Notes: generated from the sequence alone by a model not told the origin. 64,000 nucleotides of DNA from Bacteroidales bacterium (GCA_963676725.1 OY781463.1:1550991-1614990), one strand, 5' to 3'; shown: positions 1 to 64,000, numbered from the stretch's first letter. Translations and numbers: made by a program.

Positions 1-1218
1 CGCCTGGAGAAACCAATAATAGTATTCCAGGTTAATCGAATAACTGACTTTCCCGGACTTTTTATCCGTGGATTTCGTCCAGAATTTCATGGGTTTGGCC
101 CTACGTTTTAGAACCAAAAAACTGTTCGCCGTCGCAGACAGGTCCTTTCCCACAATATTAATCCAGTCCTTGATATCCTTGCAAGGATTTCCGCGCCAGT
201 CACTTTTCTTTTTCACCCAATCCGGCACCTCCAGGGTGAACATATTGATGTGTTTCAAACCCAGTTTTACCGCATTCGCATTTCCCGTAAAATCGTTATC
301 AAGGATCTGATAATGGTTTTCGCAAAGCCTGTCGATTTTATAAAACTCCTCCTGATCGAAGTTCGCCGATTCAGAATTCAACCAATAGACATGATTTCCC
401 AAACTAGCCACATTTAAAGCATCCGATTCGCCACTACAGCGGAATATATCCCGAACATGCGCTTCCGGCTTGTATTCAGGCGTTAGAATGTCCCCGGAAT
501 CTTCATCCACGAACTCATTATCAGCAGCCTCAATTTGTTCCAGGCCATAGATATAGTCCGGAGATTTCTTGCCCGTGTATACGAAGCGATACTTTTTAAC
601 TAGCTCATGAGGTTTATAGAGTTTTTTAAACGCACCATAATCAAAGAGGAAAATAGGGTAGTCCTTGGTCGCGGTGAAAATATGAACAACATCACGCTTT
701 AGTTTGTCGGAAGGGCCACAATATTCATAAGATTGCACAGGCTTGCAGTGAAATTTTTTGAGCAACGCATTATCCACATATCGCCCAATCGATTCCAGGT
801 CGGATGCCGAAGCCTCCTGTTTAAAGCTAAAATTATAGTCCCCTTTATGATCCGTAGGCTCCATCTCCCGAAAGGAATAATCCGCCATATATTTTGGCTT
901 TATAAAATCCCCGGCCTTAATTTCCTGTTTGATAATAACATTCTGGATAAACTTCAAGGCATCGATAAACACAAGGTTTTCCTCCAGCATCACAAAAGGA
1001 ATCGCCTTCATGCTATTGATCTCAGAAGTATTGCCAAAATCGGTGATCCTCCAGGTTCCGTTATAGAAATTTATCCGGGCACTAGGGGTTTTGTCCTCAT
1101 CGCGTATGCTTAAATAAGCCTTAGGGTTTCCATAGTTATAATTGGGGAAATAGTGCTTAAAGATGTCAAGCCCTCCATCAGTCTGACGGTATATTTCTTC
1201 ATGGTTTATGTACTTCAT
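1..1218 (-). CDS. Phage-type DNA primase (TOPRIM), possibly a primase-helicase fusion; runs off the window edge
   Basis: Absent from the ORF track because it has no stop in the window. Manual translation from ATG 1218 gives MKYINHEEIYRQTDGGLDIF...RDEDKTPSA...TDFG (degenerate CHC2-like), SGESDAL (TOPRIM Glu) and ILDND (DxD). The frame is open to base 1 and the start overlaps the upstream stop (ATGA). Confidence 0.8.
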   Translation of the reverse strand, partial: MKYINHEEIYRQTDGGLDIFKHYFPNYNYGNPKAYLSIRDEDKTPSARINFYNGTWRITDFGNTSEINSMKAIPFVMLEENLVFIDALKFIQNVIIKQEIKAGDFIKPKYMADYSFREMEPTDHKGDYNFSFKQEASASDLESIGRYVDNALLKKFHCKPVQSYEYCGPSDKLKRDVVHIFTATKDYPIFLFDYGAFKKLYKPHELVKKYRFVYTGKKSPDYIYGLEQIEAADNEFVDEDSGDILTPEYKPEAHVRDIFRCSGESDALNVASLGNHVYWLNSESANFDQEEFYKIDRLCENHYQILDNDFTGNANAVKLGLKHINMFTLEVPDWVKKKSDWRGNPCKDIKDWINIVGKDLSATANSFLVLKRRAKPMKFWTKSTDKKSGKVSYSINLEYYYWFLQA

Positions 1219-1553
1219 AGTTTCTTAAGTAGCTTACAAATCAGGAATTCAATAATTGATTCGTCAGAAATATTGCTGTATTGCCTTTCCAGGGCAGTAC
1301 GCAATTTGGCCGCAGTAATCCCATAAGCCAGTCGGCTGATGCTGTTGGGGATTTCCTTTAAACGATAAGCAAAGAAATCGTTTATTTCCACCAGCAGCTT
1401 TTCATCAGACTTTGGATGATGCAATTCCACCACAGGTAAATTATGCCCATCCGAAGACGCAGTTCCGGAATGCAGATTTTCCCAGCCACGAGGCAAGGCA
1501 ATCATAAAAAAGGGTGTATTTGGTTTGCCATGTTTGATCCTAAGATGAGCCAT
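1215..1553 (-). CDS. Hypothetical phage protein
   Basis: ORF track 1215..1589; ATG 1553 (MAHLRIK) preferred; stop coupled to the primase start. Confidence 0.6.
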   Translation of the reverse strand: MAHLRIKHGKPNTPFFMIALPRGWENLHSGTASSDGHNLPVVELHHPKSDEKLLVEINDFFAYRLKEIPNSISRLAYGITAAKLRTALERQYSNISDESIIEFLICKLLKKL

Positions 1554-1625
1554 AATGTTAAGATTGTGCTTTACCGGACCCCAACACAAACCAATGGCCG
1601 GGGTGGGTAAAGCGATGCTGATCAG

Positions 1626-2129
1626 CTAAATCGTTTGTTTTAATTTTTGCGGTACTGTTTTAACAATCAATTGATTGTTCTTGCATCGAAGCGCTAAATG
1701 GTATAGGTGCAGCAATTTGTTTTTGCTCTCCTCATAAGACCTATTTGAAGACATTGGAAGGATGTACTCAAGAGCCGGGCGCATATTTATGATGTGTGCA
1801 CAGATTGGATGAACAGTTTTAAACTCCTTCATATAATCTATTTTGCGCTCAATCTCTTGCAGCTCAATCAATTTTTTCGCAGTGCGGTAAAAAGCCCTGT
1901 CACTCGTTTTCATCAGGATTTTTTTATGAGTAACAAACTTAATAAGCTGCATCATCAGGTACTCCTGCAATTGCTTATGGATCCATTGCACAGCATCCTG
2001 ATGCGCCAGAAAGCTTCCTTTGCGCTCAATGATTTTGCCCCGGGAAGTTACCGTTCCGATTGCCACACCAACCACACCAGTAGTAGGGCAAGGCATATAT
2101 TTCAAAAGATGAAAGTTATTCGGGATCAT
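1626..2129 (-). CDS. Hypothetical phage protein
   Basis: 167 aa ORF with a 4-bp overlap to the upstream ORF. Confidence 0.65.
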   Translation of the reverse strand: MIPNNFHLLKYMPCPTTGVVGVAIGTVTSRGKIIERKGSFLAHQDAVQWIHKQLQEYLMMQLIKFVTHKKILMKTSDRAFYRTAKKLIELQEIERKIDYMKEFKTVHPICAHIINMRPALEYILPMSSNRSYEESKNKLLHLYHLALRCKNNQLIVKTVPQKLKQTI

Positions 2130-2326
2130 GCTGCAGCCTCCTGTTTTCTGCGAATGATTTCAGCAATGCAAGCCTCGCGGAGCTGTGCCAGTCTATCGAT
2201 ACGCTTTTTCGTTTTTGCCGGATCTGTTTCAAACAATTTGCTGTGTCGTTCAATGATTGCCTGATTTGTGTACGCAGCATCCATTATTTCCAAATCGAGG
2301 TCCGTAAAATTCTCAAATGCTCTCAT
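2126..2326 (-). CDS. Small helical hypothetical phage protein
   Basis: 66 aa, operon-like spacing. Confidence 0.6.
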   Translation of the reverse strand: MRAFENFTDLDLEIMDAAYTNQAIIERHSKLFETDPAKTKKRIDRLAQLREACIAEIIRRKQEAAA

Positions 2327-2337
2327 AATTTGTTGGT

Positions 2338-2613
2338 TTAGAGTGGGAAAATATAATGTTTGTTGATTTCGATGGATTTGCCGTTAATTTCAACAATAGC
2401 CGAATAAGGAAAATTATTCAGGATTTTGGCCTCACAAAAAACACCGGAACCATCAGTATTGAAACTGACAGACACATCATCGCTCACGCATAAATCATTG
2501 CGAAATTTTCGCAGTGACAAGCGCTGAAGCATTATAACGAAGAACAGAAATACTATGACGAAAAGCACGCTGATAGTCAGGGTGATTCCTATTAATATGA
2601 GCAGTAGTTCCAT
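2338..2613 (-). CDS. Small single-pass membrane protein
   Basis: N-terminal hydrophobic stretch of about 30 aa followed by a short soluble tail. Confidence 0.55.
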   Translation of the reverse strand: MELLLILIGITLTISVLFVIVFLFFVIMLQRLSLRKFRNDLCVSDDVSVSFNTDGSGVFCEAKILNNFPYSAIVEINGKSIEINKHYIFPL

Positions 2614-2818
2614 TGTTTTTTGATTTGAATTTTTTAAACTCCTTGAATTCTAGCCATGTAGGGAAGTCTTTTTCCGGCATTTCAACCAGAACAGAATTTT
2701 TACTGCCGGAATAGGTATTCTTCAGGATCAGAAGATGCTCCAGAATTGCCCTATTTTCAGGAGAAGGATCCATTCTGATCCTGTTTTGTTGGTAGATAAT
2801 AAGCTTGGATAAATTCAT
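2495..2818 (-). CDS. Hypothetical phage protein (3' end overlaps the next ORF by 119 bp)
   Basis: ATG follows the LuxR gene; the long overlap suggests the C-terminus is an extension. Confidence 0.45.
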   Translation of the reverse strand: MNLSKLIIYQQNRIRMDPSPENRAILEHLLILKNTYSGSKNSVLVEMPEKDFPTWLEFKEFKKFKSKNNGTTAHINRNHPDYQRAFRHSISVLRYNASALVTAKISQ

Positions 2819-2857
2819 CTGCGTTTTTTTGGTAAGTGGTTTATGCGGGGGAACATA

Positions 2858-3412
2858 TTAAATCAGGTTTTTTTCAATAGCAAAGCGCGCCATTCCAACT
2901 TTGCTATAAACATTGATTTTCATCTGAATACGTTTTCGATGAGTATTTACAGTATTAATACTGATGCCTAAGCGATCAGCGATTTGTTTGTCCGGTAATT
3001 CTTCAGCAGTAAGCTTTAAGATTTGTAGTTCGCGAGGGGTGAGGTAGGTTTCTTTATTGACCCATAGCACACCACAAAGATGTTTTTGCGCCTGTTTTGG
3101 ACAAGAGCTGCGCAAAGGGCAGTCAAAATGTTCCGGGACAATGGTGCCATCTTTTTTGATGTCCGCCTCATTATCGAATCCGCCCAATTTACACCAGGCA
3201 TATTTACGAATCCGATCATTGTCTTCGGTGATACCAAGGATATCCAGCCCGATTTGAGCCTTCTTGTCTTCCTCTAGTGCTGCAGCAATTGCGAACTTAT
3301 GCTTTGCCGAAACCTCTTCGAAAGGTATTAAAGAGATTTTCACTTGATACAGCTCATTCTCGTGTACAAGGAATTCGCCATTTGATTTTTGAAAATAGTC
3401 CGGTAGTTTCAT
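2858..3412 (-). CDS. LuxR-type HTH regulator with a Cys-rich N-terminal region
   Basis: LTPRELQILKL...DKQIADRLGISINTVNTHRKRI (LuxR HTH), preceded by EHFDCPLRSSCP...LC. Confidence 0.85.
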   Translation of the reverse strand: MKLPDYFQKSNGEFLVHENELYQVKISLIPFEEVSAKHKFAIAAALEEDKKAQIGLDILGITEDNDRIRKYAWCKLGGFDNEADIKKDGTIVPEHFDCPLRSSCPKQAQKHLCGVLWVNKETYLTPRELQILKLTAEELPDKQIADRLGISINTVNTHRKRIQMKINVYSKVGMARFAIEKNLI

Positions 3413-3627
3413 TATTGAAGTTTTGAAAATATTTCTTTCAATTTTCTGCTTTCAGCTTTATTTTCTTCGATTAATTCTAAAGCAGTTTTTAATACTTTGA
3501 AGCTATTCCTTTTAGCACTTAGTACCATGCTCACATATGAAGGTGTACATCCAACCCTACCAGCTATAGTACTCTGACCGTTAGTTGGCAGCATTTTACG
3601 AAGTTTTTTAAGCTCCCTTTTTGTCAT
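3412..3627 (-). CDS. Cro-like HTH protein
   Basis: QSTIAGRVGCTPSYVSMVL HTH; divergent from the XRE repressor. Confidence 0.75.
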   Translation of the reverse strand: MTKRELKKLRKMLPTNGQSTIAGRVGCTPSYVSMVLSAKRNSFKVLKTALELIEENKAESRKLKEIFSKLQ

Positions 3628-3687
3628 GTTTTTCTAGGATTGATTCACGTTAAGAAATGTTATACCTTAGTTAAGGATTGGTTAACG

Positions 3688-3724
3688 CAAAGATAAAGTA
3701 ATACTTTAGTAAAAAGCAAGCTTT
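3688..3724. promoter_or_regulatory. Switch region: leftward promoter -7 box with operator palindromes
   Basis: TATCTTTG on the minus strand (3688-3695); perfect palindrome TAAAGTA-A-TACTTTA (3694-3708); related AAAGC-AA-GCTTT (3713-3724). Confidence 0.6.
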
Positions 3725-3746
3725 ATTAAAATAAAATTTTCATATT

Positions 3747-4106
3747 ATGCATATAGGGCAGAAGATCAGGGAGTTGATGCGAAAGAAAAATTTTAAGCAA
3801 AATCATTTAGCTGAGAAAATAGGTATAACAACACAGCGGATGGGGCAAATTTTAAAAGAGGATGATATTAGCATAAATAGGTTAAAACAAATATCTCAAG
3901 CCTTGGATGTACCATTTATAGAGTTTTTAGATGATTTTGATTTAATGGAAGATAGTTTGATTAATAGCGAAAAGGTGGAGATGCTACGAGATCAGCTTAG
4001 GGCTAAAGATGAAACAATACAAACACAGAAGGAGCTTATAGCAATATTAAGGAAGAATATTTCAGCTACGGGTGCTAGTGACAAAAAAACGGATGCTTCT
4101 TTATAG
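3747..4106 (+). CDS. XRE/CI-like repressor (HTH plus C-terminal coiled coil, no S24 domain)
   Basis: IGQKIRELMRKKNFKQNHLAEKIGITTQRMGQIL...LKQISQALDV. Confidence 0.85.
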   Translation: MHIGQKIRELMRKKNFKQNHLAEKIGITTQRMGQILKEDDISINRLKQISQALDVPFIEFLDDFDLMEDSLINSEKVEMLRDQLRAKDETIQTQKELIAILRKNISATGASDKKTDASL

Positions 4107-4500
4107 GAAGTAAGAATTAGTTGAAGTCATCCGGCGAAAATCGAGAAACAAAAAAAATGAAATTTCCATTTTGCGTAAATATTATGCAAAAGCATATATG
4201 GGCAAATTATGAGGAAAATGCATCATTTAAGTAATTAACACCTGATATTTTGGAAAAATCGTATTTAGGAATTCAATTAAATAGATACAAATTATGAAGA
4301 GAATATTAACCCAATTAGATAGCTTATTTTCAGGGCTTTATCTTTAATACCTTAAACTTATAATGAAGGAATGAGGCTATGAGCCGCATTCAAAAAAAAC
4401 ACACAAAATTAACCATATAAATTAATGTCTTCCCCAATATGTCTACTCAATTCATACACTCATAAAATACTGTAATACAGTAGATTATAGCGGGTGGTGG

Positions 4501-4519
4501 ATTCCCTTCATCCGCACAA
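4501..4519 (+). other. att site: duplicated tRNA 3' end (tRNA-Leu-like)
   Basis: ATTCCCTTCATCCGCACAA resembles the T-arm 3' half and acceptor end of a tRNA. No tRNA 5' half lies upstream, and a terminator follows directly. Confidence 0.65.
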
Positions 4520-4547
4520 AACCACCGGAATTTCCGGTGGTTTTTTT
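4518..4547 (+). terminator. Intrinsic terminator
   Basis: AAAACCACCGGAA-T-TTCCGGTGGTTTT stem followed by a T tract. Confidence 0.85.
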
Positions 4548-4741
4548 GTTTTATATACTTCCGATTACCCTGTTTTTTTTTCTCTAAATTCATATATGGG
4601 AGAATCAATATTTTCCGGTAAATTGCAAGGCTGTTGTGCAGAATGCAATGGTGTTCAGTTTTTTCCCCATTAACATTTTATAGGTAGATAAGTTGTTTGC
4701 CTGCAATCAGCCGCTTTTTTTATATTTAGCAATCGCACCAC

Positions 4742-4985
4742 CATCCTCGCCCCAGCGAGATATAGCGGATAGCCCGGCGGCTTTGGCCGCAACGCCCAGA
4801 AAAATATTTGTGATTCACATTAGATTATTTATATATTTGTGGTACAAGAAACAATAATTATAATGAACCCTCAAACCCAAATAAGCTGTTTCGTTGATCG
4901 GAAGTGTGTTATAGGAACTCCTGTTTCGTACAAAGTGGATGTATTGGTAATAGGGGTGTCTTATACACAGTAGTTATGTGCAAGC
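4742..4985 (+). repeat. Modular unit copy A (hairpin element, promoter, leader ORF, GTT site)
   Basis: CATCCTCGC..GCGAGATATAGCGGATAGCCCGGCGGCTTTGGCCGCAACGCCC; TTTG(4807)-N21-TATATTTG(4832); leader ORF; TATACACAGTAGTTATGTGCAAG. Confidence 0.9.
4863..4973 (+). CDS. 36-aa leader peptide of copy A
   Basis: MNPQTQISCFVDRKCVIGTPVSYKVDVLVIGVSYTQ*; homologous ORFs occur in copies B, C and E. Confidence 0.55.
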   Translation: MNPQTQISCFVDRKCVIGTPVSYKVDVLVIGVSYTQ

Positions 4986-5013
4986 TTATTGAGCCATCTG
5001 TCAACAAAATAAC

Positions 5014-5280
5014 ATGGATAAAGAAAGAGCAGAAAAATTGATTTTAGAAAATCTCCAGACAATAAATTCATTGGAGAATAAACCTAATTTGAAATGATAA
5101 TTAATGAAGTTAACAATCATGATATTGAAAAATTCAACCATGATTTTATTTTAAAAAACGTAAGAAACCCCTTGGATCAGTTTGGAGGTATCGCATGAAA
5201 ATTTTTGAAATAAAAACAACAAAAGGTGAATATATCAGCGGTATTGCGTTGGATATAGTTACTAAAGGTGAACATATAAG
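5014..5280 (+). pseudogene. Fragmented cassette gene, PAS-like remnant
   Basis: Short broken frames MDKERAEKLILENLQ.../...KIFEIKTTKGEYISGIALDI. Confidence 0.35.
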
Positions 5281-5344
5281 TAGTTGTCTTTAATGCTGGA
5301 GAGAAACACAGACAATATGTCTAAATAGTATAAAAAAAGTTAAC

Positions 5345-6214
5345 TTGACTCGTCAAAACAAAATAAAAATATATTTATCTCAACCTTATCCTTTTTATTA
5401 TCGAGGAAATAATCTTTGGATAATAGCTGGTCTTTTATTTTTAATGTCCGTTACGTTCAATTATATTTTTGAACCTTTTAATGTGTATGTGCCTGAGCAT
5501 AAGTTCAACTACTTTTGGATATCGTTTATTCATGCCTGCAGTCCTGCATTAATTATTGGTTTATTCTCCATATATCCAACAAAACCAAAAACCGAAGAAA
5601 ACTGGAGTGTTCAAAAGGAAATAATTTTGATAGCGTTTTTTCTTTTATTGGTGGGTATTGCTCAATTTTTAATTCGTGATTTCATTTACAATAACCCGAA
5701 TAATTGGTCCTGGCGTTATTTATATGAAGAAATTAGAAATTCATTTTTAATAGGAAGCCTATTTGCAGTATTGTTAACATCCTTAAATCACAACAGGTTA
5801 AATAAAAAGCACATAAAGAACGCCAATGCCATAAATCTTTCCCATAGGGTTAAAAAAGCTAAAACTAATCTTTCTGTTTTAATTACAACTCAATTGAAAA
5901 GTGATGACTTTAAATTGAATTTGGATAGTTTTCTATTTGCTAAAGCTGAAGGAAACTATGTTGTATTGTTTTTAAATGAGCATGCTACTAACAAATTAAT
6001 AAAACGAATTACATTAAAAGAATTAGAAAAAATTCTAACCCCATATTCAAACATCAAAAAAACCCATAGGTCATACCTGGTTAATTTACACCAGATAAAA
6101 AGTGTTACAGGTAATGCGCAAGGATATAAATTAGAACTCAATAATTACCACGAAAAGATACCTGTTTCCAGAAACATGATTAAAGAATTTGAATCAAAGT
6201 TTAATGCTGTTTAA
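5345..6214 (+). CDS. Membrane-anchored LytTR DNA-binding regulator
   Basis: Four TM segments, then FAKAEGNYV...ITLKELE...KTHRSYLVNL...IPVSR. Confidence 0.9.
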   Translation: MTRQNKIKIYLSQPYPFYYRGNNLWIIAGLLFLMSVTFNYIFEPFNVYVPEHKFNYFWISFIHACSPALIIGLFSIYPTKPKTEENWSVQKEIILIAFFLLLVGIAQFLIRDFIYNNPNNWSWRYLYEEIRNSFLIGSLFAVLLTSLNHNRLNKKHIKNANAINLSHRVKKAKTNLSVLITTQLKSDDFKLNLDSFLFAKAEGNYVVLFLNEHATNKLIKRITLKELEKILTPYSNIKKTHRSYLVNLHQIKSVTGNAQGYKLELNNYHEKIPVSRNMIKEFESKFNAV

Positions 6215-6226
6215 TTCAATATTTGC

Positions 6227-6260
6227 TATTCGTCACAAAAGCTTGTCAGTCGAACCAAAA
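6227..6260 (+). promoter_or_regulatory. Putative LytTR direct-repeat site
   Basis: TATTCGTCACAAAA and CAGTCGAACCAAAA, 20 bp apart, upstream of the acyltransferase. Confidence 0.4.
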
Positions 6261-6309
6261 CAGTTTTTTGCGTTGAGTATCAAATTACTTTTAACCAAAA
6301 ATTAAAATT

Positions 6310-7437
6310 ATGCGTAGATACGATTTAGATTGGTTAAGAGTGATAGTTTTTGCATTACTCATTTTTTATCATGTCGGAATGTTTTTTGTTCCATGGGATT
6401 TTCATATTAAGAACAACAATATTTACCATTGGCTAATATATCCGATGTGGTTTTTGAATCAATGGCGATTACCTATTTTATTTGTTATTTCAGGTATGGG
6501 GACTTATTATGCCTTGCAAAAAAGAACAGGAAAGCAATTTGCATGGGAACGAATAAAAAGGCTTTACATACCTTTAAATGTTGGCATGCTTTTAATCATT
6601 CCACCTCAAGTATATATCGAAAGACAGGTTAACAGTCAATTTATAGGAAGTTATTTTGACTTTTGGCCTTCTAAAGCATTTATTGGAATATATCCGAATG
6701 GAAATATGAGTTGGCATCATCTGTGGTTTTTGCCCTATTTATTATTGTTTTCTTTAATTCTAATGCCTTTGTTTTTATACTTAAAAAATCATCCAAACAA
6801 CGTTTTTATTACATGGTTAAATAACCTAATTAAAAACCCTTTAGGTTTGTATGTTTTCATCATTCCCTTGTATTTTATTGAAGCCTTTATTGAGCCATTT
6901 TTTCCAGTAACTCACGCCTTAATTGGCGATTGGTTTACAATTATTAACTGTATAACACTTTTCTTTTATGGATTTTTATTGATAACTGTTAAAAATTCTT
7001 TCTGGTTAGCAGTTGAGAATTTTCGAAAACGCTTTTTACTAACAGGAATAATAAGTTTTGCAATCATGTTATTAATAACCCACAATTTTAAGGACTCCGA
7101 CATTAGGCATTTTACAGAGGCTTTTTTTAAAGTTTTAAACTTATGGTCATGGATTTTAGCTTTATTTGGATTTGCTGCTAAACATTTTAATAAGAATAGC
7201 AAAATATTGAGCTATTCAAACGAAGCTGTTTATCCATTTTATATATTACATCAATCTGCAATGATAGTAGTTGCTTATTTTCTTATAGATTTAAATTGGT
7301 CGTTAGGATTAAAAGCTTCAATAATGATTTTAGGAACATTCGGGATATCATGGTTACTTTATGAGTTCCTAATTCGCAGATGGAAATATATAAGACCATT
7401 GTTTGGATTAAAGAAAGCACTAAAAGACAACAATTAA
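6310..7437 (+). CDS. Acyltransferase-3 family (OpgC/MdoC-like) membrane protein
   Basis: RRYDLDWLRV...FYH, LFVISG, HHLWFLPYL, YPFYILHQ; about 10 TM segments. Confidence 0.9.
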   Translation: MRRYDLDWLRVIVFALLIFYHVGMFFVPWDFHIKNNNIYHWLIYPMWFLNQWRLPILFVISGMGTYYALQKRTGKQFAWERIKRLYIPLNVGMLLIIPPQVYIERQVNSQFIGSYFDFWPSKAFIGIYPNGNMSWHHLWFLPYLLLFSLILMPLFLYLKNHPNNVFITWLNNLIKNPLGLYVFIIPLYFIEAFIEPFFPVTHALIGDWFTIINCITLFFYGFLLITVKNSFWLAVENFRKRFLLTGIISFAIMLLITHNFKDSDIRHFTEAFFKVLNLWSWILALFGFAAKHFNKNSKILSYSNEAVYPFYILHQSAMIVVAYFLIDLNWSLGLKASIMILGTFGISWLLYEFLIRRWKYIRPLFGLKKALKDNN

Positions 7438-7578
7438 GCATCGTTTTTCGGCCTGAGCCGGAATATGTGCTTTGTGTTGAACGAAACTGGTGAACAACAT
7501 ATACTGGGGAATCAATTTTCCGTATTTTTTCTGCAAAATGGCCATTGTCGTGAGAATTTTCACCTTGCGACAGCTTTT

Positions 7579-7780
7579 GGCGGCTTTGGCCGTAACGCCC
7601 AAAAAAATATTTGTGATTCACATTATATTATTTAAATTTGTAGTGCAAGAAACAATATTGATAATGAACACTCAAACCCCAATAAGCTATTTTCTTGATA
7701 GGAAGTGTGTTAATCTTATTTTGTATATTGTAGGTGTGTTGGTGATTGAGGGGGATATATTGTAATTAGTAGCCAGTTGA
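7579..7780 (+). repeat. Modular unit copy B
   Basis: GGCGGCTTTGGCCGTAACGCCC; TTTG-N19-TAAATTTG; TGTGATTCACA; leader ORF 7664-7765. Confidence 0.9.
7664..7765 (+). CDS. 33-aa leader peptide of copy B
   Basis: MNTQTPISYFLDRKCVNLILYIVGVLVIEGDIL*. Confidence 0.5.
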   Translation: MNTQTPISYFLDRKCVNLILYIVGVLVIEGDIL

Positions 7781-7800
7781 ACAAAACTAATTTAACCAAA

Positions 7801-8355
7801 ATGACAGAAATAAAACATAAAAACTTAGGTATTTGGGATGTTCAAAAAAAATCTGAATACTGGAAAGTGTTGGCGAAAAATATACATGCAGATTTTAAAA
7901 TAATAACAACAGTTTCAAAAGACTTCAATAGATTGGTTTTAAAAGTAGAATATAAGAATGTATTTATTTCTTTTACTGAAACTGATACAAAACCTCTTTT
8001 TGTTAATTGTGAATTTGCTCGATCCAGAAACCTGACTTGGTTTGAAATATCGAAAAGTGATTTTATTGAGAGATTAATGAATAAGTTTAGCAAAAGCAAG
8101 ATAAACTCAAGCAATATAGAGTTTAATAAGAAGTACATTTCAAAAACAATTAATAACTATAAAATCAAGTCGATTATCAATAATAAAATCATTACCGAGA
8201 TGATTCTAAAACAAGACTTAACGTTTATCGGTGGAGAAAAAGGGAAAAATGGAGACTTTATTTTAAGGTTAAACATTCATAGAAACGTAAATAATCTGCC
8301 ACAGTTGGAGGCAGTTTATGATTTAACGACAATTCTTATAGATGAATTATATTGA
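7801..8355 (+). CDS. Hypothetical protein (cassette-like)
   Basis: ORF track 7777..8355; ATG at 7801; very AT-rich. Confidence 0.65.
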   Translation: MTEIKHKNLGIWDVQKKSEYWKVLAKNIHADFKIITTVSKDFNRLVLKVEYKNVFISFTETDTKPLFVNCEFARSRNLTWFEISKSDFIERLMNKFSKSKINSSNIEFNKKYISKTINNYKIKSIINNKIITEMILKQDLTFIGGEKGKNGDFILRLNIHRNVNNLPQLEAVYDLTTILIDELY

Positions 8356-8427
8356 AAAAAGCGCCTGAAAAAAAATAGTTCATTTGACAGAAAGTGTAGA
8401 TATGTTTTCGAAATGTTTGCTCGAGTA

Positions 8428-8640
8428 GAAAGCCCGGCGGTAATCCGCAACGCTCAAGAAAATATTTGTAATTCACATTAGATTATTTATATATTTGTGG
8501 TACAAGAAACAATAATTATAATGAACCCTCAAACCCCAATAAGCTGTTTCGTTGATCGGAAGTGTTTTATAGGATATACTGTTTCGTATAGAGCAGGTGT
8601 ATTGGTAATAGGGTGTCTTTTACACAGTAGTATGCAACTA
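8428..8640 (+). repeat. Modular unit copy C
   Basis: GAAAGCCCGGCGGTAATCCGCAACGC; TTTG-N21-TATATTTG; near-identical to copy A through TACACAGTAG. Confidence 0.92.
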
Positions 8641-8682
8641 TTAGAAGATGTAATGCTGAATATTAAAAATATAAACAAATGA
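8521..8682 (+). CDS. Extended leader peptide of copy C, coupled to the next gene
   Basis: MNPQTPISCFVDRKCFIG...; a 1-nt deletion relative to copy A extends it to an ATGA overlap at 8679-8682. Confidence 0.5.
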   Translation: MNPQTPISCFVDRKCFIGYTVSYRAGVLVIGCLLHSSMQLLEDVMLNIKNINK

Positions 8683-9104
8683 TTATGAAAAAGATTTTGA
8701 TTGTACTAATATTGTGCGGAGTGAACCTTATCTCATTTGGTCAGGTAGTAAATAATTGTAACCTCATTTTAAATAATGATTCTTCATCTTTAAACGCCAC
8801 ATTAGAAGGGAAACAAATTATCCTAAATTTTCAAAAAACAGACGTTCTTAGCATCACTTTTGAAGAACTTAAAACAGATATTTCTAAAAAAATGCTAGTT
8901 ATCACATCAGATTCAAATCATAACGAGATATTGATTGGAACATTTAATAAAACTGATATAAAAGGTGATTCAAGTTACACTCTGGATATTCCATTTGGAA
9001 AACTAGACAAACTTTGTTTTGGAACTGATAATATCTATACGATTCTAATTAGGGATGAAAAAGGGGAACAAATTTTGTTGAGATTTAAGCTGTTAAAGGA
9101 GTAA
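8679..9104 (+). CDS. Secreted hypothetical protein
   Basis: Signal peptide MKKILIVLILCGVNLISFG-Q. Confidence 0.7.
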   Translation: MIMKKILIVLILCGVNLISFGQVVNNCNLILNNDSSSLNATLEGKQIILNFQKTDVLSITFEELKTDISKKMLVITSDSNHNEILIGTFNKTDIKGDSSYTLDIPFGKLDKLCFGTDNIYTILIRDEKGEQILLRFKLLKE

Positions 9105-9239
9105 AAAACAGTTGCTATTAAAAAAATTAGTGCATTTGGCAGATAGTGCTAATATTGAAGATAATAACAATAAATAAACATAGTAGTATATTGAAAACTT
9201 GGAGCGTTGAAATGCCAAACACACTAAATATAAACCCCC

Positions 9240-9314
9240 GCGTTAGGGATAGCAGCGGCATCCTCGCCACAGCGAGATATAGCGGAAAGCCCGGCGGCTT
9301 TGGTCGCAACGCCC
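9240..9314 (+). ncRNA. Candidate structured RNA or ssDNA element (resembles my recollection of the Flavo-1 motif)
   Basis: Closing stem GCGTT/AACGC encloses the hairpins CTCGC-CACA-GCGAG and GCGGC-TTTG-GTCGC; loops vary between copies while stems are kept. Family identity is not verified. Confidence 0.45.
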
Positions 9315-9435
9315 AAGAAAATATTATAGCCATAGAGTCCCATCTGGGAACTGTTTTATTAGTATAAGAATCTCTTGCTTAGAAATTAAAATTGCGATTC
9401 ACAACAGATTCGTTGCATTTGTAGTGCAAGAAACA
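9240..9435 (+). repeat. Modular unit copy D (complete hairpin element and promoter, no leader ORF)
   Basis: GCGTTAGGGATAGCAGCGGCATCCTCGCCACAGCGAGATATAGCGGAAAGCCCGGCGGCTTTGGTCGCAACGCCC, then TTGCGATTCACAA...CATTTGTAGTGCAAGAAAC. Confidence 0.88.
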
Positions 9436-9527
9436 AAGTGTTCTTCTATTAAAGTGAAAATTACTAAAGCGCCACTACGCTTATACTCAGCTTATGAGTA
9501 CATTTGTACAGGAATGTTGAAAAAATC

Positions 9528-10331
9528 ATGATGTTGAAAAAATTTATCCTCTTTTGTTTTTTAAGCGGTTTGATTGTATTGGTTTCTTGTACTAAAAAGC
9601 AGACTGCCGCAGAAATACTCGAACGAACAATCATTTCTATCGATACAATTGAATCGGTTTATTATAAACAAGATATGTGGAGGACAAATCCGCGAAAGCT
9701 TAATGATACTCTATTCCGATTTCGTGAGATGTATTTCAAAAGACTGCTCACCGATTCTATTGTAGGTGTTAAAGGACATTGGTATATGTATTTAGAGGAC
9801 AAGCAAAATGCAGCCTATGAAGATATTTAAGATGGTAAAAGACTGCTTCGGATCAATAATCGTGATCGTATTGCACGGGTTTATGATCTGGAAAAATATC
9901 CTGATTGGAAAAGAAAGCATTTTTGGAGCCATAATACGCCATACGGAATGCAATATGAATTTAAGTATATGTTGAAAAATACAGACTCTTATGCCATTGA
10001 AAGATTGAACGATACCATTATTGGTGCCACGGATTGTTATCAAATTGTTGTTTTATTAGAGGATAAAGAAACAATGCCCGGCTTCGCCACAGATCTTGAA
10101 GAGAGTGAAGGAAGCATTTCGAAGACTTTATATTTCATCGATAAGGATACATTTTGCCCAATTGGAATGAAAAGTGAATTTTATTCGCGTGATAATCAAC
10201 GCCAAAAGATATTTATTGATCAACGGTATTATGCGTTCAGGTTCAACCTGAATGTTGATGAGAATACTCTGTTGAATACATCTACTGAGGCAATAACCGG
10301 AATTGAGCAAATAGAGATGAAACCGGAATAG
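9528..10331 (+). pseudogene. Lipoprotein interrupted by one in-frame TAA
   Basis: Lipobox LVSC; track ORFs 9504..9830 and 9948..10331 are in the same frame; EDI*DGKRLL at 9828-9830. Confidence 0.75.
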
Positions 10332-10502
10332 ATGGGGTTAATAATAAGATGCTAATGAGGTTTTTATAAAATATTTTGATGCGCCTGCAATACACGAGGT
10401 TTAGGTATAGATTGGAAGAATATTGAAGCGAAGGAAGCAATAATAGAGACTATTTTTCAGCTTGAAAATACCAGGAATGCTGCCAAATCCTGTTGTAAAT
10501 TT

Positions 10503-10660
10503 AATTAGATTTTATACATTTGTGGATCAAGAAACAAAAAATGAACAATCAAACCCCAATATTTTTTTTGTTGCATGGAAGTGCGTTATAGGATATCATA
10601 CTTACAATAAAAGGAAATATTGTAATAGGGGAGGCTTATGTGTACTAGTTTAGTAGTCAG
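10503..10660 (+). repeat. Modular unit copy E (promoter and frameshifted leader)
   Basis: ATTAGATTTTATACATTTGTGGATCAAGAAAC...ATGAACAATCAAACCCCAATA...GGAAGTGCGTTATAGGA...GTAATAGGGG. Confidence 0.8.
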
Positions 10661-10706
10661 TCTGGGGAAAAATCAATCAATAGTTTAATAACATAAATAG
10701 ATCAAA

Positions 10707-11759
10707 ATGAAAGAAATAAAGATTATTCTTGTCGCATTAGTAATTTGCATTGCATCAAATTTTAATCAAATCTTTGCTTGTTCCAGAGTCGTTTATCAAG
10801 GTTCAAACGGAACAATTATTACCGGTAGAACTATGGACTGGAAAGGGGATATTCCGGCAAACTTATGGGTTTTCCCAAAAGGAATGGAGCGAAATGGTAA
10901 GGTTGGAAGCGCTTCTATTGAATGGAAATCAAAATATGGTAGTGTAGTTACAAGCTCTTGGAATATTGCGGCAACAGATGGAATGAATGAAAAAGGTCTT
11001 GTAGGAAATTTATTGTGGCTTTTAGAATCCCAATATCCTAAATTTGAGAAGGATAGCGGAACGAAAGGATTAGCAATAAGTCTTTGGTTGCAATATGTAC
11101 TGGATAATTTCGCTACAGTGGATGAAGCCGTTAAAGAGCTTCGTAAAGAGGAATTTGTGGTCGTGTCATCTTATATTCCTGATACAAAAATATACACAGC
11201 ACTTCATTTATCAATTTCGGATAACACAGGCGACAATGCAATTTTTGAATATATAAATGGGGAATTAGTAATTCATCATGATACATCTTACGTAGTAATG
11301 ACAAATTCACCAGTTTATGAAGATCAATTAGCTATTAATAATTACTGGAAAGATATTTCGGGAACTATTATGCTTCCCGGTACAAATCGAGCAGCAGACC
11401 GTTTTGTAAGAGGGTCTTTTTATATAAATGCACTCCCGAAAACTGACGATACGAAAATTGCTGTTCCTGCAGTTTTTAGTGTTATCCGAAATCTTTCTGT
11501 TCCTTTTGGTATTTCAACACCAAATCAACCAAATATTTCATCGACCCAATGGAGAACAGTATCCGATCAAAAAAACCTAGTTTATTATTTTGAAAATGTT
11601 CTTAATACGAATATTGTTTGGCTGGATTTTGCCAATTTAGATTTTAGTGAAAATGGGGAAATACTAAAACTCTCCTTGGAAAATCGGGAAAGTTATCCAG
11701 GCGAATCATCAAAATATTTAGTGGAAACGAAACCTTTTATACCATTGGGATTAGAATAA
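10707..11759 (+). CDS. Choloylglycine hydrolase / penicillin V acylase family Ntn-hydrolase
   Basis: Signal peptide then nucleophile Cys (A-CSR); GRTMDW, DGMNEKGL, MTNSP, DRFVR. Confidence 0.92.
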   Translation: MKEIKIILVALVICIASNFNQIFACSRVVYQGSNGTIITGRTMDWKGDIPANLWVFPKGMERNGKVGSASIEWKSKYGSVVTSSWNIAATDGMNEKGLVGNLLWLLESQYPKFEKDSGTKGLAISLWLQYVLDNFATVDEAVKELRKEEFVVVSSYIPDTKIYTALHLSISDNTGDNAIFEYINGELVIHHDTSYVVMTNSPVYEDQLAINNYWKDISGTIMLPGTNRAADRFVRGSFYINALPKTDDTKIAVPAVFSVIRNLSVPFGISTPNQPNISSTQWRTVSDQKNLVYYFENVLNTNIVWLDFANLDFSENGEILKLSLENRESYPGESSKYLVETKPFIPLGLE

Positions 11760-11802
11760 AAAAGCCCGAGCAGCTATAAGTTTAAATAAGTATTGTTAGG
11801 CG

Positions 11803-12708
11803 ATGCTAATATTAAATCACGGTATGAAACATTTGTTATTATTCATCATTTTGCTGCAAATCAATATACTAGACGCACAAAATAGCAGTATTACTGCAGG
11901 CACCTATGATTCCGGGATGATATATTATAACTACAATCCGGATACGGTACTTCCAGCTGGAGAGAATGGTATTTACTCTTGTTTTATTGATATAGACCTA
12001 AACTTTGATAGCATTTCGGATTATAAGATTACTAATTTAAATGCAAGTGGGCAGAATGCAAGCAATTACCAGGTTGAGATCGTGCCTTATAATGACAATG
12101 AATTTTCTTATCATAGAATTGATTCCAGTTATAATTACCTATTAGATACTGCTTATTACTATTTTGTGCCAAGCCCTGTTAATTATGGGGAAGAAATAAA
12201 CGATTCATATCTTTATACATCAACGGTTTCTTATTTATATATGGATAGATGGTCGTCAATATCTGCCTATTCCAATGAAATATTTGATTGGGATAATATT
12301 GGGCCAAAATATATAGCAATTAGAATGAATGTTGATGATACCTTGTATTATGGGTGGATTGGCATCGATATCTCAACCAAAGAAAGCCAAGGTGGAAGGT
12401 CGAAAGTTATTGTAAGCGAATATGCTTTATCAAAATTTTTACCGTCTGATATTTCTGATAAATATTATTTTCAACCCATTGAAATTTATCCAAATCCTGT
12501 GACATCGGATTTGAATATCAACCTACCTAAAAATTTTAGTTCAGGAAATATCTTAATATTGGATGTGTGTGGTGTAATTCGCAGAAAAATACAGGTTTTA
12601 AATACGGGATTGGTGCAAATTTCTGTTTCAGATTTAGAAAGTGGATCATATATACTAAGAATAGGAGGCAATGGCCAATTTTACTATAAAAAGATTATAA
12701 AACAATGA
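11803..12708 (+). CDS. T9SS-sorted secreted protein
   Basis: Signal peptide; C-terminal IYPNPV...LESGSYILRI...KKIIK. Confidence 0.85.
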   Translation: MLILNHGMKHLLLFIILLQINILDAQNSSITAGTYDSGMIYYNYNPDTVLPAGENGIYSCFIDIDLNFDSISDYKITNLNASGQNASNYQVEIVPYNDNEFSYHRIDSSYNYLLDTAYYYFVPSPVNYGEEINDSYLYTSTVSYLYMDRWSSISAYSNEIFDWDNIGPKYIAIRMNVDDTLYYGWIGIDISTKESQGGRSKVIVSEYALSKFLPSDISDKYYFQPIEIYPNPVTSDLNINLPKNFSSGNILILDVCGVIRRKIQVLNTGLVQISVSDLESGSYILRIGGNGQFYYKKIIKQ

Positions 12709-12892
12709 TTTTGAATGATTTTTGAATAATTTACCCATTTATTATCGAAGATAATTACTGCCTTTACCATAACAAAACACTTGCTTTTTAACATAGTTCA
12801 TCCAATGGTTCGCCATAGAGAAGAAACCAGATTGCCTTATGCAAATGAAATATAGACCTAAGCAGTGAAATATTTCAGCAGTCTAAACAAAT

Positions 12893-12942
12893 CTTGCGTA
12901 GAAATAAAATTGCGATTCACATTAGATTATTTATATTTGTGT
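12893..12942 (+). repeat. Modular unit copy F (promoter half only)
   Basis: CTTGCGTAGAAATAAAATTGCGATTCACATTAGATTATTTATATTTG matches copies D and A. Confidence 0.75.
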
Positions 12943-12981
12943 GATTCGAATATTGAAAAAGTCAATAATAAAATCTTAAAT

Positions 12982-13401
12982 ATGTTGAAAATTTCCTTAG
13001 AATATTGGAACGAACTCGCTCATCAAATACTTTTAATTAGTTCTTTATTGAGTGGTTTTTCGATTGCTTTAGTTGCAAATTTATTGGTTCATAAATCAAA
13101 AAGTCGAATCACAATAAGTACATTAAAAATAGCAACAATTGCTACAGGCTGCTTTCTTATTACGGTCTTTGCTATGACTAAAATTATAATGATGACAACA
13201 AATGGATATCCATTTGAAATAGCTGATAATGAATTAACAATGCCGCGTACGATTGGATCTTTAACTTTCTTTTTAGGCATTGTTTCTTTGTCGGCAGTTA
13301 TTGCATTAGCAGGGTGGACAAAATCAAAAAGTAGCGGGATATTTACAACTATTGTTGGTGTTTTAACACTTTTGGCAATATTATCAATGCTTGTTCGATA
13401 G
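12982..13401 (+). CDS. Four-TM hypothetical membrane protein
   Basis: ATG 12982 lies downstream of the copy F promoter; four hydrophobic segments. Confidence 0.75.
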   Translation: MLKISLEYWNELAHQILLISSLLSGFSIALVANLLVHKSKSRITISTLKIATIATGCFLITVFAMTKIIMMTTNGYPFEIADNELTMPRTIGSLTFFLGIVSLSAVIALAGWTKSKSSGIFTTIVGVLTLLAILSMLVR

Positions 13402-13544
13402 CACAGAAAACGGATGCCCTAAACAAAAGATCGAATGGAAATTGTTCAGATTATTCGTAGCACCCAGAAAAGAAAAACGCTAATTTTTTCTGCGTAGATT
13501 TCTTTTTCCGAGATATTTATTCCGTTTTTTTTCGGCTATAGCCT

Positions 13545-14138
13545 TTATTTTACCGCTTCAACAATTACCCAGCCTTTTTTATAAGTGAGGTCGGTTTTGA
13601 TGGTTTTAAAACCTGCTTCAGATAAAAATTCTTTGTATTCTTCCGAGTTTTTTATTTGTGCCAAATGCCACCATTTGCTGTTTTCTTTTGGATAACGATT
13701 GATTATCAGAAAACGCCCGTCATTCTTCAGATTGTTATGTACACGGGCGAGAGATTCGCGCAAAGGCTTCCAAAATTGAATCGTTTCAAAGGCTGTAATC
13801 AGGTCGGCATCCGATGCTTTTAAGTACAGCTGATCTACTGTTGTTGCTATGAATTCTAACCGATTTAGATTGCGGGAATCACTGTTGATCTTTTGCGATA
13901 ATTTGATCATTTCTTCTGAATGATCGATTCCAATGAGCGTATAATTCCTATTTTTTTTGGCCAGATAATTTATGAATTTGCCTCCACCACAACCAATATC
14001 CACTATGGTTGATCCTTCTTTTGGCAGTTTGTCGGCGAAATATTTAATATATGTCTGGGTGTGGAACAGATTCATCATTTTTCCTACAAATTGTCCTATG
14101 CGCCCATGTGGCTTTGCTCCCTGTGTTTCGATGCTCAT
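13545..14138 (-). CDS. Class I SAM-dependent methyltransferase
   Basis: IVDIGCGGG, GIDHS, ITAFETIQFW. Confidence 0.9.
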   Translation of the reverse strand: MSIETQGAKPHGRIGQFVGKMMNLFHTQTYIKYFADKLPKEGSTIVDIGCGGGKFINYLAKKNRNYTLIGIDHSEEMIKLSQKINSDSRNLNRLEFIATTVDQLYLKASDADLITAFETIQFWKPLRESLARVHNNLKNDGRFLIINRYPKENSKWWHLAQIKNSEEYKEFLSEAGFKTIKTDLTYKKGWVIVEAVK

Positions 14139-14517
14139 CTTTTATGAATTAATCGTGATAAATAGGTTCTGATTTTTTTCAAAGCTAATCAAATTTTGTG
14201 CACAACAATTTTTCTATCGAAATCCTTCATTTATTGATGATATAAGCCTGCTGTGGGTTTGTGTTTTGTTTTTTGAAAAACAAATTTTAATAGTTTTTAA
14301 GGACTCTTTTATTCGCTAAATATTTGTAGTTCTTGTAATATATTTTTGTGCAATTAAGAAAAAACGGATGCTTTCTGTCAGATCGATACGGGATTTTGAG
14401 GGAGGACCCAGCTAAATAATATAAATCGATTTTTGCGTGTATCCACAAAATATTTTGTAGTATATTAAATTTTTTATATCTTGCAACCAACATTAAATCA
14501 AAAAATTAGAAAAAACC

Positions 14518-16629
14518 TTGCGAAACAAAAGCAATAATATAAGAGCAGGTTTTATCAGCATACTGATTAACCCCTGGGTTCTGGCAATACCGATAGCCTT
14601 ACTTGTTATTGCTGTGCTGCCTGATATGCAAGAGCCTTATAAGCTGGAGCTGGTTCTAAAGCAAAAGGGCGATAAAACCCCACAGGCGGAGGAGTTTTTC
14701 ACAGACCTGAATAATGATGGCAATACAGAACGTATTGTTTCATTTTATAATGTTTCAGGCAATGCGGCATTAAAAGTGTGGACGACAGATCATCGGCTTA
14801 TTGATCAATACAATTGGCATGGCGTTTTTTTAAATAATTATAAATTTGTGCAGGTTTTTGACACCGATCATGATGGGAAAATGGAGGTGATATTTGGTCT
14901 ATTGCGCCACGATTCGGTTTTTATTGTTCAATTCAATCCTTTGCTGAAAACTGCACTGAATCATGAATATTTTGTTGAAAATCTCCCTGACTCTACCAAT
15001 CCCAATCAATCACCCTTTATATATGTTTCTTCGACAATGGATATAGATTCTGATGGCGTTAATGAGCTTTTTATTGAGCTTGCGGCACATCTCGAAAAAT
15101 CTCCCAGAAAGGCCATTGTTTTAAACACAAAAACAGGTGATATACTGAAATCTGACGATCTCGGAGCAAAAATTACCGGCTTATTTCCGGATCCCAGGTA
15201 TAAAGCCGGCGACGGTTATTTGGTTCAAACCAGGGCATCAGCAAATTTAAAACCATCAGAAGTAAGCTTTCTGCATGATCATAGCTCTTGGTTGTTGGGT
15301 TTTGATGCAAATATGAAATTGCGTGATACCTTACTTGAATATCCCTATCTTTTTTCAACAATCAAGTCATTGTTTTTTCGGAAGCAGAATAAGATTGTTG
15401 GTCTTGCACACAACCAATCACAAGAAGAAGTACTAGATAAAATTTTTATGGTCGATTCAAGCGGTTTTTTTGTCCGGGATTTCCCTCCTTCAGCTCATTA
15501 TTTTAAAGATATAGGCATTGTGCCTTTTTTCGAGGATTCTTCTCAGAAATACCTGTATTATAATGAGCAAGGGAATATTTTTATCCTAAAAGACACGGAG
15601 ATCATCAGCAATATCGATAAACATCAGGATGCAAGCACTCAGTTTATAGGAAGAGAACCATGCGAAATCAGTGGGGATGGCAAAAATGAATTTATTGCAA
15701 TGGATTTATTATCAGACGAATTGATTATCCTAAGCCATGACTTGAAACATAAGAGTATTCTCTCAGCCATAAATATCTCCGAAGAACACTTTTTTTCACC
15801 TTCCGTCCGCAGGAAACAGGGCGAAAAACCCCAGTTGTTCTTCAAGCTTCATGGGAACAACTATTATTATACCTATCAGGCCAATCCCTTGTATTATCTT
15901 CATTATCCGGTCTATTTGCTGATCTACCTTTTGATAACAGTCCTGATTTATCTTATGTGGAGCTATCAGAAAGCCCAATTGCAGAAAAAATACGAACTGG
16001 AACGAGCATTTGAGAGTTTACAACTGAAAACCCTTAAAAATCAGCTCGAACCGCATTTTATCTTCAATGCACTGAACGCCATAAACGCCACCATTGCCCA
16101 GGGTCAATACGAATCTGCGCAATACTACCTTTTACGCTTTAGTCGCTTAATGCAAAAATTGCTTTTCAAGTCCGATCAATTAACAGTTAGCCTTGAAGAC
16201 GAATTGGAATTTGTGGAAAATTACCTCGAGATTGAACGCCTGCGTTTTGGGGAAGAGCTGTATTTTGAAATCCATAAATCAGAGAATGTGCCCCCACAGA
16301 TCAGAATACCGAAAATGTTGGTGCAGTCTTTTGTTGAAAATGCGATAAAACACGGCCTAAAACCACTCAACCATAAAGGGCGTATTCTTATTGATGTGCA
16401 TATGGGCGGAAAACACGTACATATAAACATATCAGACAACGGGATCGGGCGTGAAGCTGCCGCACAGAAGAATACCAATAGCGGTAAAGGCCTCAGCATC
16501 GTGCAAAAAATGCTTCTCCTATACGAAAGGCAACAGAAAAAACAAATCAAATACTACTATACCGACCTTTTCGATGATGAAGGCCGGGCTGCAGGCACAA
16601 AAGTAAGCGTTCAGCTGCCTGTAATATGA
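14518..16629 (+). CDS. LytS-type sensor histidine kinase with an FG-GAP-like extracellular domain
   Basis: Two TMs, DxDxDG repeats, LKNQLEPHFIFNALN, VENAIKHG, DNGIG. Confidence 0.9.
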   Translation: MRNKSNNIRAGFISILINPWVLAIPIALLVIAVLPDMQEPYKLELVLKQKGDKTPQAEEFFTDLNNDGNTERIVSFYNVSGNAALKVWTTDHRLIDQYNWHGVFLNNYKFVQVFDTDHDGKMEVIFGLLRHDSVFIVQFNPLLKTALNHEYFVENLPDSTNPNQSPFIYVSSTMDIDSDGVNELFIELAAHLEKSPRKAIVLNTKTGDILKSDDLGAKITGLFPDPRYKAGDGYLVQTRASANLKPSEVSFLHDHSSWLLGFDANMKLRDTLLEYPYLFSTIKSLFFRKQNKIVGLAHNQSQEEVLDKIFMVDSSGFFVRDFPPSAHYFKDIGIVPFFEDSSQKYLYYNEQGNIFILKDTEIISNIDKHQDASTQFIGREPCEISGDGKNEFIAMDLLSDELIILSHDLKHKSILSAINISEEHFFSPSVRRKQGEKPQLFFKLHGNNYYYTYQANPLYYLHYPVYLLIYLLITVLIYLMWSYQKAQLQKKYELERAFESLQLKTLKNQLEPHFIFNALNAINATIAQGQYESAQYYLLRFSRLMQKLLFKSDQLTVSLEDELEFVENYLEIERLRFGEELYFEIHKSENVPPQIRIPKMLVQSFVENAIKHGLKPLNHKGRILIDVHMGGKHVHINISDNGIGREAAAQKNTNSGKGLSIVQKMLLLYERQQKKQIKYYYTDLFDDEGRAAGTKVSVQLPVI

Positions 16630-16954
16630 TGCCCCCAAAAAAAAGAGTTATGTGGGCGGTCAGAAGACATAGGCAGATTTATTTTTCTCGATTAATTGCG
16701 ATTTGCTTTATTGAATTCCCTAGGAAACATAAAAATATCTGTTCTTAGAATGCATATATTTGCTATATTTATGCCATATTTTGGTTTTGTTTGAAAAGGA
16801 GTAGAGTTTATGAGACTCCTTCATTTTTAGGGTCGACTCAAGTTTTCAATGAACTGATTTTCGTGCCAAATTGTTTTGATGCGGCAATAAGTAATAACTA
16901 TGGAGAATAATGGGTAGTATTATATCTTGATACGCTCCCCCAATATAGCAGACT

Positions 16955-19900
16955 ATGGCACATTATTTAAAAAAGGAATTATACGAACTGATCAAAAAAG
17001 ATGAGAGTATTTTTGATTTCATCCAAGAAGGTTCACTTGATGGACTTTGGTATTGGGATCTGGAAAATCCTGAAAATGAATGGATGAATCCGCGTTTCTG
17101 GGAGGTTTTGGGTTATAATCCTGTAGAAATGCCCCATAAAGCAAGTGCCTGGCAAGACATTATCAATCAAGACGATTTAAAACGTGCCCTCGATAATTTT
17201 CAAAAACATGTGGCTGACCCAAGCCACCCTTATGACCAGATAGTGCGTTATACCCATAAAAATGGTTCAACGGTTTGGGTACGTTGCCGAGGTTTGGCGA
17301 TCCGCGATAAAAAAGGAAAAGCTGTGCGCATGCTCGGGGCACATCAGGATATTACAAACATAAAAAACACAGAAGAAAAGCTGCAGCAGGAACACCAAAA
17401 AGTGAAGAAAAACGAAGAAATGTATCGGTTTTTAACCGAAAATGGAACTGATGTAATTCGGTATCAATCACCTACCGGTATATTTAATTATATTTCGCCT
17501 AATATTGTGGAATTAACGGGCTATACGGCCACAGAGTATTCTAAATTTGGTCCATTGGAAAATGTATTCCCTGAAGACCATCCCATTTTAGAACAAATTG
17601 TCGAGAGGTTTTCTAAAGGCGAAAATGCTGTGAAAGTGGAATATCGTATTCACCATAAAACAGGAGAAGTGATTTGGGTGGAGTCGCGTATTAAGGCAGT
17701 TCGCGATGAAAATGGGGAAACCACATCATTACTTTCATCAACAAACAATATTACCGAACAAAAGAAACTTCAAATTGAAGTGGGTGCAAGCGAGGAAAAG
17801 TATAAAGCAACGTACAACAATGCCCCCTTAGCATTTCAATCACTTGATTTTAATGGAAATATTCTTGAAGTAAATCCGCAATGGTTAAAGATATTAAATT
17901 ATCCAAAAGAAGAAGTGATTGGTAAGTGGTTTGGCGATTTTTTACATCCGGACTATGTCGCGCATTTCCGGAAAAACTTTCCAAGATTCAAGGCACAGGG
18001 CTATATCAATAATGTTCAATTTCAGATGAAGAGAAAAAACAAGGAGTTTATCTATGTTTCTTTTGAAGGTTGCATTGGGTACACTCCTGAAGGAGAATTC
18101 AAACAAACTTATTGTACATTTAAAGATATTACCGAACAGAAACTAGTTGAACAAAAACTAAAACAAAGCGAATCGCGCTATAAACAATTAGTAGAAACAT
18201 CATCTGATGCTATTTACTTAATGGACGAAGAAGGAATAATAATTGATACCAATAAAACAGCAACAAAAATTCTTAAGAAAGAAAGAGATGAGATTGTTGG
18301 AAAACCAATTGATACTGTTGACCCAAATTACCCAATAGGAGATTTTATAGCCTATTGGAAAACAGTGCCATATGGAGAACAGCATATTTTAGAAACAACC
18401 CATATTACCAGCACAGGCGAATTAATCCCGATTGAGATTAGTGGAAAAAAATTCGAGTTGGAAGGTAATACGTATTATTACGGTGTGGCACGCGATATTA
18501 CCGAACGTAAAATATCTGAAGAGTTGATACAAAAACAGATTCAGGAATATCAAACCTTAAACGAAGAGTATCTGACAATAAACGAGGAACTTTCGGCAAC
18601 CAATAAAGAGCTTAAAGATGCTTTTAAAAAAGTTGAAGCAAGCCAAAGAAAGTTTAAATCGTATATTAATTACGCACCTGATGGTGTTTTTGTTGCCGAT
18701 GAAAAAGGGAGGTACTTAGAAGCGAATCCTGCTGCCAGCCGAATTACCGGCTACACAAATGAGGAATTGCTCCAATTGAGCATTCCTGACCTCTTACAAA
18801 AAGATGATATAGAAATAGGGACGCAAAATTTTAAAAAAGTACAAAAGGAAGGTCTTTCTAAAATAGACTTGGGTTTTGTAACCAAAAGCGGTGAAAATAG
18901 ATATTGGCAGGTAGCTGCTGTTAAACTGTCGGAAACCAGGTTTTTAGGCTTTGTCAAAGATATTACTGAGCAAAAACATGCAGAACGAAAAATAAAAGAA
19001 AGCCTTAACCTGCTCAATAGTTTTATCAATAATTTTCCCGATGATGCCTGGGCCAAAGACTTGGAAGGAAAGATGACCTTGGCAAATCGATTTGTTAAAG
19101 ACAATACATTCGGTTGCGAAGATGTGATAGGGAAAACAGCCTATGATTTCTTCCCTCAGAAGATTGCAGAAGAGTGCTGGACCTCTGAAAAGGATGTCCT
19201 TTTAAATGACAAGAGCATACAAATTGAAGAACAGATACCGCAACGGGATGGAGTGCACAGTAAAATCCTAAGCAAGTTTCCGCTTCATAATTCAGATGGA
19301 AATGTTATTGGCATAGGAGCTATCGCGCATGATATTACCGATAGAAAAAAGGCAGAAGAAGCACTCAAACAAAGTGAACAGAAATTTATTAGCTACTTCA
19401 ATAGTAACCCAAGTGCTACTTTCGTTTGGAAAATAGTGCAAAACGATTTTGAACTTATAGAGGTAAACGAAACGGCACAAGGAATTACAGCAAATAAAGC
19501 CATTTCTTTTATTGGTTTAAAAGCTTCTCAAATTTATAAAGATAATCCGGTAATTCTTCAGAAATTTTTAGAGTGTGCAAAAACCAAAACAATTATTGAT
19601 TATGAAAATAAATATAAAAACCAGTCTTTAGGTACAGTAAATTGGTTGAGATTTCGCTTTAGTTTTGTCGAGCCTGATCTTATTCTTCTTTATTCAGACA
19701 ATATAACCGACAGAAAAGAAGCTGAGCGTAAAATTAAAGAACAAAATGAGGAATATGAAGCGCTAAACGAAGAGCTTCGACAAACGAACGAAGAACTTTT
19801 TGCCACCATTCGGAGGGAAGAAGAAATTAACGAACGATTTAAACTGGCCATGGAAGTTACATCGGATGGTTTAATGGACTGGAATCTTATTAGTAACGAA

Positions 19901-22132
19901 ATCTACTATTCGCCTCGTTGGAAATCATTACTTGGATATGAAGATCATGAATTGCCCAATGATTTTTCCGTCTGGGAAAAACTTACCGATAGCGAAGATG
20001 TGAAGAAATCGTGGAATATGCTGAACCAATTAATCAATAGAGAGATTGATAAATTCGATATAGAGTTTAAAATGCAGCATAAAGAAGGGCATTGGGTTGA
20101 TATTCATTCACGTGCAAATGTGTTTTTTAATAATGAAGAAAAGGCTATTCGGGTGGTTGGTACGCATACCGATATTACACAACGAAAAAATGCAGAAAAA
20201 ATAATTCGGGAAAGTGAAGAAAAGCTACAACTTAGTGATTCTCGATATCGGAAAGCTGAGGAAATTGGAAAGGTGGGCAATTGGGAATATAATATTGAAA
20301 AAGATGCATTCTGGGCTTCTGATGAATCAAAACGAATTTTTGGGATCGACATGGGTCAAGGCTCATTTACAAACGAGGAAGTGGAAAGTTGTATTCCTGA
20401 GAGGGAAAGGGTGCATCGGGCATTGATCGATTTAATCGAACAGGAGAAGCCATATAACCTTGAGTTTGAAATTATTGCCCATGATACAGCTGAGCGTAAA
20501 ACTATTACTTCGATAGCCGAACTTATCAAAGATAAAAATGGGAAACCGCTTAGTGTTGTTGGCGTAATCCAAGATATTAGCACTCGCAAACTTGCCGAAA
20601 CCAAATTAAAAGAAAATGAAGAAAAACTAAGGCTCTCCATCGATAATTCACCTCTTGGTATTTGCACAAACGATATAGAGGGAAATTTTATATCAACCAA
20701 TGCCGCCTACGAACAATTAGTGGGTTATACTAAAGAAGAACTGAAACAAATGAGTTTCTATGATATAACACATCCCGACTACCTAGATAAAAACAAGGAA
20801 CTGTTTCATGCAATGGCAGCCAATATAAAGCCCGGCTTTCATCTCGAAAAAAAATATATTAGAAAAGATGGGAGTACGGTTGATGTGCGTGTATATGCTA
20901 CTACAGTTGTTGATGCGAATAAAAAGCCCTTGTTTGGCATGGCTTTTACTGAGGATATAACCTGGCAGAAGGTTGCAGAAAATGATCTAATTGAGGCAAA
21001 GGAAAAAGCAGAAGAAGCGAATCGTTTGAAAACAGAGTTCCTTCATAATATGAGTCATGAAATTCGTACCCCAATGAACGGCATCATGGGATTCTCAAAT
21101 TTATTATGCGAACTCGATGATTGTAATGATGTGCAAAAAAACTACACCGCTATCATACAAAATAGTAGTACTCAATTGCTTCGTATTATTGATGACATCC
21201 TTGAAATATCGACCTTGGAAACGAAACAGCTTAAAGTGAAGGAAGAGGAATTTGATGTGAATCAGTTCATCATGGAGCTTTTCGCTATTTACGATTTAAA
21301 GTCGAAAGAAAGACATCTTCCTTTATATGCACAAAAGGAGCTGCCCAATGGATTCAGTTCAATTCGATCAGACAGAACAAAACTGCATAAAATACTGAGC
21401 AATCTCTTAGATAATGCGTTTAAATTTACCACTTCAGGGAAGATAGAATTTGGTTATAAAATTGAAAATCAAAATATTGTGTTTTTTGTAAAGGATACAG
21501 GTATTGGTATTTCAAGCGATAAGCAATTAAAAGTGTTTGAACGTTTTTCTCAAGAAAGTTCCTTAACAGCCCAGGCCTTTGGTGGTCTTGGACTCGGATT
21601 GTCCATTGCGAAAGAAAACGCAGAACTATTAAATGGTAAATTAACCGTAGAGTCAGAAAAAAATAAAGGCGCTGCGTTTTTTGTTGAAATACCTTTTAAG
21701 CCCGCAAAAGAAACCGCATTATACAGAGCTTCTGAAGCTGATTCGAAAAGAGAAAAAAAGGATATTGTTCATATTTTAATAGCAGAAGATGAAGAAGTAA
21801 ATTATTTGTATCTGGAAACGATATTAGAAAATACAGATGCTTTTAGTGTAAAACTGCATCATGCTATTAACGGGGAAGAAGCAGTAAACAAATGTCTCAA
21901 TGATGTCATAGACATCGTGCTTATGGATATTAAAATGCCGGTTATGAATGGTTATTTGGCCGCTGAAAAAATTAAAGCAGTGAAACCGGAATTACCTATT
22001 ATTGCACAAACTGCTTACTCAACAATTTCGGAAAAAGAAATGGCCTTAAAATATGGTTGCGATGATTTTATTTCAAAGCCAATTAAAAAAGAAGAATTGT
22101 TTTTGATGATGATGAAGTACCTGAATAAATAG
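16955..22132 (+). CDS. Cytoplasmic multi-PAS hybrid histidine kinase
   Basis: About 10 PAS/PAC repeats (DITxxK), FLHNMSHEIRTPMNG, HATPase, C-terminal REC (LMDIKMP). Confidence 0.95.
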   Translation: MAHYLKKELYELIKKDESIFDFIQEGSLDGLWYWDLENPENEWMNPRFWEVLGYNPVEMPHKASAWQDIINQDDLKRALDNFQKHVADPSHPYDQIVRYTHKNGSTVWVRCRGLAIRDKKGKAVRMLGAHQDITNIKNTEEKLQQEHQKVKKNEEMYRFLTENGTDVIRYQSPTGIFNYISPNIVELTGYTATEYSKFGPLENVFPEDHPILEQIVERFSKGENAVKVEYRIHHKTGEVIWVESRIKAVRDENGETTSLLSSTNNITEQKKLQIEVGASEEKYKATYNNAPLAFQSLDFNGNILEVNPQWLKILNYPKEEVIGKWFGDFLHPDYVAHFRKNFPRFKAQGYINNVQFQMKRKNKEFIYVSFEGCIGYTPEGEFKQTYCTFKDITEQKLVEQKLKQSESRYKQLVETSSDAIYLMDEEGIIIDTNKTATKILKKERDEIVGKPIDTVDPNYPIGDFIAYWKTVPYGEQHILETTHITSTGELIPIEISGKKFELEGNTYYYGVARDITERKISEELIQKQIQEYQTLNEEYLTINEELSATNKELKDAFKKVEASQRKFKSYINYAPDGVFVADEKGRYLEANPAASRITGYTNEELLQLSIPDLLQKDDIEIGTQNFKKVQKEGLSKIDLGFVTKSGENRYWQVAAVKLSETRFLGFVKDITEQKHAERKIKESLNLLNSFINNFPDDAWAKDLEGKMTLANRFVKDNTFGCEDVIGKTAYDFFPQKIAEECWTSEKDVLLNDKSIQIEEQIPQRDGVHSKILSKFPLHNSDGNVIGIGAIAHDITDRKKAEEALKQSEQKFISYFNSNPSATFVWKIVQNDFELIEVNETAQGITANKAISFIGLKASQIYKDNPVILQKFLECAKTKTIIDYENKYKNQSLGTVNWLRFRFSFVEPDLILLYSDNITDRKEAERKIKEQNEEYEALNEELRQTNEELFATIRREEEINERFKLAMEVTSDGLMDWNLISNEIYYSPRWKSLLGYEDHELPNDFSVWEKLTDSEDVKKSWNMLNQLINREIDKFDIEFKMQHKEGHWVDIHSRANVFFNNEEKAIRVVGTHTDITQRKNAEKIIRESEEKLQLSDSRYRKAEEIGKVGNWEYNIEKDAFWASDESKRIFGIDMGQGSFTNEEVESCIPERERVHRALIDLIEQEKPYNLEFEIIAHDTAERKTITSIAELIKDKNGKPLSVVGVIQDISTRKLAETKLKENEEKLRLSIDNSPLGICTNDIEGNFISTNAAYEQLVGYTKEELKQMSFYDITHPDYLDKNKELFHAMAANIKPGFHLEKKYIRKDGSTVDVRVYATTVVDANKKPLFGMAFTEDITWQKVAENDLIEAKEKAEEANRLKTEFLHNMSHEIRTPMNGIMGFSNLLCELDDCNDVQKNYTAIIQNSSTQLLRIIDDILEISTLETKQLKVKEEEFDVNQFIMELFAIYDLKSKERHLPLYAQKELPNGFSSIRSDRTKLHKILSNLLDNAFKFTTSGKIEFGYKIENQNIVFFVKDTGIGISSDKQLKVFERFSQESSLTAQAFGGLGLGLSIAKENAELLNGKLTVESEKNKGAAFFVEIPFKPAKETALYRASEADSKREKKDIVHILIAEDEEVNYLYLETILENTDAFSVKLHHAINGEEAVNKCLNDVIDIVLMDIKMPVMNGYLAAEKIKAVKPELPIIAQTAYSTISEKEMALKYGCDDFISKPIKKEELFLMMMKYLNK

Positions 22133-22169
22133 TAGTGGTTTCTTTTGTTGTTAAGAAATTTCATCATAA

Positions 22170-22706
22170 ATGTTAACAGATTATTCGAAAAGGATGCATA
22201 TAAAAAAGCATGAAATTGTACAAATTGCACTAGTAATTATAGGGGTACTTATTGTCGTTAGGACGATAGAAACACTATTTGGGCAAGTAACATTTATGGG
22301 CACGAGTCAAGGGGTGTATGATCATTTGGGCATATGGATTGCTGTCAGTATCGTATTTGGTTTTCTATTGGTGTTATTTGCTTATCTAATGATCAGGAAA
22401 TCTGCATATCTCGCCAAAAGAATTATAAAAGAAGAAAACGAAAGTGCAGAAATGAAATGCTTGAGCAGGCTAGAGCTTCTTAACCTCTCCATAATCATTA
22501 TGTCTTTGTTTTTCTTAATAGGCAGATTTCCTTCTTTTATTCTTTCGGTATATAATTTACTGAGCGATTTTATTATTGACTTCTGTTCGTATCAGAATAT
22601 GTACATTAATAATTTTACTCAGGTGCTCCAATATATAATGCTACTATTGATTTTCCTAAATGCTAAGCATATATCAATCTGGATCGAAAGAAAATTATTT
22701 AAATAG
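22170..22706 (+). CDS. Hypothetical membrane protein
   Basis: Four hydrophobic segments; start may be at 22194. Confidence 0.7.
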   Translation: MLTDYSKRMHIKKHEIVQIALVIIGVLIVVRTIETLFGQVTFMGTSQGVYDHLGIWIAVSIVFGFLLVLFAYLMIRKSAYLAKRIIKEENESAEMKCLSRLELLNLSIIIMSLFFLIGRFPSFILSVYNLLSDFIIDFCSYQNMYINNFTQVLQYIMLLLIFLNAKHISIWIERKLFK

Positions 22707-22881
22707 TGAGCATTTATTATATCGCCAGAGATTTTCAGATGACGACTGGTTTCAGCATAAGAAGGGTGAAGGGCTTGATCTTAATGAACGGCCACTTCTG
22801 AAGTCTTTTTTATCTTTGAAAAGAATATAGCACAAAGGATTATCATGAAGTTATAGAGCACTAAATCAAATATTTATAAAA

Positions 22882-23562
22882 TTGGAGATGAACAGTATGA
22901 AAACACCCCTTATAGGATTGAAACCTTTAATATTAGGACTATTTCTGGTCTTTATTATTTCTCGCTTTGCGAACGCCCAAGAAGTTAGATTTAATGCTTA
23001 CTCGGCCTATGTTTTTAATGATCGTATAGATTCTTATTACGATGCCAATAATTATTATGATGGTACCATTCAAGGTGGCTATCAATGGGGGCTTGGCGTA
23101 GAGTATATGATTCATGATGCCAGGGGTATTGAGCTAAAATATTTGCGTTTAGATACGCATGCTCCCTTAAATTATTATTATAACGGAATTCAGTACAAAG
23201 ATTTTGAGCTGGGGATGAATTATATTTTAATCGGCGGTACTAATTATTTCAAAGCTGCCGGTGGTAAAGTAGAACCTTATGTGGGTTTAGCTGTGGGCTT
23301 GGCGATTATTAGTATTAAAAACCCTGAGCCGGGCACAGACAGCAGCAAAGAAAAATTTGCATGGAATGTGAAAGCAGGGACAAATATCTGGATTACAGAA
23401 ACAGTTGGAATTAAACTCCAAGCTGACCTTATATCCGCTGTACAATCCGCCGGTGGAGGCTTCTATTTTGGTTCGGGTGGTTCCGGTGCCGGGATTAGTA
23501 TCTATTCCAGTATGTATCAATGGTCTATAGGTGGTGGTTTGACCTTTAAATTTGGACAGTAA
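22882..23562 (+). CDS. Outer membrane beta-barrel protein
   Basis: Signal peptide, amphipathic strands, PYVGLAVG, terminal GLTFKF. Confidence 0.85.
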   Translation: MEMNSMKTPLIGLKPLILGLFLVFIISRFANAQEVRFNAYSAYVFNDRIDSYYDANNYYDGTIQGGYQWGLGVEYMIHDARGIELKYLRLDTHAPLNYYYNGIQYKDFELGMNYILIGGTNYFKAAGGKVEPYVGLAVGLAIISIKNPEPGTDSSKEKFAWNVKAGTNIWITETVGIKLQADLISAVQSAGGGFYFGSGGSGAGISIYSSMYQWSIGGGLTFKFGQ

Positions 23563-23629
23563 TCAATCTTATTAGTTTATTCTTATTCCACTTGGTTTTG
23601 TAGCGATGCAGGATTTGGGATTAGAAAAG

Positions 23630-23663
23630 GAAATGGAGCTTTATCGAAAAAGAGCTCCATTTC
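23630..23663. terminator. Hairpin, probable terminator
   Basis: GAAATGGAGCT...AGCTCCATTTC. Confidence 0.55.
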
Positions 23664-23892
23664 TGCTTTAGAAGCTTTGGTAATACGTATTATTTGCCAT
23701 TAGATGGTTTATATCGCTTCATAAGCTAGTCATGCCCGTCTTTATGAATAAAGCTGTTGTATGCTTCCTTGTATTAATTTGATGCACTATTTTCGTCTGT
23801 TTTTACACTTTTTTAGAATAATACTATTGCGTTTTTCAAATTAAGAGCTTCTGCGCCACTAATGCCTGAAAGGAATTTTAAAAATTAATCCA

Positions 23893-25461
23893 ATGAAAAG
23901 AAAATTACTACTCCTCCTCTGTATTTTCGCTTCCTCCATACTTATGGGGCAGAACCTTAAACCGAAGAAAGATAAAGCTACGAAGAAATACGGCTATCAG
24001 AATGCTGCGAAAGAATGGGTTGTGCAGCCTGTTTATGATGATGCGGATAAAATTAAAAACGGCTTTGGGAAAATTTATTTAAATGAGAAGCAAGGTCTTG
24101 TGAATGAGCAGGGTGCTGTTGTTTTGGAACCTCAATTTGATGATATTTCCAAGATTAAAAATGGCTTTGCGGAAGTAGAATTGGACAATAAACTTGGCCT
24201 GATCAATGAACAAGCTGTTGTTGTTTTTAAGCCGCAATTTGATGATATTGAAAAATTTAAAAGTGGTTTTGCCCAGGTTGTTACAGGGAATAAAATTGGT
24301 GTGATCAACAAACACGGGGAGTTAGTTTTCGAGCCCCAATTTGATGAACTCGAATCTTTTAGCAATGGATTGGCGCAGATGAAAAAAGGAAATCGTTGGG
24401 GTTTGGTCAATAGCAAAGGAGAGATTGTTTTTGACGCTCGCTTTTCGCAAAAACTGAAATTTGAAGACAGTAAATCCATTGCTATGGAAAATGGTAAATA
24501 TGGTATTGTGCATCTCGATGGGCGCGTTTTATTCGATTTTATTGCTGATAAAATAGCCATTGAAGATGCCCTATATTTCATCCAGAAAAACCGTAAATGG
24601 AAAATATACAATGCTGATTTCAAGGCAATATCACCCGAATACGATGATATCAAAACGACCTTTAAAGGAACAAAATATGCCTATTTTGTAGATGGTCGTT
24701 GCCTAGTTCGTCTGAATGGAAAGTATGGCTTCATCAATAAAAAGGCCGAAATGGTGATCCCGAATAAATTTGATCAGATTGCAATGGATGGTTTTAGAGG
24801 TGGATTTTGTGCTGCAAAATCAGGCGATAAATGGGGGTATATAAAAAAGGATGGAACTTATCTTGTTGAACCTCAATTTGATGAAGCTGAAAGCTTTGTA
24901 AATCTTGGGTCTGTTAATGTTGCCAAGGCTAAAATTGGACAAAAAGAATATGAAGTGTCATTTACCGGCACGGTAAAACTTATACGTGATCCTGAGGCTG
25001 AGGCTGCTGCTGCTCAAGCTGCTGCTGATAAAAAGGCTGCTGCTGATGCGCAGGCCCTGGCAAATGCCCAGGCTCTTGGTGTAAATACGAACCCGACACC
25101 TGACAAGACTCAAACGAATACTCAAAAATCTACAAGTCCGGCTGAAGCGGCGGCTCCTGATCATGCTTGGCTCATCGGAACGTGGATTGTTGAGACAGAA
25201 AAAATGGCAGGGGAAACCCAAAAGGGTAAAATGTGTAGCTATGCGCATTGGGTATTTACAGATAATAATTCAGGCTATTATGCTTCCCGCCAGATGCTTG
25301 GCTATGATAAACTGGAACCGGCAAAGCACTTCTCCTATACGATTGATGGCAATCGGATTATAACCAAAAGCATTAAATATACTTTTAAAATGTCTGATGA
25401 TAAGCGTAGTATGACATTGCACGGGCCTCTTGGAGTGGTATGGACCCTCAAGAAAAAGTAG
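23893..25461 (+). CDS. WG-repeat secreted protein with an Ala-rich linker and a lipocalin-like C-terminus
   Basis: Repeated (K/R)xG(L/Y/F)(I/V)N..G..V.EPQFD..F.NG.A units; LIGTW motif. Confidence 0.88.
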   Translation: MKRKLLLLLCIFASSILMGQNLKPKKDKATKKYGYQNAAKEWVVQPVYDDADKIKNGFGKIYLNEKQGLVNEQGAVVLEPQFDDISKIKNGFAEVELDNKLGLINEQAVVVFKPQFDDIEKFKSGFAQVVTGNKIGVINKHGELVFEPQFDELESFSNGLAQMKKGNRWGLVNSKGEIVFDARFSQKLKFEDSKSIAMENGKYGIVHLDGRVLFDFIADKIAIEDALYFIQKNRKWKIYNADFKAISPEYDDIKTTFKGTKYAYFVDGRCLVRLNGKYGFINKKAEMVIPNKFDQIAMDGFRGGFCAAKSGDKWGYIKKDGTYLVEPQFDEAESFVNLGSVNVAKAKIGQKEYEVSFTGTVKLIRDPEAEAAAAQAAADKKAAADAQALANAQALGVNTNPTPDKTQTNTQKSTSPAEAAAPDHAWLIGTWIVETEKMAGETQKGKMCSYAHWVFTDNNSGYYASRQMLGYDKLEPAKHFSYTIDGNRIITKSIKYTFKMSDDKRSMTLHGPLGVVWTLKKK

Positions 25462-25674
25462 AGTCTCGTAAGTGCTTTAAACTTATTGAAGAATTGCACA
25501 AAATTGGACAGGCATTCCTTTCTTAAATTCCTTTCACGCTTGTTCATTTGTGTTCATAGTTGCACCCTTTGAGCTTGTCCCCAAAAGCAAGTTTTCATTG
25601 GGTGCTTTTTGTTGATTATGCTTTAAAGATTTGCTATCTTTGATGTTTCGACCCAAATCAAAAAAGAAAATATC

Positions 25675-26178
25675 ATGGCTATTGGAAATTTTTTAAACAA
25701 AGCGAAAGAAGCTGCAGGAAACATTAAAGATGCTGCACGCGATGCAGCTGCAAAACATGGTCTAGTGAATGATGAAGAAGCGGATAAACTCGATCAGGCT
25801 TCTAGTCAGAAAACGGATAAACTGAAAGCAATTTTTGAGGAAGTGGCCAATGCTTCTGCCTTAATTAAAGAAGCGGGTTATGAGCTCGATGAGATTGAAA
25901 TTGAACTCAGCTTACCGCCAAAATTGATCAGCCATTATTGTTTCCTCGAAGATGTCTGCGATGAAAAAAAGCAGGATTTGCTCGAGCAAACAAAAGAGAA
26001 TAAGTTGATCCACCTTGTTTTAAAATCCTTGTTTAAAGCATCTTCACTTCAATCGTCCATGAAAATTGGGAAATATAAAATGTTTGAAGTGGAGATAGAA
26101 ATCGGGATTATCCCCTCGGTAAAAATTAAATTTAATAAAAAGCATATCCAGCAAAAGCAATTGAGCTCCGGAGAATAA
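25675..26178 (+). CDS. Hypothetical protein
   Basis: 167 aa ORF after a TATCTTTG promoter box. Confidence 0.75.
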   Translation: MAIGNFLNKAKEAAGNIKDAARDAAAKHGLVNDEEADKLDQASSQKTDKLKAIFEEVANASALIKEAGYELDEIEIELSLPPKLISHYCFLEDVCDEKKQDLLEQTKENKLIHLVLKSLFKASSLQSSMKIGKYKMFEVEIEIGIIPSVKIKFNKKHIQQKQLSSGE

Positions 26179-26189
26179 ATTGATAAGAT

Positions 26190-26624
26190 ATGGGCTGGCG
26201 TACAGTAATTACCTTTGTTTATCCACATGAAGCACATATGGCGGCTTCTTATCTTGGATCTTTTGATATTCAAACCTTTATCAGGGATGAGTTGACTGCC
26301 CAAGTCGATAATTTTTATTCAAATGCCATTGGCGGGGTAAAAGTGCAGGTGATGGATGATGAGGTTGAATCAGCACTAAAACTCCTAAAGGAGGGAGGGT
26401 ATATTGTTGAGGATCCAGAAACAAATGCAGTGCCTGATATTGAATTAATTGCAAAGACCGAAAACACATCAGTATGTCCTTTTTGTCAATCCCAAAATTT
26501 TTCACGATATAGGCAAACGAATTATCTGACCTTGGCCGTTTTTGTTGCCCTAGGGGTTTTCTTCCCAATCTTTCGCTCGTCTTATGTTTGTTATGATTGT
26601 GGGAAACACTGGAAATATAAGTAG
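26190..26624 (+). CDS. DUF2007-like protein with Zn ribbon and TM
   Basis: EAHMAASYL...NAIGGVKVQV; CPFC...CYDC. Confidence 0.8.
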   Translation: MGWRTVITFVYPHEAHMAASYLGSFDIQTFIRDELTAQVDNFYSNAIGGVKVQVMDDEVESALKLLKEGGYIVEDPETNAVPDIELIAKTENTSVCPFCQSQNFSRYRQTNYLTLAVFVALGVFFPIFRSSYVCYDCGKHWKYK

Positions 26625-26672
26625 TGTTTGTCCATAGTCGGGTGTCTTTATCTTATTTATTGAAATACTGAT

Positions 26673-28577
26673 TTATTGATTTACAGGGTATTTTAGGTGG
26701 GATTGCTCCATAAACTCCATAATCCCAAACAATGTTCCCCAGGAATGAAAACGATCTGATGAAAGTCGTTGATCATCGCCGGTGCCCGTAATTGCTGAAT
26801 AATTCTCGCTAACAAGACCCTGTCTGAGCCATTCGTTCAGGAAAAGTGTCATCGATTTTTCTGAGAGTTCCGCAGCTGCATCATCAAATTGATATTGCTT
26901 GAGGCTGAGGTAGGTAAGAAAATTGAGAGGTGGCCAAATTGCTCCTTTCCAATAGCGTTGTTTTGGGAAATCCGGATCATTACGTGCAATGGAAGGCAGC
27001 ATCCAATCACCATAAAACTCCTCCGGATTATAGAAATGTTCTTCGATCATACGCTTTGCTTGTTTGTCACTTGCAACGCCTGCAAGCAGCGGATAGAAAA
27101 GGGTAGGGGAGAGTCTATAGCTAAACGTATCAATATCAGTGCGGTAATTCAGGAAAAGGCCTGTTTTTTCGTCCCAAAGCTTTTGCATGGCTTTTGAATA
27201 TTGCGCAGCCCTTTTATTGAGCTCTTTTGCTTCATCATTTTTACCAATTATTCCTGCGATTTTAGCTAAAGCTTTGCAATCGGCAATATATAGGGATGTT
27301 AGGCCAACATCCTGAAGATCGAAGGTGTTCTTTTCTTTATTAAAGGCCACACCATCATACATCGGACTGTCGTCCATGCCTGATTCGTAGCCTGCTGTGA
27401 TGCGGCTGTGCGTATTGGGCTCGTGAAAAGGATTGATGCTTTTATGCGATCCATAACTGAGTAATCCTTCATTATCGCGCATTTTTGGCCACCATCTGTT
27501 CCAGCTGAGCAATGGCTCAAAAACGGCTTCGAGTATCCATTTTTTTGGAATATTGTCGTAAATCCCCATGGCCATGATGCTGCCAACAGGCGGTTGAGAA
27601 CGATCGAAACTCTTGCTTCCGTTTCCCCTGTCATCATTGGGAATAAAGCCTTCCGGCGTTAGGCTGCGCATATGCTCAATCAGATTGGCAATTGCGAGCT
27701 GCGGCTGATCCAGTGCGCAAACATAGGCCAGAAAGAAATTATCCCAGCCAAAAAGGCAAAAGCCTCCGTATTCTTCATTCCAAAGCCTGCCAACCGTTGA
27801 AACTACGCGATCGTATTTTGGCTCGTAAACGGTATTCCAAGCAATGCCTGCTTCCACCGCGAGATAGGCTTCAGCATGATTTTTGTAATTTTCTTTCGCT
27901 TTTTGCCTGTGGTCTTTGGCAGCTTGCGCGATGATGTTTTTAATGTCCTCTAAACTGCGTTTCGTTCCTGTGGAAATGCCTGTGGCTCGATCAAGTACTA
28001 GGCTGATATATGGGCTCATGGCCGGAATATACATCTCCGGGCTTTCTTCCTCGGTGCAATAAATTGCTGTTTTTTTATTCTTTGATTCGGCCATTAAATA
28101 GCCTTCTTCTTTGCTGACAATGCCCTTCCTATTCCATAAATATCCTGCTTCAATAATTAATTTTACAGCATTTTTTGTGGGTTTTAATGGGCTGATTAGA
28201 ATAACAAGGTCGTTTTCAATATGTGCAGTTTGTACGATTGCGTGAAGTTCGTGCCAATGGATTTCCAGCTCTGTATAGCTGCCGTCCCAACTATGGATGC
28301 CGGGTTTTATATGCTCGCTATTGTCATTGCTCCGTCCAATGAGTGCTTCGGGCAAATAGTCTTCTTCAATCCAATCGTGCTGTTTAAAGCCTAGATTAAT
28401 GGCCAGACCTTCGGGCAATAAAACCTGCTGCAATACGGAACGGCTGTTCCAAGTGTTCCAACCAGTGCAAATTTCTTGTTTTAGTTGGCTGTATTCAGCT
28501 CTTTCCCAGGCTAGTTGTTGTGAAAATGCATGAAACATCATCAGGATAAAGCTGAGGAGCAGAATTTGTTTACGCAT
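26673..28577 (-). CDS. Secreted GH63/MGH1-like (alpha/alpha)6 glycoside hydrolase
   Basis: FGWDNFF, SQPP, ESGMDDSP, YWKGAIW, ENY. Confidence 0.85.
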   Translation of the reverse strand: MRKQILLLSFILMMFHAFSQQLAWERAEYSQLKQEICTGWNTWNSRSVLQQVLLPEGLAINLGFKQHDWIEEDYLPEALIGRSNDNSEHIKPGIHSWDGSYTELEIHWHELHAIVQTAHIENDLVILISPLKPTKNAVKLIIEAGYLWNRKGIVSKEEGYLMAESKNKKTAIYCTEEESPEMYIPAMSPYISLVLDRATGISTGTKRSLEDIKNIIAQAAKDHRQKAKENYKNHAEAYLAVEAGIAWNTVYEPKYDRVVSTVGRLWNEEYGGFCLFGWDNFFLAYVCALDQPQLAIANLIEHMRSLTPEGFIPNDDRGNGSKSFDRSQPPVGSIMAMGIYDNIPKKWILEAVFEPLLSWNRWWPKMRDNEGLLSYGSHKSINPFHEPNTHSRITAGYESGMDDSPMYDGVAFNKEKNTFDLQDVGLTSLYIADCKALAKIAGIIGKNDEAKELNKRAAQYSKAMQKLWDEKTGLFLNYRTDIDTFSYRLSPTLFYPLLAGVASDKQAKRMIEEHFYNPEEFYGDWMLPSIARNDPDFPKQRYWKGAIWPPLNFLTYLSLKQYQFDDAAAELSEKSMTLFLNEWLRQGLVSENYSAITGTGDDQRLSSDRFHSWGTLFGIMEFMEQSHLKYPVNQ

Positions 28578-28578
28578 C

Positions 28579-31014
28579 CTAATAAGTGATAAAGGTTTTT
28601 ATAATCCGTTCTTGCTCTGTATTAATCTCGATAAAATACATTCCGGGAGCTAAATTGCTTATATCTAATTCTCCGTTTATTGACCAATTTGTGCTCAGTT
28701 TTTGCCCTTCCATTGTATAAATAACAATGCTCTGAATTGAAGTTTCAGTGGCGATAAACAGTTTATGATGTGCAGGATTTGGATAGATGTCGATCGTTTC
28801 TAAATCATTAGATTGAATGGATGTGGAGATGTCTTCCGGAAAGATAATCCGATCGATCCATGCAGCATCCTCACCTTCACTGTTTTGGCCATTTTTCATA
28901 TACACCCACATCAGCGAATGCGAGCCTTCTTCCACTTCATATTGTGCTATTTTCCAAGGTATTTCACCCGACCATTCATTCATTAAACGGTCATCAAGAT
29001 AAAACATAAGTTTATCTCCATTATATTCTGAACTTACTTTATACGAAAACGTAAGTACACCGGATTGTAGGATAGGGCTTGTATAGAATAATTTTGTTTG
29101 ATGCAGGTCGCCAATATCTCCGGATTTCATGCTGTATAGGCCATCTGCGGCAGTATCATTGCTGACAAACCACTCTTTAATGCTTCCTCCACTAAAGCCT
29201 TCCGGGATGATGCCTTCTTCAAACGAAATCGCAGTAAATGCCTCCAATTCGTACCAGACCTCATTATTGCCTCCGGAAAGCTCAATATTCGTATAAACTG
29301 ATTCGTAATTCTCCGCATAGATATGTATCGAATAATTTATTGCATAGAGGTTTGGAAATTCAAAAATGCCCATTTCATCACTGATTGCTTCTGCTGGATG
29401 ATCGCCCAATAATTGTATCTTGGCACCTTGAATTGGAGCGCCGCTTTCTTTATTTGTTATTGTACCGCCAAGCATTGCTTCAGGAATGGGTTTTAAAGCA
29501 ATATCAAGAATTGTTGCTTCATTATCAATACTTTCAACATTTTCTACTAATGTATCCTGATAACCATAAGCACTGAATCTCATGCTGTAATTGCCCGGGC
29601 TCAAAAGCCTGTAATAAGTGCCAAAAGTTGAGTCACTAAGATAATCTTTGCGAAAACTGCCGCTATTGTCAATCTCCAAAACTTCTGCTTTTGCAACCAT
29701 GGCTTCTCCTGTTGCAGCATTTGTAATATGTCCTTTTACAGTATTTTGAAAGGGTCTTTGCAGTAAAATTAAAGCTGCTTCAAGGTTTTGTTCGCAGATT
29801 ATCTCTATTTGTGTGGTCTGTGGAATAAACATGGTCGCCAGCTCAATCGTATAGGCAAAAGTTCCATGTTCGCCATAGGAATAATCGTCGAGGGTGCCCA
29901 TTGCCGGGTATAGCTCCCATGATTGGCTTGGGGTATAATGATCGCCAATAAAAGCTGGGATATTTTCTGCCATTTGAATGCCAAGATCTTCCAGTGCTTC
30001 AAGGTCAGGGGATACTGCTTCTTCATGATATCCATATGGATACAGAACTAATTCGCCAAAGCTATGATAAGAGATCCCCGCCAAAAAATGCCGAGTATCC
30101 ATTAAATCGCGCAGGTACTGAATCTCAACCTCCGAAAAGGCTTCAGGTCCATGATACAGTATGCTTTCAAAGCTATTTGAAGCGCCCACCAATCCCCATT
30201 TGAAACTATAATTCCTGTTCAGGTCAACGCCATCCTGCGAAAAATTGGAATTAGTATTCAAAAGAAAATCTTCATTATTATCGCGGATATTTTTACGCCA
30301 CCAAACATCCAGATTGTCTAAAACAATTTTATTGCCATCGGGATTTACCATAGGCACAAACCAGATTTGCGTTTCATTGACGATATCCTCAATATCGCCA
30401 TTATTCTCATATTCTGTAAGCAAATGTTCCAATACATAAAGGGCTACTTCAACACTGATGGGTTCACGGGCATGATGTCCGCCAAAGATATATGAATTCG
30501 GTTCATCTTCTTCAATTTCAGGATTGTCAGAAACTTTCATGCCCCAAATATGATGTTGATATTCATCGTAAGCGGTATATCCTTGGTTTGCATAAATCTG
30601 CCCGGTGGATGGCCCCAGATCGACTAAAGTACAGATGTCGGGATAATCAGCAGCAAATTGCTCCAGTTTTTGAAGCATTGCGGCATAGTTCGTATACTGT
30701 GCGTCGCGCAGGCCTTTTGTGTTTTGCTTCATCTCAGCCTCCGTAAACAATACCGAAGCCTTGTAGCCTTGGCTTTTTAGTATTTGAATGTAGGCTTCAT
30801 CATATAAAAGAGTCACTTCTTTGCCTGATTGGCTGATGATTTCCGCTGATTCAGGAAGAACGTTTTTTACATTTTCATAAGAATCCTGAATACGAATGAC
30901 TGCTCTTTCTTGCGCCAAAATACTATTATCCGACAGTAGAAACCCAATAAGCAAAACTGCTATAGGGATAAAATTGACAGATTTACACGAAGGTATAAAA
31001 GGGCTTTTTCTCAT
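28579..31014 (-). CDS. M14 zinc carboxypeptidase with T9SS CTD
   Basis: HHARE, NPDG, RKN, GVDLNRNY, SYHS, IEL; C-terminal IYPNPA. Confidence 0.92.
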   Translation of the reverse strand: MRKSPFIPSCKSVNFIPIAVLLIGFLLSDNSILAQERAVIRIQDSYENVKNVLPESAEIISQSGKEVTLLYDEAYIQILKSQGYKASVLFTEAEMKQNTKGLRDAQYTNYAAMLQKLEQFAADYPDICTLVDLGPSTGQIYANQGYTAYDEYQHHIWGMKVSDNPEIEEDEPNSYIFGGHHAREPISVEVALYVLEHLLTEYENNGDIEDIVNETQIWFVPMVNPDGNKIVLDNLDVWWRKNIRDNNEDFLLNTNSNFSQDGVDLNRNYSFKWGLVGASNSFESILYHGPEAFSEVEIQYLRDLMDTRHFLAGISYHSFGELVLYPYGYHEEAVSPDLEALEDLGIQMAENIPAFIGDHYTPSQSWELYPAMGTLDDYSYGEHGTFAYTIELATMFIPQTTQIEIICEQNLEAALILLQRPFQNTVKGHITNAATGEAMVAKAEVLEIDNSGSFRKDYLSDSTFGTYYRLLSPGNYSMRFSAYGYQDTLVENVESIDNEATILDIALKPIPEAMLGGTITNKESGAPIQGAKIQLLGDHPAEAISDEMGIFEFPNLYAINYSIHIYAENYESVYTNIELSGGNNEVWYELEAFTAISFEEGIIPEGFSGGSIKEWFVSNDTAADGLYSMKSGDIGDLHQTKLFYTSPILQSGVLTFSYKVSSEYNGDKLMFYLDDRLMNEWSGEIPWKIAQYEVEEGSHSLMWVYMKNGQNSEGEDAAWIDRIIFPEDISTSIQSNDLETIDIYPNPAHHKLFIATETSIQSIVIYTMEGQKLSTNWSINGELDISNLAPGMYFIEINTEQERIIKTFITY

Positions 31015-31016
31015 AT

Positions 31017-34000
31017 TTAGAAGCTTGTTTTGATCATTTTAAGATAATTGGGTTCTTGGTTTTCTTTAAGAACTTCAATAATGTATATCCCTGAAGGCCA
31101 GTGTTTACTAATAATACTTGTCTCTGCATTATTGATAAGTGCCGAAGAAATCAATCTGCCATTCATTGTATAAATATTGTATGTGCTACCGGCTTCTGCT
31201 TTGAGGATAAAGCTGTTGTTTGCCGGATTAGGATAGACGGAAGCTTCCTTCCCTATCGGTTCATCAACGCCTGTTGTCAGTCTCTTGAATGGAGGAAATA
31301 TAATGTAATCAACATATGCAGCATCATAGCCCTCCGAATCTTTTCCGTCTTTTTCATAATTCCAGACAAAGTCATGCAAACCGGTGCTGACATCAAATTC
31401 TACTTTTTGCCATTCCGATTTTCCGGACCATTGGCCTTGCAATTCATTATCGATATAGAAATTTAGATAATCATTGATTTCGGAACTGGTTTTTACGAAA
31501 AAGCTGATGCTTGTATCCTTTATAATATCGAGTTGAATTTGTAGTGCAGAAGAATTATTATCGCTAATGGGACCCGATTTGGCATAAAACGAACCTTCGA
31601 TTGGATCTTTATATCGGATTTTCCATTCTTTCTCGGGCATTTGCCAGTCAAACATTTCAAAGCTTTCCGATTCAAAATCTTCTACCTGCAAGCCAACAAA
31701 AATGGTGTGCTCAGTACTAAAAGAATAAGCCCCGGCTTCAAAATTCATGCGTATTTTTCCGCTTTCACCTATGGACATTGATGGGCTGATTTGTATGGTG
31801 AAATTGGCTGATTTTTCACTATTCTGCCAGAGGTTTCCCATTTCAAATTCTTCATTATCAAAACTAAAGAATGGACATAGGCTTTCTACGGTCACTTTTA
31901 CATCCTGCAAAGCAGCATGGCCTGTATTGGAAAAAGGGACTTCCATTATAAGCTCTTCGCCGGGGTCGGGCTGGTTATTTGGGAAGGTGCTTTGTGCATC
32001 ATTCCAAATAATCTGTTGCTGCACCGGAATAGGAGCGTTTATTTTTGTTGAGATGGGAAATATCCAGTTTTGCGTTTCCGATTCAAAAGCAATCAGAAAA
32101 TTTAAAGGATATTGATCGGGCAGGCTGTCGCTGATTTTTATCACATTTCCGCTGCTTTCAATTATTTGTGTTTCGCCCGATGCCAGTTGGTCTATGGTTC
32201 CGTTTCCTCCCAATGTCTCAATTGTGGCATAAGCACAGCTATCAATTAATGTGTATTGAATATTGGAAGCATTTGCATTCCCGTAATTCTTCACATTCAC
32301 CCAGAATTCGATTTGCTCTCCAAAATCAATACTATCATTGAATAATGTATTTCCTTCCGCTTCAATATATCCACCGGAAGTGCTCACAACAAATGGTCCG
32401 CTATAAAGTACTTCGATACTGTCTTGCATCATCAGGCGATTGTGTCCACTGATATATACATACACAGGCATTGGGTTTTCTAATGGCTGAAAAAGAGTGA
32501 GTTCTGTTGCTCCATCTGTCTCGGAAATTGCTCTCCCAATCAGCTTATTATTTTGAATAAGTGCGATATGGGCTCCTGAAAATCCTGCCGTAATCGATAC
32601 TGATTGTTCTTCAAAAGCCATGCTTTCCGGAAGAATCGCCGCAGTGATTTCCATGGGTACATCCGTCCAGACATCCATCGAAGGATCGCCAAAAAGAATA
32701 ATTTCCATGCCGCCCCATCTCATATAATCATCTTCCTGCATCCATGAGGCAAGCTCGTGTTTGCAATCATCGTTCATGCGTCCAATCTGGCTTATTTCTT
32801 CGCCAAAAAGCGCATCAAAAAATTCCCTGTCAAAATATTGACTGATTCCGTTTGTATTGCTCGGGCTATACCAGCCATAGCGTGAATTAGACAGGCTGGC
32901 AACCATTCCTGTATTCATATTGGTGATGTTCTCGGCAAAACAATCCGATCCGGCATAACTTCCTGCGGCGGTATTGCGATTGTCAAAGGAACCATTATAA
33001 CAGCCTTGTGAAAATCCAATTACATAAGAATGATTTACACCATCGTTGGTTACAGTGCGTTCATTCACATCGGCATTGTTCATTTTCATATTGTAGGTTG
33101 TATTGGAATGTCCCAAATGGTTGAGCATATGCAGGCCTTCTTCATTAAAATGAGTGAATACCTGATTTTTACTCCAATAATGGTCGCGATCGTATAAAGT
33201 GCTGATTTGGAATTGCTCGGGGAAACCGGCAGTAGTGATGCCATGTGCGCTGCTTCCGTAAGCAACATCGTCTTTTGAGTCTCCGCCCCAGGTTGGGTCG
33301 TTATCCAGATTTTCACCAATCATAAGGGCTTTGGTAATATCTGCAACAACGGGTTCTGTGCTGTATTTTATAATCTTATTGATAAAGGAAGTTGCCTCAG
33401 AAAGTTGGTCGACGCAAATTCTTCCAACACTAACCTCCATAAAATAATCAACTTCGTTGGCTTCACCATAACGACTATTGCCGTTTTCATTCCAATTCCC
33501 GTCAAGACCACCATAATACATATCGCTCGGCAAATCTTCTTCGCCCATGATGCCTAGGTACATGCCCCTGTGGGGAATGATATTGTTTTCCATATTTTTT
33601 GGATCACTATCGCCACCAAGAACAACAAAACTAATGCCCGAATTTTCATAATAATCGATGATGCAATTACGGATTTTGTCCTGTTTGTCGATGCCGGAAT
33701 AATTCGCTTCAATTTCTTCAGTAGTAACCAATGTTGTGGCATAGGCCATTTTTTGTTTCAGTGCAATAAATTCCTCAAAAGCCGGTTTCAGTTTTTCTGA
33801 TGTAATAATGAGTAAGTCCCATTCTACGTTTCTGGATCGAATTTTTACAGGATAGCTTTCCAATGCTTCTGTATGATCACAATAATGACGCACTTTTGCT
33901 TGTGTTTCTTCATCGCTCCTTAAAAAACTCAGGCTTTTTGCTGCCTTGGAACTACTTTCAGTTTCAATTAGTAGGCGAATGCTTTTCAAAACGCGGCATT

Positions 34001-34484
34001 GTTTTTTTATGGGGTTAAAAGAGCAGGGACTTAAATTCATCATCAGCATTCCATAGCCCCTAAATGACGCCGGCCCCTGACTGAGAAGAGCTTGTTCCGG
34101 AAACCATGCATCTTTGGAATAAATGCTTTGGTTTTTTTGGGGTTTATATCCTTTTGGCGCGCCCTCACTAATAGGGAACTGCCCTGATGCCGGGGCAAGC
34201 ATACCATTGATTGGTTCATCGTAATATTCTTCAGAGATAATTCGAATGCTCTTGCATTGCGTTCCTGCAGCTAATAAATAAGTATAACTCATTGCAGCTA
34301 TTGCAGGATTTCCTTCTTGTCCGCTGATTTTATATGTATCCGATGAAAAATGCACATATCCATCGTCCATTTGAAGAGTTTCAGGATATTGAAATGTGAT
34401 ACTGACCGTGTCGGTGATGGCATAGGCCGAAATGCTTATGCTGAATAGGAAGGCAAAAAGAAAGCCTTGGATTGCTCTGCTCAT
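31017..34484 (-). CDS. C25 (gingipain-family) cysteine peptidase with T9SS CTD
   Basis: FVVLGGD, SDMYY, VGRI, NHLGHS (His), SQGCYNG (Cys), LFGDPS; VYPNPA. Confidence 0.92.
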   Translation of the reverse strand: MSRAIQGFLFAFLFSISISAYAITDTVSITFQYPETLQMDDGYVHFSSDTYKISGQEGNPAIAAMSYTYLLAAGTQCKSIRIISEEYYDEPINGMLAPASGQFPISEGAPKGYKPQKNQSIYSKDAWFPEQALLSQGPASFRGYGMLMMNLSPCSFNPIKKQCRVLKSIRLLIETESSSKAAKSLSFLRSDEETQAKVRHYCDHTEALESYPVKIRSRNVEWDLLIITSEKLKPAFEEFIALKQKMAYATTLVTTEEIEANYSGIDKQDKIRNCIIDYYENSGISFVVLGGDSDPKNMENNIIPHRGMYLGIMGEEDLPSDMYYGGLDGNWNENGNSRYGEANEVDYFMEVSVGRICVDQLSEATSFINKIIKYSTEPVVADITKALMIGENLDNDPTWGGDSKDDVAYGSSAHGITTAGFPEQFQISTLYDRDHYWSKNQVFTHFNEEGLHMLNHLGHSNTTYNMKMNNADVNERTVTNDGVNHSYVIGFSQGCYNGSFDNRNTAAGSYAGSDCFAENITNMNTGMVASLSNSRYGWYSPSNTNGISQYFDREFFDALFGEEISQIGRMNDDCKHELASWMQEDDYMRWGGMEIILFGDPSMDVWTDVPMEITAAILPESMAFEEQSVSITAGFSGAHIALIQNNKLIGRAISETDGATELTLFQPLENPMPVYVYISGHNRLMMQDSIEVLYSGPFVVSTSGGYIEAEGNTLFNDSIDFGEQIEFWVNVKNYGNANASNIQYTLIDSCAYATIETLGGNGTIDQLASGETQIIESSGNVIKISDSLPDQYPLNFLIAFESETQNWIFPISTKINAPIPVQQQIIWNDAQSTFPNNQPDPGEELIMEVPFSNTGHAALQDVKVTVESLCPFFSFDNEEFEMGNLWQNSEKSANFTIQISPSMSIGESGKIRMNFEAGAYSFSTEHTIFVGLQVEDFESESFEMFDWQMPEKEWKIRYKDPIEGSFYAKSGPISDNNSSALQIQLDIIKDTSISFFVKTSSEINDYLNFYIDNELQGQWSGKSEWQKVEFDVSTGLHDFVWNYEKDGKDSEGYDAAYVDYIIFPPFKRLTTGVDEPIGKEASVYPNPANNSFILKAEAGSTYNIYTMNGRLISSALINNAETSIISKHWPSGIYIIEVLKENQEPNYLKMIKTSF

Positions 34485-34838
34485 GAATTAATTCTTAAAG
34501 TTAAAAAAGGACGAAATTAGTAATATACCTCTATATATGAACCACTTCAGGGCATTTCGTTGTCCCAAACCAAAGGAATAGATGAAATTTTATATTTAAA
34601 TAATTGATTTTTAGTATTATGTGAATTGTGTAGATTTTTTTTAAATAGGACTTCTACGTCAATGCCCGCTAAACCATTGCCTTGTCCAAAAAACGAACAA
34701 AGCTTTAAGTTTTTTAATCCCGCCAATAAATGACTATAGTTTTGGATTGATGGTGGAATCGATTTTGTGGTTTTTTGCGCGGGATTATTATCTATCTTCG
34801 TAATTCAAAAATAATCTTGAATTTTAAACCATATACTA

Positions 34839-35573
34839 ATGAAAAAACAGCTTCTTTCATTTTTTGTTCTCCTATTTATTGCTTTTGGATGCACGAATAC
34901 ATCGAATAAAACTGTGGATGAAACCTATGCTTTTGAAGAGATAAAAACGATGGATTCGGCTGATTTTTATAAGCTTAGTATTGATAAGCCACTTTTGCTC
35001 GGAAGCAAGTCCGGAGATACAAACCATACTGCCCGGGTTTTTAACCATGCCGTGGATACTTTCTTATTGCGCATGACTGCTGATTTCAGGGGCAATCAAT
35101 TGGATAGCCTGAAGGCTCTTGTTGCACTCTCATCGAGCGGAGCAGGCGTGGAAAAAGTGATCGCTAATGTTATTTTGCTCGAAAAGGATCCTTTTTATAG
35201 TGTGCGTTTTTCTGTGTATGAATATATGCTTGGAGCACATGGTTTTACACAGCTTTTTAGCTTTAACTACCGCTCTTCAGATCAGTCTTTTCTCAGCATT
35301 CAGGATGTTTTGAAACTCAATGATAATAATATTGAGGCAGTAAATCAATTACTGGCAGAGTATTTTGAAAACCCTGATTCATGCTTCGATCAAATGCCAC
35401 AAATTACTCCTGATTTTGCTTTGTTTAACCTAACTGAAAAAGGGGTTCTCTTTAGTTATGAAGCCTATGAATTGGGCGCATATTTCTGTGGAAGCCCCGA
35501 AATATTATTGCCTTATCGCATCTTGAAAGAAAAGGGTTTGCTTCAAACAGAATTTGATAACTTTGCGGAATAA
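34839..35573 (+). CDS. DUF3298/RsiV-like lipoprotein
   Basis: Lipobox AFGC; GAHG; YELGAYFCGSPEILLPY. Confidence 0.8.
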   Translation: MKKQLLSFFVLLFIAFGCTNTSNKTVDETYAFEEIKTMDSADFYKLSIDKPLLLGSKSGDTNHTARVFNHAVDTFLLRMTADFRGNQLDSLKALVALSSSGAGVEKVIANVILLEKDPFYSVRFSVYEYMLGAHGFTQLFSFNYRSSDQSFLSIQDVLKLNDNNIEAVNQLLAEYFENPDSCFDQMPQITPDFALFNLTEKGVLFSYEAYELGAYFCGSPEILLPYRILKEKGLLQTEFDNFAE

Positions 35574-35730
35574 GTCTTCTGTAAATTCAGTATTTGCCTG
35601 CATTCATAAATAATTCTTACTTTTATTCATGATTGTGCTCTTATATTCTTGCAATTCATGAAAGGATGGCTTGGATAGAGCATAAATCATTATAGTAAAT
35701 GCTTTATTATTAATGATGTAAACCTACGTT

Positions 35731-38700
35731 GTGAGAATCAGGACAAAAATACTGCTGGCTTTTCTTTTTGTGATTATCCTTTCTTTTGGTGGAATTCTGC
35801 TGATGATCAATCATAATCTTGATCAGCGCTCAAAGGATTTTGCTTATAAAATAGCAATCGAAAATGCACATCGTCGGGGACTTGCAATTCAGAATGAATT
35901 TAATCAGGCTGTTGCAATTTCCAGAACCTTGGCCTATTCGCTCGGACAAATGAACGAATCAGGTTTTACGGATGTGAATTTTATTGATAGTCTTTTGCGT
36001 GCAATCCTGCTTGAAAATGATGTTTATACATCAGTTTGGACGGCCTGGGAACCGAAAGGCTTTCAAAAGGATCGGGCCACTACTGATTTTAATGACCCCC
36101 TTCAACCACTGCAAAAGGCATGGTTTCAGGAGGATGGGGATATTTGGACAGAAAAGAATGGCTTCTATATTCCTACTGAATATGCAGATATTTCTAAAGC
36201 TCCGCATCAGCTGGTTTTTAGTAATCCATTTAAAATTAGAGGTAAAAATCTCGTAAACGTTATCGCACCGATTTTTGTGCAAGATGAGTTTGCCGGAGTT
36301 GTTGGTATAGATTTATCATTAGGAAAAATCGAAAAAGGAATTCATGGTGAGAAGATTTTTAAAATGAGCAATGCTCTTCTAATTGATGCCAACAATACAA
36401 TTGCTTTGTCGCCCGAATTTCCCGAATTGGATGATCGTCCCATAAGTATTTTCAATAATTATAAGGAAGTTTCTAACGCAGTGAATGAACATAAGGCAAC
36501 CGGATTTTATGGCTGGTCCGACTTTCTTTCTTGTGAAATATATCATATAATTCAACCGATCCATATTAAGGGTGCAGATGTATGGTGGACATTATTAGTG
36601 CAAATTCCGGAGGCTTCTATTCTTGCACCGCAACATGCAGTGAAAAGGCAATTTATTTTTGTCGGTTTGGCCGGAGGACTCTGTATTTTGCTATTACTGT
36701 TTTTTGTAATTAAATATTTTGCTCGGCCTGTTGGCGAAATGTCGCGTAACCTGAAACACCTTACCCAAGGCCAAACCGAAGGCTTCGAGAATGTGCAAGA
36801 ATACCGTAATGATGAAATCGGGGAAATGAATCGAAGCTTTTTGCATCTGGTGGATACGGTAAAGCAAAAGAATATTGCGGAAGAAGAATTGCTGAAGGCA
36901 AAAGAAGAAACAGATAAAACAAATAAATTGATTACCCAGCTTAATATTGAACTCGAAGACAGGGTAGCCCAACGCACAAAGACATTGCACCTAGAAATTC
37001 AGGAACGCGCAAATACAGAAGCGCGTCTGCGAAATAGTGAGGGTGTTTTGAGAATTGCACAGTCTTTGGCGAAAACAGGAAGCTGGCAAATCAATCTAAA
37101 AAATAATAGTGCTCGTTATTCCCGAGAATGGTTTAAAGTACACAATATCACTCTTGAACATCAGGAAATGCCTTCTCCCGATTTGCTTACAAAAAGTATT
37201 TTTGAAGAGGATAAACCTCAGTTTGAAAAGCAATTAGCTGCATTGATCGAAGGAACAGAGAATTCTCAAAATGGATTATATCGTGTTGTGCTCGATAAAA
37301 AAATAAAATGGATTACATGGACAGCACGCCGATTTACCGATCAGGAGAGTGGTGAGGAAATGATTACCGGCGCTGCTCAGGATATTAGCATTCGAAAACA
37401 ATATCAGGAACACCTCGAAGATTATAAGCTTATTATTAATACCTCCGGGGAACTTATGGCTCTGCTGGATATGGACTTTCGTTTTTCTGCTATAAATGAT
37501 GGCTTTGCAAAAGCTTTTCAGCAAACAAAATCGAGCATCCTAAACCATAAAATGGAGAATGTTTTTCCTTTAAAAGAGGAAAGGGATTTGATGTATTCTT
37601 ATCTGGAAAATGCAGCCATAAATGGCTCTCAAAGGTTGCAGGAATGGTTCAGTATTGGAGACGATCGTCATTATTTTGATCTGAAAATCAGTCCTGTAGC
37701 AGATGCTTCAGGTAAAGTTAGACGCCTGGTTCTGAGTATGAGCGATATCACGGAGATGAAAAAAACAGAACAGCAGCTGAAAGTCTTTAAACGGCTGGTG
37801 GATGCTTCCGGCCTGGGATTTGGAATGACCGACCTGAATGCTTGTGTAGTTTATGAGAACCCAACACTAATGAAAATGGCCGGTCGCACAGATTTTGACG
37901 GTCTTTCCGGTATAGAAATTTACAATTCATATAGCCCAAAGGGTAGCAAGTTGATTAAAGAAACTATCTGGCCTCACGTGATGCAGGGTGGACAATGGAT
38001 CGGGGAATTGGAATTATTAAGCGATAAAGGGCATGTGATTCCCAGTATCCAGAATTTTTTCCTAATCAAGGACTACCAAAATCAACCCGCACAGGTTGCT
38101 GTTGTAATTACCGATATCAGTAAACGAAAAGCTTTTCAAGATCAACTTGAATATCAGGCTCGTATCCTTCAGAATGTTTCTGATGCCATTATTTCTACGG
38201 ATAAGGATTTTCAGATTATGACTATGAATAGCTCAGCTGAGAAATTATTTGGATGGCATCTTGGGGAATTAAAAGGCAAAGCTCTCAATGAAATCTGGCA
38301 TCAAGAGGAAGAGGGTTTTCCCAAAATTATTGAAGATGAATTATTGCTTTCAGGATATTGGTTGGGTGAGAGTGTTTTATATACACGTCAGGGCAAAGAA
38401 ATTCATAGTCTTACTTCAATGACCCAACTTAAAGATGATCAGGGTCATATAAATGGTCATGTTTTAATTATTAATGACCTAACAGAACAAATCAAAGCGC
38501 AAAAAGAGCAAAGGCGTTCCGAGAAGAATTTTTCTTCCATCTTCCAGCATGCCGCTATTGGTATTGATGTGATCGATCAGAATATGAGGTTTCGTGAATG
38601 CAATGCGACATTTATGAATATGATTGGCTATGAGAAAGAAGAAATTGATGCATTGGATATTGCCCGAATTTCGCATCCCGAGGACTGGCAGAAAAATAAA

Positions 38701-40371
38701 GAACTAACGGACCAGCTTTTCCGTAGGGAAATCAATAGCTACCGCATGGAAAAACGTTATATCCGAAAAGATGGTAGTTGGTTTTGGGCCGATTTAAGTG
38801 TTTCTACCTTTTTTGGCCCCGACGACGACCAATTGGCCATTGGAACGATTATCGATATTACTTCCGCGAAAAATTTGCAGGAAAAACTCAAATTAGCAAT
38901 GGAAGAAGCCAATCAGGCAAACCATGCGAAAAGTGAATTTCTCGCAAATATGAGCCACGAAATTAGAACCCCATTAAATTCTGTGATTGGCTTTACCGAA
39001 TTACTGGATTCATTGCTCCACGACCCGAAGAAAAAAAGTTACCTCAATTCCATTAAAACAGGGGGTAAAAACCTTCTGATGCTCATTAATGATATACTTG
39101 ACCTGAGTAAAATAGAAGCCGGTCGCATGGAATTGCATCCGGAATTGGTGGCTCTCTCTGCAATTATGGAAGAGGTCCGGCAAATTTTTTCTCTGCGAAT
39201 TGAGGAAAAGCAACTCGATTTTTCTATTGATATTCAAAAAGATATGCCTGATGCTTTGTTGCTGGATGAAGTGCGGCTGCGTCAGGTGATGTTTAATCTT
39301 GTAGGCAATGCCATCAAATTTACGCATAATGGCTTTGTACGCATCAAGCTTAGGCGATTATTTACCTATAACGAAGCAATTGATCTGGCGATACTTGTTG
39401 AAGATTCCGGCATCGGTATTCCCAAAGACCAGCAGCAACTCATTTTTGATGCCTTCAAACAACAAGCCGGACAAAGTACTCGAAAGTATGGCGGAACAGG
39501 CTTGGGTCTCGCTATTAGCAAAAGATTAGTGGAAATGATGGGAGGCGAAATTAGCCTTGTGAGCGAAGCAGGAAAAGGCTCGGTCTTTAAAGTCGTGCTT
39601 AGGAAAGTGGGTGTCGGAAAAATCAATATTAATCCTATAAAAAAGGATTATGTCGATTTTCAGCATATTCATTTTGAAAATTCCTTGGTGCTCGTTGTCG
39701 ATGATATTGAACTCAATAGAAGGTTTCTAGTTGAAAGCCTTACATCGAAAGGACTGAGAGTTACCGAAGCAGAAAATGGTCGACAAGCCCTTTCTGCAAT
39801 GAAAATTGAAAAACCGGATCTTATCCTTATGGATCTAAGGATGCCTGTGATGGACGGCTATGAAGCTACGGCTGCAATACGCGCGCATCAGGACTGGAAA
39901 AATATCCCACTTATTGCCATTACCGCTTCTGTCTTGAGTTCTGATCGGGAAAAAGTCGTGGAAATGGGTTTTGATGCAATGCTATTAAAGCCAATTCCTT
40001 CCGATCGCCTGTTTGACCAACTCAGTAGATTTCTTCCTTTCGTTGAGGGAGAGGAAGATCAGGAAAAGGAACCTATCAGTCAAAATATTTTGGAAAATTC
40101 TGTTCCTGAGAATATGAAAGAGATTTTGTCGAATGAAAAAGAAAGTTTGTTCGGCTTATGGCAAATTGCTGTCGATCATGAACTTTCTGAAGATATGGAG
40201 AGCTTTGCTGCTCAATTGAATCGCCTTGCTGACCTATCTGGCAATGCCGGATTTATGGCTTATAGCAGAAAAGTAAAGGAACAGATTGAGCAGTTTGACC
40301 TAGATAATATTGGTGGGAGCCTTGCTGCCTTCCCGGATGAATGGTCCCGACTTGAAAATAGATTTAAATAA
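35731..40371 (+). CDS. Cache-HAMP-multi-PAS hybrid histidine kinase
   Basis: TM-Cache-TM, HAMP (DEIGEM), PAS repeats, FLANMSHEIRTPLN, REC, Hpt-like tail. Confidence 0.93.
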   Translation: MRIRTKILLAFLFVIILSFGGILLMINHNLDQRSKDFAYKIAIENAHRRGLAIQNEFNQAVAISRTLAYSLGQMNESGFTDVNFIDSLLRAILLENDVYTSVWTAWEPKGFQKDRATTDFNDPLQPLQKAWFQEDGDIWTEKNGFYIPTEYADISKAPHQLVFSNPFKIRGKNLVNVIAPIFVQDEFAGVVGIDLSLGKIEKGIHGEKIFKMSNALLIDANNTIALSPEFPELDDRPISIFNNYKEVSNAVNEHKATGFYGWSDFLSCEIYHIIQPIHIKGADVWWTLLVQIPEASILAPQHAVKRQFIFVGLAGGLCILLLLFFVIKYFARPVGEMSRNLKHLTQGQTEGFENVQEYRNDEIGEMNRSFLHLVDTVKQKNIAEEELLKAKEETDKTNKLITQLNIELEDRVAQRTKTLHLEIQERANTEARLRNSEGVLRIAQSLAKTGSWQINLKNNSARYSREWFKVHNITLEHQEMPSPDLLTKSIFEEDKPQFEKQLAALIEGTENSQNGLYRVVLDKKIKWITWTARRFTDQESGEEMITGAAQDISIRKQYQEHLEDYKLIINTSGELMALLDMDFRFSAINDGFAKAFQQTKSSILNHKMENVFPLKEERDLMYSYLENAAINGSQRLQEWFSIGDDRHYFDLKISPVADASGKVRRLVLSMSDITEMKKTEQQLKVFKRLVDASGLGFGMTDLNACVVYENPTLMKMAGRTDFDGLSGIEIYNSYSPKGSKLIKETIWPHVMQGGQWIGELELLSDKGHVIPSIQNFFLIKDYQNQPAQVAVVITDISKRKAFQDQLEYQARILQNVSDAIISTDKDFQIMTMNSSAEKLFGWHLGELKGKALNEIWHQEEEGFPKIIEDELLLSGYWLGESVLYTRQGKEIHSLTSMTQLKDDQGHINGHVLIINDLTEQIKAQKEQRRSEKNFSSIFQHAAIGIDVIDQNMRFRECNATFMNMIGYEKEEIDALDIARISHPEDWQKNKELTDQLFRREINSYRMEKRYIRKDGSWFWADLSVSTFFGPDDDQLAIGTIIDITSAKNLQEKLKLAMEEANQANHAKSEFLANMSHEIRTPLNSVIGFTELLDSLLHDPKKKSYLNSIKTGGKNLLMLINDILDLSKIEAGRMELHPELVALSAIMEEVRQIFSLRIEEKQLDFSIDIQKDMPDALLLDEVRLRQVMFNLVGNAIKFTHNGFVRIKLRRLFTYNEAIDLAILVEDSGIGIPKDQQQLIFDAFKQQAGQSTRKYGGTGLGLAISKRLVEMMGGEISLVSEAGKGSVFKVVLRKVGVGKININPIKKDYVDFQHIHFENSLVLVVDDIELNRRFLVESLTSKGLRVTEAENGRQALSAMKIEKPDLILMDLRMPVMDGYEATAAIRAHQDWKNIPLIAITASVLSSDREKVVEMGFDAMLLKPIPSDRLFDQLSRFLPFVEGEEDQEKEPISQNILENSVPENMKEILSNEKESLFGLWQIAVDHELSEDMESFAAQLNRLADLSGNAGFMAYSRKVKEQIEQFDLDNIGGSLAAFPDEWSRLENRFK

Positions 40372-40376
40372 TAGCT

Positions 40377-41495
40377 ATGAAACAGATCGTGCATAAAATC
40401 CTGATTGTTGACGATATTGCAGAAAATATTAAAGTTGCTGCCGGATTTTTACGTAAATATGGCTATAATCTGAGTTTTGCAATGGATGGTACATCTGCTC
40501 TGGAAAAAGTTGATAAAATTCAATTCGACCTAATTCTGCTCGATATTATGCTGCCAGATATGGAAGGCTTTGAGGTCTGTATCCGGTTAAAAGAGATGAA
40601 GGACTATCAGGATGTTCCGGTGATTTTTTTAACAGCACGATCTGATATACAGAGTGTTATCAAAGGATTTGAAAGCGGTGGCGCCGATTATATCACCAAA
40701 CCTTTTAATGGGCATGAACTCTATCAACGGGTGCGCAACCATTTGGACCTGCGCGATGCCCGCAAAAAGCTGGAAGAGAAAAATCAGCATTTGCTTCGCT
40801 CGAATGCCACACGCGACCTGATGATTAGCATGATTTCTCATGACTTACTTGGCCCAATTAGCACAGCAACAATGTCATTAGGGCTAATGGTCGATGGTGA
40901 AATAGTGATGAGCCCCCGTGACCAAAAGTCATTTATGCATAGTTTACGGGATAATATGAAAGGAATTTCATCTACCTTTGAGAACTTGCTGCTTTGGGCC
41001 CGCTCCCAGAACGATTCCGTTTCTTTTAATTTTAAAGATTTTAATATCAGTGTCTTAGTCGATCGCATCATTAATTTATTGCAGGCCACAGCAATGTCAT
41101 CTAAATTAAACCTTTACAGCAGCCTGTTGGAAGATTATTATGTGTTTGCAGATCAAAATACCGTAGAAGTTATTGTACGCAACCTTTTAAATAACGCTCT
41201 GAAATTTACCGGCGAAGGGGGAGATGTATGGGTCGATTATGAAATGAGGAAAGATGCTTTTGTTCTCATTATTGCCGATACAGGGAAAGGAATGAGCCCA
41301 GAAGAAATCAATCTGATTTTTAGCGATGAACATTATTCGACTTGGGGCGAACGGCAGGAAAAAGGCTTTGGCCTGGGATTGGAAATTAGTCGTCAATTTG
41401 CGCAAAAGAATTTTGGAACATTAAAATGTAAGAGCAATATAGGGGAAGGTAGCCGGTTTTTCTTGGAATTGCCTTTACCCAAAAATAAACAATAA
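40377..41495 (+). CDS. REC-histidine kinase hybrid
   Basis: N-terminal REC; ISHDLLGP; NNALKF; DTGKG. Confidence 0.9.
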   Translation: MKQIVHKILIVDDIAENIKVAAGFLRKYGYNLSFAMDGTSALEKVDKIQFDLILLDIMLPDMEGFEVCIRLKEMKDYQDVPVIFLTARSDIQSVIKGFESGGADYITKPFNGHELYQRVRNHLDLRDARKKLEEKNQHLLRSNATRDLMISMISHDLLGPISTATMSLGLMVDGEIVMSPRDQKSFMHSLRDNMKGISSTFENLLLWARSQNDSVSFNFKDFNISVLVDRIINLLQATAMSSKLNLYSSLLEDYYVFADQNTVEVIVRNLLNNALKFTGEGGDVWVDYEMRKDAFVLIIADTGKGMSPEEINLIFSDEHYSTWGERQEKGFGLGLEISRQFAQKNFGTLKCKSNIGEGSRFFLELPLPKNKQ

Positions 41496-41496
41496 T

Positions 41497-42555
41497 ATGA
41501 ACCAAGAAGGCTATAAAGTATTGATTGTTGATGATATCGCGGAAAATATACGTGTCGCTGCCAATATTTTAAGGGCAAAAGGCTATAATGTAAGCTATGC
41601 ACGTGATGGACAATCTGCGCTGAATCGAGTTGCACAAATTTCTTTTGATTTAATCCTTCTCGATATAATGATGCCCGGGATGGATGGCTTTGAAGTATGT
41701 AAAAAATTGAAAGAAGACCCTGCAAGCCGTGATATTCCTGTAATTTTTCTTACTGCGAAAACAGATACAGAAAGTGTTGTGGAAGGATTTCAATGTGGTG
41801 GCGTGGATTATGTTACAAAACCATTTAATGCCATTGAATTGGAAATGAGGGTGAGCACCCATATTCGCCTTTTGCATGCATATAGGAGACTTCATATTGC
41901 AAATCAGGAAATTAGGAAAGAAAGGGCAAAAGCAGATCAACTGCTGCGCAGTATTTTTCCTGCAAAAGTCGCCGATGACCTAAAAAATACCGGTACAACA
42001 AAACCACAACGATATGAGTATGTAACAGTCTTCTTTAGCGATATTGTTGGCTATACGCCTCATGTAGCCAAATTGCCGCCCGAACAGATTATCGCAGAAC
42101 TGAACGATCTTTTTTCTCAATATGATGCGATTATGGAAGCCAATGATTGTGAGCGAATCCAAACTGTTGGTGATGGTTATCTTGCTGTCTGTGGGATGCC
42201 TGTGGCCGATGATGCCCATGCAATAAAAATGTGCAAGGCCGCCAAGGAAATTTTGGAATTCATGCAAAAACGAAATGAAGCCGCCGTGGCAAATGATAAG
42301 GAAAAATGGGAAATCCGTATTGGAATGCATAGCGGTCCCGTAGTAGGTGGCGTAGTGGGCATTACTCGTTTTGCTTATGGAGTGTTTGGCGACACAATTA
42401 ATACAGCCGCGCGCATGGAAACCAGTGGCGAGCGAATGAAAATAAATGTTTCAGAACAAACTGCAGTCTTCCTAAAAGGTCATTTTCCCCTTACCGATAG
42501 AGGCGTTTTTGAAGTAAAAGGCAAAGGTAAAATGAAGATGTTTTTTGTGGAGTAG
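41497..42555 (+). CDS. REC-class III nucleotidyl cyclase
   Basis: REC followed by FSDIVGYT, TVGDGY, IRIGMHSG, GDTINTAARME, VKGKG. Confidence 0.92.
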   Translation: MNQEGYKVLIVDDIAENIRVAANILRAKGYNVSYARDGQSALNRVAQISFDLILLDIMMPGMDGFEVCKKLKEDPASRDIPVIFLTAKTDTESVVEGFQCGGVDYVTKPFNAIELEMRVSTHIRLLHAYRRLHIANQEIRKERAKADQLLRSIFPAKVADDLKNTGTTKPQRYEYVTVFFSDIVGYTPHVAKLPPEQIIAELNDLFSQYDAIMEANDCERIQTVGDGYLAVCGMPVADDAHAIKMCKAAKEILEFMQKRNEAAVANDKEKWEIRIGMHSGPVVGGVVGITRFAYGVFGDTINTAARMETSGERMKINVSEQTAVFLKGHFPLTDRGVFEVKGKGKMKMFFVE

Positions 42556-42665
42556 TCGTTTATTGGCTCAAATATTCTAAAATTCAATAAATCCCCTTCA
42601 TCCTCTTCATTTCTTCATCCTGCTGAAGCAATACTTATTTTCCCTTCAGCGTTATCTATATTGTC

Positions 42666-43316
42666 ATGAAAAGGAAGAAAAATTATATTGAAGCACTTAT
42701 TGAACAAGGGGAGCATAAGCAGCAGGATTTTAAATTTGCTGTGAACGATGCGCGAAAAATTGCACGCTCTTTGGTCGCCTTCGCCAATACTTCCGGCGGA
42801 CGCTTGCTGATTGGCGTGAAAGATAATGGCATTGTTGCAGGCATCAAAAGCGAGGAAGAATACTATATGATTCAATCTGCTGCTACTCAATTTTGCCGTC
42901 CGGAAATTGATTTTCAATACAAAACATGGAAAATTGCAGGAAAGGCAGTGCTCGAAATAATTGTTCCTGAATCGGCACAAAAACCCTGTTTGGCTTTGGG
43001 CGACGACGATCATTGGATGGCATGGATCCGCTATGAGGATCAGAATATACTGGCAAATTCAGTTTTAGTAAATGCTTGGAAACGAAAATATTCGAGCGAA
43101 GGTGTGTTTTTTAAATATGATGGGGCGGAAAAAGAATTGCTCGCATTTATTGAGCAAAAGGGTATTTGCGATTTGAAATCCATTCAAAAAGCAACCTCAT
43201 TCCCATACAAACGCCTGATTCAAAAGCTTGCCGATCTTATTGCAATGGATGTATTAAATATCACCATCACCGATAAGGAAATTACTTATCATCTGGATCC
43301 GGGGAAGGATTGCTGA
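42666..43316 (+). CDS. AlbA_2 (Schlafen-like) domain protein
   Basis: GEHKQQDFK...AFANTSGGRLLIGVKDNG. Confidence 0.88.
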   Translation: MKRKKNYIEALIEQGEHKQQDFKFAVNDARKIARSLVAFANTSGGRLLIGVKDNGIVAGIKSEEEYYMIQSAATQFCRPEIDFQYKTWKIAGKAVLEIIVPESAQKPCLALGDDDHWMAWIRYEDQNILANSVLVNAWKRKYSSEGVFFKYDGAEKELLAFIEQKGICDLKSIQKATSFPYKRLIQKLADLIAMDVLNITITDKEITYHLDPGKDC

Positions 43317-43542
43317 ATTTCTCTTCTATTTCTTTGAGCTTATCATGGGCTTCATTAATAATATATTCAATCTGGTTTAGTCCCTGATTGAGCAAGCGGT
43401 ATTTATGGTCGTGAAGAAAAGTAATCGCCTCATGAATTAGTTTTAAATCCTCTTCTTTGGGCTCTTCCTTGGCTTTAAAGAGTTTTTCGTTCAGGAGACT
43501 TATCCTTTTTCCAATTTTATCGTATAATTCCTTGTCTGCCAT
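43282..43542 (-). CDS. Small helical hypothetical protein
   Basis: ATG 43542 (MADKELY) lies directly after the stop of the GAF kinase. Confidence 0.65.
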   Translation of the reverse strand: MADKELYDKIGKRISLLNEKLFKAKEEPKEEDLKLIHEAITFLHDHKYRLLNQGLNQIEYIINEAHDKLKEIEEKFSNPSPDPDDK

Positions 43543-43543
43543 A

Positions 43544-44812
43544 TTAGTAGTTTGGTTGAAGTGGCAGGTGAACTGTGAACTCGGCCCATTCCCCTGTCTT
43601 TGATTCTGCAAATATTTTTCCTTTGTGTTTTTGAATAATCCACCATGTAAGATAAAGACCAAGCCCTGTCCCTTTGCGGTCTTCAAGGCCTTTTTGATTT
43701 AATCTGCTGAATTTTTTAAATAGCTTTTTCTTTTGTATTGGACTAAATCCAATCCCGGGATTTTTTACCTTAAAAATGAGTAGTTTCTCGGTTTTTTCAA
43801 CAGTAAAATGAATCTCGGCATTTTTTGGGGCATATTTTATTGCATTGTCTAAAAGATTGATCATCACAATTTTAAGCAAACTGGCGTCGGCATCTAAAAT
43901 AACAGCTTCCTTAGGAAAGTGTGTCTGAATAATGGAGCCGCGTTCATTGGCGCGTGCTAAAACCGTATCGACACCAAACTGTGCAATTTCATTCAGAAAA
44001 TCGAGACCGGGGCGCGGATTGAACCGCATTTCCCCTGTTTCTAACTGGCTTAAATTGAGATAATTTTTAATTAAATCATTCATATAGAGCATCAAACGCC
44101 GCATGCCTGTCATGGCTTCATGTCCGGCTTCGTTTACTTCCCCATAATAGCCTTCAAGATAGGTGTCTGCCATGGTTTGTGCCGTGGCTACAGGGCTTTT
44201 CATCTCGTGGGCTACAAAGCCAACGGTACTCATATAATTGGTCTTTACTTTCTCCAGCTCACGAATGCGCCATAATCGTTCCATAGTATAACTAAGGGTC
44301 TGAATAACAGCAAGTAAAAGATTTGCATGTTTTTCAGAAAAGGCATTTTTGGTTTTACTGGAAAAGAAAATATAACCAACAGTGGCTTTATTTGCAGTGA
44401 GTGGTAGGGTGAGATTGCTCTGAACCCCTTCTTTGAGAAGGAGTTCAGTTGATTTTGAATTAGGATGCTCTTCAAAGTATTTTTCAAGGTCGGGAATGAT
44501 GCGTGCCACCATTTTTTCGCGTAATTGATTCAAACCGGAATGTCCCAAACCTGCAGAATAGGTCTCATCCATCAGTAAATCATCATAACTGGCTTTGAGC
44601 AAATGGCTGCTGAGCCCTTCTCCGTTTTTATCGATAAATGCGATGCCAATACGATCGTGAGGCAGAATACCATCTGTAATTTCCCAAAGCTTCTCCATAA
44701 GCTGTTCCGGGTCAACACTCAGCGGAATCTCCGTTTTTATACGGTCGAATGTTGCATTTTCTGCCGGATTAAACTTGATTACCTGCTCGGGCTCTATATG
44801 TATTTCTGTCAT
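43544..44812 (-). CDS. GAF sensor histidine kinase
   Basis: GAF (LTLPL...GYIFFSS...F), VAHEMKSP, NLLDNAIKY, GTGLGL. Confidence 0.9.
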   Translation of the reverse strand: MTEIHIEPEQVIKFNPAENATFDRIKTEIPLSVDPEQLMEKLWEITDGILPHDRIGIAFIDKNGEGLSSHLLKASYDDLLMDETYSAGLGHSGLNQLREKMVARIIPDLEKYFEEHPNSKSTELLLKEGVQSNLTLPLTANKATVGYIFFSSKTKNAFSEKHANLLLAVIQTLSYTMERLWRIRELEKVKTNYMSTVGFVAHEMKSPVATAQTMADTYLEGYYGEVNEAGHEAMTGMRRLMLYMNDLIKNYLNLSQLETGEMRFNPRPGLDFLNEIAQFGVDTVLARANERGSIIQTHFPKEAVILDADASLLKIVMINLLDNAIKYAPKNAEIHFTVEKTEKLLIFKVKNPGIGFSPIQKKKLFKKFSRLNQKGLEDRKGTGLGLYLTWWIIQKHKGKIFAESKTGEWAEFTVHLPLQPNY

Positions 44813-44916
44813 TGAGCTTATTGTTTTAGTTTAGGGAATTTTTTACAGCCATCAAATATAAGCATTTGTTTCTCAGTGAATCCAACGATTCCTATTCTTT
44901 GTTTTTGCTTATAGTA

Positions 44917-46635
44917 TTATTTTTTCAGCCAAAGGGTTTCCCATGCATTCAGGCGCATCGCTTCGCTTGCACTATAACTTCTTCCGCTGAGCAAATCTCT
45001 ATAGGTTCCTTCGAAGCCTTCAGGGAAGGTACAGCCGGTTATTTTATCCGATAGGTTTTGAAGAACAATTATTTGCTCGTTTTTGTACGTTCTCGTATAA
45101 GCTAGGATATGCTCAATAGTAGCTTTCGTAAATGTTTTTATTGCAATTTCTTCCATTTTTCCACGTCTAAGGGCAATTTCTTGTTTGCGGATATGGAGCA
45201 TATTCCTGATGTACTTGTTTATTTGTGCTTCAAAACTATTTTTATTCGAAAGCTTTTCGTGAACATCATCCCAGTTAATGGAACCACGAACAAAATAGCG
45301 TGAATCATTATAACCGGTTTCTTTTTTCATATTTTTGTAATATGCTTCATCATTGGTACGCCCAAATTCGTCGCCATAATAAACGAGCGGGGTGCCGGGC
45401 AAAGTCAGCATAATCGAATACGCCAAAGCAATTCGTTCCGGAATTTTATCGAGCAATTCGGAGAGCCTTGATGCTACTCCTTCGCCTTCGCGAAATAACC
45501 AGCGTGGATCTTTTAAATAAAAGCTGTTGATGATATCGCGCTCCTCCTGAGTAACCATTTCGAGGGTGAGCTCATCATGCACACGTAGAAATGTAAACCA
45601 TTGGGCTTCATCGGGGATTTCCGGTGTAACATCAGAACTAAGTACATCAAAAACCACTTTTCTATTTTGGGTTGCCAAGGCAATAAAAATCTGTGGCATT
45701 AAGGGAAAATGATATCCAGCATGGCATTCATCGCCATTTCCAAAATATTTTACTACCTCTTTTGGCGGCTGGCATGCTTCAGCAAGCAACAAAGTATCTG
45801 GACGTGCATAGTCGGTTACTGCCCTAAAAAACTTTACAATTGTATGTGTTTCAGGGAGGTTTTCACAATCTGTTCCTTCCTCTTTCCATAAATAGGGAAT
45901 GGCATCAGCACGAAAACCATCCACACCCTGACTTAACCAAAACAAAAGGTTTTTACTCATTTCCAATAAAACCTTTGGGTTGCGGTAGTTCAAATCCGGT
46001 TGGAATTCAAAAAAGCGGTGAAAGAAATAACAATCTCCATCTTTTTCCCAATTACTGGGGCACATTCCTTTAAACAGTAAGCGTGTTTCTTTGTATCTGT
46101 TGGTGTCTTTATTCCAAATGTAGTATTCCCTGAACGGATTGTCCGCTCCTTTACGGGATTCCTGAAACCATGGGTGTTCCATACTGGTATGGTTCATGGC
46201 GATGTCAAAAATCACCCGAAGCCCATGCGCGTGTGCTTCATCGAGGAATATTTTGAAAAGTTTGCGTTGCTCTTCTAAAGTAGCATCATTGCTTAGACCG
46301 AGCAAATCAGGCCTGATGCGGTCATAATTGCGAATATCAAAACCGGCATCTTTCATTGGCGAATCGAGTATAGGCAAGAGCCAGAGACAGCTGACGCCGA
46401 GTTCGCTAATATAGGCTAATTTTTCTGTAAGGCCTTTAAAATCAGTATTAAATAGATCTACATACAGTGAGTAAATTACTGCATCTTTATACCAGCCTGC
46501 TTCTTGTTTTGGCAGGCTGCTGTTTGTCTTTTTATGATCTTCCAGTTCGGTAAAGAAATCTTCCAGTAGCTCAATATCCTGCCCTGCATAAAGTTCCTCC
46601 CATAAATGTTTGAGTTTTTTCTGTATCATCACCAA
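44917..46635 (-). CDS. GH13 trehalose synthase-like alpha-glucoside enzyme
   Basis: WYKDAVIY, MNHTS, GFRADAIPY, LLAEACQ, FLRVHDELTLE. Confidence 0.85.
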   Translation of the reverse strand: MVMIQKKLKHLWEELYAGQDIELLEDFFTELEDHKKTNSSLPKQEAGWYKDAVIYSLYVDLFNTDFKGLTEKLAYISELGVSCLWLLPILDSPMKDAGFDIRNYDRIRPDLLGLSNDATLEEQRKLFKIFLDEAHAHGLRVIFDIAMNHTSMEHPWFQESRKGADNPFREYYIWNKDTNRYKETRLLFKGMCPSNWEKDGDCYFFHRFFEFQPDLNYRNPKVLLEMSKNLLFWLSQGVDGFRADAIPYLWKEEGTDCENLPETHTIVKFFRAVTDYARPDTLLLAEACQPPKEVVKYFGNGDECHAGYHFPLMPQIFIALATQNRKVVFDVLSSDVTPEIPDEAQWFTFLRVHDELTLEMVTQEERDIINSFYLKDPRWLFREGEGVASRLSELLDKIPERIALAYSIMLTLPGTPLVYYGDEFGRTNDEAYYKNMKKETGYNDSRYFVRGSINWDDVHEKLSNKNSFEAQINKYIRNMLHIRKQEIALRRGKMEEIAIKTFTKATIEHILAYTRTYKNEQIIVLQNLSDKITGCTFPEGFEGTYRDLLSGRSYSASEAMRLNAWETLWLKK

Positions 46636-46647
46636 CTGTTTTTTTTG

Positions 46648-46905
46648 TTAATATTCGAATGCCATTCGTTGTACTTCTAGTCCTCTAATTTCGCGCAAAC
46701 TGTTTTCCATTTTGTCTTTTTCTTCTTCAGAACCGACAAGGTGCACTACAATAATACCTGTACGCGAACAAATATCATCCGAAACTTCGTGGAATCCAAG
46801 ACGTGAGCTAATAATATTGGCATATTGTGTCATCACTTTCTGTGTGCGCCCTGCTTCTTTGATGCGGTCCCTGATCAAAAGGCCCAGTATTCTTGTTTTT
46901 TTCAT
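46648..46905 (-). CDS. TM1266-like iron-only hydrogenase system putative regulator
   Basis: 85 aa ACT-like pattern GLLIRDR...IISSRLG, directly after hydG. Confidence 0.75.
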   Translation of the reverse strand: MKKTRILGLLIRDRIKEAGRTQKVMTQYANIISSRLGFHEVSDDICSRTGIIVVHLVGSEEEKDKMENSLREIRGLEVQRMAFEY

Positions 46906-46972
46906 GTTCTCAATTTTTTTTGGAACACACCAAAACTATTTTTGAAATAGTTTTGGTGTGTATATTATACGA

Positions 46973-48400
46973 TTAAAAATAGAGGTCTCTTTCACCTTTT
47001 TTGATGCGTTCAATCCGGTTTCTGATTTCATCGGTATTTTGAAATCCTTCAACTTTTTTGAGGTTTTCTTCGATTGCTTTCCATCCTTTTTCTTTGCTTT
47101 CTTCTTTAGCATAGTCCATAAGGTATTCGCTAAAAGTAAGAATGGCATTTGGAGTGCAATAGCGCTTAATAAAACCCGGAACAGAGAATTCCATAAAGTG
47201 TTCTCCGGTTCTGCCAAGCCTGTAACAAGCAGTACAGAAGGAGGGAAGATAATCGTTTTCAACCAGTTCGTCAATAATTTCGTTCAGCGATCGCGAATCA
47301 TTGATCATAAACTGTTCCTTATTCAGGTTTTGGTCTTCATTCAGGTTTTCGGAATAGCTGCCCAATTCGAGTTTTGTGCCGCCATCAATCTGTGAAACAC
47401 CATATTGCATTACTTCTTTACGCACAAGTGGGTTTTCCCTTGCAGTAAGGATCATGCCGGTATAGGGCACAGCCAGACGGAGAATTGCAACAAGTTTTAC
47501 AAAGGTTTCATCATCAACAATGTATTTCCCGTCGAAATCAAGCATGCTGGCATCCTGAATCCTTGGGAAACTAATGGTGTGTGGGCCAACATTATAACAT
47601 GCTTCAAAATGGTTTGTATGGCGCACCAGCCCCATCACTTCAAAACGCCAATCATAAAGTCCAAACAATGCGCCTATGCCCACATCGTCAATCCCTGCTT
47701 CCTGAGCACGATCGAGTGATGTTAAGCGATAATTGTAGTCGCGTTTTTTTCCGCCTAGGTGGTAGCGTGCATATGCTTCCTCATTATAGGTTTCCTGAAA
47801 AACCTGATAAGTGCCAATGCCTGCATCTTTAATAATGCGATAGCCGTCAATTTCCTGAGGGGCAGCATTAATATTCACACGACGAATCTCTCCATTGCCT
47901 TTTTTAACATCATATACTGTGCGTACCGTATGGGCAATGTATTCCGCATCGTATTCGGGATGCTCCCCATAAACCAGAATCAGCCTTTTTTGGCCATTAT
48001 CCTCCAATGCCTCAACCTCCTGAATGATTTCCTGATCATTTAGGGTTTTGCGAACAGCATCTTTGTTTGATGTGCGAAATCCGCAATATTTGCAATTGTT
48101 GATGCATCGATTGCCAATATAAAGAGGTGCAAACAAAACAATTCGGTTGCCATAAACCTTCATTTTTAGGTCTTTGGCTCCTTGTTTGATTTCTTCAACC
48201 AACTCAGGATCATCGGCATTAATCAATACTGCCGTTTCTTCGAGCGTGAGGCGCTGCTTGTTGAGCGATTTTGCAATAACTTCACGAACGCGTTCTTTTG
48301 TCGCTTTTGTGTTGTTAATGTAATTCCAAATTTCATCTGGATCAATGAAAGGTTTCATTCTTTGATCCTTGATGCTGCATTTTTCTGGAGAAAATATCAT
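46973..48400 (-). CDS. hydG: [FeFe]-hydrogenase maturase HydG
   Basis: FAPLYIGNRCINNCKYC (radical SAM), FQETY, GPHTIS, SFCTACYR...C auxiliary cluster. Confidence 0.95.
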   Translation of the reverse strand: MIFSPEKCSIKDQRMKPFIDPDEIWNYINNTKATKERVREVIAKSLNKQRLTLEETAVLINADDPELVEEIKQGAKDLKMKVYGNRIVLFAPLYIGNRCINNCKYCGFRTSNKDAVRKTLNDQEIIQEVEALEDNGQKRLILVYGEHPEYDAEYIAHTVRTVYDVKKGNGEIRRVNINAAPQEIDGYRIIKDAGIGTYQVFQETYNEEAYARYHLGGKKRDYNYRLTSLDRAQEAGIDDVGIGALFGLYDWRFEVMGLVRHTNHFEACYNVGPHTISFPRIQDASMLDFDGKYIVDDETFVKLVAILRLAVPYTGMILTARENPLVRKEVMQYGVSQIDGGTKLELGSYSENLNEDQNLNKEQFMINDSRSLNEIIDELVENDYLPSFCTACYRLGRTGEHFMEFSVPGFIKRYCTPNAILTFSEYLMDYAKEESKEKGWKAIEENLKKVEGFQNTDEIRNRIERIKKGERDLYF

Positions 48401-48461
48401 AATAAAAATTTTAAAACAAAATTATAAAAAGGTATTGTGATTCCTAAATACGTGGCACAAT

Positions 48462-49112
48462 TTATGAGAAATTTCCGTGCTTTTTCACAAAATAGGCTAC
48501 TTTTTCAATAGAAGTGATCATATCGTATTCTTCGAGATAAATATGCGGGGGCACATTTAAGGGTTTTGGCGTATAATTGAGTATGCCTTTCACGCCGGCC
48601 AGTACTAAGCGTTCGCAAACCATTGGTGCTTGCTCGGCAGGCACTGTAATGATGCCGATGGAAATATTATTTTCCCGCACCATATCATCTAAATGATCAA
48701 TTGCATAGCAATGCACTCCGGCATATGTTTTATCGATTTTCTCAGGATTATTATCGAATCCTGCGATAATGCGTAACCGAGATCGTTTTCCATTAAAATA
48801 CCCGATAAGGGATCGCCCAAGATTGCCAATGCCGATAATCGCAACGCTTAGTCCGTCCTCTGTGTCTAAAATATTGCCAATCAAATCAATCAGCTCTTTT
48901 ACATCATATCCTTTGCGCAATGTGCCCGTATAACCAATCAGCATGATGTCCCGACGTACCTGAACAGGTGTAATATGATGTATATGAGCTATTTCATGAG
49001 AGAATATATGTTGTTTCCCTTTGGAAAGGCAATTCAATAAATTTCTTCTGTACTGACTAAGCCTTTCAACTGTTTTATCAGGTAAATTTTTCATTGGTGT
49101 ATATTGCTGCAT
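48462..49112 (-). CDS. rex: Redox-sensing repressor Rex
   Basis: ERLSQYRR, QVRRD, GY, GIGNLG Rossmann motif, ILNYTP. Confidence 0.92.
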   Translation of the reverse strand: MQQYTPMKNLPDKTVERLSQYRRNLLNCLSKGKQHIFSHEIAHIHHITPVQVRRDIMLIGYTGTLRKGYDVKELIDLIGNILDTEDGLSVAIIGIGNLGRSLIGYFNGKRSRLRIIAGFDNNPEKIDKTYAGVHCYAIDHLDDMVRENNISIGIITVPAEQAPMVCERLVLAGVKGILNYTPKPLNVPPHIYLEEYDMITSIEKVAYFVKKHGNFS

Positions 49113-50239
49113 TAATTGCTTTTTACAGGCAATGTAACAGTGAAAGTAGTACCAATATCGGGTGTACTCTCGAGTTTTACATCACCATTATATGTTTCAG
49201 TGAGTTTTTTCAAAATAGACAGGCCTAATCCACTGCCGGTTATATTCCTTGTTTTTGCATTTTTTATTCGAACAAAATCCTTAAACAGCCTGGCCATTTC
49301 TTCTTCATTCATACCAATGCCTGTATCTGCAACTTTAATGCACAACTCCTGATCATCGAGAGTAATCGTACAATCTACTTTTCCTCCATCGCGATTGTAT
49401 TTTACTGCATTGGATATGAGATTGTTAAAAATAATTTCAATTTCACCCGGATCTGCAGGATAATTGACTTCGTCTTTGGCAATCAGTTTTATTTTTACAT
49501 CGCGCTGAATCGCATAAGGCATTATTGTATCAATGGCATCCTTTGCTATTTTGGTGATGTTCAACTCCTTTATTTCTTTCTCTTTTTTTCCTGATTCCAG
49601 TTTTGTCATATCCAAAAGATCGAGAATTAGATTGCGCATGCCTTTGATACGCTGAATACTTCGATCGAATACGGCATCATAGTCTTCCAGCTTATCGCCC
49701 AATTGCCTTTCCATGGCCATTTTTAAATAGCCTTCAATGGCATTGATTGGCGCTTTTAGTTCGTGCGAAAGCACCGATAAAAACTGAAAGCGTATTTGCC
49801 TGCCATCATCAGCAAGCTGTTTGGTCATGCGAACAAGAAAAACGTGCTTTGTAATGCTTTCTATGGCTGATTTTAGCTCCTGTGGTGTAAAAGGTTTTGG
49901 GATAAAATCGTGGGCACCATCGCGTGTAGCTTTTACTGCCAAATCGAGTGAAGCATAAGAAGTAATCATGATGACCACAATATCATATTGCCTTTTACGA
50001 ACATATTCGAGGACTTCAATGCCTTGAATGCCCGGAAGTTTATTGTCGAGAAGTATGATGTCGGGTTTTTTTTCTTCGATGCGTTCTATGGCTTCTTCAC
50101 CGGTTGCTGCATCTATAATATTAAAACGGAATGGCTCATCCATAAATGGATAATCCACCTGAAAATTTCGTAAAATACGATTGATTCCAGACCTGATAAA
50201 CGGTTCATCGTCAACGACAAGTATATCTAAAATAGCCAT
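49112..50239 (-). CDS. REC-histidine kinase hybrid
   Basis: REC (LLDNKLP); LSHELKAP; NLISNAVKY; GSGLGL. Confidence 0.92.
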   Translation of the reverse strand: MAILDILVVDDEPFIRSGINRILRNFQVDYPFMDEPFRFNIIDAATGEEAIERIEEKKPDIILLDNKLPGIQGIEVLEYVRKRQYDIVVIMITSYASLDLAVKATRDGAHDFIPKPFTPQELKSAIESITKHVFLVRMTKQLADDGRQIRFQFLSVLSHELKAPINAIEGYLKMAMERQLGDKLEDYDAVFDRSIQRIKGMRNLILDLLDMTKLESGKKEKEIKELNITKIAKDAIDTIMPYAIQRDVKIKLIAKDEVNYPADPGEIEIIFNNLISNAVKYNRDGGKVDCTITLDDQELCIKVADTGIGMNEEEMARLFKDFVRIKNAKTRNITGSGLGLSILKKLTETYNGDVKLESTPDIGTTFTVTLPVKSN

Positions 50240-50245
50240 GATTCA

Positions 50246-50641
50246 TTATTTTTGGATGAGTTTTTGTATTTCCCTTTTTAGCTCTTGAGGTTGAATTCCT
50301 TTTTCGAGAAAACGATCGGCTTTAATCCAATGGTAGTTTTCTTGCTCCTCACCATGAAAGGCGATGCCTGTTTCTGAGGTAACTGCTGTCATAATGATGA
50401 TGGGTACTTCGGGATATTTCCGTTTCATTTTGAAGCTCAGCACAAAACCGCTGTCATCATTTTCCATCATAAGATCGAGTATTGCCAATGTAGGACGGAA
50501 TTTTTCAATAATGGTTTCTGCTTCTCTCTGACTTTCTGCCTGAACAACTTCATACCCCCAGTTTTCCAGTAAAAGTTTCAACTGAAAAAGCTGGTCAATA
50601 TCATCATCGGCAATCAATATCTTTTTTTTCTCTGTATTCAT
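50246..50641 (-). CDS. Single-domain response regulator
   Basis: ILIADDD, ILDLMM, IMTAV. Confidence 0.9.
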   Translation of the reverse strand: MNTEKKKILIADDDIDQLFQLKLLLENWGYEVVQAESQREAETIIEKFRPTLAILDLMMENDDSGFVLSFKMKRKYPEVPIIIMTAVTSETGIAFHGEEQENYHWIKADRFLEKGIQPQELKREIQKLIQK

Positions 50642-50645
50642 ATGC

Positions 50646-52646
50646 TTAACTATCAGTATATTCGCTTTTGCGTGGTAAGGTTATGTGAAATTTCGTTCCT
50701 GTTTTTCCTTTTTCAGGATTATCGTTCGATGACACGGCGATTTTTCCCCTGTGCATTTTTACAATGCCGTATATAAGCGGGAGGCCGAGACCGGTACCTT
50801 TTCCTACTCCCTTTGTTGTGAAAAATGGCGTAAAAATTTTATCCATATTTTCTTTGCTTATCCCTGTTCCTGTATCACTAATTGTGATGCTGACTTCATC
50901 GGGTTTTCCTTCAAGGAAAATGCTCAAAACACCTCCATTGGGCATTGCTTCTACGGCGTTTTTTTCTAAATTGGTTAAAGCCTGCATAAACTGGTCACGG
51001 TCGATTTCAGCATTTGTATTGGTGATGTTTTTTGTGAAATCGATCGTTATGTTTGCAGGATGAATGATGGATGCTATGCTGCGCGCAATAAAATCAACCA
51101 TATTTGTTTCAATGGGATTTACCTGATTTTTTCGTGCGAAATTCAGCAAACCGCTCACAATTTTCTTGCATCGGGCGGTTTGTTCTACAATCAGTTCCAA
51201 ATCTTCATATACCGGATCCTCTTCGCTTACTTCATCTTTTAAAATGTTGCTGTACATGGTAATTACCCCGAGTGGATTATTCAACTCATGGGCAATGCCT
51301 GCAGAAAGTTGTCCCATATGTGCCAGTTTTTCACTTTGTTTTAGCATTTCCCGGGCACTGGCAAGTTTGTCGTTGCTGATATTCAAATCCTCAATTAGAT
51401 GATGCAGTTTTTCAATCGTATAGGGGAGGCACATTTCTGTTTCTGCAAAACCATTGGCAATAGCAATGGCATGATCCTCACAGGTATCATAGCCGCAAGC
51501 CCCACAATTCAAATGGTCTTCGATTTTGAATTTCCCCATCGACTCGAGGACTTTTTGTATGATTTCCCTGCTGGCTGCCGGCAATCGCCTGTCTTCTGTC
51601 GTAAATGTCTGGCCCAGATCAATACCTTCAAATTCTTGCAGGTCTTTTTCCCACTGTTGTTCGTCGAGGTTTTCTAATTTTTTGCGTGTATAATTTGTAA
51701 TGCGACTTCTTCGTGCATATCGTTTGCCGCCTTTAGACATTCCCGGGCCCATAATGCAGCCTTCACAGCAGAGCAACTCCAGGTTATGGTCACGGATTAA
51801 TCCGTTTTCAAATTCTTTAATAGCATCGCGGAAATTAATGCGTCCTTCAGCAACAATAACATTTCCATCTGATATATCTTCATGTATTCCACTAGCTTGC
51901 AGTAATCCGCGACTTACAGGAAATACAGCGCCTTTCCCTGCTTTTGGTGGATCAAAGTCCGATGGGTCGATCATGGAAGAAATAATTTTTTTCTCGCGGA
52001 ATAGTTTTCTGAGCTCTGTAAAAGTGATGGCTTCGTCAATTTCCCTGCTTTCGGCTTTTTTTGCAAGGCATGGCCCGATAAAGATAATTTTTAGGTCTTC
52101 GCCATATTTTTTCTTCATCACACGCGCCATAGCGACCATTGGGCTGGCAACGGGAGTAAGTGCTTCAACCAATTGAGGGTGGTAATGCTTGATAAAAAAT
52201 ACAATTGCTGGGCAATCACTACTGATTTCGCCTCTTTCGTCTTTACGAGCAACATGACGTTTATGGTATTCGCCGGCAACAAGGTCTGCGCCAAAGCTTA
52301 CTTCACTAACATAGTCAAAACCAAGAGCCCGAATCATGCCTACAAATATTCTGTAATCATCAATTTCGTTAAACTCGGCTGGAAAACTGGGGGCAACAAT
52401 GGCTGCTACCCTTTCATTGGATTCTAAAAGTGCTGTTGCATAGTCTTTTGTTTCCAGAAAATATTTGGCGTTTTGGCTGCACACTTTGACGCAATTCCCA
52501 CAACCAATGCAGCGCTCATTGATCACCATCGCCTGTCCGTTCATAATCCTGATGGCTTTCACAGGGCATTCCCTGATACAGGTATAGCATACCCGACATT
52601 TATCGGGTTTGGTAAATACTAATTGATTATTGAAGGATCGGCTCAT
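50646..52646 (-). CDS. Group C-type sensory [FeFe]-hydrogenase fused to a histidine kinase
   Basis: 2x[4Fe-4S], H-cluster motifs SSDCP / GPCLAKKAE / ELLCCEGCIMGPG, FeS domain NCGACGYDTC, then AHELNNP and HATPase. Confidence 0.9.
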   Translation of the reverse strand: MSRSFNNQLVFTKPDKCRVCYTCIRECPVKAIRIMNGQAMVINERCIGCGNCVKVCSQNAKYFLETKDYATALLESNERVAAIVAPSFPAEFNEIDDYRIFVGMIRALGFDYVSEVSFGADLVAGEYHKRHVARKDERGEISSDCPAIVFFIKHYHPQLVEALTPVASPMVAMARVMKKKYGEDLKIIFIGPCLAKKAESREIDEAITFTELRKLFREKKIISSMIDPSDFDPPKAGKGAVFPVSRGLLQASGIHEDISDGNVIVAEGRINFRDAIKEFENGLIRDHNLELLCCEGCIMGPGMSKGGKRYARRSRITNYTRKKLENLDEQQWEKDLQEFEGIDLGQTFTTEDRRLPAASREIIQKVLESMGKFKIEDHLNCGACGYDTCEDHAIAIANGFAETEMCLPYTIEKLHHLIEDLNISNDKLASAREMLKQSEKLAHMGQLSAGIAHELNNPLGVITMYSNILKDEVSEEDPVYEDLELIVEQTARCKKIVSGLLNFARKNQVNPIETNMVDFIARSIASIIHPANITIDFTKNITNTNAEIDRDQFMQALTNLEKNAVEAMPNGGVLSIFLEGKPDEVSITISDTGTGISKENMDKIFTPFFTTKGVGKGTGLGLPLIYGIVKMHRGKIAVSSNDNPEKGKTGTKFHITLPRKSEYTDS

Positions 52647-54370
52647 AATTTTTGCTTTTTTCTGAATTCTGGACGGAGCAGTTTGTCATTGGCTCCTTGA
52701 CCTCTCATATTCAAAAATTTGTCGTATAATTCAATGACCTGTGGGTTTTTATATGCGTATTTTATTGAGTCTTTATCGTCAATATCGTATATGGATTTCT
52801 GTCTTGCTTTAAGGTCTTTCTCGCTTCTGCCAATAGGCTGTCCTCCACCATTGATACATCCTCCCGGGCATACCATAACTTCCACGAAATCAGCTGTTAT
52901 TTTTCCTGTTTTTATTTCGTGTATGAGTTTAATGGCATTGGCCATTCCGGAAACAACAAGGCATTTTACTTCGCTGTCTTTTATCTTAAAACGAATCTCT
53001 TTGCGGCCATTGCCACTGCGCATTCCACTGATTTTGAAGTTCATAAGGTCTTCATCACACATCAGTTGATAAAGGCTTCTCATGACAGCTTCTGATAATC
53101 CTCCGGAAACTGCGGGTAATTTCCCTGAAGAGCTTCTAATGCCAAAGGGGTAATCTGCCAGCTCTGCATCCGTATTTTGTAGATCGATGCCATGCAGCTT
53201 GATAAATTTGGCCAATTCCCTGGTTGTTAATACCATATTGGTATCCGGATTGTTTCCGGTAAACATTTCCTCGCGAACCGCCTCATATTTTTTTGCTGTA
53301 CATGGCATTATGCTCACAGTATAAATATTCTCGGCATTAATGCTGCTTTCACGGGCATAATATGATTTAATCACAGCATTAAGCACTTGCTGCGGGGATT
53401 TTACAAAAGCAAGATGGGGAAGGAGCTCTGGTTCGAAATCCTCTACATATTTTACCCATGCCGGGCAATCGCTGCTGAAAAGTGGCAGATCGTTTGCTGT
53501 ACTTTGTTTTAGGCGCCTTTTTAATTGCTGTGCAATTTCAGTAATGACAATATCAACACCAAAAGAAGTATCAAAGACTTTATCAAATCCTGTTTTTCTT
53601 AAAGTGGTGTTTATTAGTCCATTAAGATCTTTTCCGGCTTTAATGCCAAATTCCTCTGCAAGCGATACCGATACCGTGGGTGATACTTGTGCAACAACAT
53701 GAAGTTTGGGATTATGGAGCGCTTCCTGTAATGCATTTGGCCTTGATTTCTCGAGGATTGCACCGGTTGGGCACACCATAATACATTGTCCGCATTCGAT
53801 GCAATTGGTACGGTTGAGCCCTTTATTATAGATTGTGCCAAGGGTCATTTGTTTGCCACGGTTTACAAAATCAATGGCCGACATGCCAATAACACTTTCG
53901 CAGATGCGCACACAGCGCTCGCAAAGGATGCATTTTTCTGGATCACGTACTATGGACGGATCCACAATATCTTTTTTATGCTGATGCTTATTGCCTGAAA
54001 AACGGCGGCCATTTACATTCATTTCTTCAGCCAGGTCTTGTAGTTCGCAATTTCCGTTGCGCTCGCAATAGAGGCAATCATCGGGATGGTTTGCCAATAA
54101 TAATTCTACAATGGTTTTTCGTGCTTTGATGACCCTGGGGGAATGGGTTTTAATTTTCATCCATTCTTCAACAGGATGTGAGCAACTGGGAATTAGACCA
54201 CTACGGCCTTCAACTTCCACAACGCATAAGCGGCAGGCACCTGTAGGCAATTGCGAGCTCATATGGCAAAGTGTAGGAACCCTTATTCCATTGCGCATCA
54301 GTGCTTTTAGGATGCTTTCACCCCGGCGCGCTTTGATTTGTTTGTTATTTACTTCAATATTAAATATCAT
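52643..54370 (-). CDS. hydA: [FeFe]-hydrogenase catalytic-type subunit (group A3-like, divergent)
   Basis: 2Fe-2S, HxxxCxxCxxxxxC, 2x[4Fe-4S]; SSDCPAW, MPCTAKKYE, EVMVCPGGCINGGGQP. Confidence 0.9.
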   Translation of the reverse strand: MIFNIEVNNKQIKARRGESILKALMRNGIRVPTLCHMSSQLPTGACRLCVVEVEGRSGLIPSCSHPVEEWMKIKTHSPRVIKARKTIVELLLANHPDDCLYCERNGNCELQDLAEEMNVNGRRFSGNKHQHKKDIVDPSIVRDPEKCILCERCVRICESVIGMSAIDFVNRGKQMTLGTIYNKGLNRTNCIECGQCIMVCPTGAILEKSRPNALQEALHNPKLHVVAQVSPTVSVSLAEEFGIKAGKDLNGLINTTLRKTGFDKVFDTSFGVDIVITEIAQQLKRRLKQSTANDLPLFSSDCPAWVKYVEDFEPELLPHLAFVKSPQQVLNAVIKSYYARESSINAENIYTVSIMPCTAKKYEAVREEMFTGNNPDTNMVLTTRELAKFIKLHGIDLQNTDAELADYPFGIRSSSGKLPAVSGGLSEAVMRSLYQLMCDEDLMNFKISGMRSGNGRKEIRFKIKDSEVKCLVVSGMANAIKLIHEIKTGKITADFVEVMVCPGGCINGGGQPIGRSEKDLKARQKSIYDIDDKDSIKYAYKNPQVIELYDKFLNMRGQGANDKLLRPEFRKKQKL

Positions 54371-54387
54371 GGGTGCTTTGCTTGCTG

Positions 54388-56316
54388 TTAATGAATGTAA
54401 ATTGCATTGAATTTGCAGGAATCATAACAAAGCCCGCAGCCAATACATTTGTCCTGAACAATAAAATGTGGTTGCCTTTGCGAGCCAATAATTGCATTTA
54501 CAGGGCATTTTCTTGCACAAATTGTACAGCCTGTGCACTGATCAATATCAATGATAAATTCGCGAAGCCCTTTGCAGACATTTGCCCTGCATGTACGTTC
54601 AAAAATATGCTCTTCATATTCTTCACGAAAATGCTTCAATGTACTTAGTACAGGGTTGGGCGCCGTTTGCCCTAATCCGCATAATGAGGTATCGCGAATA
54701 ATTTGTGCCAGTTCTTCCAGCATCATCACCCCTTTAAAGCGCTCTAAGCTTTGATGCTGCTGGCTGTCTTTGGGTTTTTGTGTGATGTTCTCCAAGATTT
54801 CAAGCATTCGCTGGGTTCCTTCGCGGCAAGGGATGCATTTCCCGCAGCTTTCATTGGCAAGAAATTGCATGAAAAATTTAGCAACATCAACCATACAGCT
54901 GTCTTCGTCCATCACAACCAAACCGCCAGAGCCCATCATGGCTCCTGCTTCCAGCAGCGATTCATAGTCGACTTCAGTTTCCAGGTCATCGCCTTTAAGG
55001 CAAGCTCCGGAAGCCCCACCAATTTGAACGGCTTTAATACGTTTTCCATTTCGAATGCCGCCGGCAATATCAAAAATCATATGCTGCAGGCTGGTGCCCA
55101 TAGCCACTTCTATTAGGCCGATATGTTCTGTTTTTCCTGATACGGCAAATACTTTTGTGCCTTTACTGCCTTTTGTCCCCACAGCACGAAACCAATTGGG
55201 GCCATTAAAAATAATGGCAGGGATGTTTGATAAGGTTTCTACATTATTTACTACGGTAGGTTTTCCGTGCAAACCCTGCACTGCAGGATAGGGAGGTTTC
55301 GGGCTGGGTTGTCCGCGTTTTCCTTCGATGCTATTAATCAGGGCAGTCTCCTCGCCACAAACAAATGCACCGGCGCCCACACGGATGATCAGATAGAGGT
55401 TAAAGCCACTGTTCAGAACGTCTTCACCCAATAAACCATATTCTTTGGCTTGCTCTATCGCTTTGCGCAAACGTTGCTGGGCAAGATTATATTCGGAGCG
55501 TATATAAATATAGGCTTTGCTCGCTCCAATGGCATAAGCAGCGATTGCAATTCCTTCGATAAGTTTATGTGGGTCGCCTTCAATCAACGCCCTGTCCATA
55601 AAACTGCCGGGGTCGCTTTCGTCGGCATTGCAAATAAGGTATTTTTGGTCGCTTTGGGTATTGTATGCAATCTGCCATTTTTGTGCTGTAGGAAAACCAC
55701 CACCGCCACGACCACGTAATCCGCTTTTTTCGACCAATGATGTGATCTCATTTGGAGCGTAATGCCTGATGGATTTCTTGAAAGCACTATAACCGCCATG
55801 AGCAATGTATTCATCAATATTGAGAGGGTCGATGCGCCCGCAATAATCAAGAACCATACGTGTTTGCCCTGCAAAGAAAGGCAGCTCGTGTATATAGCTT
55901 ACTTTCTCCCAGTCAACCAAATGCTTCCCCTGAAATTGCCCGAGGATATGCTCTTCATTTACGCGATTATTAAAAGTGTCGTTCAGTATCTTTGCTACAT
56001 CTTCCTCATGCACATGCATATAGGAAATGCGGTTTTTTCCGGGCAACTGTATGTCGAGAATTGGCTCAGCCGAACACATTCCAATACAACCGGTTTCGAT
56101 GACATCGGCTTTAATCCCTTTTTCATTGAGATATTTGAGTACCGCATCTTTGGTTTTGCTGGCGCCGGCAATAAGCCCGCAGGTGCCCGATCCAATATAG
56201 ATGACAGGCTCATTGATTTTTTCGCGGCGTAAGCGGCTTAAAATCTTTTCGTTTTCTTGCGAATGATCTGTGGAATCATTGTGCAGGATATTTTTTATTA
56301 ACTCGCTCGGCATCAA
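54388..56316 (-). CDS. hydB: NuoF-like diaphorase subunit HydB
   Basis: Thioredoxin-like 2Fe-2S, GLRGRGGGGFPT, CNADESDPGSFMDR, FVCGEETAL, ESCGKCIPCREG, C-terminal 2x[4Fe-4S]. Confidence 0.92.
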   Translation of the reverse strand: MMPSELIKNILHNDSTDHSQENEKILSRLRREKINEPVIYIGSGTCGLIAGASKTKDAVLKYLNEKGIKADVIETGCIGMCSAEPILDIQLPGKNRISYMHVHEEDVAKILNDTFNNRVNEEHILGQFQGKHLVDWEKVSYIHELPFFAGQTRMVLDYCGRIDPLNIDEYIAHGGYSAFKKSIRHYAPNEITSLVEKSGLRGRGGGGFPTAQKWQIAYNTQSDQKYLICNADESDPGSFMDRALIEGDPHKLIEGIAIAAYAIGASKAYIYIRSEYNLAQQRLRKAIEQAKEYGLLGEDVLNSGFNLYLIIRVGAGAFVCGEETALINSIEGKRGQPSPKPPYPAVQGLHGKPTVVNNVETLSNIPAIIFNGPNWFRAVGTKGSKGTKVFAVSGKTEHIGLIEVAMGTSLQHMIFDIAGGIRNGKRIKAVQIGGASGACLKGDDLETEVDYESLLEAGAMMGSGGLVVMDEDSCMVDVAKFFMQFLANESCGKCIPCREGTQRMLEILENITQKPKDSQQHQSLERFKGVMMLEELAQIIRDTSLCGLGQTAPNPVLSTLKHFREEYEEHIFERTCRANVCKGLREFIIDIDQCTGCTICARKCPVNAIIGSQRQPHFIVQDKCIGCGLCYDSCKFNAIYIH

Positions 56317-56319
56317 TAT

Positions 56320-56778
56320 TTATTTTTTTCGGTATTCATCAATAATGCTTTTTAGCATATCGGCATTAATTTTTTCAAAATAATCGCCATTTATAGCAAT
56401 AACGGGAGCAAGACTGCATGCCCCCATACAGGTGCTTACTTCGAGACTGAACAGCCCGTCGCGTGTAGTTTGGCCATCTTTGATGTCAAGCATCTTTTCC
56501 AGCTCGTTCAGCACAGAGAGTGAACCATTAATATGACAGGCTGTTCCACGACATACACGGATGTGATAACGGCCTTTTGGTGAAAACCTGAATTGATTAT
56601 AGAATGTGGCAATGCAATAGATTTTGCTGCTCGGAATACTCAGATAATCAGAAACTTCCTGAATATTCTGCTGTGATAAATAACCATATTTTTCCTGCAC
56701 ATCCTGTAATAAAGGTATGAGACTGCCCGAATCCAGTCGTGTATGTCTGCTTAAAAGGTCTTTGATCCCTTCGCTCAT
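56320..56778 (-). CDS. hydC: NuoE-like 2Fe-2S subunit HydC
   Basis: ATFYNQF, VCRGTACH, CMGACSLAP. Confidence 0.92.
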   Translation of the reverse strand: MSEGIKDLLSRHTRLDSGSLIPLLQDVQEKYGYLSQQNIQEVSDYLSIPSSKIYCIATFYNQFRFSPKGRYHIRVCRGTACHINGSLSVLNELEKMLDIKDGQTTRDGLFSLEVSTCMGACSLAPVIAINGDYFEKINADMLKSIIDEYRKK

Positions 56779-56842
56779 TTATTATCCTATTTAAGAATTT
56801 GTTGTTTTCTTATGATCAACCATCGGCCAATCGTTCTCGGAA

Positions 56843-56899
56843 CAAAAGTATTAAAATAATACCACTGTTACAAAAATAACAGTGTTAATTTAATAACAT
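56843..56899 (-). promoter_or_regulatory. hyd operon promoter with two tandem Rex-like operators
   Basis: Minus strand TTTG(56871-74)-N20-TACTTTTG(56843-50); palindromes CTGTTACAAAAATAACAG (56865-82) and GTGTTAATTTAATAACAT (56882-99). Confidence 0.7.
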
Positions 56900-57014
56900 G
56901 GCTTGTGAATGCCCTTTGTTTTTGGAATAAGAGGGCATATGTGTTCTAATAAATTCATTTACTGAATAATATCTAAACAACAATCTGAAAGGGGGTGAGC
57001 GAGTTAATTGAAGC

Positions 57015-57416
57015 CTATTTCTCTAGAGTCACTAGCTCTGCTCCACTGTTTTTATAAACATGGCAGGCGTCTGCTTCTATAACAAAGTCTTCTTGCACTG
57101 CTGTTTTGCCATCAATTATTCCAATAAAAATAAAAGTCTCCTTCTTGCCTTGCAAACTTTTTTGGAAGTTGTCGTCGAGTACAGTATAATTCTGTATGCT
57201 CGTTTTTGGAAGTCTTTGCGTTGGACGAATTGTGTCGCCGGTTTTGACGCGGAGTGTATAATAATCCTCCAATTCAGGACCATCTATGGCTATGGTAATC
57301 ATTCGAAATTCTTCAGTGCAAATAATCTCTTTGGTCTTTTGATTGCAGGCAGTGCTTATTATACCTAAAAATACTATAAAAATGAGTTGTATTGATCTTG
57401 TTTTCATCTGTTTCAT
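57015..57416 (-). CDS. Hypothetical lipoprotein
   Basis: Lipobox STAC; CTEEF...CHV. Confidence 0.75.
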   Translation of the reverse strand: MKQMKTRSIQLIFIVFLGIISTACNQKTKEIICTEEFRMITIAIDGPELEDYYTLRVKTGDTIRPTQRLPKTSIQNYTVLDDNFQKSLQGKKETFIFIGIIDGKTAVQEDFVIEADACHVYKNSGAELVTLEK

Positions 57417-57572
57417 GTTTTTTTATTCGTGAATTTTACCAAATTTTAATCGGGATTAATTACATTTTAATGTGTACAATTGCATATTTACTTCAATTTC
57501 AAACAATCAAAATGCATCCCTGACTTCTGACTGCAAAATACATAAAAATGTTTGAACCAGAGCAATTCATTT

Positions 57573-58544
57573 TTAACCTTCTGTCCCGTTTTTCCACTCA
57601 TTCAAATTTTCCTGCACAGCAATACCAAAAGCATTGATATTATTCGCTTTTTTGATGCGTTTGTATGCCTTATGCGGATTAATGCAGAGATTCGAGAAGT
57701 ATTCCCAATAGGCTGTCATTCGTTGCAAGAGGTGTTTATCGCCACTCAGGTATTCGCCATAATTGACCATGAGATCATTATGGAACTCACGGAATCTTTG
57801 CAATGCCTGATCGGGGAGGAGGGCTTCATCTTTTTTCAGCATTTCCGCTAGAAATGGTTGTGAAATCAGTCCACGCCCCAGCATCCATGTGTTTATGCTT
57901 GGAAAACGCTGCTGTAATTGAGTAAAGCCTTCATTATTAATAATATCACCATTATATACCAGCTTGTGTTTGCTCTGGCTCAAGCAGGCTTCAAAGGCAT
58001 CCGGATTTGCAAGGCCTTTGTACATTTGCAGGCCTGTTCTGGCATGGATAATGATACTGCTCAGTGGAAAAGAATCAAGTTGGGGAAGCAGCTGCAGAAG
58101 TTCGTCGGGATTTGTATAGCCAAGCCGTACCTTTAAGGAAATCGATGTTTTTAGCTTTGGCAAGACTTCTTCGAGGAGTACAATTATGGTTTCAGCTTTT
58201 GCCAGCATTCCGGATCCCATGCCCCTTTTTGCAACCATCGGATACGGGCAGCCCAAGTTCCAATTGATTTCTGAATATCCCAAAGAGGCTATATATTCGC
58301 CCATTTGCAGAAAATCTTCCGCTTTATTGGTCATAATTTGTGGTATAAGGCGGATGCCCTGATTATTTTCCGGAGCAAGATCTCTTTGATATTTCGCAGG
58401 CAAAATGCTTTTTCGGTCTGCACGAACCCATGGAGCATAATATACATCAATGCCTGAAAAATGCTTTTGGAAAGCGTTTCTGAAAATATGGTTGGTTAGG
58501 CCTTGTAAAGGTGCTAATTGAATCGTAAATGCCTGCTTGGTCAT
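57573..58544 (-). CDS. dus: tRNA-dihydrouridine synthase family protein
   Basis: LAPLQG, NWNLGCP, KRGMGSG, IHART, YNGDI, MLGRG. Confidence 0.92.
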   Translation of the reverse strand: MTKQAFTIQLAPLQGLTNHIFRNAFQKHFSGIDVYYAPWVRADRKSILPAKYQRDLAPENNQGIRLIPQIMTNKAEDFLQMGEYIASLGYSEINWNLGCPYPMVAKRGMGSGMLAKAETIIVLLEEVLPKLKTSISLKVRLGYTNPDELLQLLPQLDSFPLSSIIIHARTGLQMYKGLANPDAFEACLSQSKHKLVYNGDIINNEGFTQLQQRFPSINTWMLGRGLISQPFLAEMLKKDEALLPDQALQRFREFHNDLMVNYGEYLSGDKHLLQRMTAYWEYFSNLCINPHKAYKRIKKANNINAFGIAVQENLNEWKNGTEG

Positions 58545-58752
58545 GTTTTTTAATTTTTGTGCAAATATATAATGAATTATATTGGTGGGATAGAGGTTCT
58601 TCGAAATGCTCCCATTTTGTCTGTTCCAGATCTCAGCTGACTGTTGACTATAGGCACGATGCCTCTGGAGTGCCGGCTCTTTGATTTCGTTTAATAGGCC
58701 AACTTATATGGGAATATAGAATCTGCGCAGGCGCTAATATTTGGCTTTATGC

Positions 58753-58828
58753 CAATCCCAAGGGATTGAATGTTTATAGAATAATTGCGATCCTTAATGT
58801 GCGACCTCAGCGAGGTCGAATGTTTATA
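58753..58828. repeat. Two REP-like hairpins with a shared tail
   Basis: CAATCCC-AA-GGGATTG-AATGTTTATA and CGACCTC-AGC-GAGGTCG-AATGTTTATA. Confidence 0.65.
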
Positions 58829-59000
58829 ATCATTTAATTTTTAGTATAATATGGATTTTAGGGCTTTGGGTTTAGAGGGCACGAATTGCACATTCGCGCT
58901 AAGGGATGGGGATTTGCTTTCTCGCTGCCTTTGCCTATTGTAATATCATACCGAAGACCAGAACAAGGAGGGATCTATGTTTCATTACAGCAATTGATTA

Positions 59001-60660
59001 CTCATGTTTCGCACTTTAGCTAACTTCAAGGAATAATGTAAGTTAAGATGCGAGTTATTTTTTATTATTCTATTATTCAGTTGTTTATAAATTCCATTTT
59101 TGGTCAAGCCGCATTATCCATATCTACCCCCAACTCAAATAGTTTTTTTATCTGAGTTAGTGCATGATCATTGTTTATGATGCGTTCAAGAATGGTCATT
59201 TCGTCTTCTACCTCAAACAGGCATTCCAATATTTGTAGGATTTCAACAAACAACCCCCACAAACGTTCATTAAGTTTCAGCATGGCGGTAGTTTCCTTCA
59301 CTTGCTCAAACAATGCTCCTGTCGACTCATAAGTACCGTAGCGGTAGCGCAAGGTTAAAAGTAGGTGCTGGAGCATGGTAATGGTTGTGTCTGCAATTTG
59401 GGCATCAAAATCATTTGACTGGCAGCTGCCCATCCTCAGCAACTGTTTCGACTCTTTAAAGAAAACTTCTATGGTCCAGCGGGTCTGGTAAATTTCGACC
59501 ATCTTTATAAAACTAAGCGATATGTCTGTGGTCAGCAGCACTTTCCATTTGCCATTTTTGCCCTGTCTGGTAAAAAACAAATTGAGCTGGTGGCCTTTGT
59601 ATTGGACTCTTGCTTGCAAATAATAGAGCCTGAGCTTCCGGCAGCGTTTGGGTTTTCCAAGACGGTTTCTTATTTGGCTATAAGTCAGTTTATTACCATT
59701 ATATTCAAAATAGGTCCTAGCGATTTTGTACATGCCAATTAAGTGAACGGTTTGTTTTTTGACTTGTGCTACGGCATCAATGATTGCTTCGCAGGTAAAC
59801 CAGCTATCAATTAAGACATAATCGATCTTAATTCGATAAGAAATAGCCCTACCAAACATTTTGATCATGCTTTCTATCTTACTTTGGTCGGCTTCTTTGC
59901 ATCGATCATATCCATGTGTGTAGCGCGTCCTTCTTTTTTTAAACTGTTTTCGGTAATCTTTTTTCCTTAGGCCAAATGGCCTGTTTTTGTTTTTTCCACT
60001 TTCCCTGTGAATGCTAAAATCAAGGGGCAAAAAACTTGTTCCGTCCCAATATCCCATCACAAGGAGCTTGAACCCTAAAAAGCCCCTTTTTTGTATGTGA
60101 TCCCATACACAGGAAACCTTCTCTATGTATTTGCCTGCCTTTTGCAGGGTCGTGTCATCAAAAATTAAACACTTGGGACAGGGACTGTTGCCAACATCCT
60201 TAGTTGTTATTTTGATGAACTTACAGGCAAAAAGCCACTGGATATAACGCCAGCTAATGGAGGAGTTGTTTTTAATCCTGTAAAAGACATCTTTTTTGGC
60301 TTCCACCAAGCCTGTCAATCTATTTACTGTTGTAATGCCAACAAAAGGAAGCGATATTAAAATGCTCAAGACCCAATCAAAACCGTAGCCTTTCGTTTTA
60401 AGAAGGCAAAGCCCTTTGTTCAACTTCGAAAATGAAAAACATTTCAAAGAACGATAAATAAAATCCGGTTCGACCCAGCTTTGGGTAAATCCGTTTTTTA
60501 ATTCTGACAACTTATTAATATCTTTGTGCTGTAGCATGGTTGTGTGTTTTGGAATACACTGCTAATTTAATGAAAATCATTGAATTAACAAACAATCATG
60601 CTACTTTTTTTTACTTATTTCCTCAATGTTTCTAAGCGTTTGTGTTGTGCGAAACATCAG
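59001..60660 (-). mobile_element. IS4-like insertion sequence, 1660 bp
   Basis: Terminal inverted repeats CTCATGTTTCGCAC / GTGCGAAACATCAG (13 of 14 match); target duplication TTGATTA at 58994-59000 and 60661-60667. Confidence 0.92.
59104..60537 (-). CDS. DDE transposase
   Basis: IFDDT, LIDSWF, YREK motif YQTRWTIEVFFKESK. Confidence 0.93.
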   Translation of the reverse strand: MLQHKDINKLSELKNGFTQSWVEPDFIYRSLKCFSFSKLNKGLCLLKTKGYGFDWVLSILISLPFVGITTVNRLTGLVEAKKDVFYRIKNNSSISWRYIQWLFACKFIKITTKDVGNSPCPKCLIFDDTTLQKAGKYIEKVSCVWDHIQKRGFLGFKLLVMGYWDGTSFLPLDFSIHRESGKNKNRPFGLRKKDYRKQFKKRRTRYTHGYDRCKEADQSKIESMIKMFGRAISYRIKIDYVLIDSWFTCEAIIDAVAQVKKQTVHLIGMYKIARTYFEYNGNKLTYSQIRNRLGKPKRCRKLRLYYLQARVQYKGHQLNLFFTRQGKNGKWKVLLTTDISLSFIKMVEIYQTRWTIEVFFKESKQLLRMGSCQSNDFDAQIADTTITMLQHLLLTLRYRYGTYESTGALFEQVKETTAMLKLNERLWGLFVEILQILECLFEVEDEMTILERIINNDHALTQIKKLFELGVDMDNAA

Positions 60661-60789
60661 TTGATTATTATAAGTGTTTATTTGATCACCTTAATAATTA
60701 AAATACGAGCAAAAATATTCTGTTTAAGTCCGTTGTATTAAGATTTTATTGCTATCTTTAATTTCGTTTTTGGAAATTTAAGAAACAAG

Positions 60790-63700
60790 ATGATGATGCA
60801 ATTGAAAAACTTTTTCCTTTCAGTTCTAAATGTAAACCCTTCGCAATTATTTATTTGGAAAATAGAGCAATCTGATCTTCACCTGATGAAGTCGGATCAG
60901 CATTCCCCTGTTTTGCTGGAGTCATTATTCCTGAACCAATTGGAATCCTTTATCCTGAAATCTGCAGAGACAGAGAAAAGCACTTTTTTTCTCCGGCATC
61001 ATAATATCGATTATCATGTGTCCATACATCCACAAATTGGGGAATATCGTGCATGTGTTGTCGATTCCCTTCCGGAAGATGTTGAAAAACAGTATATCAT
61101 TGCGTTACTTGGCAGGGATTTTCTTCAGAATCTCATGGATTCCCTTTTTGAAATGACACAAATGCCTGCTCAATTGCGTTTTGTTGATGGTCAGGCTATT
61201 ACTGGGGTGAAAAAATTGGAAGAATTCTGTTTGAAGGAAGGCTGCCCATGCTATATTGAAAATAATTGTCCTTTTGATTTTCATAGGGACTTGCCATATG
61301 CGGAGGCTCACGATTTAAATAATCATCCCTCTCCGGTAAAGGAGTCTTTTGCTGTATATGATTTGAAGGTAGATCATAAATTAGTTGCTTATCTTTTGAT
61401 TGGTAAATATTTATTGCCGGAAGATGCGCCGCTTAATTCACAATTATCCGGTATGTCAAATGCAGTTCAGGTAATTATGGATATGATTCATAGTTTGCTT
61501 GAAGAAAAACAAAAACAGCGCCATCGTTATCTCGAACTACTGCATCTTCAGAATCAAGTAACCAAAAGCGAGGAAAAATACCGTAGGATCTTTAATAATA
61601 CTCCTTTAGGGATCTTTTATTATAACGTTTTTGGTGAGATTCAGCAAATGAATGATGTGTTTGTTAGGCAAATAGGATCTACCCGTGAAAAGCTGGAAGG
61701 CTTCAATATGCTTGAAAAATTAAAAGATCAGGAATTGTTAAAGGATTTAAAAAAAGCATTAAAAGGCGAACGTAGTATTTATCGTGGAGTCTACTCAAGT
61801 CTTACATCGCAGAAGCAAACACCGGTTATTGTCAGGTTTAATCCTGTTTATAGCATCGATGGGAGCATGGATGGGGGTGTTTGTATTGTTGAGGATATTT
61901 CCGAATTATATACTACTGAGGGTAAAATTCATAAACTAAATGATGTCTTTGTAAGCCTGGGTTCCGATCCTAAGGAAAACGTCAATAAAATTGTTCAGGC
62001 GAGCTGCGAACTGCTCGATGGAGCCTGCTCCTTATACAACCGCCTAGATAAAGAAGAGAACTCTTTAATTACCTGGTCAGATTTTAAAGCGCCCCCGGAT
62101 ATGGAAAAAGAAGATAAACCCGATGGACATATTTGCTATGAAGCAACTATAAAGGGTTTAGATAAACCGGTTGTAATTAATGAATTAAAAGATACTGAAT
62201 ATGAAAAATCAGATCGTAATGTACAGCGCTATAAATTAAGGTCTTATCTTGGTTGCCCGGTACAGTTGAGAAACAAACCTATTGGAAGCCTCTGTATTGT
62301 TGATGTCGAGCCAAGGAAGTTTAGCAAACTGGAAGTGCATATTATGTCTACACTTGCACGGGCAATTAGCCTCGAAGAAGAACGCCTTGCTGTTTATAAA
62401 GAACTGGCCGCTAGTAAGGAAAATTTGCAACAGTTGATCGAAAATATGGAAGATGCCGTATTTATTCGGGATAGCATCGGGGAAATCCTTTATATCAATC
62501 CGGCAGCTGAAAAAATCTTTGGCTATAGCATCCAAACCATGATAGAAAATAAAGAACTGAGCAGAGACGTTATTTTTGAGGACGATAAAGAAAGGGTGAC
62601 CTCCGTGTTTTCTTCGGAAGAATTTCAACAGTTTTCCAGATTCAGTTTGCAACACAGAATTAAAACTGCTAATGGAAAGATTAAATGGGTCTGGACCAGA
62701 ATTTTCCCCGTACGCAATGAAGAGGGCGAAATAATAATGAGAATCTCAATCGTTGCAGATATAACAGAACAGAAACATAATGAAGCAGCCCTGATTAAAG
62801 CAAAAGAAAAGGCGCAGGAAAGTGATCGGCTGAAATCAACATTTCTCGCAAATATGAGCCATGAATTGCGTACACCGATGAACTCAATTCTTGGTTTTGC
62901 CGATTTGCTGAAAGAAGATGAAAAAGATAAAGAGAGAAGCAAAATTCATGATATTATCCTCGCTAATGGAAACAGACTGAAGCGCTTGCTCGATGATATC
63001 TTGGATGTTAGCCTGCTGGAGTCCGGAACAATATCTGTAAAAAAAGAATGGTTCCCAATGAATTCATTGGTGCTGGATTTGTATCGCGATTTTAAATATC
63101 ACGATCAGCTAGACAGAGAACAGGTGCAATTAATCCATCATGCCGCTTTTAAAGATATGGACGATTTGCTCTATTCCGATGCGTCTTGCATTGCTCAAAT
63201 TATGGGAAATTTACTCGATAATGCAATCAGGCATACGAAAAGAGGATATATCGAATTTGGGTACGAACGATGTGATGAGAAAATCTGCTTCTATGTATCC
63301 GATACGGGTGAAGGTATTGCAGAAGAACGAAAGAAAAACCTCTTTATGCGTTTCTATTCTGACCATGAGGCTGCCGTGCAAAGTCATGCAGGCTTGGGTT
63401 TGGGCTTATACATCGTTAAAGAAGTTTCTGCTCTCATTAATGGGAGTGTAACGTTTACTACCGAAAAAGGAAAGGGAACTCGTTTTAATATTCTCCTTCC
63501 ATACAGCAAAAATAACTCGGAAAAAAAGGTCGATGATATGATAAAAGAGAATAAAACCTTACCAAAAGTAATCTTAATTGTTGAAGATGTTGAATCTAAT
63601 TTTTTATTGCTGAAGCGCTACCTTAAAGGGAATAATTTTGATATCATCAGAGCCGAAGATGGACTGGAAGCTGTGGAGAAATTTAAACAAAATAAAATTG

Positions 63701-63915
63701 ATCTGGTATTAATGGATATTCGATTGCCGCTTCTTAATGGTGTGGAAGCTATGAAAAGAATTAAAGTGATTAATCCGGAGGTGCCTGTCATCGCCCAAAC
63801 GGCCCATGCAATGGCGTACGATAAACAAAAGCTTATCTCTCAGGGTTTTGATTTCTATATCTCAAAACCTTTGCGAAAACAAGAAGTGATTGATGTTGTG
63901 ATGGAACAGCTTTAA
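60790..63915 (+). CDS. PocR-like/PAS/GAF/PAS hybrid histidine kinase
   Basis: PAS, GAF (SYLGCPV...GSLC), FLANMSHELRTPMN, REC LMDIRLP. Confidence 0.92.
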   Translation: MMMQLKNFFLSVLNVNPSQLFIWKIEQSDLHLMKSDQHSPVLLESLFLNQLESFILKSAETEKSTFFLRHHNIDYHVSIHPQIGEYRACVVDSLPEDVEKQYIIALLGRDFLQNLMDSLFEMTQMPAQLRFVDGQAITGVKKLEEFCLKEGCPCYIENNCPFDFHRDLPYAEAHDLNNHPSPVKESFAVYDLKVDHKLVAYLLIGKYLLPEDAPLNSQLSGMSNAVQVIMDMIHSLLEEKQKQRHRYLELLHLQNQVTKSEEKYRRIFNNTPLGIFYYNVFGEIQQMNDVFVRQIGSTREKLEGFNMLEKLKDQELLKDLKKALKGERSIYRGVYSSLTSQKQTPVIVRFNPVYSIDGSMDGGVCIVEDISELYTTEGKIHKLNDVFVSLGSDPKENVNKIVQASCELLDGACSLYNRLDKEENSLITWSDFKAPPDMEKEDKPDGHICYEATIKGLDKPVVINELKDTEYEKSDRNVQRYKLRSYLGCPVQLRNKPIGSLCIVDVEPRKFSKLEVHIMSTLARAISLEEERLAVYKELAASKENLQQLIENMEDAVFIRDSIGEILYINPAAEKIFGYSIQTMIENKELSRDVIFEDDKERVTSVFSSEEFQQFSRFSLQHRIKTANGKIKWVWTRIFPVRNEEGEIIMRISIVADITEQKHNEAALIKAKEKAQESDRLKSTFLANMSHELRTPMNSILGFADLLKEDEKDKERSKIHDIILANGNRLKRLLDDILDVSLLESGTISVKKEWFPMNSLVLDLYRDFKYHDQLDREQVQLIHHAAFKDMDDLLYSDASCIAQIMGNLLDNAIRHTKRGYIEFGYERCDEKICFYVSDTGEGIAEERKKNLFMRFYSDHEAAVQSHAGLGLGLYIVKEVSALINGSVTFTTEKGKGTRFNILLPYSKNNSEKKVDDMIKENKTLPKVILIVEDVESNFLLLKRYLKGNNFDIIRAEDGLEAVEKFKQNKIDLVLMDIRLPLLNGVEAMKRIKVINPEVPVIAQTAHAMAYDKQKLISQGFDFYISKPLRKQEVIDVVMEQL

Positions 63916-64000
63916 TTGGATTATTTTGTGGGGGCGCATTAACTGCATATCAGATAAGCCCTTGGCTCGGATTTGTACTCCGTGCTCTTTAATAATATCT

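Follow-up and report, generated by a model that had tools for sequence, protein, structure and literature searches.

The region analysed here spans 4.6-13 kb of a 64,000-nucleotide window (OY781463.1:1550991-1614990) from a Bacteroidales bacterium; the term window denotes that whole stretch. Just ahead of the region, on the plus strand, lies an exact repeat of a tRNA-Leu 3' end (4503..4519; 17/17 identity, E 5e-4 by blastn-short in an 85-kb search space), likely the attR of an island of about 50 kb to the left. The 16-mer at 4503-4518 occurs in the genome only at 1505668 and 1555493; the tRNA-Leu gene itself is found at genome 1505600-1505682, about 50 kb upstream of the repeat, with a tyrosine integrase nearby (genome 1506509-1506940), and ARAGORN detects no tRNA in the window. 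Depth over window 2000-4500 is little or none in two of four other strains. The array begins just beyond this repeat, where the initial annotation had placed it, next to a tRNA att site.

The recurring element of the array, termed PL, is a predicted promoter followed by a leader of about 130 nt with the 3' end AG/TT (the slash marks the predicted crossover point), about 170 nt in total. A repeat search recovers a 6-copy family in the window at 4799, 7602, 8457, 9383, 10484, and 12901, in agreement with the six copies first described, but only A, B, C, and E are near-full units, whereas D is truncated and F retains the promoter only. All features of the window array listed next are on the plus strand. 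PL unit A (4806..4975; nhmmer E 5e-48) follows copy A of module G (4726..4798), a separate nhmmer family, which has two small hairpins. Unit A contains a palindrome (TGTGAnTCACA) spanning the -33 TTTG, a -7 TAnnTTTG, and a leader terminating in ...CACAGTAG/TT, with the core at 4969-4975; the contigs of other strains diverge past 4975, and their loose ends begin there. Next comes module S (4985..5289), another nhmmer family, which has no long ORF (a 27-aa ORF lies at 5015-5098) and carries a second core, AAGTAG/TT, at 5278-5285. Cassette 1 (5283..7482) starts with an R'-like GTTGTCTTTA (5283-5292), encodes a LytTR membrane protein (5345-6214) and an acyltransferase_3 protein (6310-7437), both assigned by Pfam, and has an R''-like AAAAGACAAC at 7422-7431, the two ends showing 9/10 inverse complementarity. 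A short attC-like hairpin (7422-7482), ending at an R' of GTTGAAC (7476-7482), closes the cassette; in its DNA fold, CAACA pairs with TGTTG and AAGCA with TGCTT round a GC hairpin (z -1.8).

Module X (7427..7579; nhmmer family) leads to PL unit B (7609..7757; nhmmer E 1.9e-29, model positions 2-159), which is degenerate at its 3' end, and to a cassette gene of 192 aa (184 aa from the first ATG; 7777..8355) for which neither Pfam nor PADLOC gives a match and after which no attC is recognisable. PL unit C (8464..8631; nhmmer E 1.9e-41) has its core mutated to AGTAGTA, making it one of the six copies without a recognisable core, and precedes a 141-aa cassette gene from the ORF list (8679..9104) with a hydrophobic N-terminus and no Pfam match. 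A long attC-like site, module Y (9113..9251), is recognised over its full length (1-138) by covariance model R2 with 59.1 bits (E 1e-11); its 3' R' reads ...CGCG/TTAGGG, and its bottom strand folds, as DNA, into a 15-bp stem (z -1.6). Module G copy D (9243-9315) is followed by PL unit D (9381-9482; model R1 positions 3-99, E 1.7e-4), which keeps the promoter and the first part of the leader and lacks the core, and by a LolA-like lipoprotein gene (9504..10331; weak PF17131, E 0.004) that has one in-frame stop and is likely a pseudogene. PL unit E (10493..10650; nhmmer E 1.3e-21) belongs to a divergent subfamily, and has the core ACTAG/TT ending at 10650. Two Pfam-identified cargo genes follow: 10707-11759 encodes a choloylglycine-hydrolase-family amidase, and 11803-12708 a protein carrying a T9SS C-terminal sorting domain. 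PL fragment F (12909..12950; nhmmer model positions 3-44, E 5.5e-4) stands before a membrane-protein gene (ATG 12982 to 13401) common to all four other strains. The genes behind the units are each different and lie on the plus strand, as originally reported, and have 27-35% GC against 39% for the genome. The array was also called integrase-free; neither the array itself nor the window's first 22 kb contains a recombinase, and the closest tyrosine recombinase, about 49 kb upstream, is the unrelated island integrase. The window array is therefore recombinase-less, partly decayed, and situated beside a tRNA-Leu attR repeat.

Iterated nhmmer searches find 42 PL copies in the genome, on both strands. 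Among 36 aligned copies, the best-conserved columns are the -33 TTG and the -7 TAnnTTTG, which bears out the promoter motif described in the initial annotation, and the homology ends at ...AGTAGTT, the abrupt stop noted there, both in alignments and in other-strain contigs. By contrast, the short ORF claimed as part of the unit is not a conserved leader peptide, with 4 of the 29 full copies lacking the ATG and some carrying 1-nt indels. In 34 of the 42 copies, an ATG ORF of 60 aa or more on the same strand begins no more than 100 nt past the PL end. The module probably fires as a promoter. Extending the profile search beyond this genome, as had been proposed, model R1 recovers 9-15 copies per genome in four congeners, none in the three sister-genus genomes searched, and one weak match among 33 genomes from other families.

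The 7 nt past AG/TT are the reverse complement of an AAC-ending box at the stop codon of the downstream gene. The core is recognisable at 68 cassette starts; the reverse complement of their GTT+N7 occurs downstream exactly in 17 and with one mismatch in 23, as compared with 0.2% and 6.1% of permuted tails (n=1829), giving 40/68 overall against 6.3% in controls. Relative to the stop codon of an ORF of 50 aa or more, 33 of the 40 matched boxes lie at -9 to +15 nt, and the array behind trkH displays the end complementarity clearly. A blind end-pair scan of a 61-kb region yields 14 pairs on the plus strand and 17 on the minus strand versus 10-11 in shuffles, which is noise level, so that the signature is informative only when anchored at PL ends. 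Recombination would take place at G/TT.

Behind the box, arm complementarity of at least 12 is found in 20 of 39 regions versus 1% in the null, with the R' about 127 nt further on. RNAalifold, applied to 18 aligned attC-like sites pre-selected for arm complementarity, gives 16 pairs, 15 of which have compensatory changes; paired cells amount to 93.8% versus 62.2% in shuffles, cells changed on both sides number 84 versus 26, and none of 500 shuffles reaches the observed value. Single-site folding energies are not clearly better than those of shuffles (z +0.2 to -1.9), and an ungapped AAC...GTT hairpin scan returns 4 matches versus 2-5 in controls. Model R2 finds 38 attC-like sites in the genome, with 8 behind each intact recombinase, on the recombinase strand, and 9 behind one recombinase remnant. 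The sites thus possess the features of integron attC sites, namely R''...AAC and GTT...R', L''/L' arms, and conserved structure, and presumably act as folded single strands. As the cassettes carry attC-like hairpin sites, the array is not an attC-free design; the short site at 7422-7482 and the long one at 9113-9251 had been missed initially. Group II intron pieces inside an array are a further likeness to integrons; such introns are linked to attC sites.

The GC-rich element initially counted as part of the unit is a separate module, G, with 13 copies by nhmmer; units A and D have it in full, B and C in part, and E and F not at all. In at least 7 of the 13 copies, by eye, its start is the ...CG/TT junction of an upstream attC-type arm. 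The Flavo-1 RNA motif (RF01705) aligns full-length to three distinct module G copies other than copy A with 28-31 bits (28 bits for copy D, at 9229-9300), below the gathering threshold of 42; this sub-threshold likeness is confined to module G, which is distinct from PL. Module S comprises 6 nhmmer copies, and in 4 of the 5 core-bearing ones the post-core tail is 9/10 complementary to a downstream AAC or AAT box. Module X comprises 20, its first 55 nt or so being a short attC-like site and the rest a conserved spacer toward PL; along a regular array at genome 2264-2273 kb, the module begins some 4-10 nt past stop codons. PL segments may move as promoter cassettes.

The genome encodes two 485-aa tyrosine recombinases, 98% identical and Xer/XerA-like, about 1.2 Mb and 2.7 Mb from the window array. 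PL adjoins both genes, whose stop codons fall in the -33 box of a PL, and would there constitute attI together with its promoter. The two platforms share 97.7% identity over 2168 nt; the match runs out no more than about 20 nt from the 3' core of PL, and the first ORFs beyond differ. Recombinase 3'-end remnants lie ahead of two further PL copies (4910905 and 1000645); the copy at 2625684 has the same upstream module in the alignment, yet no tblastn match to the recombinase. An intact orthologue adjoins PL in congener G004 and broken ones do so in G001-G003. Homologues at E<=1e-40 are present in 92 of 201 genomes, this genome counted, and R2 matches in 101 of the other 150 genomes searched; by a hand count of two lists, R2 matches accompany the recombinase in 63 of the 69 genomes that have it. 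In other genera, the homologues head low-GC arrays with repeated intergenic units. A search for direct repeats 3' of recombinase homologues in five Bacteroidota contigs found at most one short two-copy family each, a sample biased because the contigs chosen had assembled through.

The family matches of the recombinase are to XerD/XerA, with archaeal XerA the closest. The IntI-specific insertion of about 30 aa is absent: the recombinase aligns to VchIntIA (2a3v) in two separate parts, leaving chain residues ~208-240 of the latter without a counterpart, and TIGR02249 scores 181 bits against a cut-off of 265. In the predicted structure, the C-terminal two thirds match Xer/IntI/Cre-type folds only, and residues 1-200, an extra N-terminal region, form two tandem alpha/beta repeats. 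These enzymes are the likely catalysts acting in trans. The proposal of a multiplied Pc/attI-like platform served by a recombinase in trans thus holds in that two cognate recombinase genes exist elsewhere, each ending inside a PL, but needs qualification in that the window array is partly decayed.

The cargo differs between species and strains. Of 40 genes behind congener PL copies, 31 have no homologue in this genome (tblastn, E<1e-10). The cargo of this genome includes HsdM twice, a C5 methylase, HNH, NACHT, Roc-COR, Phd, ParD, PIN, and dGTPase proteins, and six of ten hand-picked cargo proteins have PADLOC family matches; Pfam finds no named immunity family among the 42 first genes behind PL, many of which have no match at all. 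Strain X16 lacks 5.5-7.0 kb and 11.77-12.9 kb of the window; its contig tracks 9274-11769 and is then unlike, with depth 0 over 12020-12520. The right flank of the array is kept in the contigs of all four other strains, with 12915 onward covered. Several short-sided contig joints, such as 4975 to 7427 and 4764 to 8429, were attributed to cross-mapping of other repeat copies and disregarded. A DNA search of window 1-20000 against the four congeners and a tblastx search of the 20 kb upstream of the congeners' PAS-kinase homologues gave no shared flanks; no empty site can be defined across species.

These observations, comprising sequence signatures, hairpin covariation, recombinase-PL linkage, and strain and species differences in cassettes, are best accounted for, with a probability of about 0.75, by reading the 4.6-13 kb region as a recombinase-less, integron-like cassette array, the local version of the rAID-type arrays of the order. 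Points against this reading are the poor preservation of the window's own array, the single-site folding energies, the lack of covariation support for pairing inside PL, and the missing IntI insertion. A cassette would begin with the TT of AG/TT, comprise a short 5' UTR plus one or two ORFs, and reach the box N7'-AAC at the stop codon, which would pair with the GTT-N7 at the start of the same cassette; after the box, an attC-like imperfect hairpin would end in ...CC G/TT. PL would combine an attI-like docking site with a Bacteroidota-type promoter (TTG ... TAnnTTTG), and because cassettes are joined to PL at AG/TT, each would be read from the PL ahead. The two complete elements have the order recombinase, PL, and then ORF-attC repeated, and in the recombinase-less arrays PL resides in ORF-less segments bounded by predicted crossover points and recurs before nearly every cassette. 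PL therein appears to behave as a multiplied attI/Pc-like docking and expression module with crossover at G/TT.

A rather unlikely, though serious, alternative is that the window array is a fossil, once integron-built, whose cassettes are now immobile and whose PL units are ordinary promoters spread and homogenised by duplication and homologous recombination. End complementarity is kept by one of about six window cassettes: 9/10 is preserved by cassette 1 only, cassette C has 6 contiguous nt by eye, no complementary R'' lies downstream of unit E, and the best R'' candidates of units A and E have 2 mismatches, the commonest outcome with permuted tails. Further signs of decay are the GTA core of C, the truncation of D and F, and the stop in the LolA-like gene, and PL copies that are 88-93% identical over 170 nt present targets for homologous exchange. 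In a cross-species comparison of loci L109 and L113, homology spans PL together with its gene and gives out at the stop codon instead of the core, which fits a promoter travelling with its gene as well as it fits the cassette model. Against a fossil stand the two intact recombinase genes, the exact 10/10 complementarity in other PL arrays, the differences of strain X16 within the array, and the divergence of the two platforms close to the core.

It is decidedly improbable that PL acts chiefly as a cis-regulatory RNA marking a regulon, whether as a shared leader, a riboswitch-like 5' UTR, or an sRNA family, with the sharp 3' end as an RNA feature. A conserved stretch of about 130 nt behind a conserved promoter, on the same strand and near start codons in 34 of 42 copies, would suit such a role, as would the nested stems proposed by RNAalifold with ribosum scoring, and the palindrome spanning the -33 box might be the target of a shared regulator. 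Covarying secondary structure, the mark of a cis-regulatory RNA, nevertheless finds no support in PL, in which internal pairing reaches 75.4% versus 74.8% in shuffles; RNAalifold on 36 copies gives no consensus structure, and PL matches nothing in Rfam at either the gathering threshold or E<=1. The genus restriction of PL, together with the conservation of its promoter spacer, points to common descent; the cargo genes are unrelated to one another and for the most part missing from sister species, and an RNA leader leaves the complementarity between the sequence past the PL end and the box behind the gene unexplained. That PL is an IS end fragment or a MITE with an outward promoter deserves almost no credence, for all the dispersal of its 42 copies over both strands and the multi-copy 317-aa tyrosine recombinase of congeners, 1.3-2.2 kb from module X copies, since flanked PL alignments contain no terminal inverted repeats or target duplications, PL always has the orientation of the downstream gene, its upstream boundary varies (recombinase gene, X, or G), and the 317-aa recombinase has no comparable match in this genome.

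The closest described system is rAID-1 of Bacteroidales, defined as a recombinase upstream of at least two co-directional genes of <41% GC (PMC12247911); in the available accounts, a XerD-family tyrosine recombinase precedes co-directional short low-GC genes, the intergenic motifs are conserved and called "reminiscent of integrons", and 226 of 423 genomes, about half of Bacteroidales, are positive (Ross et al., bioRxiv 10.1101/471110; PMC12247911). The spread is similar to that of the recombinase family here (92/201 genomes), and in genome G036 a full-length homologue (33% identical, 44% GC) heads a rAID-type array of at least 12 ORFs at 25-33% GC with attC-like units recognised by R2. The platform at genome 2796-2802 kb has the rAID-1 gene order, with the recombinase at 35.8% GC followed by plus-strand ORFs of 30.0, 28.3, and 33.0% GC, an order not found in the window, which has no recombinase. 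Unlike rAID-1, whose cargo consists of orphan immunity genes, the arrays here have a cargo that is not visibly of this kind, and most have no recombinase attached and are spread across more than 20 loci; individual cassettes also have a copy of a 170-nt promoter/attI-like module in front of them, a feature setting them apart from rAID as far as the available text describes it. The authors regard the mechanism of rAID biogenesis as still open (PMC12247911), and the main text of the rAID papers, in its available portions, makes no mention of attC, hairpins, promoters, or end complementarity.

With integrons and CALINs, the arrays share G/TT cores, cassette-specific R''/R' complementarity, and imperfect hairpins conserved in structure; with integrons, a putative docking site with a predicted promoter beside the recombinase; and with CALINs, recombinase-less arrays elsewhere. 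They differ in that the recombinase lacks the IntI insertion, is closest to XerA, has about 200 aa extra at its N-terminus, and is co-directional with the cassettes, and in that the attI/Pc-like module is multiplied. Sedentary chromosomal integrons with promoter-bearing cassettes likewise express distal cassettes independently of one Pc, whereas here one and the same module provides the predicted promoter and ends in a crossover core, for which reason PL also looks like a docking site. This multiplied promoter/attI-like module appears to be new.

Integrons are regarded as nearly absent from Bacteroidetes; the IntegronFinder 2.0 preprint lists only In0 elements from earlier work and one complete integron, in Salinibacter (10.1101/2022.02.28.482270). 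Tentatively, and at less than even odds, the recombinase-associated arrays of Bacteroidales may represent a second lineage of true integrons, with structure-specific recombination of single-stranded attC sites, a Xer/XerA-like enzyme without the IntI insertion, and, in this genus, an attI-promoter that is itself a mobile ORF-less cassette. If so, the PL module would land behind attC sites and give each captured gene its own promoter, which would keep the arrays expressed and maintainable far from any recombinase. The signatures offer concrete testable sites for rAID biogenesis: the end complementarity at G/TT, the covarying hairpin, and the recombinase fused to a docking/promoter module. They also point to a way round the classic integron limit, by which expression is confined to cassettes near Pc. 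As the cargo includes restriction-modification, toxin-antitoxin, and candidate anti-phage genes, these arrays may be a main store of flexible defence genes in marine Bacteroidales.

The six repeated units that the initial annotation had described in the window (units A–F) are recovered by a repeat search, and they belong to a family that extends across the genome. A BLAST search of the whole genome with unit A returns 44 matches, and an iterated nhmmer search resolves 42 copies of a promoter–leader module (PL), which occur on both strands and are dispersed along the 5.19-Mb chromosome in clusters at 831–837 kb, 1513–1564 kb (which includes the window), 2267–2273 kb, and 2430–2450 kb, as well as in many singletons. 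PL is approximately 170 nt long and consists of a TGTGAnTCACA palindrome across the −33 TTG, a −7 box, and a further 130 nt or so leading to ...CTTATACACAGTAGTT; the most conserved columns are those of the −7 box, TAnnTTTG. A perfect palindrome, TGTGATTCACA, lies over the −33 box at window positions 4810–4822; it is characteristic of the main PL subfamily, is partly retained in the others, and is a candidate operator for a shared regulator. The ordered unit as originally drawn holds in part: the repeat itself stands, units D and F are only fragments, and the GC-rich element forms a module of its own (module G, 13 copies) located before PL. The short ORF does not encode a conserved leader peptide, because its ATG is missing in four of the 29 full copies and 1-nt indels also occur. 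The abrupt loss of homology is borne out by the alignments, in which the PL copies have nothing in common beyond their 3′ ends. In 34 of the 42 copies, an ATG-initiated ORF of at least 60 residues begins on the same strand no more than 100 nt past the PL end.

The genes that follow PL are unrelated to one another, as had been claimed for the window. Pfam assigns the first genes behind PL to type I methylases, a C5 methylase, HNH, endonuclease I, NACHT, LRR-Roc-COR, Phd, ParD, PIN, a dGTPase-like HD protein, peptidases, and an aminotransferase, along with many orphans, and six of ten proteins picked by hand match PADLOC families. The nucleotide-model search proposed for the unit, performed with a sequence-only PL model, finds 9–15 copies in each of four congener genomes, no match in three genomes of the sister genus, and one weak match in a set of 33 genomes from other families. 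For 31 of the 40 genes that follow PL in the congeners, this genome has no homologue (E < 1e-10), and only two, both HsdM, have a homologue here that is likewise led by PL. The diversity of the products, the restriction of PL to congeners, and the mostly non-shared cargo together identify PL as a marker of the flexible genome.

The cassettes themselves, which run from the TT of the AG/TT junction through one or two ORFs to a box ending in AAC and an attC-like site, in many cases carry complementary ends. In a regular array behind trkH, the order PL–ORF–X–PL–ORF–X repeats, where module X comprises a short attC-like site and a spacer, and the 7 nt that follow the PL AG/TT match, as reverse complement, the 7 nt preceding the AAC at the stop codon of the cassette (GTTGTGTGTA with TACACACAAC, and GTTATGTGGC with GCCACATAAC, for example). 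This relation was evaluated on the 68 cassette starts whose core could be recognised (28 from this genome and 40 from congeners), with six own copies that lack the core excluded and with permuted tails (n = 1829) as the control. An exact reverse-complement 10-mer lies downstream of 17 of the 68 starts, compared with 0.2% of the permuted tails, and with one mismatch the figures are 23 of 68 and 6.1%. In 33 of 40 cases, the matched box lies between −9 and +15 nt relative to an ORF stop. The start/box complementarity is the same as the R′/R″ relation of integron cassettes, and it is the kind of trace that a circular cassette leaves on inserting into a docking site.

Behind the AAC box, complementary arms (score ≥12) are present in 20 of 39 regions, compared with 1% of shuffled controls, and the distal end of the attC-like site lies approximately 127 nt further on, at ...(A)CC/GTT. 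RNAalifold, applied to 18 sites chosen beforehand for arm complementarity, predicts 16 pairs, 15 of which show compensatory changes. In these pre-selected sites, 93.8% of cells are paired compared with 62.2% after shuffling, and 84 cells compared with 26 are altered on both sides; none of 500 shuffles does as well, and the signal collapses when the registers are slid. Taken singly, the sites do not fold with clearly better energies than shuffles. A shorter attC-like type corresponds to the initial 55 nt or so of module X. Most X copies, as at genome positions 2267–2272 kb, contain a GC hairpin of about 25 nt (...CCTGTCCCGAGAGCTTCGGGGAAAC...), which is absent from the window copy (site 7483), and one copy has an additional insert of about 60 nt; these are small indel hairpins within the spacer.

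A PF00589 search of the genome yields ten matches, two of which are 485-residue tyrosine recombinases that are 98% identical to each other, and each has its stop codon inside the −33 box of a PL. The two recombinase platforms share 97.7% identity across 2168 nt, and the match stops within approximately 20 nt of the PL 3′ core, 3 nt short of the first ORF; the first ORFs are unlike each other. Remnants of the recombinase 3′ end stand in front of two more PL copies, and the orthologue abutting PL in the congeners is intact in one (G004) and broken in three (G001–G003). This array recombinase barely reaches the cut-off of NCBIfam NF040815 "tyrosine recombinase/integron integrase" (220.8 bits against 220) and scores below the integron-integrase models. 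Its nearest solved structures are archaeal XerA and then VchIntIA, and the alignment to VchIntIA breaks at the site of the IntI-specific insertion (chain residues ~208–240), which has a role in reading extrahelical bases. In the AlphaFold model (pLDDT 82.8), the Xer/IntI fold matches are confined to the C-terminal part, and residues 1–200 (gene at genome 2796423–2797880) are predicted to form two tandem beta-beta-alpha-beta-beta-alpha-beta repeats, an extension found in some homologues (466–499 residues) and absent from many others (~380 residues). The congeners also encode a 317-residue tyrosine recombinase, approximately 29% identical to the array recombinase, located 1.3–2.2 kb from module X copies on the opposite strand. 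This enzyme has several copies in G004 (C2:479065–479883 and four more), occurs also in G003, G002, and G001, and lies in a GC-rich two-gene segment between direct repeats of about 290 nt (locus L240); the present genome yielded no comparable copy.

A covariance model of the long attC-like site (R2) identifies 38 sites in the genome, with eight behind each intact recombinase on the strand of the recombinase, nine behind one remnant, and small groups elsewhere. By this distribution, the genome contains two complete elements (recombinase, PL, and repeated ORF–attC) and several recombinase-less arrays. The complete elements have a single PL adjoining the recombinase, and the recombinase-less arrays have PL ahead of most cassettes, within ORF-less segments (the remainder of X plus PL, or G plus PL) that start at an attC-type G/TT and finish at the PL AG/TT. 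Module S, which lacks a long ORF, behaves similarly: it ends in its own core, AAGTAG/TT, and four of the five core-bearing copies have a tail with 9/10 complementarity to a box further downstream. Module G gives full-length, sub-threshold matches to the Flavo-1 RNA motif (28–31 bits, gathering score 42) at window 9229–9300, L041:309–378, and L043:2260–2326, and Flavo-1 might be a DNA or RNA component of such cassette systems. Group II intron pieces (RF02001, 93 bits; RF01998, 44.5 bits; RF00029, 38.9 bits) occur at L125:7691–8220 (genome ~2801.7–2802.2 kb, minus strand), and also at L071:440–522, within the array behind recombinase 1 and in the opposite orientation to the cassettes. A related copy (2812556–2813032 of the genome) ends at the start of an attC-like site (2813013); attC-targeting introns are known in integrons.

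The window array adjoins a tRNA att site, as initially suggested. ARAGORN finds no tRNA gene in the window; positions 4503–4519 repeat the 3′ end of a tRNA-Leu gene situated approximately 50 kb upstream beside a tyrosine integrase, and the att 16-mer occurs in the genome only at these two places, so that the array begins immediately beyond the likely attR of an island integrated at a tRNA gene. This island of approximately 50 kb (genome 1505600–1555509, to window 4519) has its own 411-residue tyrosine integrase, and depth over its end is little or none in two of four other strains. It carries PL (1513040, 1541254, and 1546885), attC-like sites (1514139, 1514749, and 1515660), and module G, and such arrays can therefore ride on an integrative element. 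In the first cassette, which encodes a LytTR protein and an acyltransferase, positions 5283–5292 and 7422–7431 are 9/10 complementary and a short attC-like site follows. Cassette C has a 6-nt match, identified by eye, and is followed by a long attC-like site (9113–9251), the sole R2 site in the window. The remaining window cassettes have lost the end signature, and a blind scan for end pairs stays at noise level. Decay is also seen in the core of C, which reads GTA, in the truncation of D and F, and in a LolA-like lipoprotein frame (9504–10331) that one in-frame stop codon interrupts. Contigs of all four other strains include the right flank from position 12915 on. In one of them, X16, depth is next to none over 5.5–7.0 kb and zero over 12.0–12.5 kb; one contig tracks 9274–11769 and then continues into unlike sequence, and another arrives at 12915 from the right and is followed by 879 nt of unlike sequence. 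These depths and contig breaks show that array content differs between strains; contigs cannot prove the mechanism.

Across the order, homologues of the array recombinase (E ≤ 1e-40) are found in 92 of 201 genomes, this one counted, and many lie near contig ends. In the same order, R2 matches (E ≤ 1e-5) occur in 101 of 150 genomes other than this one, in 63 of 69 recombinase-positive genomes versus approximately 38 of 81 others by a hand count, an informal comparison across interrelated genomes. In one genome (G036), a full-length recombinase homologue at 44% GC precedes at least 12 co-directional ORFs at 25–33% GC, with palindromic units from AAC to GTT that are recognised by R2, and a second genome (G112) is alike. 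The G036 array also contains several ORF-less cassettes of about 375 nt that are 92–98% alike (L233, oriented 2065–2510, 6637–7453, and 8183–8627) and start with GTTGTGCCC, complementary to the end box GGGCACAAC; they are possible counterparts of the promoter-bearing ORF-less segments here.

These arrays match, in their recombinase, co-directional low-GC genes, and intergenic units, the published rAID-1/rAID clusters: an XerD-family recombinase with short, low-GC genes in one orientation, separated by conserved motifs "reminiscent of integrons", present in 226 of 423 Bacteroidales genomes, whose biogenesis the authors call an open question (10.1101/471110; PMC12247911). The main text of 10.1101/471110, figures and supplements aside, uses none of the terms attC, hairpin, palindrome, inverted, and promoter, and no description of a multiplied promoter/attI module was found in searches of the literature on rAID-1 or on Bacteroidota integron-like, attC, or CALIN elements. 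The initial proposal of an attI/Pc-like expression and capture platform is largely right; we infer that the cores recombine, that the attC-like sites fold as single strands, and that PL acts as a promoter. The finding holds up. What this genome carries is a genus-specific variant of the rAID-type, integron-like arrays, set apart by an apparently new feature, the multiplied promoter-bearing docking module.
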